From positions 391,166-423,165 of the forward strand of contig NZ_CP081495.1 in NCBI RefSeq assembly GCF_025919725.1: 32,000 nt of DNA, read 5' to 3'. Below, in pieces: positions 1-32,000 of the stretch. The translations under genes and the position numbers were made by a program. How positions within the stretch are numbered: the stretch's first letter is position 1; each line of letters opens with the position of its first letter. Source of the stretch: Flavobacterium agricola (lineage in GTDB: Bacteria; Bacteroidota; Bacteroidia; Flavobacteriales; Flavobacteriaceae). The notes below the pieces were generated by a model. The model did not search any database, was not told the origin of the DNA, and worked only from the letters and a program-made list of their open reading frames with translations.

Positions 1-1890
1 GCAACCGGTTTGGTGGTAGATGATGGAATTGTAGTAACCGAAAATATTTATAAAAAGGTTGAAGAAGGCATGTCGCCAATTGAAGCTGCAATAAAAGGAT
101 CTAACGAAATTTTCTATGCCGTAATTTCCATTTCAGTAACCTTAGCAGCCGTATTTTTACCCGTAATCTTTTTAGAAGGATTTGTGGGCCGATTGTTCCG
201 GGAATTTGGTGTGGTAATTGGAGCCGCCGTTTTAATTTCGGCCTTTGTATCGCTTACGTTAACACCAATGTTAAATGCATATTTGGTAAAAGGTGGCCAG
301 CAAAAACAAACCAAGTTTTACCAACGTACCGAAAAATATTTTGTGCGTATGAACAAATCGTACGCAGGCAGCTTGCAGTTCTTTTTAAATCGCAAATGGT
401 TAAGCGCAGCAGTTATTGTGGTTTGTTTAGGTATGATTGCTTTATTTTTTACCATTTTACCAAAAGAAACTGCACCTTACGACGATCGTAGTAATATTTC
501 TGTTCGTGCAACCGGTCCAGAAGGTGTTTCGTATGATTATATGCAAAAATTCATGAATGAATTAACGGATATGATTAACGATTCTGTTCCAGAAAAAAAT
601 GTAAGCTTAGTAATTACATCACCAAGTTACGGATCTGGATCAGCAAACAGCGGGGTAATTCGTTTAGGATTGGTACAGCCGCAAGATCGTGAAAAAACAC
701 AAGGCCAAATTGCTAACGATTTAAGCGTTTGGACTCGTAATTTTACCGATGCTAAAGTTTCTATTTCCCAACAACCAACCATTTCGGTTGGGCGCCGTGG
801 TGGGATGCCAATTCAATACATTATTCAGGCAACTAATTTTGAAAAACTAGAAGAAAAAGTTCCGGAATTTATGGATGCGGTTTCACAAAGTCCTGTTTTT
901 TCAAACTTCGATATCAATTTAAAATTTAACAAGCCCGAAGCGTACATTACCATTGCTCGTGATAAGGCCGAAAATTTAGGTGTTTCTATTTTAGATATTG
1001 CACGTACCTTACAAATGTCATTATCTGGGCAGCGTTTTGCTTATTATATGATGAACGGAAAACAATACCAAGTAATTGGGCAGTTTAACCGTACCGACCG
1101 TTCGGCACCTATGGATTTAGCTGCTATGTATGTAAAAAATAACAAAGGGCAACTAATTCAGATGGATAACTTGGTTACGATTGAAGAAAAAAGTAGCCCA
1201 CCGCAGTTGTATCACAACAACCGTTATATGTCGGCAACCGTTTCAGCATCTTTAGCACAAGGTCAAAGTTTAGAAGATGGAATTAAAGAAATGGATCGCA
1301 TTAAAGAACAAGTTTTAGACGATTCTTTTACAACTGATTTAGGTGGTGAAGCGCGTGATTTTATGGAAAGTAGTTCAAATACCTTATTTGCATTTGGTTT
1401 AGCTATTGTTTTAATATTCTTAATCTTAGCCGCGCAGTTTGAAAGTTTTATTGATCCAATTATTATTTTAATTACGGTGCCAATGGCTGTAGCTGGAGCT
1501 TTATTTTCGCTGTGGTTGTTTGGACAAACCTGGAACATTTTTAGCCAAATCGGAACCATTATGTTAATTGGTTTGGTAACTAAAAACGGAATTTTAATTG
1601 TTGAATTTGCGAATCATTTACGCGATCAAGGTCTATCTAAATACGATGCCGTTTTACAAGCGTCAGAATCACGTTTACGCCCAATTTTAATGACCTCGCT
1701 AACCATTGCTTTAGGAGCTTTACCAATTGCTTTATCAATCGGTGCTGCATCTATTAGCCGTATGGGAATGGGTGTTGTAATTGTTGGTGGAACCTTGTTT
1801 TCATTGGTTCTTACCTTATTCGTAATTCCTACTATTTATTTAATGTTTTCACGCAAGCGCAAGCACAATCCAGAATTAGACAAATATTAG
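1..1890 (+). CDS. RND-family efflux transporter permease (AcrB/HAE1-like), 5'-truncated by window edge
   Basis: Frame is open from the window start (ATGLVVDDGIVVTENIY..., TM4-type motif), with C-terminal RND motifs such as GIVTKNGILIVEFAN-like 'GLVTKNGILIVEFANHLRDQG' and 'RLRPILMTSLT'. Confidence 0.95.
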   Translation, partial: ATGLVVDDGIVVTENIYKKVEEGMSPIEAAIKGSNEIFYAVISISVTLAAVFLPVIFLEGFVGRLFREFGVVIGAAVLISAFVSLTLTPMLNAYLVKGGQQKQTKFYQRTEKYFVRMNKSYAGSLQFFLNRKWLSAAVIVVCLGMIALFFTILPKETAPYDDRSNISVRATGPEGVSYDYMQKFMNELTDMINDSVPEKNVSLVITSPSYGSGSANSGVIRLGLVQPQDREKTQGQIANDLSVWTRNFTDAKVSISQQPTISVGRRGGMPIQYIIQATNFEKLEEKVPEFMDAVSQSPVFSNFDINLKFNKPEAYITIARDKAENLGVSILDIARTLQMSLSGQRFAYYMMNGKQYQVIGQFNRTDRSAPMDLAAMYVKNNKGQLIQMDNLVTIEEKSSPPQLYHNNRYMSATVSASLAQGQSLEDGIKEMDRIKEQVLDDSFTTDLGGEARDFMESSSNTLFAFGLAIVLIFLILAAQFESFIDPIIILITVPMAVAGALFSLWLFGQTWNIFSQIGTIMLIGLVTKNGILIVEFANHLRDQGLSKYDAVLQASESRLRPILMTSLTIALGALPIALSIGAASISRMGMGVVIVGGTLFSLVLTLFVIPTIYLMFSRKRKHNPELDKY

Positions 1891-1896
1891 TACCTA

Positions 1897-3201
1897 ATGA
1901 AAAAGCTATATATATTTATAACAACGCTTGCTTTGGGTAGCTTTACAAGTTACGCGCAAGAATTGTTAACCATAAAAGATGCCGTAGCAATTGCTTTAAG
2001 CCAAAACTACGACATTCAATTATCTCAAAACGACAAAAATATTACTGCCGAAAGCGTGAGCATTGGTGCTGCAGGTTTTTTACCCAATCTAACAGCCAAT
2101 TTAACGCAAAATAACAGCGTAATGAATTCTGAACAAACGCAATCTAGCGGCGTAGTTCGATCACTTAAAAATGCTAAAAATAACAATTTAAGTTACGGAG
2201 TAAGTTTAGGTTGGACCGTTTTTGACGGATTGGACATGTTTAAACGCTATGATATTTTAAAAGAAACCGACAACTTTCAGGAAGCACAATTTAAGCAAGC
2301 GGTGCTTGAAACCATTTCGTTGGTTATGGTAAATTATTACAATATTGTTGAGCAAACCAATGTACATAAAGCGTTAGAATCGGTTAAAGAAATATCGCTA
2401 GAACGTTATAACATTGCCGAAGCGCGTTTTAAAATTGGTAAAGCTTCTAAGCTTGAAGTTTTAAACGCTCAAGTTAATTTAAACGAAGATGAATCAAATT
2501 TAATACGTCAGGTAAATACCATTCAATCATTAAAAATTCAATTAAATAGATTGTTAGCTCGTGAATTAGCTACTAATTTTGAAGTTGAAAAAGAAATGAG
2601 CTACGACGAGCTGTTAACCTACACCGATTTGTACGAAACGGCAATGCAGCAAAATCCAGAAATCATGAAGATTGAAATTAGCCGTCGTTTAGCCGAATTA
2701 AATTTGCAACAAGTTAAAGCAAAACGTTATCCAACTGTTCGAGTAAATGCCGGATATAATTTTAATGAATCTGAATCGAGCCTTGGGTTTACCACCCACG
2801 CCAATTCGCACGGATTTAATTACGGCTTGGCTGTTTCTATGAATTTGTTTGACGGATTAACCCAACATCGTAACGAACGCATTGCTAAAATAAATATTGA
2901 AAGCATGGATTTACGAGTTAAAAACCAAAACGAACAGCTTTCTACTTTGTTGTTAACTGCGTTTAATAATTTTCAAACCTTTCAATCTTTGGTTAAAGTT
3001 GAAGAAAATAACGTTGGCTTGGCTAAAAATAGTTTAGATATTACCAACGATAAGTTTAAAATCGGAACGGTAAGCTCGGTAGAATTTAGAGATTCACAAG
3101 AAAACTACATCAACGCTGTTTCCCGTTACAATGCTGCCTTATTAGATACCAAATTAGCAGAAATTGAACTGAAGCAAATTATGGGTAAATTAGATATTTA
3201 A
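1897..3201 (+). CDS. TolC-like outer membrane efflux protein
   Basis: Signal peptide, 'ALSQNYDIQL', coiled-coil composition, and position 6 nt downstream of the RND permease. Confidence 0.93.
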   Translation: MKKLYIFITTLALGSFTSYAQELLTIKDAVAIALSQNYDIQLSQNDKNITAESVSIGAAGFLPNLTANLTQNNSVMNSEQTQSSGVVRSLKNAKNNNLSYGVSLGWTVFDGLDMFKRYDILKETDNFQEAQFKQAVLETISLVMVNYYNIVEQTNVHKALESVKEISLERYNIAEARFKIGKASKLEVLNAQVNLNEDESNLIRQVNTIQSLKIQLNRLLARELATNFEVEKEMSYDELLTYTDLYETAMQQNPEIMKIEISRRLAELNLQQVKAKRYPTVRVNAGYNFNESESSLGFTTHANSHGFNYGLAVSMNLFDGLTQHRNERIAKINIESMDLRVKNQNEQLSTLLLTAFNNFQTFQSLVKVEENNVGLAKNSLDITNDKFKIGTVSSVEFRDSQENYINAVSRYNAALLDTKLAEIELKQIMGKLDI

Positions 3202-3202
3202 T

Positions 3203-3229
3203 AAAATCGGAGCATTAGCTCCGATTTTT
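3203..3229 (+). terminator. Rho-independent terminator after the TolC-like gene
   Basis: Stem AAAATCGGAGC-ATTA-GCTCCGATTTT followed by T-rich sequence. Confidence 0.85.
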
Positions 3230-3249
3230 GTTTTTAAAATGCTGTACAT

Positions 3250-4521
3250 TTGATTTTTTTATTTCACAACATGCAAGCACAACAACTTACTTTTGGCTTA
3301 TATGGGCACACGTTGCATCATACCCAAATTCAATCGCACAACGGACAATATTTGGTTTACGATTCTCGTAATGATGATACGCAGATTGCCAGCACCCAAA
3401 CCATAGAAGTTTTACAGCTAGAAAGTTTAGCAACCCAAGTAATTTACCGTTGTAATCCGGCTGGTGTTTACGGTCCTGGGGTTGGTGCAGCAACCTTTTC
3501 TCCTCAACAATTGCAAACCTTGTTTATACACGGTATAAAAAATGCTTCACCTAGTAATCCGTATAGCATGACGCGCCGTACCGGGGTTAGTATTTTTTTA
3601 AATAATCCTGGGCACCCTATTTACATGGATGCACGTAATATTTACGAACCTTTTACAGCTGGTGCTTTACGTGGCGGCACGCATGCGCACGCTTGGCATC
3701 CAAATGGAAATTTAATATCGTTTACGTACAATGATTTTGTTTTAGAACATGCAACGCATAGAAATGCTGATCGCGATTTGCGTTCGGTTGGTGTTATGTT
3801 TCCTCAATCGGTTTCTGTTTTTAAAGATGAAGAAGGAGAAAATAATTCGGGAGAAATGTTTGCTGTTTTAGTTTCTGAAGTTGTTAATCAGGCGCAACCA
3901 AATACTGACGAAATCGAAAAAGCTTTTGACGAATGTTGGTTGGGTAGTTTGCGTAAACTTGCTTTTCAGGGGCATGTTCGTGATGCAAAAGGTAAATTAC
4001 AATCCGAAATTTTTATTGTTGATTTACCAGATAACTTATCGCAAGCCGGAGCGCATCCTTTACAAGGAACTGCAACCACGCGTTGTGGTGTTCCTTTAGG
4101 AACCAAGCAATACCGAATTACGCATACGCCCAACGGAATATCTAATTTTAGACATTGGTTGCGTAGCAATTCATCTGGTACCCTTGTTTATTTTTTAATG
4201 GAAGATGATTTAGGATGTACACAATTGTTTCAAGTTGCAATTGCAAGTCAAAAAATAAAGCAATTATCTTTTCATGATTCTGGCATTCATTCGCCTTTTA
4301 ATGTGCATGTTGATGCTAAAAATGCTGTTTATTTACAGCATCAAAGTTTGGTGTTGTTAGATTTAGAAACCGGGCAAAGCAACGTGCTTTTTGAATCTAC
4401 TGCCGATATTCAGTTAACTGGGATTCCGCATTTTTGCAACCATTCTAACACCATTTATTTTAATGCTTATGTAAAGTATAATACGGCAAGTTATATTCAA
4501 ATATTTCGAATAACATATTAA
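3250..4521 (+). CDS. DUF3748 / YidR-like protein, exported beta-propeller-like
   Basis: Pattern 'LVYDSRNDDTQI...VYRC...GPGVGAATFSP...GGTHAHAWHPNGNLISFTYND' resembles the YidR family. Start may be at an internal ATG (MQAQQLTF). Confidence 0.65.
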   Translation: MIFLFHNMQAQQLTFGLYGHTLHHTQIQSHNGQYLVYDSRNDDTQIASTQTIEVLQLESLATQVIYRCNPAGVYGPGVGAATFSPQQLQTLFIHGIKNASPSNPYSMTRRTGVSIFLNNPGHPIYMDARNIYEPFTAGALRGGTHAHAWHPNGNLISFTYNDFVLEHATHRNADRDLRSVGVMFPQSVSVFKDEEGENNSGEMFAVLVSEVVNQAQPNTDEIEKAFDECWLGSLRKLAFQGHVRDAKGKLQSEIFIVDLPDNLSQAGAHPLQGTATTRCGVPLGTKQYRITHTPNGISNFRHWLRSNSSGTLVYFLMEDDLGCTQLFQVAIASQKIKQLSFHDSGIHSPFNVHVDAKNAVYLQHQSLVLLDLETGQSNVLFESTADIQLTGIPHFCNHSNTIYFNAYVKYNTASYIQIFRITY

Positions 4522-4551
4522 AAAAAGCACTTACTTAAGTAAGTGCTTTTT
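4522..4551. terminator. Bidirectional terminator between convergent genes
   Basis: Perfect palindrome AAAAAGCACTTACTT/AAGTAAGTGCTTTTT. Confidence 0.88.
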
Positions 4552-4555
4552 AGTT

Positions 4556-5539
4556 TTATATCGCTTCCGGATTTTGGCTGCTTATCTTGTTTTGTTCAAT
4601 GCTTTGCATCCCATCTTTATACCAGTCTGTTTTTTGTAACAACTTTAAGGTTGGTTTAAAGAATATTAAAAAGAAAACTGAGGTAAAGGTGTTTGACGCC
4701 GTAAATGCAGCAGCAACTTGCAACGCATGGCTGTCTGTTAAATATCTTGCAAATTGTTCTAAAACGCCAAAAAATGGTAACATAATTAATACGCCAATAA
4801 TGTTAAATCCTGTTGCCGAAGCTGCAACTAATTTGGACATGGGCGATAATTTTAAAGAAACCAATAATGCTGTTGAGGTTGTACCAATGTTAGCACCAAC
4901 AACAATTGCAATAGCAGCATTTAACGGAACTACGCCTTGTGAAACCAAAACAATTACTAAACCAACAACAACCGAACTCGATTGAATGATAATCGTAATA
5001 ATGATTCCGTAAATGATTCCTAATATCGGATTGGTTGCTTTTTCCATAATTTGCAACAACATCGGATCATTTTTAATTGGTTCCATAGAAATGCTTATTA
5101 GGTTTAAAGCAAAAAAGATAAAACCGAAGTAAAAAATAGATTTTCCTGCCACTGCGATTCGGCTCGGTGCCATACTTATTAAGGTACCTAAAACAATTAA
5201 GGCTGGACCAAACATATCGGATTGATACGAAACAATCCATCCGGTTGAAGTTGTACCAATGTTGGTTCCTAATAAAATCATTAAGCTATCTCGAAATGAA
5301 ATAATGCCTGAATCTACTAACGAAACGGTTAATGAAGAAACCAAAGTGCTGGATTGAATAACTGCTGTTACGGCTCCGCCTAAAATAAAACCACCTAACG
5401 GTAAGTTTGTCATTTTTTTAATCCATCGTTGTAAGTTTTCAATACCAAAGCTTTCAATTTCTTTACTAAAGCTTTGTAAGCCAAAAATAAATAATGTGAT
5501 TGCCGAAATAATAATAATTACGGTATGCAAAGTTTGCAT
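4556..5539 (-). CDS. Na/Pi cotransporter family protein (NptA/PNaS type, no PhoU-like tail)
   Basis: Two inverted QSS repeats: 'GGAVTAVIQSSTLVSSL', 'LGTNIGTTSTG', 'IITIIIQSSSVVVG', 'VGANIGTTSTALL'. Confidence 0.92.
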   Translation of the reverse strand: MQTLHTVIIIISAITLFIFGLQSFSKEIESFGIENLQRWIKKMTNLPLGGFILGGAVTAVIQSSTLVSSLTVSLVDSGIISFRDSLMILLGTNIGTTSTGWIVSYQSDMFGPALIVLGTLISMAPSRIAVAGKSIFYFGFIFFALNLISISMEPIKNDPMLLQIMEKATNPILGIIYGIIITIIIQSSSVVVGLVIVLVSQGVVPLNAAIAIVVGANIGTTSTALLVSLKLSPMSKLVAASATGFNIIGVLIMLPFFGVLEQFARYLTDSHALQVAAAFTASNTFTSVFFLIFFKPTLKLLQKTDWYKDGMQSIEQNKISSQNPEAI

Positions 5540-5661
5540 AAATAATATAGGTTAAGGTTAATATTAGGAGTTGTAATTAAAAAATTTAAACAGAAATGGC
5601 TACTATTTAAATACTTCCGTTTAAAATTTTTATCTTGTACATCAATTCTTATTTAAAAACA

Positions 5662-6759
5662 ATGAATTTTAAAGCTTTTACTTTTATATTTTGTTTGCTT
5701 TTATTGTCGTGTAACACCAAGAATGACATGCAAATTAACAATAATTTAGCAAAATACCAACCCCTTGCATTAGGGGAGGAACAAGCTCAAAAAATTATGG
5801 CTTTGCCGATGCATTGCCTTTTGGTTGAATACCCAAATAAGTTAGGTCAGGTTTTAAATGAAGCAAGCGAATTAAAATCGCCCAAAGCATTGCGTCCGGT
5901 TTTTTACGGATGTTTTGATTGGCATTCATCCGTTCATGGTTATTGGAGCATAATTACGCTTTTAAAACAATTTCCGGAAATGGATGCAGATAGTAAAATA
6001 GCTGCTGTTTTAAACCAGCAAATAACGCCTGAAAATGTGCAAGTTGAAATTGATTTTTTTAATCAACCGCATAATAAATCGTTTGAGCGTACTTATGGCT
6101 GGGCTTGGTTTTTAAAATTGCAACAAGCATTACAAACCTGGGATAATCCGCAAGCGCAACAATGGCATAAAACTTTACAACCTCTAGAAGAAATTATTGT
6201 TACCCGATATACCGATTATTTACAGAAATTGGTTTATCCGATTCGTACAGGTACTCATGATAATTCGGCTTTTAGCTTGGCTTTGTTGCATGAATATGCC
6301 ACAACTACAAATAACGAAATCTTATTGCAAACCATTAAGGATTTTGCTTTAAAACAATACGGTAATGATGTTAATTGCCCAATTGCTTACGAACCAAGCG
6401 GACATGATTTTTTATCACCTTGCTTACAAGAAGCTTGGCTTATGAGCAAAATTTTAGATACGGATGCGTACCGAACTTGGTTAAAGCAGTTTATGTCTAG
6501 CTTATTTAATTCGGAATTTGATTTACAAGTTGCACAAGTTGCCGATCGTACCGATGGCCATTTGGTACATTTAGATGGATTGAACTTTAGCCGTGCCACG
6601 TGTTTGTTTGAAATTGCAAATAAGTTGCCCGAATTGCAACATTTAAAACCATTAGGAGCCAAGCATTTTAATGCTGCTTTTCCAAATATTTCTGATGATG
6701 ATTATATGGGCAGCCATTGGTTAGGTACTTTTGCATTGCAAGCTTTGCAAGCACAATAA
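5662..6759 (+). CDS. DUF2891-like lipoprotein
   Basis: ORF 5635..6759; likely start at MNFKAFTFIFCLLLLSCNT (lipobox). Body 'ALRPVFYGCFDWHSSVHGYWSI', 'ERTYGWAWFLKL', 'EPSGHDFLSPCLQEAWLM' matches the DUF2891 type. Confidence 0.82.
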   Translation: MNFKAFTFIFCLLLLSCNTKNDMQINNNLAKYQPLALGEEQAQKIMALPMHCLLVEYPNKLGQVLNEASELKSPKALRPVFYGCFDWHSSVHGYWSIITLLKQFPEMDADSKIAAVLNQQITPENVQVEIDFFNQPHNKSFERTYGWAWFLKLQQALQTWDNPQAQQWHKTLQPLEEIIVTRYTDYLQKLVYPIRTGTHDNSAFSLALLHEYATTTNNEILLQTIKDFALKQYGNDVNCPIAYEPSGHDFLSPCLQEAWLMSKILDTDAYRTWLKQFMSSLFNSEFDLQVAQVADRTDGHLVHLDGLNFSRATCLFEIANKLPELQHLKPLGAKHFNAAFPNISDDDYMGSHWLGTFALQALQAQ

Positions 6760-6761
6760 AT

Positions 6762-6792
6762 AAAAAAAGGAAGCTAAAAGCTTCCTTTTTTT
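6762..6792. terminator. Bidirectional terminator between convergent DUF2891-like and TonB receptor genes
   Basis: AAAAAAAGGAAGCT-AAA-AGCTTCCTTTTTTT. Confidence 0.85.
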
Positions 6793-8656
6793 ATTTCAAT
6801 CTATATTTAGCGCCTAAAACAAACCAACGCCCTGGCATTGGAGTTGCAGCAATTTCGCGATATTGTTTATCAAATACATTAGTAAAATCACCATAGATTC
6901 CTAGTTTATCTAAATTGTAACCTAAACGGAAGTTTGTAATATCGTATCCGTTTCTTAATTCACGTTTTTGGTATTTGTACGTACCTTGCACATACCAATT
7001 TTTATATGAATAATTTACCGTTGCAATGGCTTGATGTTTTAAACTTTCAACCACATATTTAGAGGTAAGTCCATTATTCATCACCATTTCTTCAGGCTTT
7101 AAATAATTGTAACTTACGCTGGCTTGAATTTTAGATGCGTTATTAAGAGTAAAAACATTTCGAACCTGAAAATTTACGCCGTGAATTTTGTTTTTCGCCG
7201 CGTTAAACGGTTGGTACGGTTCGCTGCTGTCGGTTCTAATCCAATCAATAAAATCAGAAATATTTCGGTAAAAATAACCTGCTTGGGCGTGCCATTGTTT
7301 TTTGTTGTAACGAATGTTAGCCTCGTACTGCCATGCTTTTTCGCTATTTAAATTGGGATTTCCAATGTTTCCTGGACGTTGATTTAAATACAAATCAGTA
7401 AACGACGGTACGCGTTGACTTGAACCTACGTTAAGCCCCAATTTAAAGTTTGGAAGAAACTGATAAGCTGCATCAACCCCAGGAAAAAATTCCCAGCCAT
7501 AATCTGAATTGTAATTGGCATATCCACCTGCATTTACAAATAATTTTTCAGCAATAATGGTTTTATATTCTACATAAAAACCGTGGTTGTTGCGTTTGTG
7601 AGAACCAATGTTAGAACTGTTTATTTGTTCCCAACGGCTTTCCCATCCTAAACCAAAGGTTCCGAAATTGGTTAAATAGCTTGCGTTAACTTCCGCATTT
7701 ACAACATTGGTATAATGTAAAGAACGTGCACTTGCTAGATTATGTCTAAAATAGCGGTAATCGTCTTCGTTGTAACGGTTTGAAATTCGAGGTTTAATAA
7801 ATAATCGATCGTTTATTTTGTAGGTCATACCCACGCTAGCAAACGATGTATTTACAACTTCTTCCGATTCTTTATCACCCGGTGCTGCGTAAAAACCATT
7901 TGCACCAAATTTGTTAAAAATTTGACCTAACATAACGTTTAATTCGCTTTTGTCAGAAACGTCAAAATTACCTTGATAAAAACCGCGATAAATTTCGGCT
8001 GCCGTATTGTAGCGATGGCCGTTATACTGATCGGTATTTAAAGCAAATAAATGATTGCTTTTTTCGCGAGCTAAAGTTCCGGTAAGTTGCAAGCCACCGC
8101 CCCAGTAAATACCATTTCCATCGTTCTCATCTTTCGATTTAAAAGAACTTCCCGAATATATATTGGCATATAAGTTGTTTTCTTTTGCCTTTTTAGTAAC
8201 AATATTAATAGCTCCGGTTAAGGTATTAATTCCGTAAATACGTGCTGCTGGCCCTTTAAGCACTTCAATACGTTCAATCGCATCTAATGCTACAGGTAAG
8301 TTTAAGGAATGGTGTGCCGTTTGTGCATCAGAAACTTTAACACCGTTTAATAAAATTAAGGTTTGTTCAAAACTTCCGCCATCAATGCTCACATCAGCTT
8401 GCGTACCAAATGGGCCGCGCTGTCTTAAATCAACTCCGCCAATTAAACCTAAAACTTCGTTTACGCTACGCACCGGAAGTTCGCTAATTTGTTTGGCAGT
8501 AATAACCTGAATGTTTCGTGCCGTTTGGCTAAATGGTAATTCTAATCTATTTTCAGAGATAACAATTTCGTCTAAATTGGTTGCCTGATTATTTTGAGCT
8601 TGTGCGCCGATATTGTAGGTAGCTAATAAAATAATTCCTGCTTTTTTAAATTTCAT
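6791..8656 (-). CDS. TonB-dependent outer membrane receptor (BtuB/CirA-like)
   Basis: Signal peptide, plug domain ('LPVRSVNEVLGLIGGVDLRQRGPFGTQADVSIDGGSFEQTLILLNGVKVSD', 'RIEVLKGPAARIYGINTLTGAINIVTK'), C-terminal beta-barrel with final aromatic/LK residues. Confidence 0.92.
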   Translation of the reverse strand: MKFKKAGIILLATYNIGAQAQNNQATNLDEIVISENRLELPFSQTARNIQVITAKQISELPVRSVNEVLGLIGGVDLRQRGPFGTQADVSIDGGSFEQTLILLNGVKVSDAQTAHHSLNLPVALDAIERIEVLKGPAARIYGINTLTGAINIVTKKAKENNLYANIYSGSSFKSKDENDGNGIYWGGGLQLTGTLAREKSNHLFALNTDQYNGHRYNTAAEIYRGFYQGNFDVSDKSELNVMLGQIFNKFGANGFYAAPGDKESEEVVNTSFASVGMTYKINDRLFIKPRISNRYNEDDYRYFRHNLASARSLHYTNVVNAEVNASYLTNFGTFGLGWESRWEQINSSNIGSHKRNNHGFYVEYKTIIAEKLFVNAGGYANYNSDYGWEFFPGVDAAYQFLPNFKLGLNVGSSQRVPSFTDLYLNQRPGNIGNPNLNSEKAWQYEANIRYNKKQWHAQAGYFYRNISDFIDWIRTDSSEPYQPFNAAKNKIHGVNFQVRNVFTLNNASKIQASVSYNYLKPEEMVMNNGLTSKYVVESLKHQAIATVNYSYKNWYVQGTYKYQKRELRNGYDITNFRLGYNLDKLGIYGDFTNVFDKQYREIAATPMPGRWFVLGAKYRLK

Positions 8657-8724
8657 AATAATTATATTTTCTGATGCAAACCTCGTAACTTTCCGGTGTA
8701 TATTTGTAGTCCAGTTTTAATATT

Positions 8725-10215
8725 ATGAGTAGTCCGGTAAAATTAAATTTTAAACAAGTTATTACTTATCAAGTTGGTAGTGCTACGCCTATTTATTTAC
8801 AACTTGCGCAACAATTTATTAATGCCATTCAGCGTAGTTGGTTAGAACCTGGTGTTAAGTTGCCCGGTTCCAGGATTTTAGCCGAAAACTTAGGCTTGCA
8901 TCGTAAAACCATTATTGCTGCTTTGCAAGAATTAGAATCGCAAGGTTGGATTTTGGTTAAACCTAATGTCGGAACCTTTGTTATTTTACCACAAGCAACC
9001 GAGTTGTTAAAAAATAAAATAACATCTTTTAGTTCGTTATCTGCTTATCCTGAAAAGGCTGGGTTTACATTTAAAACCTCTGATTTACTTGCGTTAGAAC
9101 CCATTCAGCAGCAACCCAATGATTTAATTTGTACCGATGGCACGCCCGATTTGCGTTTGTCGTATTTTAAAAACCTAACTCAAGGATATAGCGCTACGTT
9201 AAAACGAAAATCAACCCCAAATAAATTAGGCGATTTGCATCATGAAAATAAATATTTTAAAAATCAGTTAACCAATTTTTTAAATGGCACGCGCGGTTTA
9301 CATATTTTACCTGATAATGTACTAATAACCCGAAGTACAGAAATGAGCTTGTTTATATTGGCTCAAACTATTTTACAACCAAACGATGTTGTGGTGGTTG
9401 CCCAATTAAGTTATTACAAGGCTAATATGATATTTCAGCAAATAGGAGCCAAGTTACAAACCATTCCGGTTGATGAACAAGGTTTATCTGTTGATGCATT
9501 AAAGCAACTACTAAAAAAACAAAAAATTAGAGCGGTTTATATTACCCCGCAACACCATTATCCAACAACAGTTACATTAAGTGCAGATCGTAGGTTGGCC
9601 TTATTGTCGTTGGCAGAAACCTACGGGTTTGTAATTATTGAAGATGATTACGATTATGATTTTCAGTATGATAAATCGGCTATGTTACCATTAGCCAGTG
9701 CCGATGTTCAGGGCATGGTGGTTTATACCGGAACTTTTGGTAAAGCTTTGTTTCCGAATTTTAGAACCGGATTTATTGTTGCGCCAAAAAATGTAATTCA
9801 AGAAGCTCGGAAATATTTACATATTATAGATCCGCAGGGTGATGTGGTTTTAGAAAATGTTTTAGCTGAATTGATTGAAGAAGGGGATATGCACCGATAT
9901 TTAAAAAAATCGATTAAAGAATACCAAGCCCGACGTGATTTTGTAGTACAATTTATAAACGATCATTTATCAGAATGGATTGCTGTAAACGTGCCTAACG
10001 GTGGTTTGGCTTTATGGTTTACATTTAAACAACCAGTGGTTTTGCAGCAATTAACTTCTTTTTTTAAGCAGAAAAAAATTGTTTTACCTCGCTTTGTGCA
10101 ATATCAAAATCAAAAAATAACAGCTTTGCGTTTTGGCTTTGGACATTTAAATACGGAAGAATTAACTCAGGTTTTAATGGCTTTTGTGCTTTTTTTTGAA
10201 CAAGAAAAGAATTAG
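8725..10215 (+). CDS. MocR/PdxR-family transcriptional regulator (GntR HTH plus aminotransferase-like domain)
   Basis: 'PIYLQLAQQFINAIQRSWLEPGVKLPGSRILAENLGLHRKTIIAALQELESQGWI' winged HTH, then aminotransferase fold with 'DDYDYDFQYD' and 'YTGTFGKALFPNFRTGFIVAP' (PLP-lysine region). Confidence 0.92.
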   Translation: MSSPVKLNFKQVITYQVGSATPIYLQLAQQFINAIQRSWLEPGVKLPGSRILAENLGLHRKTIIAALQELESQGWILVKPNVGTFVILPQATELLKNKITSFSSLSAYPEKAGFTFKTSDLLALEPIQQQPNDLICTDGTPDLRLSYFKNLTQGYSATLKRKSTPNKLGDLHHENKYFKNQLTNFLNGTRGLHILPDNVLITRSTEMSLFILAQTILQPNDVVVVAQLSYYKANMIFQQIGAKLQTIPVDEQGLSVDALKQLLKKQKIRAVYITPQHHYPTTVTLSADRRLALLSLAETYGFVIIEDDYDYDFQYDKSAMLPLASADVQGMVVYTGTFGKALFPNFRTGFIVAPKNVIQEARKYLHIIDPQGDVVLENVLAELIEEGDMHRYLKKSIKEYQARRDFVVQFINDHLSEWIAVNVPNGGLALWFTFKQPVVLQQLTSFFKQKKIVLPRFVQYQNQKITALRFGFGHLNTEELTQVLMAFVLFFEQEKN

Positions 10216-10769
10216 TAATAAAACCTAAAATCGAGCGCTTTGCATAATGTATATTTTTGTTCAAACAAGTTTTCAACCAATGCTACCGGATCGTGGTACG
10301 TTTGGCACAAATTAAAATAAAACCCATCTAACGCGGTGCTTAATACCGGGGCTTTAAATCCGTAGCCCGAAAGCCCGAGTGCTCCAGTAATATCTAAAAA
10401 ATATTGTGCATCTTCTTCATCAATATCTAAAGCAAACGTATTGGCAAAATGTACAATTTTGTCTTGCAGCTTGCCTTCAAAAAGTTCGGCAACTTCTTCA
10501 AAGCTGTAAAAGTAATTGTTAATTTCTATTTGATTGTTAGCGCCAGGAACCACAAAATATAGCAGGTTGTATGCCTTGTAATTTTTATCTTCTCGTAATA
10601 AAATATGCAAACATGTTTCAAAATCTTCGATATCTTCAAAAGCCTGATAAACATTTGTAATGTTGTAATGCAACGCCATTTGTTCTAGCCAAGGTAAAAC
10701 CAAGCTATTTTGGTATGCATCGGCTTGTTCTAAAAGTTCAAGACAAAAAACATTTTTAGAAGAATTCAT
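10212..10769 (-). CDS. Hypothetical protein (possibly DUF6642-like)
   Basis: 186-codon ORF with Asp/Glu-rich composition. Stop codons overlap convergently with the MocR gene by 4 nt. Family assignment is tentative. Confidence 0.6.
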   Translation of the reverse strand: MNSSKNVFCLELLEQADAYQNSLVLPWLEQMALHYNITNVYQAFEDIEDFETCLHILLREDKNYKAYNLLYFVVPGANNQIEINNYFYSFEEVAELFEGKLQDKIVHFANTFALDIDEEDAQYFLDITGALGLSGYGFKAPVLSTALDGFYFNLCQTYHDPVALVENLFEQKYTLCKALDFRFYY

Positions 10770-10875
10770 ATAAAATACCGGTTGATGTTTACTGTAAAAG
10801 TAAAAAAATAAAATACGAAATGGCGCTGTTATTCAAATAACGCTGTATTTTTATTGAAATTAAAAAAACGAACGT

Positions 10876-11780
10876 ATGCAAATTGATTTAATTGGCGATA
10901 TTCATGGCCATGCTGATGAGCTAAAAGCTTTACTTACAAAATTAGGTTATACAGCGGTTGATGAGGTTTTTTCGCATCCAACCAAAAAGTAATTTTTGTA
11001 GGTGATTATATTGACCGCGGACCTAAAATACCCGAAACATTGGCTATTGTAAAAAATATGGTGGATGCCGGCCATGCAATTGCCTTAATGGGAAACCACG
11101 AATACAATGCCATTTGTTTTAATACCTTGCATCCGGATGGTGGCTATTTACGAGCGCATGATATAAAAAATATTAGCCAGCATTACCAAACCTTGAATCA
11201 ATTCAAAAATAATCAAGCGCTGTATGATGAATATATTGCTTGGTTTAAAACGTTACCTTTGTTTTATGAAAATGAAGCGTTTTGCGCCGTTCATGCTTCT
11301 TGGGATTTTGATAGCATTGCTTTTTTAAAACAGCATGTAGTACATGCATCTTTAAGTGAAGAACAACTAATAGCTTCTGCACAATTCGAATCTCCGTATT
11401 ACTTAGCCATAGAAAAAATTTTAAAAGGCTCTGAAATTAAGTTACCCGAAGGTTATGCGTTTCAGGATAAAGATGGCAATGCACGCCAAGTAATAAGAAC
11501 CAAATGGTGGTTAAATCCGAAAGGATTAACTTATAAAGAATTTAGCGTAATTCCGATGACAAATTTGCCCGAAGTTGCCGTTGCTTACGAAGATGAAGTT
11601 TATTACAACGAAAAACATAAACCAGTTTTTTTTGGACATTATTGGTTGCAAGGTACACCAAGTTTAATTCGCGAAAACATTTGTTGTTTAGATTATAGCG
11701 TAGCAAAAAAAGGCCATTTGGTAGCTTATACGTACCAAAGCGAACAACAACTTACCCCGAAAAATTTGACTTTTGTTTAG
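10876..11780 (+). pseudogene. Metallophosphoesterase (calcineurin-like, PrpE/diadenosine tetraphosphatase type) with a frameshift near 10975-10990
   Basis: First part is ATG 10876: MQIDLIGDIHGHADELKALLTKLGYTAVDEVFSHPTKK, stop TAA 10990. The -1 frame continues KVIFVGDYIDRGPKIPETLAIVKNMVDAGHAIALMGNHEYN..., so the GDIHGH and GDYIDRGP/GNHE motifs lie in two frames. Confidence 0.85.
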
Positions 11781-11852
11781 TTTTTTATAAAAAACCACAA
11801 TTACACCGCAAAAATAATTATATTCGTTACACACAAATAATTTTAAATACGC

Positions 11853-12263
11853 ATGAAAAAACTGTTATTGATTTTTAGTACAGCTTTACTTTTATTCGCT
11901 TGTTCTTCTGATGATAATTCAGGTACACAAGTTGCAAACTTAACACCGCCAGATTGGATTTTAGGCGATTGGAGGTATTTGGTTAACGAAGGAAATGGTT
12001 CGCAATTAACACAAAATGGATTAAATTTTTTATTTAATGATGTTTGCGAAGTTTATTCAACAAATGTTGTTTGTTTTAAAAGCACGTACGGAAATGAACC
12101 TGGATTTTCTTTTACAGAATATCATAAAAACGATTCAGAATATAAGTTTTCATACACAGTAGGAGATCAAACAAAAACGTATTCATTTGTGCGTTTAGAT
12201 GGTAACAAAATTCGTCAGTCAGAAGGCGTAGATTATGACAATGCAATTTTAGAGAAAATATAA
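11853..12263 (+). CDS. Hypothetical lipoprotein
   Basis: Lipobox signal MKKLLLIFSTALLLFACSSDD; body resembles small lipocalin-like Bacteroidota lipoproteins (weak). Confidence 0.75.
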   Translation: MKKLLLIFSTALLLFACSSDDNSGTQVANLTPPDWILGDWRYLVNEGNGSQLTQNGLNFLFNDVCEVYSTNVVCFKSTYGNEPGFSFTEYHKNDSEYKFSYTVGDQTKTYSFVRLDGNKIRQSEGVDYDNAILEKI

Positions 12264-12303
12264 AGAATAGAAAGTTATCCAATTCGGATAACTTTTTTGT
12301 ATA

Positions 12304-12337
12304 AAAAAACTACCTTATTATGGTAAGGTAGTTTTTT
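12304..12337. terminator. Bidirectional terminator
   Basis: AAAAAACTACCTTA-TTATGG-TAAGGTAGTTTTTT. Confidence 0.82.
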
Positions 12338-12442
12338 AAGGGGGGAATAAGGGTAAAATTTAAAAAAACGATTTTTATTTTTATGATACTAACTTAACGA
12401 TTTTTTTTACTTGTTGTTGTGCTAAAGTATAATTTTAACATT

Positions 12443-14401
12443 TTAAAATTGCATTTTCTGAATTCGAACCGCATTTAATATTGCCAATAACGCTACGCCA
12501 ACATCAGCAAAAACAGCTTCCCACATGGTGGCCAATCCGCCTGCTCCTAAAATTAAAACAAGGCCTTTTACAACAAACGCTAAGGTTATGTTTTGCCAAA
12601 CAATTTTTTTTGTTTGCTTTCCGATGCGAATAGCAATGGGAATTTTACTTGGTTTGTCATCTTGAATTACTACATCTGCAGTTTCAATTGTTGCATCACT
12701 GCCTAATCCGCCCATAGCAATACCAACATCGCTTAAGGCAACAACTGGAGCATCGTTTACTCCATCGCCCACAAAGGCAACTGTTTGGTTTTGTGTTTTT
12801 AATGCTTTTACAAAGTTTACTTTATCTTCGGGCAATAAATCACCAAATGCATTTTTAATTTGCAATTGTTTTGCAACTTGTTGTACAACGGTTGTTTTAT
12901 CACCGCTAAGCATGGTTGTTTTAACCCCTAATGTATTTAAATTCTGAATGGTTTGTGCAGCATCTTTTTTTATCTGATCTGCAATGGTTATATAACCTAC
13001 AAATTCCTGATTATATGCAATTGCTATAACGGTGCTACCAATTTTGTTTATATTTATTGCGTACGGAATAGAAAATTGATCTAACAATTTAAAGTTGCCA
13101 ACTAACAAATTTTTGCCATAAACGTTAGCACTTAAACCTAAGCCTGGAATTTCCTGAACATTTTTTATTTCAATATCGTTTTTTAAAGAACCAACATATT
13201 CATGAATGGCTGTTGCAACGGGATGCGTGCTGTAACTTTCTAGTTTATTAACCCAATGTAATAATTCGGTTTGGTTGTGTTTGTCAATAAAAATAATTTC
13301 TTGTACTTTAAAAACACCTTCGGTTAAGGTTCCGGTTTTATCCATTACAACCTGTTCAATTTTGGCTAAAGCATCTAAAAAATTACTACCTTTAAATAAA
13401 ATGCCGTGTTTGCTTGCTGCTCCAATTCCTCCAAAATATCCTAAAGGAATGCTTATTACTAATGCACAAGGGCAAGAAATAACTAAAAAAACTAAAGCCC
13501 GGTATAACCAATCGGTAAATACATAATTGCTAACCGTAAAATACGGAACCAAGCAAATTAAAACTGCTAAAACAACTACAATTGGTGTGTAAATTTTAGC
13601 AAACTTTCTGATAAATAATTCTGTTGGTGCTTTTTGTTGGGTTGCGTTTTGTACCAAATCTAATATCCTGCTCAATTTACTATCTTCGTACCTAGTAGTA
13701 ACTTGAACCAAGGTTACGGCATTATTGTTAATCATTCCTGCTAAAACCGTTTCGTTTTTTTGTTTGGTTTCGGGTTTGCTTTCGCCCGTTAAAGCTGCAG
13801 TATTAAAACTTCCTTTTTCAGAAATTAAAATTCCGTCTAAACCCAATTTTTCGCCTGGTTTTAATTCAATAATTTCTCCAATAACAACATTTTTAGCTTG
13901 AACTATTTGAGCGATGCCGTTTCTAAGTACCGTAACTTGTTCCGGACGTTGATCTAAAAGTGATTTTATACTCGATTTTGCACGGTTTACAGCCATATCC
14001 TGAAAAGCTTCGCCAATGGCATAAAATAGCATAACAGCAACGCCTTCGGGATATTCTTTAATAGCAAATGCTCCTAAAGTTGCTAAGGCCATTAAAAAGA
14101 ATTCTGAAAAAAAATCTCCATTTCTAAAACTTTTGTAAGCATCAAACAAAACCGGTAAACCAACCGGAAGGTAAGCCGCTAAATACCATATAAAACGCAA
14201 GTTTCCAACAAACCAATTTGGATGACTTATTTGTTCTAGATACAAACCAGCAGCTAATATAAATAGCGAAATTACTACCGGCAGCGCAGCTTTTAGGTAT
14301 TGTTTTGTGTTGCTTTGTGCTGCAGTATTACTCGATTTTTCTGATGAACAACACGAATTTGTTTCGTGAAATTTTTTTTCTGTATGTTGCTTTTGAGTCA
14401 T
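12443..14401 (-). CDS. Heavy-metal translocating P1B-type ATPase (Zn/Cd/Co type), no N-terminal HMA domain
   Basis: 'ISCPCALVIS', 'VMDKTGTLTEG', 'THPVATAI', 'GDGVNDAPVVALSDVGIAMG', and C-terminal 'ADVGVALLAILNAVR'. N-terminus is only a short Cys/His-containing tail (HTEKKFHETNSCC). Confidence 0.93.
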   Translation of the reverse strand: MTQKQHTEKKFHETNSCCSSEKSSNTAAQSNTKQYLKAALPVVISLFILAAGLYLEQISHPNWFVGNLRFIWYLAAYLPVGLPVLFDAYKSFRNGDFFSEFFLMALATLGAFAIKEYPEGVAVMLFYAIGEAFQDMAVNRAKSSIKSLLDQRPEQVTVLRNGIAQIVQAKNVVIGEIIELKPGEKLGLDGILISEKGSFNTAALTGESKPETKQKNETVLAGMINNNAVTLVQVTTRYEDSKLSRILDLVQNATQQKAPTELFIRKFAKIYTPIVVVLAVLICLVPYFTVSNYVFTDWLYRALVFLVISCPCALVISIPLGYFGGIGAASKHGILFKGSNFLDALAKIEQVVMDKTGTLTEGVFKVQEIIFIDKHNQTELLHWVNKLESYSTHPVATAIHEYVGSLKNDIEIKNVQEIPGLGLSANVYGKNLLVGNFKLLDQFSIPYAININKIGSTVIAIAYNQEFVGYITIADQIKKDAAQTIQNLNTLGVKTTMLSGDKTTVVQQVAKQLQIKNAFGDLLPEDKVNFVKALKTQNQTVAFVGDGVNDAPVVALSDVGIAMGGLGSDATIETADVVIQDDKPSKIPIAIRIGKQTKKIVWQNITLAFVVKGLVLILGAGGLATMWEAVFADVGVALLAILNAVRIQKMQF

Positions 14402-14451
14402 AATTTATGTTTTTGTAATACAACAAAGTTAGCGAGCACATGCATGCAATG

Positions 14452-14859
14452 CTATTGCAAACATTTTTCGCAAATGCCTTTGGCAAAAAATTTTATTTCA
14501 TCAATTCGATAATCGGTTAAATTGTTCTGAGGTAAAATAAAATCTTCCTTGCAAGTTGTGGTTTTACAAATTTTACAATAAAAATGCAAGTGCCAATCCT
14601 GATGCGTTTGTTCATCACAATCATCATCACATAAAATATATTTGGTAGTATTGTTTTCTGGTACGCTGTGTACAAGCCCTTTTTCTTCAAAAGTTTTTAA
14701 AGTTCTGTAAATAGTTACTCGATCTGCCTTTTCAAAATAATTTTCTATTTCTGTTAAAGAAACGGCATGCTGTTGCTTGGCCAAATAATCGTAAATAAGC
14801 AAGCGCATGCTGGTTGGATTGGTATTTTTATGTAGTAGTTTTTGCTCTATGTTTTTCAT
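14452..14859 (-). CDS. Fur-family transcriptional regulator
   Basis: 'RVTIYRTLKTFEEKGLVHSV' Fur-type recognition helix plus two CxxC motifs (CKIC, CEKC). Probably an operon with the downstream P-type ATPase. Confidence 0.9.
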   Translation of the reverse strand: MKNIEQKLLHKNTNPTSMRLLIYDYLAKQQHAVSLTEIENYFEKADRVTIYRTLKTFEEKGLVHSVPENNTTKYILCDDDCDEQTHQDWHLHFYCKICKTTTCKEDFILPQNNLTDYRIDEIKFFAKGICEKCLQ

Positions 14860-15105
14860 GATTTCAAAGTTGATTTTTTTGCACTGATTAAGTTACGATT
14901 CTTTCTTTTAAAAACGATATAAACCGCGCTGTAATATTGCAAAATTGGCTTTTTAGAATCATGATTATTGTTTATTATTTTGCTATTTGTTTGCTTTATA
15001 ATAATATATGGTATTATGTTTATTGCTAAAATTATATTAATTTTAACAACTTAAATTGGGACAAAACTCATTCCCGAAAATGATAACGTTACGCTAAAAA
15101 TAAAG

Positions 15106-15810
15106 ATGAAAAAATTAGTTATTCTTGTTGTTGAAGATGAAAAATTGGTACGTGAACTTTTAATCTCATATATCAGAGAGATTTTGGGTGATATGCAGGT
15201 TGATATTATTACCAGCTCAACCTTTAGCTTGGCTAAACAATTAATACAAACCAATCAACCCGAGCTTGTTTTTTTAGATATTAGATTGCAAGATGCGAAC
15301 AGTTTTGAACAAATAGAAGAACTAAATATTAAAGATTTTAAATTGGTTTTTACAACGGCTTATTCAGAACATATGGCCGATTCTATTAACAATTTAGGTT
15401 GTTTTGGGTATTTGTTAAAACCGATGAGTTTACAAAGCGTAAAAACAATTTTTGATCGTTTTTTTGCCGAACGTGCTTTACCCGAATACAAAAAAATAAC
15501 CCTAAAAATTGCTAACAAACAAGTTTTAGTTTCAGAAAACGAAATTATTTATTGCCAAGCCGATAATAATTATTGCAACATGTTTTTTAAAGGAGAAAAG
15601 CAGCTGTTTACTAAAACCTTAAAAGAATTTGAAAAAACATTATCGCCCGATTTGTTTGTTCGTGCGCACCGATCGTATTTAGTAAATAAAAACTACATTA
15701 AAAGTTTTGATGCAGCCAACAATAAAATTCTTGTTGAAGTTGATGATGTTGCACCGATTGAAATTCCTGTTTCTGAATCACACCGTAAAAAAGTTTCCGA
15801 ATTATTTTAA
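15106..15810 (+). CDS. LytTR-family response regulator
   Basis: N-terminal receiver ('LVVEDEKLVRELL', 'PELVFLDIRL', 'YLLKPM') and C-terminal LytTR ('FVRAHRSYLVNKNYIKSF'). Confidence 0.95.
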   Translation: MKKLVILVVEDEKLVRELLISYIREILGDMQVDIITSSTFSLAKQLIQTNQPELVFLDIRLQDANSFEQIEELNIKDFKLVFTTAYSEHMADSINNLGCFGYLLKPMSLQSVKTIFDRFFAERALPEYKKITLKIANKQVLVSENEIIYCQADNNYCNMFFKGEKQLFTKTLKEFEKTLSPDLFVRAHRSYLVNKNYIKSFDAANNKILVEVDDVAPIEIPVSESHRKKVSELF

Positions 15811-18779
15811 TGCGCCATTTCCTTTCCTTTTTCTTTTTACTTTGTAGCTTTTTAACTTTAGCTCAAGATTTATATACGCGTAACATTCACGTAAATAACG
15901 GCCTGTTTTCTAACAATGTTAATAAAACTTTTGTTGACTCTGAAGGGCGTGTTTGGATAGGTTCTAGGGGAGGGCTGGCTCGTAAAATAATGGATAAGTT
16001 TGAATTACATCCGGCCGCACAAGAAAAAAAGTTTAATAATATTTTTGATATTACTGAAGACGCCCAAGGCAATATTTGGGCCGGAAGTTATGGTTTAGGC
16101 GTACTTTTACTTAGCGAAAGCGAATCGCGTATTTTTAATACCGATACCGGATTAGTTTCAGATTTTGTTCGCAATTTAATTGTATTAAATAACCGCGTTT
16201 ATGTAGGTACAAAAGATGGATTGTCAGTTATTTCGATAACCGATTTTACGATTCAAAATTTTACACCGCAAAGTAAAGATCAAAAAGATGATCGCAGCTT
16301 TGCTATTACATCAGTGTTTGAGCTGAATCAGCAAATTTACGTTTCAACCTTAAACGACGGGCTTTTTAAAATAGAACATAATAAATTGGTTTTGGTTGAT
16401 GCTTTTGCTGGGCATCGCATCAATTTTTTTAAAACTATAAATCACGAACTTTACTTTAGCTCTTCGCTCGGATTTTATAAGTTAAATCCACAAACATTTA
16501 AGCCCTTAAAAAGTTATAATTTACCCGATGTACGCGAAATGATTCCGCTAAACGGTGCTTTTTTATTGTTGCGATCAAGCATGGTCGATTTTACGGGCGG
16601 TTTGTATCAACTTAAAAACGAAACGTTAACCAATTTTAATACAAATTTTAATTTAAAATCGTTAGAATACAAATCGTTTGCGTACGATTCTGTTTTTGAT
16701 AGGCTATATATTGGCAGTAATGAAGATGGTTTATTTATTTCTGAATTAAATAATAGCATTCAGTACAATCGTAATTTTAAAGAAATAGAAGCCATGCTTT
16801 TTGCCGCTGATAAAAAGTTTATATTTCATGAAAATGGCTTATCTATTTTAAAAAATAATCAAGAAATAAAAACAATTCCTAATAGCCAATTTTTTTCGTA
16901 CCAAAAAGCCAATCCATTAAATACAGCAAACAAGCAAAAACTTTTTAAGTTACTACCTTTTTATCCTGAAGTAGAAAATTTTACATTAAAATTTTATAAA
17001 GATATTTACTTTAAAGATTCTTTTTTTTGGGTTCCAACCAATATTGGTATTTTTAAAATGGATTTAAATGGGAATTTTGTTGCCTATTTGCCTTTGCATG
17101 TGTACCATTTTTATATTCAAAATAATCAGTTGGTTGCACCAATTCCGCATAATGGTACGGTATTAATTTCCAATTTACAAACTTTAGATCATCAATATTT
17201 TTCGGATTTCGAAAACGGAAAATCACATCCGTTTACACCATTAAACGTGGTTGATATGGCCGTAACCGATTCGGCTGTATATTTTGCTTCGGCTTTAGAA
17301 GGAATTTATCAGTTTAAAAACGGAAAATTTACTTCGTGGCGAACCGAAAAATGGTTTTCTGTTAACAAAATCAAACGCATTACCATTAATTCAAAAGGGC
17401 AACTTATTGTTGTTTCTGACTTTAATGATATTTACGTTTTTAATTTAGATGATCCTAAACCAACGCTAATAAAAACAAAAGATTTTAAAAAAATAAAAGG
17501 TGCATCTACCCAATTTGTTGAAGAATTAGACGGCGTTTTATACGTAGGTACCAACTTAGGAATTAATGTTTTTTATATTGATGGCAACGAAAAAAAATAT
17601 TTTTTTATTGACCACGAACAAGGTTTTACCAATAGCGAAAAAAACACGGCAATTTCGCATCAAAACCAAATGTATATTTTAAGTTCTACCGGATATTTTT
17701 ATATAGATAACAGCTATTTTAAAAACAACCGAAACTTTACTGCTAATGTTATGTTAGCTAAATTTACTATTAACGATACCGATAAAATTGCGCAGATAAC
17801 AGATGCCGATAACATTCAGCCATTTGCATTAACTCACGATGAAAATAATATATTTATTGAGTTTTTTTTAGATAAGGTTCGTTTTCCTAACAAGCTAAGT
17901 TATTATTACCAATTGCATGAAGATGGCGAATGGATAGAAGTGCTGCATGACCGTAAAATTTATTTACCTTACTTGGCTCCGGGCGAATATAAATTGGCTT
18001 TAAAAATTATTGATAACGATTCGAGCACCGAAATTACTGAGCCAATTATTCAGTTTAAAATTAAAGAAGCTTTTTATAATACGTTGTGGTTTACCGTAAT
18101 TTGTTTGTTGGTTGCCGGTGCAATTTCGTACATCAGCTTTAGCTCGTTTAAAAAGAAAAAGAAAAAAGAAATTCAGTTTTTAGAATTAAAACATCAGGTT
18201 TTAATTTCACAATTAGATGCTCATTTTTTATTTAATATTTTAAGCGCGATTAAATATTTAAAAAGAACAGCCGATGGCCCTGCTGCCGATGAGGTAATTG
18301 ATTTATTTTCCGATTTTATTCGAAAAACCTTAGTTTTTACTAATGCTAACAAAATTACTTTAAATCAGGATATTTCATATTTAAAAAATTACGTTGATTT
18401 GGTAAATTTAGGCCGTGATGAACCTGTTGAATTTACAACCAAAATTGCAGCTGATATTAATATAGATCAGGTTGAGGTATTGCCAATTTTGATGCAACCT
18501 TTTGTAGAAAATTGTATGAAATATGCTTTTCCAGAATCTATTTCACATCCAAAAATCACTTTAATTATTTCGCGTTATCCCCAAGGGTTAAAATTTGAAT
18601 TGGTAGATAACGGCGTTGGTTTTCAGGTAGAAAAACAAGATGTAAAATCCGAAAAACAATCGCTTGGAATCAGCATTGTTGCCAACCGTTTGCAAATTCA
18701 TAATAAAATAACCAAACAAGGGCTGCATATTAGTTCAGATTCTACCGGTACAAAAGTTGAAGTTTTTTACGAACAATAA
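15810..18779 (+). CDS. LytS-type histidine kinase with N-terminal two-component propeller sensor
   Basis: Signal peptide, propeller motifs ('FVDSEGRVWIGSRGGLARK', 'DAQGNIWAGSYGLGVL'), Y_Y_Y-like region, TM segment, His-kinase 'QLDAHFLFNILSAIKYLK' and HATPase 'LPILMQPFVENCMKYAF'. Start overlaps the response-regulator stop (TAATG). Confidence 0.94.
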   Translation: MRHFLSFFFLLCSFLTLAQDLYTRNIHVNNGLFSNNVNKTFVDSEGRVWIGSRGGLARKIMDKFELHPAAQEKKFNNIFDITEDAQGNIWAGSYGLGVLLLSESESRIFNTDTGLVSDFVRNLIVLNNRVYVGTKDGLSVISITDFTIQNFTPQSKDQKDDRSFAITSVFELNQQIYVSTLNDGLFKIEHNKLVLVDAFAGHRINFFKTINHELYFSSSLGFYKLNPQTFKPLKSYNLPDVREMIPLNGAFLLLRSSMVDFTGGLYQLKNETLTNFNTNFNLKSLEYKSFAYDSVFDRLYIGSNEDGLFISELNNSIQYNRNFKEIEAMLFAADKKFIFHENGLSILKNNQEIKTIPNSQFFSYQKANPLNTANKQKLFKLLPFYPEVENFTLKFYKDIYFKDSFFWVPTNIGIFKMDLNGNFVAYLPLHVYHFYIQNNQLVAPIPHNGTVLISNLQTLDHQYFSDFENGKSHPFTPLNVVDMAVTDSAVYFASALEGIYQFKNGKFTSWRTEKWFSVNKIKRITINSKGQLIVVSDFNDIYVFNLDDPKPTLIKTKDFKKIKGASTQFVEELDGVLYVGTNLGINVFYIDGNEKKYFFIDHEQGFTNSEKNTAISHQNQMYILSSTGYFYIDNSYFKNNRNFTANVMLAKFTINDTDKIAQITDADNIQPFALTHDENNIFIEFFLDKVRFPNKLSYYYQLHEDGEWIEVLHDRKIYLPYLAPGEYKLALKIIDNDSSTEITEPIIQFKIKEAFYNTLWFTVICLLVAGAISYISFSSFKKKKKKEIQFLELKHQVLISQLDAHFLFNILSAIKYLKRTADGPAADEVIDLFSDFIRKTLVFTNANKITLNQDISYLKNYVDLVNLGRDEPVEFTTKIAADINIDQVEVLPILMQPFVENCMKYAFPESISHPKITLIISRYPQGLKFELVDNGVGFQVEKQDVKSEKQSLGISIVANRLQIHNKITKQGLHISSDSTGTKVEVFYEQ

Positions 18780-18858
18780 TTAAAAGCTGTGCTTACTCAG
18801 TTTTTTATGTGGTTCACCAAATATAAAAGTACAACTTCTGGTTTATAAATAATTTTAT

Positions 18859-18887
18859 GCCGTTACAATATTGTAACGGCTTTTTTT
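18859..18887 (+). terminator. Rho-independent terminator after the histidine kinase
   Basis: GCCGTTACAA-TA-TTGTAACGGC followed by a T7 run. Confidence 0.85.
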
Positions 18888-18896
18888 ATTATACCA

Positions 18897-20615
18897 ATGG
18901 CAGTAACTTTTTATCCAGAAGAACAAGCGATTGCGTTTGTTGAAAATCAAATTTATACCCCAGAACAAACCCATTTAAAAGGAGAATGGATGATTTACCG
19001 AGAATTAAAACAAGCGTTAAGCAGCAGTAAAGATTCTTGGTACGTGTGGCATAATTATCATTCGGTAATTAAAGAAAATCACGAAGAATTAGGAAAGGTT
19101 GAAACCGAAATTGATTTTATTATTTTAAGTAAATACGGGCTTTTAGTTTTAGAAGTTAAAGGAGGCAAAATTGTTATTGCCAACGACAAATTTTATTGCC
19201 AAACAGCAAACCAAGAACTATCTGAAATTCAGAATCCGTTTATTCAAGCTCAAAAAAGCAAATATGTGCTTTTAAATCAGTATTTACAGCAATTTAAAAA
19301 CATTTTGGTAACGTATGCGGTTGCATTTCCATCGCTAGCTGTTGCTTTAAATCATCCAAAATACAACGAAAAGGCAATTTATAGTAAATATACCAAAGAT
19401 TATACGTTTGCAGATATTGAACAATTTATTGTTTACAACCTCAAACAATCAGCCCAAAATTTACAACAAACCAATCGGTATTTTCCAGAAAACTTGTCGG
19501 ATGCAGTAATGGCATCGGTAGCCAAAAGGTTTAATGTGAATTTATCTGATGCCAATGTTTTTGAATCTTTTAATGTTGATTTTTGGGCGCATACCGAAAG
19601 TTTTAAAATTATTGATGCCTTGCAAGAAAATCCCCGTATCATGGTACAAGGCGATCCCGGAACCGGAAAAACAACTTTAGCTTTGGCTTATGCCGAAAAA
19701 AACAAACAATTTTCGGGCTTGTACGTGTGTTGGAATAAATTATTAAAAACCAGCAATGCATTAAAATTTAAAACCCGTGGGTTAGATGTTGATGTGATAA
19801 GTTATTACGATTTTCTGCTTCAACATTTACCTAATTTAACAGTTGTTCAAGCCAATACATTTTCTTACGAACAATTTGGGCAAGCTATGCAAAACGCTAT
19901 AACGAATTATTTAGCCCAACAAGGTAAAACGTACGATTATATTATTGTTGATGAAGCGCAAGATTTGTTTGATCGAAATCTAGATTATTTTATTGATAAA
20001 ATGTGCGTAACGGGTAAAGGTTTAACCCAAGGTCGATCGTTGCTTTTGTATGATTTAAAACAAGGTTTTGATGCCGAAAAAAGAGAAGTTGATGAATTTG
20101 AGTTTCTGTTAAAACAATATTACACCCATTATCAATTAAACGGAAATAAGCGCAGTATTGTAAACGAAGAGTTGCAAAACTTTGCTTTAGATGTAAGTTA
20201 TCAACCTTTAGATGTTTTAACACCAACTTATTATAACAATAAAAATGCTGTACTATATAAACCAGTAAATGGTGCTAAAGAATTTAAAAAATTAGTGAAT
20301 TTGTATAAAATGAATGTTTTAAAAGCAGATTCATCCTTGTCTGAAAGCGATATTGTTTTGTTGTTTCAATCATCAATATTAAAAAACTACCCACAAATTG
20401 TAAGGGTTTTAAAAGAATTAGAAATTGAAGAATTGACTGAACTTAATTTTGAAACCAAGTATTTAAAATATTCTACTCCAATTAAATTTAAAGGTTTAGA
20501 AAAGAAAAATGTTGTTTTGGTTGTTTCTTCACCCAATGCAACAAGTAAGTTTGAATGGTACATGGGCATAACGCGTGCCGTACAAACAATTCATATGGTG
20601 CATTTAAATTTTTAA
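18897..20615 (+). CDS. NERD nuclease-related domain fused to a UvrD/SF1-like helicase/ATPase
   Basis: N-terminus 'GEWMIYRELKQAL...ETEIDFIILSKYGLLVLEVKGGKI' (NERD), Walker A 'VQGDPGTGKTTLAL', Walker B 'YIIVDEAQDLF', terminal SF1 motif 'MGITRAVQTIHM'. Confidence 0.85.
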   Translation: MAVTFYPEEQAIAFVENQIYTPEQTHLKGEWMIYRELKQALSSSKDSWYVWHNYHSVIKENHEELGKVETEIDFIILSKYGLLVLEVKGGKIVIANDKFYCQTANQELSEIQNPFIQAQKSKYVLLNQYLQQFKNILVTYAVAFPSLAVALNHPKYNEKAIYSKYTKDYTFADIEQFIVYNLKQSAQNLQQTNRYFPENLSDAVMASVAKRFNVNLSDANVFESFNVDFWAHTESFKIIDALQENPRIMVQGDPGTGKTTLALAYAEKNKQFSGLYVCWNKLLKTSNALKFKTRGLDVDVISYYDFLLQHLPNLTVVQANTFSYEQFGQAMQNAITNYLAQQGKTYDYIIVDEAQDLFDRNLDYFIDKMCVTGKGLTQGRSLLLYDLKQGFDAEKREVDEFEFLLKQYYTHYQLNGNKRSIVNEELQNFALDVSYQPLDVLTPTYYNNKNAVLYKPVNGAKEFKKLVNLYKMNVLKADSSLSESDIVLLFQSSILKNYPQIVRVLKELEIEELTELNFETKYLKYSTPIKFKGLEKKNVVLVVSSPNATSKFEWYMGITRAVQTIHMVHLNF

Positions 20616-20675
20616 AAAGACACAAATTGTCTTTTGTAATATATAGATTTGCCTTAAACCTAAAAACTTATAAAA

Positions 20676-21035
20676 ATGAAAAATAACGAAAACCAAAAAG
20701 CTTTAGAAATGTTTGATCAATTCAAACAAAAAAAAGTAAACGATCAAGACATTCATGATGCCGAAGCAAAAGCTAAAAACTTAGGTAAAATTGTAAAAGA
20801 TTTTAGATTGCTTATCGCTATGTTTAAAGATGGCATAAGCGGTGTTTATAGCATTTCGGGTTTAACTTTAGCTACGCTTGCAGGTGCAATTTTGTACGTT
20901 GTTTCACCAATTGATGCAGTGCCTGATTTTATTCCTTTTGTTGGTTGGTTAGACGATGTTGCTGTAATTACTTTTGTATTAGCTAACTTAAATTCAGAAA
21001 TCAGTAAATACAAAAAGTTTAAAAAAATAGAATAA
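20676..21035 (+). CDS. YkvA/DUF1232 family small membrane protein
   Basis: 'LAGAILYVVSPIDAVPDFIPFVGWLDDVAVI' hallmark motif. Confidence 0.93.
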   Translation: MKNNENQKALEMFDQFKQKKVNDQDIHDAEAKAKNLGKIVKDFRLLIAMFKDGISGVYSISGLTLATLAGAILYVVSPIDAVPDFIPFVGWLDDVAVITFVLANLNSEISKYKKFKKIE

Positions 21036-21125
21036 GCATTCACTCAAAAAATCAAGGCGTTCACTAAAATGTTAAATTTTTAAGAATGACTTGTTTTACT
21101 TTTGCTGTGAAAATTACTAGTAACT

Positions 21126-21368
21126 ATGCCAAATTATTATTGTGAATATTGCGGTGTTCAAGCGTCAAGTATAATTTCTTTAACTTCTGCAAGTTGTTTT
21201 AAAAACCCAAACGGAGGGAAACATAAACTTTACGAAGGCACTGAAAAAAACATGTACTATTGCAAGTACTGCGGTATTTCAACCGGTTCAATCTTGCAAC
21301 TTACTTCATCTTCATGCTTTAAGCATCCAAATGGCAATTTAAAAGGGAAACATGCGCCAGCATTATAA
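21126..21368 (+). CDS. 80-aa protein with two tandem Cys-rich (zinc-ribbon-like) modules
   Basis: NYYCEYCGVQASSIISLTSASCFKNPNGGKHKLYEG / MYYCKYCGISTGSILQLTSSSCFKHPNGNLKGKHAPAL. Confidence 0.75.
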   Translation: MPNYYCEYCGVQASSIISLTSASCFKNPNGGKHKLYEGTEKNMYYCKYCGISTGSILQLTSSSCFKHPNGNLKGKHAPAL

Positions 21369-21451
21369 CCTTACAAAAATATTAAAGTAAATAGCAGTTA
21401 TCCTTCTGTTATTTCAAGGGGGAAATAAAAAGGAACATTTGAGGGGAAATG

Positions 21452-21479
21452 CGCCTAGTTTTTATAAGCTAGGCGTTTT
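21452..21479 (+). terminator. Rho-independent terminator
   Basis: CGCCTAG...CTAGGCG stem followed by TTTTC. Confidence 0.7.
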
Positions 21480-21557
21480 CATTTTATAATTATTGCAAAA
21501 AAAAGTTTCGTTTTTTTAAAAATCCCTTAACTTTACCACTCAAATAAACCTCAAAAT

Positions 21558-22184
21558 ATGGACTTTGACAAAATATTCGAACACAACAAAAAGTGGATTA
21601 ACAAGCAATTAGAAAACAATAAAAACTATTTTGGAGAATTAGCCGAAGGGCAATCACCAGAAGTTTTATACATTGGTTGTTCTGATTCACGCGTAACCGC
21701 TGAAGAATTAATGGGAGCAAAACCCGGACAAGTTTTTGTACACCGCAACATTGCTAATATGATTCCGAATACCGATTTAAATTCGCAATCGGTAATTAAT
21801 TACGCAGTAAACTTTTTAGGTGTAAAACACATTGTTGTTTGTGGACATTACGAATGTGGTGGTATAAAATCTGCCATGCAACAATCCGATTTAGGTATTT
21901 TAAATCCATGGTTACGTAACATTCGCGACGTGTACCGTTTGCACAATAAAGAATTAACTGCCATTGCTGACGAAAAAAAACGTTACGACCGTTTGGTTGA
22001 GCTTAACGTACAAGAACAATGCATTAACGTAATGAAAACAGCCGAAGTACAAAAAGCAATTGTGGAGCGCAATTTAAAAGTTCACGGTTGGATTTTTGAT
22101 TTGCATACTGGGCAAATTATTGATTTAAATATTGATTTAGAAGCCAAAATGCAGCACATTCAAAGTATTTACAAATTGGTGTAA
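21558..22184 (+). CDS. Beta-class carbonic anhydrase
   Basis: 'YIGCSDSRVTAEELMGAKPGQVFVHRNIANM' and 'VVCGHYECGGIKSAM' zinc/catalytic motifs. Confidence 0.96.
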   Translation: MDFDKIFEHNKKWINKQLENNKNYFGELAEGQSPEVLYIGCSDSRVTAEELMGAKPGQVFVHRNIANMIPNTDLNSQSVINYAVNFLGVKHIVVCGHYECGGIKSAMQQSDLGILNPWLRNIRDVYRLHNKELTAIADEKKRYDRLVELNVQEQCINVMKTAEVQKAIVERNLKVHGWIFDLHTGQIIDLNIDLEAKMQHIQSIYKLV

Positions 22185-22228
22185 CAAATTTGTAATTTGT
22201 ACTACTAATAATGTAAATAATATTTTGT

Positions 22229-22930
22229 ATGTCACAACCAATCATTGAAATTAAAGATATTAAACGCAACTTTGCCTTAGGTACAGAAACCGTTTACGTT
22301 TTAAAAGGAGTAGATTTAACCATACATAAAGGCGAATATGTTGCTTTAATGGGGCCGTCAGGTTCGGGTAAATCAACTTTAATGAATCTTTTAGGTTGTT
22401 TAGATACACCAACATCGGGTAAATATATTTTAAACGGTAAAGATGTGTCTAAAATGAAAGATGATGAATTGGCAGATATTAGAAATAAAGAAATTGGTTT
22501 TGTTTTTCAGACCTTTAACTTATTACCCAGAACAACAGCGTTAGATAATGTTGCGTTACCCATGATTTATGCAGGTAAAAATAAAACAGAACGTACCGCA
22601 CGCGCAACCGAGGTTTTAACTCAAGTTGGATTAGAAACCAGAATGGATCACGAACCCAATCAGCTTTCTGGTGGGCAACGTCAGCGTGTTGCAGTTGCCA
22701 GAGCATTGGTTAATTATCCGTCAATTATTTTAGCTGACGAACCTACAGGAAACTTAGACAGTAAAACATCGGTTGAAATTATGCGTCTTTTTGACGAAAT
22801 TCATGCTAACGGAAATACAGTAATTTTAGTAACGCACGAAGAAGATATTGCCGAACATGCGCATCGCATTATTCGTTTACGTGATGGGATTATTGAAAGT
22901 GATGAATTAAATCCAAAACATATAAAATAA
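22229..22930 (+). CDS. ABC transporter ATP-binding protein (LolD/MacB-like)
   Basis: Walker A 'GPSGSGKST', signature '[16 protein letters not shown]', Walker B '[12 protein letters not shown]'. Confidence 0.95.
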
Positions 22931-22931
22931 T

Positions 22932-22960
22932 AAAAAGCCAGATATTTATCTGGCTTTTTT
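22932..22960. terminator. Bidirectional terminator
   Basis: AAAAAGCCAGATA-TTT-ATCTGGCTTTTT. Confidence 0.85.
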
Positions 22961-23244
22961 TATTGTAAATCGGTTTCTGTAAGGTTGTTGTAGTTTATTA
23001 GTTCATAAATGGTTTGATCTAATTTATGGCACATATCAACCAATAAAACTACGTTTTGGTTTTCAGAATCTGCAAAATCAGCCAATGTAAATTGCTGATC
23101 TTCTTTAAATTCAAACGTATTATCTAATTCTTTAAATTCGGTTGCAATAGTAAACTGAGTAAGCAATTCAAAAATTGATTGGCGTTTGTCTAATAATTCT
23201 TTTACAATTTTGCGTATTAATTGCTTGTCGTTTAAATGTTTCAT
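22960..23244 (-). CDS. Hypothetical protein
   Basis: 94-aa ORF bounded by a terminator, ATG start and reasonable composition; no recognised family. Confidence 0.55.
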   Translation of the reverse strand: MKHLNDKQLIRKIVKELLDKRQSIFELLTQFTIATEFKELDNTFEFKEDQQFTLADFADSENQNVVLLVDMCHKLDQTIYELINYNNLTETDLQ

Positions 23245-23298
23245 AGTTTATATAATCAATCTTCAATACATAATAAACGAGTTTGTAACCTAAAAATT

Positions 23299-24135
23299 AT
23301 TTTTTAGTGCTTAAAATTTCATGAATAAGTAAAGCTTTTTTGCGCGTGGTTCCCCACATAAATTCTCCAATTTTGCCCGAAGCTTGTATAATACGATGGC
23401 ACGGTATTAAAACAGCAATTGGATTTTTACCAATAGCTGTACCAATGGCGCGTGCTAATTTTTTTCTTGAATTTGTTCAGCTATTTCACCGTAGGTATAA
23501 ATATTTTTATAAGGTAATAAAACCAATTGTTTCCAAACTTGTTCTTGCAATGGGCTTGCATGCACTAAAACCTGAAGCGGAACATCGTTTTCATGGTTAT
23601 TAATTTTTTCTAAAGCTTCTAAATGTACATTTTTAGATTTTTGTACAAATTGTGCTTTTTCAAAATAAGTTTTCAAAAGATTTTCGGCCTGATTGTCATC
23701 TTCTAAAAAATAAATCAAGCACACGTAATCGCTAATTGAGGCAATTAAAACCTTTCCGAAAAGCGAATGAAAAATGTTGTAATAAATTTCTAAATCGGCA
23801 TATTTATTTTTAACCGCCTCCGCATTAAAAAAGTTTAATTGTACGCTGGCAATAAAATCGGTTTGATTTAGGTTTTTGCTAAACAAGTTGTTCTGAAACA
23901 AATATTTAGGCAACGCATTTTTATTTATGTAGTTTAGTAAAGAAACAAAGTCAGAAAGTTCTATGTTTCCCCATTTTTCTAAATAAAAAGCAAGTTCAGT
24001 AAACCTTGTTTTTGCATCTTTTTCGGTAATAAAAAATTTTTTATCGGCTGCAATTTCGTTCGAGTAAAAATCGATAACCTTACTTACATAGGTATAACTT
24101 GCATAATTAAGATCTATATTCGTGCCCATTAGCAA
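23299..24135 (-). pseudogene. Methylated-DNA--[protein]-cysteine S-methyltransferase (Ada/MGMT C-terminal type), broken reading frame
   Basis: ORF 23455..24135 ends '...LVLLPYKNIYTYGEIAEQIQEKN*' at an A7 run. The -1 frame continues 'LARAIGTAIGKNPIAVLIPCHRIIQASGKIGEFMWGTTRK' with the PCHR active-site motif, and a second shift near 23338-23341 would restore 'ALLIHEILSTKK*' (stop 23299-23301). Confidence 0.85.
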
Positions 24136-24229
24136 AAATTTCGCTTTAAAAGTTGTTTAATACTGCCCTTAAAATTACGTTTTATTTATTTAATAAATTA
24201 ATTTATATACCCATTTCAAATCATTATTT

Positions 24230-25264
24230 TTGTCCAACAACACAACTATTATGTACAAATCAGTAATTCGACCGTATTTATTTAAAAAGGATCCCGAACA
24301 AGCGCATTATTTAACTTTTAATTGGTTAAAAAAGGTTTCTGCCATTCCTGGCGTTCCGGCTATGTTGCGTGCCAAGTTTTTAGTAGAAGATCCGCGTTTA
24401 GAACGCGAAGTTTTTGGTATTAAATTTAAAAATCCGGTAGGTTTAGCTGCAGGATTAGATAAAGATGCCAATGCCTTTCAGGAATTATCTAATTTAGGAT
24501 TTGGTTTTATTGAAATCGGAACCATAACTCCGAAACCGCAAGACGGAAATCCAAAAAAACGTTTGTTTCGTTTAATAGAAGATTCTGGAATTATTAACCG
24601 AATGGGATTTAATAACGGTGGGGTAGAAGCTGCTGTAAAACGTTTACAAAAAAATAAAAATGTATTAATTGGTGGTAATATTGGTAAAAATAAAATTACC
24701 CCGAACGAAGATGCCGTAAACGATTATTTAATTTGTTTTGATGCTTTGTTTGATGTGGTTGATTATTTTGTGGTAAACGTAAGTTCGCCAAACACGCCTA
24801 ATTTGCGTGCTTTACAAGATAAAGAACCTTTGATGCATTTGTTGCAAACCTTGCAAAATAAAAATTTTACAAAAGCAAAAGCCAAACCTATTTTGTTAAA
24901 AATTGCGCCCGATTTAACTAACGAACAATTGTTAGATATTATTGATATTGTTGCAACAACTAAAATAGCAGGCGTAATTGCAACCAATACAACCATTTCG
25001 CGCGATGGATTAATTTCTAAAAATCAGAGTGAAATAGGTGGTTTATCTGGTAAACCGCTAACCAAACGTGCTACCGAGGTTATTAAATTTTTATCAGATA
25101 ATAGCAACAAAGCTTTCCCAATTATTGGAGTTGGCGGTATTCATTCGGTTGAAGATGCGTTAGAAAAGTTTGAGGCAGGCGCAAGCTTAATTCAGCTTTA
25201 TACGGGTTTTATTTACGAAGGACCACAATTAATTAAAGATATCAATCAAGCGTTATTAAAATAA
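24230..25264 (+). CDS. pyrD: Quinone-dependent dihydroorotate dehydrogenase
   Basis: '[38 protein letters not shown]', 'NRMGFNNGG', '[11 protein letters not shown]', 'IGVGGI'. ORF start at 24230 is non-ATG-like; the real start may be [11 protein letters not shown]. Confidence 0.96.
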
Positions 25265-25304
25265 CGCTTGAATTTTCTATATTTACAATTCTATTCTATT
25301 AAAA

Positions 25305-26183
25305 ATGCTAAATACAGAAAAAAAAGCGGTTAAAATTATTGAATGTCCACGCGATGCCATGCAAGGCATTAAAGCTTTTATTCCTACAGATGCTAAGGTG
25401 CGTTACATTCAATCATTACTTCGTTGTGGTTTTGATACGTTAGATTTTGGAAGTTTTGTTTCTCCAAAAGCTATTCCACAAATGCAAGATACGGCTCAAG
25501 TTTTAGCACAATTAGATTTATCACAAACCACAACAAAATTGCTGGCTATTATTGCCAATACGCAAGGTGCGATTGCCGCAGCTCAGCACGCGCAAATTCA
25601 ATATTTAGGTTTTCCGTTTTCAATCTCAGAAAACTTTCAGATGCGTAATACGCACAAAACCATTGCACAATCTATTGTTACCTTACAAGAAATTTTAGAA
25701 ATTGCTCATAAGGCAGATAAAGAAGTTGTAGCTTATTTATCTATGGGATTCGGAAACCCGTACGGTGATCCGTGGAATGTAGATATTGTAGCAGATTGGA
25801 CAGCTAAATTAGCGCAAATGGGGGTGAAAATAATTTCTTTATCAGATACCGTTGGAAGCTCAACACCAGAAGTAATAGATTATTTATTTTCAAACTTAAT
25901 TCCTCAATACCCAAATCTTGAATTTGGAGCCCATTTACATACTACCAAAGATAAATGGTTTGAAAAAGTTGATGCTGCCTATAAAGCTGGTTGTATTCGT
26001 TTTGATGGCGCTATAAAAGGTTACGGCGGATGTCCAATGGCTAAAGATGATTTAACCGGAAATATGCCAACCGAAAAAATACTGTCTTATTTTACGGCCG
26101 AAAAAGCGCCAACTAATGTAAAATTAATGAGCTTTGAAGCCGCTTACAACGAAGCTTTATTAGTATTTAATCAGTACCATTAA
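25305..26183 (+). CDS. Hydroxymethylglutaryl-CoA lyase
   Basis: HMGL-like fold: 'IECPRDAMQG', 'FGSFVSPKAIPQM', 'SLSDTVGSSTPEVI', 'HLHTTKDKW', 'FDGAIKGYGGCPMAKD'. Confidence 0.9.
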   Translation: MLNTEKKAVKIIECPRDAMQGIKAFIPTDAKVRYIQSLLRCGFDTLDFGSFVSPKAIPQMQDTAQVLAQLDLSQTTTKLLAIIANTQGAIAAAQHAQIQYLGFPFSISENFQMRNTHKTIAQSIVTLQEILEIAHKADKEVVAYLSMGFGNPYGDPWNVDIVADWTAKLAQMGVKIISLSDTVGSSTPEVIDYLFSNLIPQYPNLEFGAHLHTTKDKWFEKVDAAYKAGCIRFDGAIKGYGGCPMAKDDLTGNMPTEKILSYFTAEKAPTNVKLMSFEAAYNEALLVFNQYH

Positions 26184-26232
26184 TAAAAACCAAATAATAT
26201 TTTTATTTTAAACAATTTAAGTTTAAATTTGT

Positions 26233-27729
26233 ATGCAATTCAACAACAATTGCAACATGAAAGCACACACAACAAAAATCATCGGAGAAGGTCTAACATA
26301 CGATGATGTTCTTTTAATTCCAAATTATTCCGAAGTACTTCCACGCGAAGTTTCCACACAAACTAAATTCTCAAAAAACATTACTTTAAACGTTCCTATT
26401 GTTTCTGCAGCAATGGATACGGTAACAGAAAGTGCAATGGCAATTGCTATGGCGCAAGAAGGTGGTATTGGTGTTTTACATAAAAATATGACAATTGAGC
26501 AGCAAGCTGCAGAAGTTAGAAAAGTAAAACGTGCCGAAGCAGGAATGATTATGGATCCGGTAACTTTAAGTTTACACCATAAAGTAGGTGATGCAAAAAA
26601 TGCAATGAAAGAACATAGCATCGGCGGAATTCCTGTTGTAGACGAAAATAATATTTTAAAAGGGATCGTTACCAATCGTGATTTACGATTCGAAAAAAAT
26701 AACGAACGTGCCATAACAGAAGTTATGACTACGCAAAATTTGGTTACTGCGCCACAAGGAACAACTTTAGCGCAAGCCGAAGAAATTCTTCAAAAAAATA
26801 AAATCGAAAAATTACCAGTAATTGATGCAAACAACAAATTAGTTGGCTTAATTACGTTTCGTGACATTACTAAAATCACACAAAAACCAAACGCCAACAA
26901 AGATTCATTTGGTAGATTACGTGTAGCTGCAGCATTGGGTGTAACAGCTGATGCGGTAGAACGTGCCGAAGCTTTGGTTAACGCTGGTGTTGATGCAGTA
27001 ATTATTGATACGGCTCACGGACATACAAAAGGCGTGGTAGATGTACTTAAAAAAGTAAAAGCTGCTTTTCCTAGTTTAGATGTGGTGGTTGGTAATATTG
27101 CTACGCCAGAAGCTGCCTTGTATTTAGCAGAAAGTGGAGCTGATGCGGTAAAAGTAGGAATAGGACCAGGTTCTATTTGTACTACTCGCGTTGTTGCTGG
27201 GGTTGGTTTTCCTCAGTTTTCTGCAGTTTTAGAAGTTGCAGCAGCTTTAAAAGGTACTGGAGTTCCTGTAATTGCTGATGGTGGTGTACGTTATACCGGT
27301 GATATTCCTAAAGCGATTGCTGCCGGAGCAGATTCTGTTATGTTAGGATCTATGTTAGCAGGAACAAAAGAATCGCCAGGTGAGACTATTATTTACGAAG
27401 GACGTAAATTTAAATCTTATCGCGGGATGGGTTCTGTAGAAGCGATGCAACACGGTTCTAAAGACAGATATTTTCAAGATGTTGAAGATGATGTTAAAAA
27501 ATTGGTTCCAGAAGGAATTGTTGGTCGCGTAGCATATAAAGGCGAATTAAACGAATCTATGTTACAATTTATAGGTGGTTTACGTGCCGGAATGGGGTAT
27601 TGCGGTTCTGCATCTATTCAAGAACTACAAGAAAAAGGACGATTTGTTCGCATTACAACAAGTGGAATTAACGAATCTCACCCTCATGATGTTACTATAA
27701 CAAAAGAAGCACCAAACTATTCAAGATAA
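26233..27729 (+). CDS. guaB: Inosine-5'-monophosphate dehydrogenase
   Basis: '[15 protein letters not shown]', CBS pair, '[18 protein letters not shown]', '[11 protein letters not shown]', C-terminal '[28 protein letters not shown]'. Confidence 0.97.
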
Positions 27730-27759
27730 TAAAAAAGCTACCCAAGGGTAGCTTTTTTT
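27645..27759 (+). repeat. Direct repeat copy 1: guaB 3' end plus terminator
   Basis: Matches 28804-28918 at offset 1159 with 4 mismatches (27648 T/C, 27663 T/C, 27672 C/A, 27717 C/T). Confidence 0.97.
27731..27759. terminator. guaB terminator (bidirectional)
   Basis: AAAAAAGCTACCC-AA-GGGTAGCTTTTTTT. Confidence 0.88.
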
Positions 27760-27761
27760 TT

Positions 27762-27781
27762 CTTTCTTTCTTTCTTTCTTT
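27762..27781. repeat. Tetranucleotide microsatellite (CTTT)5
   Basis: C residues at 27762, 27766, 27770, 27774 and 27778, each followed by TTT. Confidence 0.95.
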
Positions 27782-27803
27782 CTGTTTTTGTATACCTAAT
27801 AAC

Positions 27804-28655
27804 CTAAATAAATAAATAAATAAATGTATTTGCTGAAAGATACTCATCTTCTGTATTTACACTAATAGGAGTGCCTGAGCCGCCGGTTGAAACAGAAAAC
27901 GTATGTGTATGAGCTCCAGCGCTATTAATTGTAAATGCAGAGTTAACTAGGCTAGTAGTTGCCCAAGTTTGCCCACCAGATGAAAATCCTGAAGAATTCA
28001 CAGCTCCAGTAGTATAATTATTGTTAGTTGTAGTGTGTGTATGAGCACCGTTAGAACTTGTAGTACCTGACATGGTAAAATTAGGAATATTTGCTCTGGT
28101 TATACTTATAGATTTCGCAGTACTATTGCCTCCTACTGTATTTACTTCTTTACTACTAACTTGTTTAATTACTCTTCCGTTAGCGTTTGGTAAATTAGTT
28201 GTAAAACCAAGTAAGTTGGCATTGTTTTTTGATACATTAGTTAAAGTACTTATTTGGCGTCCATCAAGCAAATACCAACCGTCGTGATCTATTTTTAAAG
28301 CACTATATTTAATGTCACCTAAATTAAATTTAGAACTTGTTTGTGTTAGTTTTTGCCAAACATTTCCATCAAAAAAATAATAGCCATTTTCGTTAATATG
28401 AATTGCTTTTCCTATTTGTTCTCCACTTAGAGCATCAGATACATAAACTAATGTTGATGTACTAATATTTTCCATATTTTGTGCTCTTTCTCTATCTACT
28501 CTAGGAATTAAAATACCATCAACTTGACTGCTTGATCCAGTTGGATTTATTGCTTGAATATCTAAAGTTGCTTTTGGGGTTGTAGTTACTATACCCACCT
28601 GAGAATACGTTGTTAAACTAAATAAGCAACAACATAAAATAATCATTTTTTTCAT
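27804..28655 (-). CDS. Phage tail-collar-like / tail-fibre-like secreted protein
   Basis: Signal peptide; N-terminal 'TTPKATLDIQAINPTGSSSQVDGILIPRV'; 'GDIKYSALKIDHDGWYLLDGRQ' collar-type segment; Gly/Ser/Thr/His-rich 'SNGAHTHTT...GAHTHTFS'; C-terminal 'YLSANTFIYL' typical of collar-domain proteins. Confidence 0.75.
   Translation of the reverse strand: MKKMIILCCCLFSLTTYSQVGIVTTTPKATLDIQAINPTGSSSQVDGILIPRVDRERAQNMENISTSTLVYVSDALSGEQIGKAIHINENGYYFFDGNVWQKLTQTSSKFNLGDIKYSALKIDHDGWYLLDGRQISTLTNVSKNNANLLGFTTNLPNANGRVIKQVSSKEVNTVGGNSTAKSISITRANIPNFTMSGTTSSNGAHTHTTTNNNYTTGAVNSSGFSSGGQTWATTSLVNSAFTINSAGAHTHTFSVSTGGSGTPISVNTEDEYLSANTFIYLFI
27806..27825. repeat. Tetranucleotide microsatellite (AAAT)5 within the 3' end of the tail-collar-like gene
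   Basis: Five perfect AAAT units, reading as 'TFIYLFI' C-terminal codons on the minus strand. Confidence 0.95.
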
Positions 28656-28803
28656 AAAATCATTTTTTTATGTACAACGGCATTTCGTTTTTTTTATTAT
28701 GTTATATGCTGTATTGTTTTTTTAAGTTTTTTTTAAATATTTATTAAATAAATAACGTTTTTTGAATTTTGTTAGGATTACTTTTTTACCAGCTATAAGA
28801 AAA

Positions 28804-28918
28804 TGTCCGCATTACAACAAGCGGAATTAAAGAATCTCACCCTCATGATGTTACTATAACAAAAGAAGCACCAAATTATTCAAGATAATAAAAAAGCTAC
28901 CCAAGGGTAGCTTTTTTT
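28804..28918 (+). repeat. Direct repeat copy 2: orphan guaB 3' end plus terminator
   Basis: Still reads [27 protein letters not shown] then AAAAAAGCTACCCAAGGGTAGCTTTTTTT; 111/115 identical to copy 1. Confidence 0.97.
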
Positions 28919-29802
28919 AATTTCTTTCTGTTTTTGTAGGCATCTCCAATTATATTTAAGGTTACACCCAATATAATACAACTAATTCCTAAAGCTAGGT
29001 TTAACGAGAAAAATTCATCAAACAACAATACGCTAATGCTAACGGCAACAACCGGCTCAAAAGCCCCTAAAATAGATGTTGCGGTAGAACCAATATATTT
29101 AATAGCAAAAACAAGAGCTAAGCTAGAAATTACAGTAGTAACTAAAGCAAATAAAGCCAAGTTTAAACCTAAAGAAAATGTTGGAATTTCAAAGTTTTTA
29201 TTGCTGTCGGTTAGTAATTTTACGGCATAATATACGCTTGTAAATAAAAAAGAATAAAAGGTTAAAACCAATCCGTTTAAGTTTTTTACGTTTGATTTAC
29301 TTACCGTAACAATGTACAACGCATAACCTAAAGCGCTTATAAAAATAATAAATAAGCCAATGCCATTTATGGCAAACTTACCATTTTGTAAACTAAGTAA
29401 AAGTACGCCAATAAGTGTAAAAACAATGGCAAATATTGAAGTGCTGTTTAATTTTTCTTTAAAAACCAAAGCCATTATTATAGCAACCAATAACGGATAA
29501 ATAAATAATAAGGTTGATGCAACCCCTGCATTTAAATAATCGTAAGCTAAAAATAACGAATCTGATGATATGCCGTAAAACATACCTAACACAGCCAAAG
29601 TTAAAATTTGGTTTCGTTCAATATTAAACGATTTTTGTTTCAATAACAAATAACTTCCTAGTAAAAGTGCAGCAAAAGCAAACCGATAAAATAACGTGGT
29701 ATCAATACCAAACCCCGCTTTTTTTATAGGTAAAACAAAAAGCGGAATTAATCCGTACGAAACGGAAGATAATAGCCCTAAAAAATAACCTTTAAACCTC
29801 AT
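28897..29802 (-). CDS. EamA/DMT-family transporter
   Basis: Ten hydrophobic segments; 'KKAGFGIDTTLFYRFAFAALLLG', 'STATSILGAFEPVVAVSISVLLFDEFFSLNLALGISCIILGVTL'. The final codons overlap repeat copy 2. Confidence 0.92.
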   Translation of the reverse strand: MRFKGYFLGLLSSVSYGLIPLFVLPIKKAGFGIDTTLFYRFAFAALLLGSYLLLKQKSFNIERNQILTLAVLGMFYGISSDSLFLAYDYLNAGVASTLLFIYPLLVAIIMALVFKEKLNSTSIFAIVFTLIGVLLLSLQNGKFAINGIGLFIIFISALGYALYIVTVSKSNVKNLNGLVLTFYSFLFTSVYYAVKLLTDSNKNFEIPTFSLGLNLALFALVTTVISSLALVFAIKYIGSTATSILGAFEPVVAVSISVLLFDEFFSLNLALGISCIILGVTLNIIGDAYKNRKKLKKATLG

Positions 29803-29955
29803 AATAATTCAATTCTAAATCAGGAACGTTTAAATTGCAATTATCATATAACGTTTAACACGATTGCTGCAATTTTTGGCAAAAGTAACTTTTATCTGTT
29901 AATAATTCGATAAATATTGATGGGATAAAACCATTCATTTTTCTAACTTTGTGAT

Positions 29956-30132
29956 ATGAAAAAATTATATTGGCCTATTTTATTTGTTGTAATGATTTGG
30001 GCGCTTATGGACCAAGCTTCAGAAAATCCGAATAAAATTTTACAAATAGTTGTAGTTGTCATATTTTTTTATGCCATGATGAAATTAATGGCTAAAACAC
30101 CTAATAATAAAAATAAAGAAAATGAATTTTGA
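29956..30132 (+). CDS. Small 58-aa membrane protein
   Basis: Not in the ORF track. MKKLYWPILFVVMIWALMDQASENPNKILQIVVVVIFFYAMMKLMAKTPNNKNKENEF*, two hydrophobic segments, overlaps the start of the Smr gene by 11 nt. Confidence 0.65.
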   Translation: MKKLYWPILFVVMIWALMDQASENPNKILQIVVVVIFFYAMMKLMAKTPNNKNKENEF

Positions 30133-30664
30133 AAAAGGAGATAAAGTTGCTGTTTTAGATGATGATATTACGGGCTTTGTAACCGGAATTAAAAAAGATA
30201 AAATAGTTGTAAATGTTGATGATTTTGAGTTGGAATTTAATACTTCAGAATTAATTAAAATTGCTGATGAACCTGCGCGTTTTTTTGCTAACGTTTCGGT
30301 GCAACAAGTTTTAGCCGAAAAAGCAGATCCAAAAAGAAAACATGTTGTAAAAGATAAAGCATCAAAAAAAGAACCTTTTTCTATTCCTTACGATTTACAT
30401 ATCGAAAAATTAGTTAAAGATTTTTCACGAATGAGCAATCATGATATTTTGACCATACAATTAGATACCGCGCGCCATCATTTAGAACATGCTATTCGAA
30501 ACAGAATTCCGCGTATTGTTTTAATTCACGGCGTAGGTGAAGGGGTTTTAAAAACCGAGCTTGATTTTATGCTAAGCCGTTATAATAATGTAACTTTTGA
30601 AGATGCTAACTATCAGAAATATGGCATCGGAGCAACACAAGTTTACATTAAACAAAATGTATAA
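30122..30664 (+). CDS. Smr-domain protein (MutS2-like C-terminal domain)
   Basis: 'YDLHIEKLVKDF...HHLEHAIRNRIPRIVLIHGVGEGVLKTEL' Smr motifs (DLH, HGxG). Confidence 0.88.
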   Translation: MNFEKGDKVAVLDDDITGFVTGIKKDKIVVNVDDFELEFNTSELIKIADEPARFFANVSVQQVLAEKADPKRKHVVKDKASKKEPFSIPYDLHIEKLVKDFSRMSNHDILTIQLDTARHHLEHAIRNRIPRIVLIHGVGEGVLKTELDFMLSRYNNVTFEDANYQKYGIGATQVYIKQNV

Positions 30665-30667
30665 ATT

Positions 30668-30706
30668 AAAAAAACACCTCAAAAAATATTTTTTGAGATG
30701 TTTTTT
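30668..30706. terminator. Probable terminator between convergent genes
   Basis: AAAAACACCTCAAAAAATATTTTTTGAGATGTTTTTT, one internal mismatch. Confidence 0.7.
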
Positions 30707-30730
30707 ATTATAAATAGGAAAAATTTGGGG

Positions 30731-32000
30731 TTAAATTTTCTGAACAAGTAAATTTGTTCCTGCTTTTAAAATTTTGCCGTTAGAACTTGCATTGTCTAAA
30801 CGCACATATAAACTATAAACATCGTATATGTTTGTAATGTTTATAATTCTTGATAAAGTGACGGTTTTTATTTCATCTTTAGAAATAGAAGTTTTTACAG
30901 AACAATCATCAACTTTGTTTGTATATTTTCCTAAAAAAAACTCTAATCTACCGTTGTTTCCTTTGGTTCCTTCTAATGTAATGGTGTACGTAACTAAGTA
31001 ATTTCCTGGTGTTTTTACTCTAAATCCATTTTCGAAAGGTTCAATACCAAGGTTTACTTTGTTTGTAAAATTTATTTTATATAAGGATGCATCATTAACT
31101 GCAAATTCATCACTTGATAAAGTAAAATCACCTATCGTTTTTTCTAAATTTTGCCATGAAGCTTTTCCGTTTGCATCAGAAGTAAGTACTTTTCCAGCAC
31201 CTTGCGATCCATCAACTATTTTAATTGTTCCTGCAACATGTAATTTTTCATCCGGTTTACTTGTACCAATTCCAATTTTAGTACTTTCCTTGTTGTTTCC
31301 AATAACGATAGCATTGTCTTGATCAGTTGTTGCATTAAAACCAATAGCTGTAGATTGATGATTGTTTGCTTGCGCATTATTTCCAATCGCTAATGAATTT
31401 AATGCTTGCGCTTTAGCTTCTTGTCCAATAGCTAATGAATTATCTCCTTTTGCGTAAGCTTTATTTCCTATGGCATATGCTTGATATCCGATTGAATTTG
31501 TTTCGTTCCCGATTGCCATACCTGAACTACCTGTTGTGCTAGAATTGTTACCAAAAACCAATGCATTATTTGCTGTAACTTGGTTTTTATTTCCTACAGC
31601 AATTGCTTGTTGTCCGCTTGCAGAAGATTCATTACCAAGTGTATAAGCATTATTGTTGCTTGCATTTGAACCTTTACCGATAGCGTACGATTGATAACCA
31701 CTTGCATTAGCTTGGTTACCAATAGCAAACGTATCGTTGCTTCTAGCTTTGGCTAAGTAGCCAATAGCGTAACTTATATAACCACTTGCTTGCGCTTCTT
31801 TACCAATGGCGTAAGATTCATTTGCACTTGTAATTGCTTTATGACCTAAAGCGTAGGAATATTGAGTTTTAGCTTGTGCTTCAGACCCAATAGCAAATGC
31901 ATGGTTGGTATTTGTTTTGGCCGCATAGCCGATAGCTACAGAATGCATTCCTTCGGTTTGAGATTCAAACCCTAAATTTATAGTGCCGTGTACTCCAAAT
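30731..32000 (-). CDS. YadA-head / trimeric-autotransporter-like surface protein, 5' end beyond window
   Basis: Many '(F/Y)AIGxxAxAxG' repeats, then 'KIGIGTSKPDEKLHVAGTIKIVDGSQGAGKVLTSDANGKASW'. The frame stays open upstream of the ORF-track Met (...GVHGTINLGFESQTEGMHSV), so the gene is truncated by the window edge. Confidence 0.85.
   Translation of the reverse strand, partial: FGVHGTINLGFESQTEGMHSVAIGYAAKTNTNHAFAIGSEAQAKTQYSYALGHKAITSANESYAIGKEAQASGYISYAIGYLAKARSNDTFAIGNQANASGYQSYAIGKGSNASNNNAYTLGNESSASGQQAIAVGNKNQVTANNALVFGNNSSTTGSSGMAIGNETNSIGYQAYAIGNKAYAKGDNSLAIGQEAKAQALNSLAIGNNAQANNHQSTAIGFNATTDQDNAIVIGNNKESTKIGIGTSKPDEKLHVAGTIKIVDGSQGAGKVLTSDANGKASWQNLEKTIGDFTLSSDEFAVNDASLYKINFTNKVNLGIEPFENGFRVKTPGNYLVTYTITLEGTKGNNGRLEFFLGKYTNKVDDCSVKTSISKDEIKTVTLSRIINITNIYDVYSLYVRLDNASSNGKILKAGTNLLVQKI
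31230..32000 (-). repeat. Protein-level ~14-aa head repeats (about 42 nt period)
   Basis: Repeating units such as SYAIGYLAKARSNDTFAIGNQANASGYQSYAIGKGSNASNN. Confidence 0.85.

Follow-up and report, generated by a model that had tools for sequence, protein, structure and literature searches.

A single-gene insert between duplicated guaB tails in Flavobacterium agricola as a probable case of recombinase-independent additive recombination

Introduction

Prophages and genomic islands may integrate into the 3' end of a housekeeping gene, as e14 or phage 21 do in icd, and as is seen for the CIMEs next to fda in Streptococcus thermophilus, which have no integrase of their own. DNA may also be added by Campbell-type integration or by homology-facilitated illegitimate recombination (HFIR), where no dedicated recombinase takes part, one joint is illegitimate, and the homologous segment ends up as a direct repeat on either side of the insertion. 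In E. coli, single crossovers of circular DNA produced experimental duplications of 109-950 bp (PMC3240628). The same topology has been proposed for the displacement of rhs C-termini (PMC2935791) and of T6SS effector modules (PMC5361080). In these rhs/CDI/T6SS systems part of the conserved gene arrives with the incoming module, the previous 3' end finishes up downstream as a detached fragment, and the locus is reused with different cargo, the variable part being the gene's own toxic C-terminus together with an immunity gene.

Here we analyse a locus downstream of guaB in Flavobacterium agricola, within a 32-kb stretch of DNA (hereafter the window), that resembles each of these systems in part. 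As in Campbell-type integration or HFIR, an additive insertion is flanked by a direct duplication, with no dedicated recombinase and one putative illegitimate joint, and a resident segment, in the size range of ~0.1-1 kb by which additive integration is recognised, is duplicated around the insert and single-copy in relatives. In contrast to those cases, the event at guaB is deduced from a natural genome, and the homologous segment must span two convergent gene ends. The likeness to rhs/CDI/T6SS displacement is limited by the fact that a housekeeping enzyme tail is merely restored, that the cargo is an unrelated neighbouring gene, and that no arrays of successive displaced tails are seen at guaB. 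With e14, phage 21 and the CIMEs the locus shares a duplicated gene tail, mainly synonymous differences and a pseudo-tail at the far end; however, no integrase was found in the window or around guaB in some 90 related loci, the insert spans 1 kb and holds a single gene, the boundaries vary from case to case, and the repeat enters the neighbouring gene. Transposons likewise leave a direct repeat of the target flanking the insert, but of 2-15 bp, as compared with 138 bp at guaB, where there is no transposase. Finally, integron gene cassettes are promoterless ORFs associated with an IntI integrase and attI/attC sites; the insert at guaB is associated with no integrase, its flanking repeats consist of a gene tail and a terminator, and its cargo brings 145 bp of its own upstream DNA.

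Results

A duplicated guaB/EamA junction

The guaB gene (26257-27729, plus strand) is intact and encodes an IMP dehydrogenase of 490 aa (Pfam IMPDH, E=7e-161) that is 100% identical to the F. agricola protein (P0121). The original prediction had claimed near-identical direct repeats at 27645-27759 and 28804-28918, and these are indeed identical at 111/115 positions (blastn E=4e-53), forming the only long high-identity direct repeat in the window. The full extent is larger, with copy 1 covering 27642-27792 (151 bp) and copy 2 28801-28938 (138 bp), and the lengths differ through simple-sequence tracts, T9+(TTTC)6 in copy 1 and T7-AA-(TTTC)2 in copy 2. Also as predicted, the similarity resumes past the expanded (CTTT)n stretch of copy 1, with CTTTCTGTTTTTGTA. 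A degenerate leftward extension of the repeat was looked for and not found.

The 138-bp segment contains the last 85 coding nt and the stop codon of guaB, a bidirectional terminator with a 12-bp stem, and the last 14 codons of the convergent EamA/DMT transporter gene (28897-29802, minus strand; 301 aa, Pfam EamA 2.5e-30, orthologs at 81%). The guaB tail (RITTSGI[N/K]...) and the terminator are present in each copy. Copy 1 is joined to the intact guaB on its left, whose last 85 coding nt and stop it includes, followed by the terminator, the expanded (TTTC)n and CTGTTTTTGTA. In copy 2, positions 28801-28888 are a displaced, non-functional guaB tail starting at guaB nt 1386, and the 42 nt at 28897-28938 supply EamA with its functional last 14 codons. 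Terminator 1 (27731-27758), with an A-run and a T-run around its stem (fold -17.7 kcal/mol, z=-5.6), was detected on both strands by a terminator scan and is predicted to serve guaB on the plus strand and the inserted gene on the minus strand. Terminator 2 (28890-28917), found by folding and by the terminator scan, overlaps the region of the EamA stop codon, and the guaB/EamA junction holds a perfect palindrome with 13-nt arms. An Rfam search returned no matches, and no tRNA genes were found.

Relatives retain the empty site

A single-copy, insert-free site, whose existence in relatives was to be checked according to the original prediction, is present in two of them (L171 and L179), where guaB and EamA converge on one copy; guaB of L171 is 94% and EamA of L179 81% identical to the window genes. 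One and the same L179 segment aligns to both window copies. Copy 1 aligns with the single-copy segment of both relatives, and copy 2 is colinear with their single-copy junction. The C-terminus of EamA, ending in GDAYKNRKKLKKATLG before the stop codon, is encoded across the terminator and conserved in L171 and L179. We had considered that the last 13 codons of EamA were 'borrowed' guaB flank, a reading that was rejected, as the two relatives show this tail to be native to EamA; distant EamA homologs gave no information on its origin. In the ancestor, guaB and EamA were convergent on one shared bidirectional terminator, as they still are in L171 and L179. On the far side, a small ORF (58 aa) and an Smr-domain gene (29956-30664, plus strand) form the conserved right border of the variable slot, 79-83% identical in amino acids to L179 and about 80% identical in nucleotides to a further locus, L163. 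In a guaB search of genome contigs, no relative closer than 89% was among the matches listed, nor was F. agricola itself. A metagenome search with EamA gave homologs of 38-45% only, mostly from the gut.

The insert carries one PTL_trimer gene

The insert (27793-28800, 1008 bp) is missing from both empty-site relatives, and its GC content is not distinct from that of its flanks. No terminal inverted repeats were seen at its ends by eye, nor among the 25 pairs listed in a scan of 25000-31000. As predicted, a single minus-strand gene of ~850 bp, and no other, lies between the repeats: an ORF of 852 nt (27804-28655) encoding a secreted protein of 283 aa. This protein is a member of PTL_trimer (PF26696), a family of phage tail-collar/fibre-like secreted proteins, judging from a precomputed PF26696 tag on the identical protein (P0001) and on all close homologs; a local Pfam profile search gave no match. 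It is full length, with 99% coverage of homologs of 286-293 aa, and the family alignment has 27 invariant columns, among them two HxH pairs. A comparison with PHROG returned a tail protein (3e-07). Its fold and PDB matches are tail fibres, all of them weak (Foldseek E at least 5e-3), and are only indicative because the predicted structure is poor (pLDDT 56). The nearest homolog is 46% identical, exact-protein look-ups of the cassette and EamA products gave no match, and none of 80 related guaB loci (0/80) contains a homolog of the cargo. Upstream of the gene, an AT-rich region of 145 bp (28656-28800, minus strand) arrived with it and ends on the right at junction J2 with copy 2; neither a canonical Bacteroidota -7 motif nor an inverted-repeat switch was found in it.

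No recombinase genes found in the window or at related guaB loci

No integrase was found in the window, as the original prediction had noted, and no transposase, either by Pfam search of every ORF of 100 aa or more or by motif screen. None was found by motif screen in the 80 related guaB loci either (13 kb each), this screen being a crude regular-expression search with controls consisting of hand-typed motif strings. A Pfam scan of 123 downstream ORFs covered the best 25 of 155 families only, so that a lone integrase could be missed. In one metagenomic context (L174) the cargo family adjoins a tyrosine recombinase; next to this recombinase, a perfect 20-nt inverted repeat encloses 200 bp, the layout of an invertible promoter and not of an integrative element.

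Guided by the duplicated 3' end, the original prediction had offered a minimal mobile unit, the remnant of a larger deleted element or an exchange hotspot as readings. The first, and the second in the form of an integrase-bearing element, found no support, given that no recombinase was found in the window or, by motif screen, in the 80 loci, that the inserts of the window and of two other lineages described below are unrelated in sequence, and that the repeat boundaries differ.

The slot downstream of guaB is occupied independently in other lineages

The hotspot reading gains support because, as it was proposed to check, other Flavobacterium lineages have analogous repeats of the guaB tail around cargo genes of a different kind. 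In L021, an RCC1/T9SS protein gene is bracketed by that genome's own duplicated guaB tail, with a repeat of 192 bp, and in L031 the same holds for a gene for a small DUF202 membrane protein, with a repeat of about 255 bp. Throughout the genus, the slot is hypervariable. A common origin of the three inserts found no support, their pre-junction sequences being unrelated. The left repeat boundary lies at guaB nt 1386 in the window and at 1282/1283 in L021 and L031, within 1 nt of each other though these lineages are unrelated; the right boundary lies at +63 in the window, at the stop codon in L021 and at +64 in L031. In L021 the repeat stops precisely at the guaB stop codon and the cargo starts 26 nt downstream; past the second copy, the sequence matches what natively flanks guaB in the related L012. 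An RCC1 ortholog in L053 has the same position and orientation as the L021 cargo, without a pseudo-tail. The spacers of L021 and L053 had seemed clearly homologous, a claim that was dropped when their similarity proved not significant in a shuffling test. The suggestion that surface-protein genes are swapped here holds only loosely: the window has a secreted tail-fibre-like protein and L021 a T9SS-secreted RCC1 protein, L031 has the small DUF202 membrane protein, and ordinary genes occupy the slot elsewhere.

Codon-position pattern of the differences between copies

In their guaB-coding part, the two window copies differ by four substitutions, 4/4 at third codon positions, and none of the 56 sites at codon positions 1 and 2 is changed. 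When polarised with L179 and L163 as outgroups, three substitutions are derived in the non-functional copy 2. Neutral decay of this copy would give such a pattern with P about 0.04 (only 4 sites), and again P about 0.04 when combined with L021, where 8/13 differences between copies fall at codon position 3, again on small numbers. The pattern hints at divergence of copy 2 at a time when it still belonged to a working guaB; the signal could also be due to chance or to later allelic replacement of guaB. We had taken the 4/4 pattern as a strong sign of a foreign copy, an argument weakened to P about 0.04 by the outgroups and by modelling of selection on copy 1.

Discussion

We favour the view, with a probability of about 0.5, that the locus is the scar of a recombinase-independent additive insertion involving one homologous crossover and one illegitimate joint. 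From guaB and EamA converging on a single shared bidirectional terminator, a foreign fragment of 1 kb with one PTL_trimer gene would have been added to the slot downstream of guaB. The homologous crossover would have fallen inside the conserved segment formed by the guaB tail, terminator and EamA tail, and the illegitimate joint would correspond to J2 (28800|28801), at guaB nt 1386. This may have occurred by Campbell-type single-crossover integration of a small circle, or by HFIR of a linear fragment; either route would duplicate the homologous segment and leave a dead guaB tail on the far side. Since the homologous segment is duplicated, all three genes, guaB, the newcomer and EamA, retain a complete 3' end with a terminator. 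The data show the duplication, the insert, the ancestral empty site, the lack of recombinase genes in the window and the recurrence at guaB in other lineages; how the crossover took place, in how many steps and in which order, is what we infer. The original, more general reading, of an insertion at a gene terminus with the tail duplicated and the old tail moved to the far side, holds. The repeat lengths of 138 bp, 192 bp and about 255 bp in the window, L021 and L031 lie inside the 109-950 bp range of the E. coli experiments. A donor with native guaB-RCC1 adjacency would yield the L021 arrangement. Against additive integration, the donor must already have had the cassette joined to the 138-bp junction with its 42 nt of EamA tail, and for this reason two rare events are needed. 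Neither a donor nor a native adjacency of guaB and cassette turned up for the window (nearest cargo homolog 46%; 0/80 guaB loci), and the common left breakpoint of L021 and L031 (guaB nt 1282/1283) is not predicted by a random illegitimate joint.

Alternatively, a foreign 1-kb fragment was captured illegitimately in one step with a long target duplication, a scenario that we consider possible though on balance unlikely. A break or a replication-template switch at the convergent guaB/EamA junction would have been repaired with the foreign fragment, and over-copying of the ends, or a return of the polymerase upstream, would have produced a 138-bp 'target-site duplication' with two illegitimate joints. 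Requiring one event as compared with two for additive integration, this is the most parsimonious account of the window. The duplicated segment covers both convergent gene ends and the palindromic terminator, which fits the survival of only those events that preserved both 3' ends; the three inserts are unrelated, for the window no donor adjacency is known, and the breakpoint common to L021 and L031 could mark a fragile site. On the other hand, no documented mechanism is known to us by which bacteria would routinely produce target duplications of 140-250 bp. Random capture does not predict the end of the L021 repeat at the stop codon or the native position of an L053-like cargo, and neutral decay of copy 2 predicts changes at codon positions 1 and 2, of which 0/56 are seen (P about 0.04). 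The breakpoint also bears on a further, doubtful reading, in which the guaB tail and terminator are not just a passive arm of homology but a preferred landing pad where single accessory genes are repeatedly added by a site-preferring process, in a recombinase-light exchange of cassettes anchored on a housekeeping gene. An unrecognised recombinase acting in trans, or a guaB fragile site near nt 1282, could be responsible, and through the duplicated tail each cassette could then be looped out and transferred onward in the form of a small circle.

Elements that integrate at gene termini, such as e14 in icd, classically leave direct 3'-end repeats that differ mostly at synonymous sites. This supports a reading of the locus as what is left of a site-specific integrative element, e14/icd-type or CIME-like, whose attP brought a new tail for guaB; the integrase would have been deleted later along with most of the cargo, or would act in trans from elsewhere in the genome. 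The 138-bp repeat includes the guaB tail, as attL/attR with a gene 3' end would, and a tyrosine recombinase adjoins the cargo family in L174. Nevertheless we find this reading improbable: the window and, by motif screen, the 80 guaB loci are devoid of recombinases, and because of the latter no intact element is known at the guaB site. All three independent cases lack a recombinase and have different boundaries, 42 nt of the neighbouring EamA would be odd in an attP, and the recombinase layout in L174 matches an invertible promoter. A neutral tandem duplication of the 138-bp segment followed by an unrelated insertion of foreign DNA at the novel joint would draw on the high frequency of tandem duplications, and a duplicated junction leaves both genes intact; yet the later insertion must hit the duplication joint exactly, and the intermediate is seen in no relative, making this sequence of events very improbable. 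That the second copy is not real but an assembly artefact is scarcely credible, with copies that differ by four substitutions and two simple-sequence tracts and stand 1.16 kb apart in unique sequence, with copy 2 colinear with the genuine junction of guaB and EamA in L171 and L179, and with parallel structures in the independent assemblies of L021 and L031.

The guaB insertion is best regarded as an example of an already known, fairly ordinary kind of additive recombination, and not as a new mobile element. It offers a natural example of a gene being added beside an essential conserved gene without a mobile-element enzyme, for which filled site, empty site and parallel cases are all at hand. 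Under additive integration, the guaB tail would supply the homology and its duplication would protect both neighbours. If this is general, pseudo-tails of housekeeping genes would be easily searched markers of recent additive gene gain, and might likewise point to recombination hot spots and to metastable cassettes lost or amplified via flanking repeats.

In F. agricola itself, the PTL_trimer surface gene would have been acquired recently, probably from a foreign source, and may be unstable. The repeats, 97% identical and 1.16 kb apart, are predicted to allow the cassette to be lost or amplified in a RecA-dependent manner. Microsatellites are expanded at two places in the locus. The (TTTC)6 tract at 27759-27782 compares with two units in copy 2 and one in the empty site of L171. 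At the 3' end of the cargo ORF lies a (TTTA)5 tract (27805-27824, minus strand), where the family consensus implies (TTTA)3, and this expansion alters the end of the cargo protein from FIYLG(E/Q/Y) to FIYLFI before the stop codon.

The guaB/EamA junction is duplicated around a single gene

The duplication of the guaB 3' end and terminator claimed in the original prediction was borne out by alignment and a terminator scan: positions 27645-27759 and 28804-28918 are identical at 111 of 115 sites (blastn E=4e-53), and this is the sole long, high-identity direct repeat within the 32-kb window. On alignment the repeat is wider, copy 1 spanning 27642-27792 and copy 2 28801-28938; the segment comprises the last 85 coding nucleotides and stop codon of guaB, a spacer region of 8 nt, a bidirectional terminator with a 12-bp stem, a T-run and TTTCTTTCTGTTTTTGTA. 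The copies differ in a simple-sequence tract, T9+(TTTC)6 in copy 1 versus T7-AA-(TTTC)2 in copy 2. As the last 42 nt of copy 2 encode the final 14 codons of EamA (28897-29802, minus strand), the duplicated unit is the entire convergent guaB/EamA junction. The products of guaB, EamA and the enclosed gene each match an F. agricola entry at 100% identity.

The copies enclose an insert of 1008 bp (27793-28800), not distinguishable by its GC content, which holds a sole ORF of 283 aa (27804-28655, minus strand) and 145 bp of AT-rich DNA upstream of it. This ORF is the single tail-collar-like gene of about 850 bp that had been described. Its product has a signal peptide and a precomputed Pfam tag, PF26696 (PTL_trimer), and is full length when aligned with homologs of 286-293 aa, keeping 27 invariant columns, two HxH pairs among them. 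The homologs' annotations ('microcystin-dependent protein' or 'phage tail collar domain'), matches to PHROG tail families at 3e-07, and weak fold and PDB matches, nearly all to phage tail fibres and from a poor predicted model (pLDDT 56), support a putative tail-fibre/collar-like protein. Among the matches listed, the closest homolog is 46% identical, from Chryseobacterium or metagenomes, and there is no F. agricola paralog. Beyond the immediate clade, the nearest homologs of both the cassette protein (43-46% to Chryseobacterium) and EamA (62-66% to Empedobacter, 52-55% to Chryseobacterium) are from Weeksellaceae, in contrast to guaB, which is typically Flavobacterium.

Two tetranucleotide microsatellites adjoin at the copy-1/insert junction. 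The tract at 27759-27782 has six TTTC units, against two in copy 2 and one in L171, a relative with a single-copy junction. The other, (TTTA)5 on the minus strand (27805-27824), makes the cargo protein end in FIYLFI instead of the conserved FIYLG(E/Q); the end would be FIYLGY with three units, and with four there would be a readthrough of about 40 codons. These tracts may be slippage-prone contingency sequence, or merely local instability.

Close relatives retain the empty site

Relatives with guaB at 92-94% identity were found in the protein database and their contigs compared. In L171 (guaB 94%), guaB and EamA are directly convergent on a single terminator. L179 and L178 (EamA 81%) share this junction and include both of its sides, in the orientation of the window: guaB -> terminator <- EamA <- 116-aa gene, small ORF -> Smr ->. 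One L179 segment aligns with both window copies. Relatives with convergent guaB and EamA on one copy and no insert, which the original prediction proposed to look for, thus exist. The EamA C-terminus is conserved (DAYKNRKK in L171, GDAYKNRKKAKKATHG at the end in L179, GDAYKNRKKLKKATLG in the window), so EamA already overlapped the guaB terminator in the ancestor. L163-L165, L172 and L173 (guaB 92%) share synteny with the window on either side, and a 114-aa gene is the only one that separates their guaB from the small-ORF/Smr pair; in L169 and L170 that place is taken by a Na+/H+ exchanger gene (kef). From the empty site and these arrangements it follows that the F. agricola arrangement is derived, by insertion and a 138-bp duplication, in line with the general reading of an insertion at a gene terminus that left a duplicated tail. 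The window lacks the 114/116-aa gene that adjoins the small-ORF/Smr pair in L163 and L179, and 137 bp are left between EamA and the small ORF (29804-29940).

A variable slot downstream of guaB

Across 80 species-level guaB loci, the upstream synteny pyrD-HMGL-guaB is conserved, and none of the 80 has EamA, Smr or a homolog of the cassette downstream of guaB. Many have guaB convergent with kef about 70 bp apart, in others the two are separated by an insertion of 0.9-3 kb, and 108 of the 137 downstream ORF clusters are singletons. An occupant of a different kind is an IS200-like Y1 (RAYT-type) transposase gene immediately downstream of guaB in L022 (1972-2720), with a REP-like hairpin (AGAGACGCGC...GCGCGTCTTT) present six times around it. 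Beyond the guaB terminator, the 92-94% relatives have a GC-rich, repeat-like stretch (GGGCGT..CC...GTCGGGCTTTYCG..CTCGC; L161 8413-8945, L166-L168); that several assemblies break there suggests a multi-copy element. In L028, a 63-bp direct repeat (7710-7772 / 9454-9516, 97% identical), not a gene tail, surrounds a pair of small genes that lie about 240 bp downstream of guaB.

Two further Flavobacterium lineages have their own duplicated guaB tail around one unrelated gene each, matching the suggestion that different cargo might sit between such repeats elsewhere. In L021 (repeats 7282-7473 / 9023-9213), the enclosed gene encodes an RCC1 protein of 462 aa with a T9SS sorting domain (Pfam), bounded by guaB on one side and by a displaced pseudo-tail of 192 nt (guaB nt 1282-1473, ~85% identical) on the other. 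In L031 (7283-7537 / 8208-8346), a 114-aa DUF202 protein precedes a decayed pseudo-tail covering guaB nt 1283-1345 and 1460-1537. Dispersed direct repeats of this size class are few: nine in ~1 Mb of guaB loci, three of them guaB tails. The sequences immediately inside the three junctions are unrelated, which indicates independent events. L021 and L031 are not closely related and each pseudo-tail resembles its own guaB; their left breakpoints coincide within 1 nt (guaB nt 1282/1283; nt 1386 in the window), which may reflect a fragile site or a site preference.

Origin of the duplication

Any explanation must cover three points: 138 bp of resident DNA directly repeated on the two sides of foreign DNA, repeat boundaries that differ from case to case, and no recombinase. 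Single-crossover integration of a circle, or homology-facilitated illegitimate recombination (HFIR) of a linear fragment, accounts for all three, and we give this reading roughly even odds (about 0.5). By either route, the foreign DNA would join and the resident junction would be duplicated around it. Such events left duplications of 109-950 bp in E. coli (PMC3240628), and the same topology as in the window has been proposed for rhs C-terminal displacement and T6SS module displacement. At L021, the repeat stops precisely at the guaB stop codon; the cargo begins 26 nt past that stop, where L053 natively has an RCC1 ortholog (58% aa) and no pseudo-tail; and DNA beyond its copy 2 matches the guaB flank native to its relative L012. 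Repeat end, cargo position and flank would all support crossover or HFIR; the similarity of the L021/L053 spacer is not significant. In the window, all four substitutions between the copies fall at codon position 3. With the outgroups L179 and L163 (T,T,C,T) to polarise them, three changes are derived in copy 2 and one, synonymous, in copy 1. Under in-place duplication, with copy 1 under purifying selection and copy 2 in neutral decay, this pattern has P ~0.04 (~0.04 also when combined with L021), a hint, not proof, that copy 2 diverged mostly while inside a working guaB.

Against crossover or HFIR, the window donor must already have had the junction, including the EamA tail, joined to the cassette, which makes two rare steps. 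One-step capture with a long target duplication would be simpler, but we are not aware of a documented mechanism for it in bacteria. Least supported is the remnant of an integrase element: Pfam searches of all ORFs of at least 100 aa in the window found only efflux, transport, regulatory and metabolic genes and no recombinase, and a crude box I/box II motif screen, with motif strings as its controls, detected a tyrosine recombinase neither in the window nor in any of the 80 guaB loci. The earlier remark that no integrase is visible in the window therefore holds; its option of a minimal mobile unit is unsupported, as is that of an integrase. Selection is also a filter on insertions here: because guaB and EamA overlap at one terminator, an insertion must duplicate the junction if guaB, EamA and the newcomer are all to have an intact end and a terminator. 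The structure adds a well-documented new case to a known type of recombination scar, with modest further interest in the recurrence at guaB.

Three tandem PTL_trimer family genes adjoin a tyrosine recombinase in L174 (3545-7789) and likewise in L175; in L176 the triple array has no recombinase beside it. A perfect 20-nt inverted repeat (4823-4842 / 5043-5062 in L174) around 200 bp, a short way upstream of the first gene, looks like the layout of an invertible, phase-variable promoter for this surface-protein family.

Other features of the window

A second lineage-specific block, with no long repeat at its flanks, lies at 11040-21035, where ~10.8 kb separates a DUF6642 gene from a carbonic anhydrase gene; the two adjoin in L163-L165. 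Besides two hypothetical genes, it contains a P-type ATPase, a Fur-family regulator, a LytTR response regulator and histidine kinase, a NERD-helicase and DUF1232. At 23455-24135 (minus strand), a 226-aa ORF that has no Pfam match and stops soon after YGEIA stands in the place of the relatives' 277-282-aa DNA_binding_1 (methyltransferase-like) gene; a truncation or frameshift is possible. At a distance of 2 kb from the cassette is a second adhesin-like surface gene (30731-31948, minus strand), whose product of 405 aa has YadA-head repeats (Pfam 5e-32) and no recognisable anchor domain.
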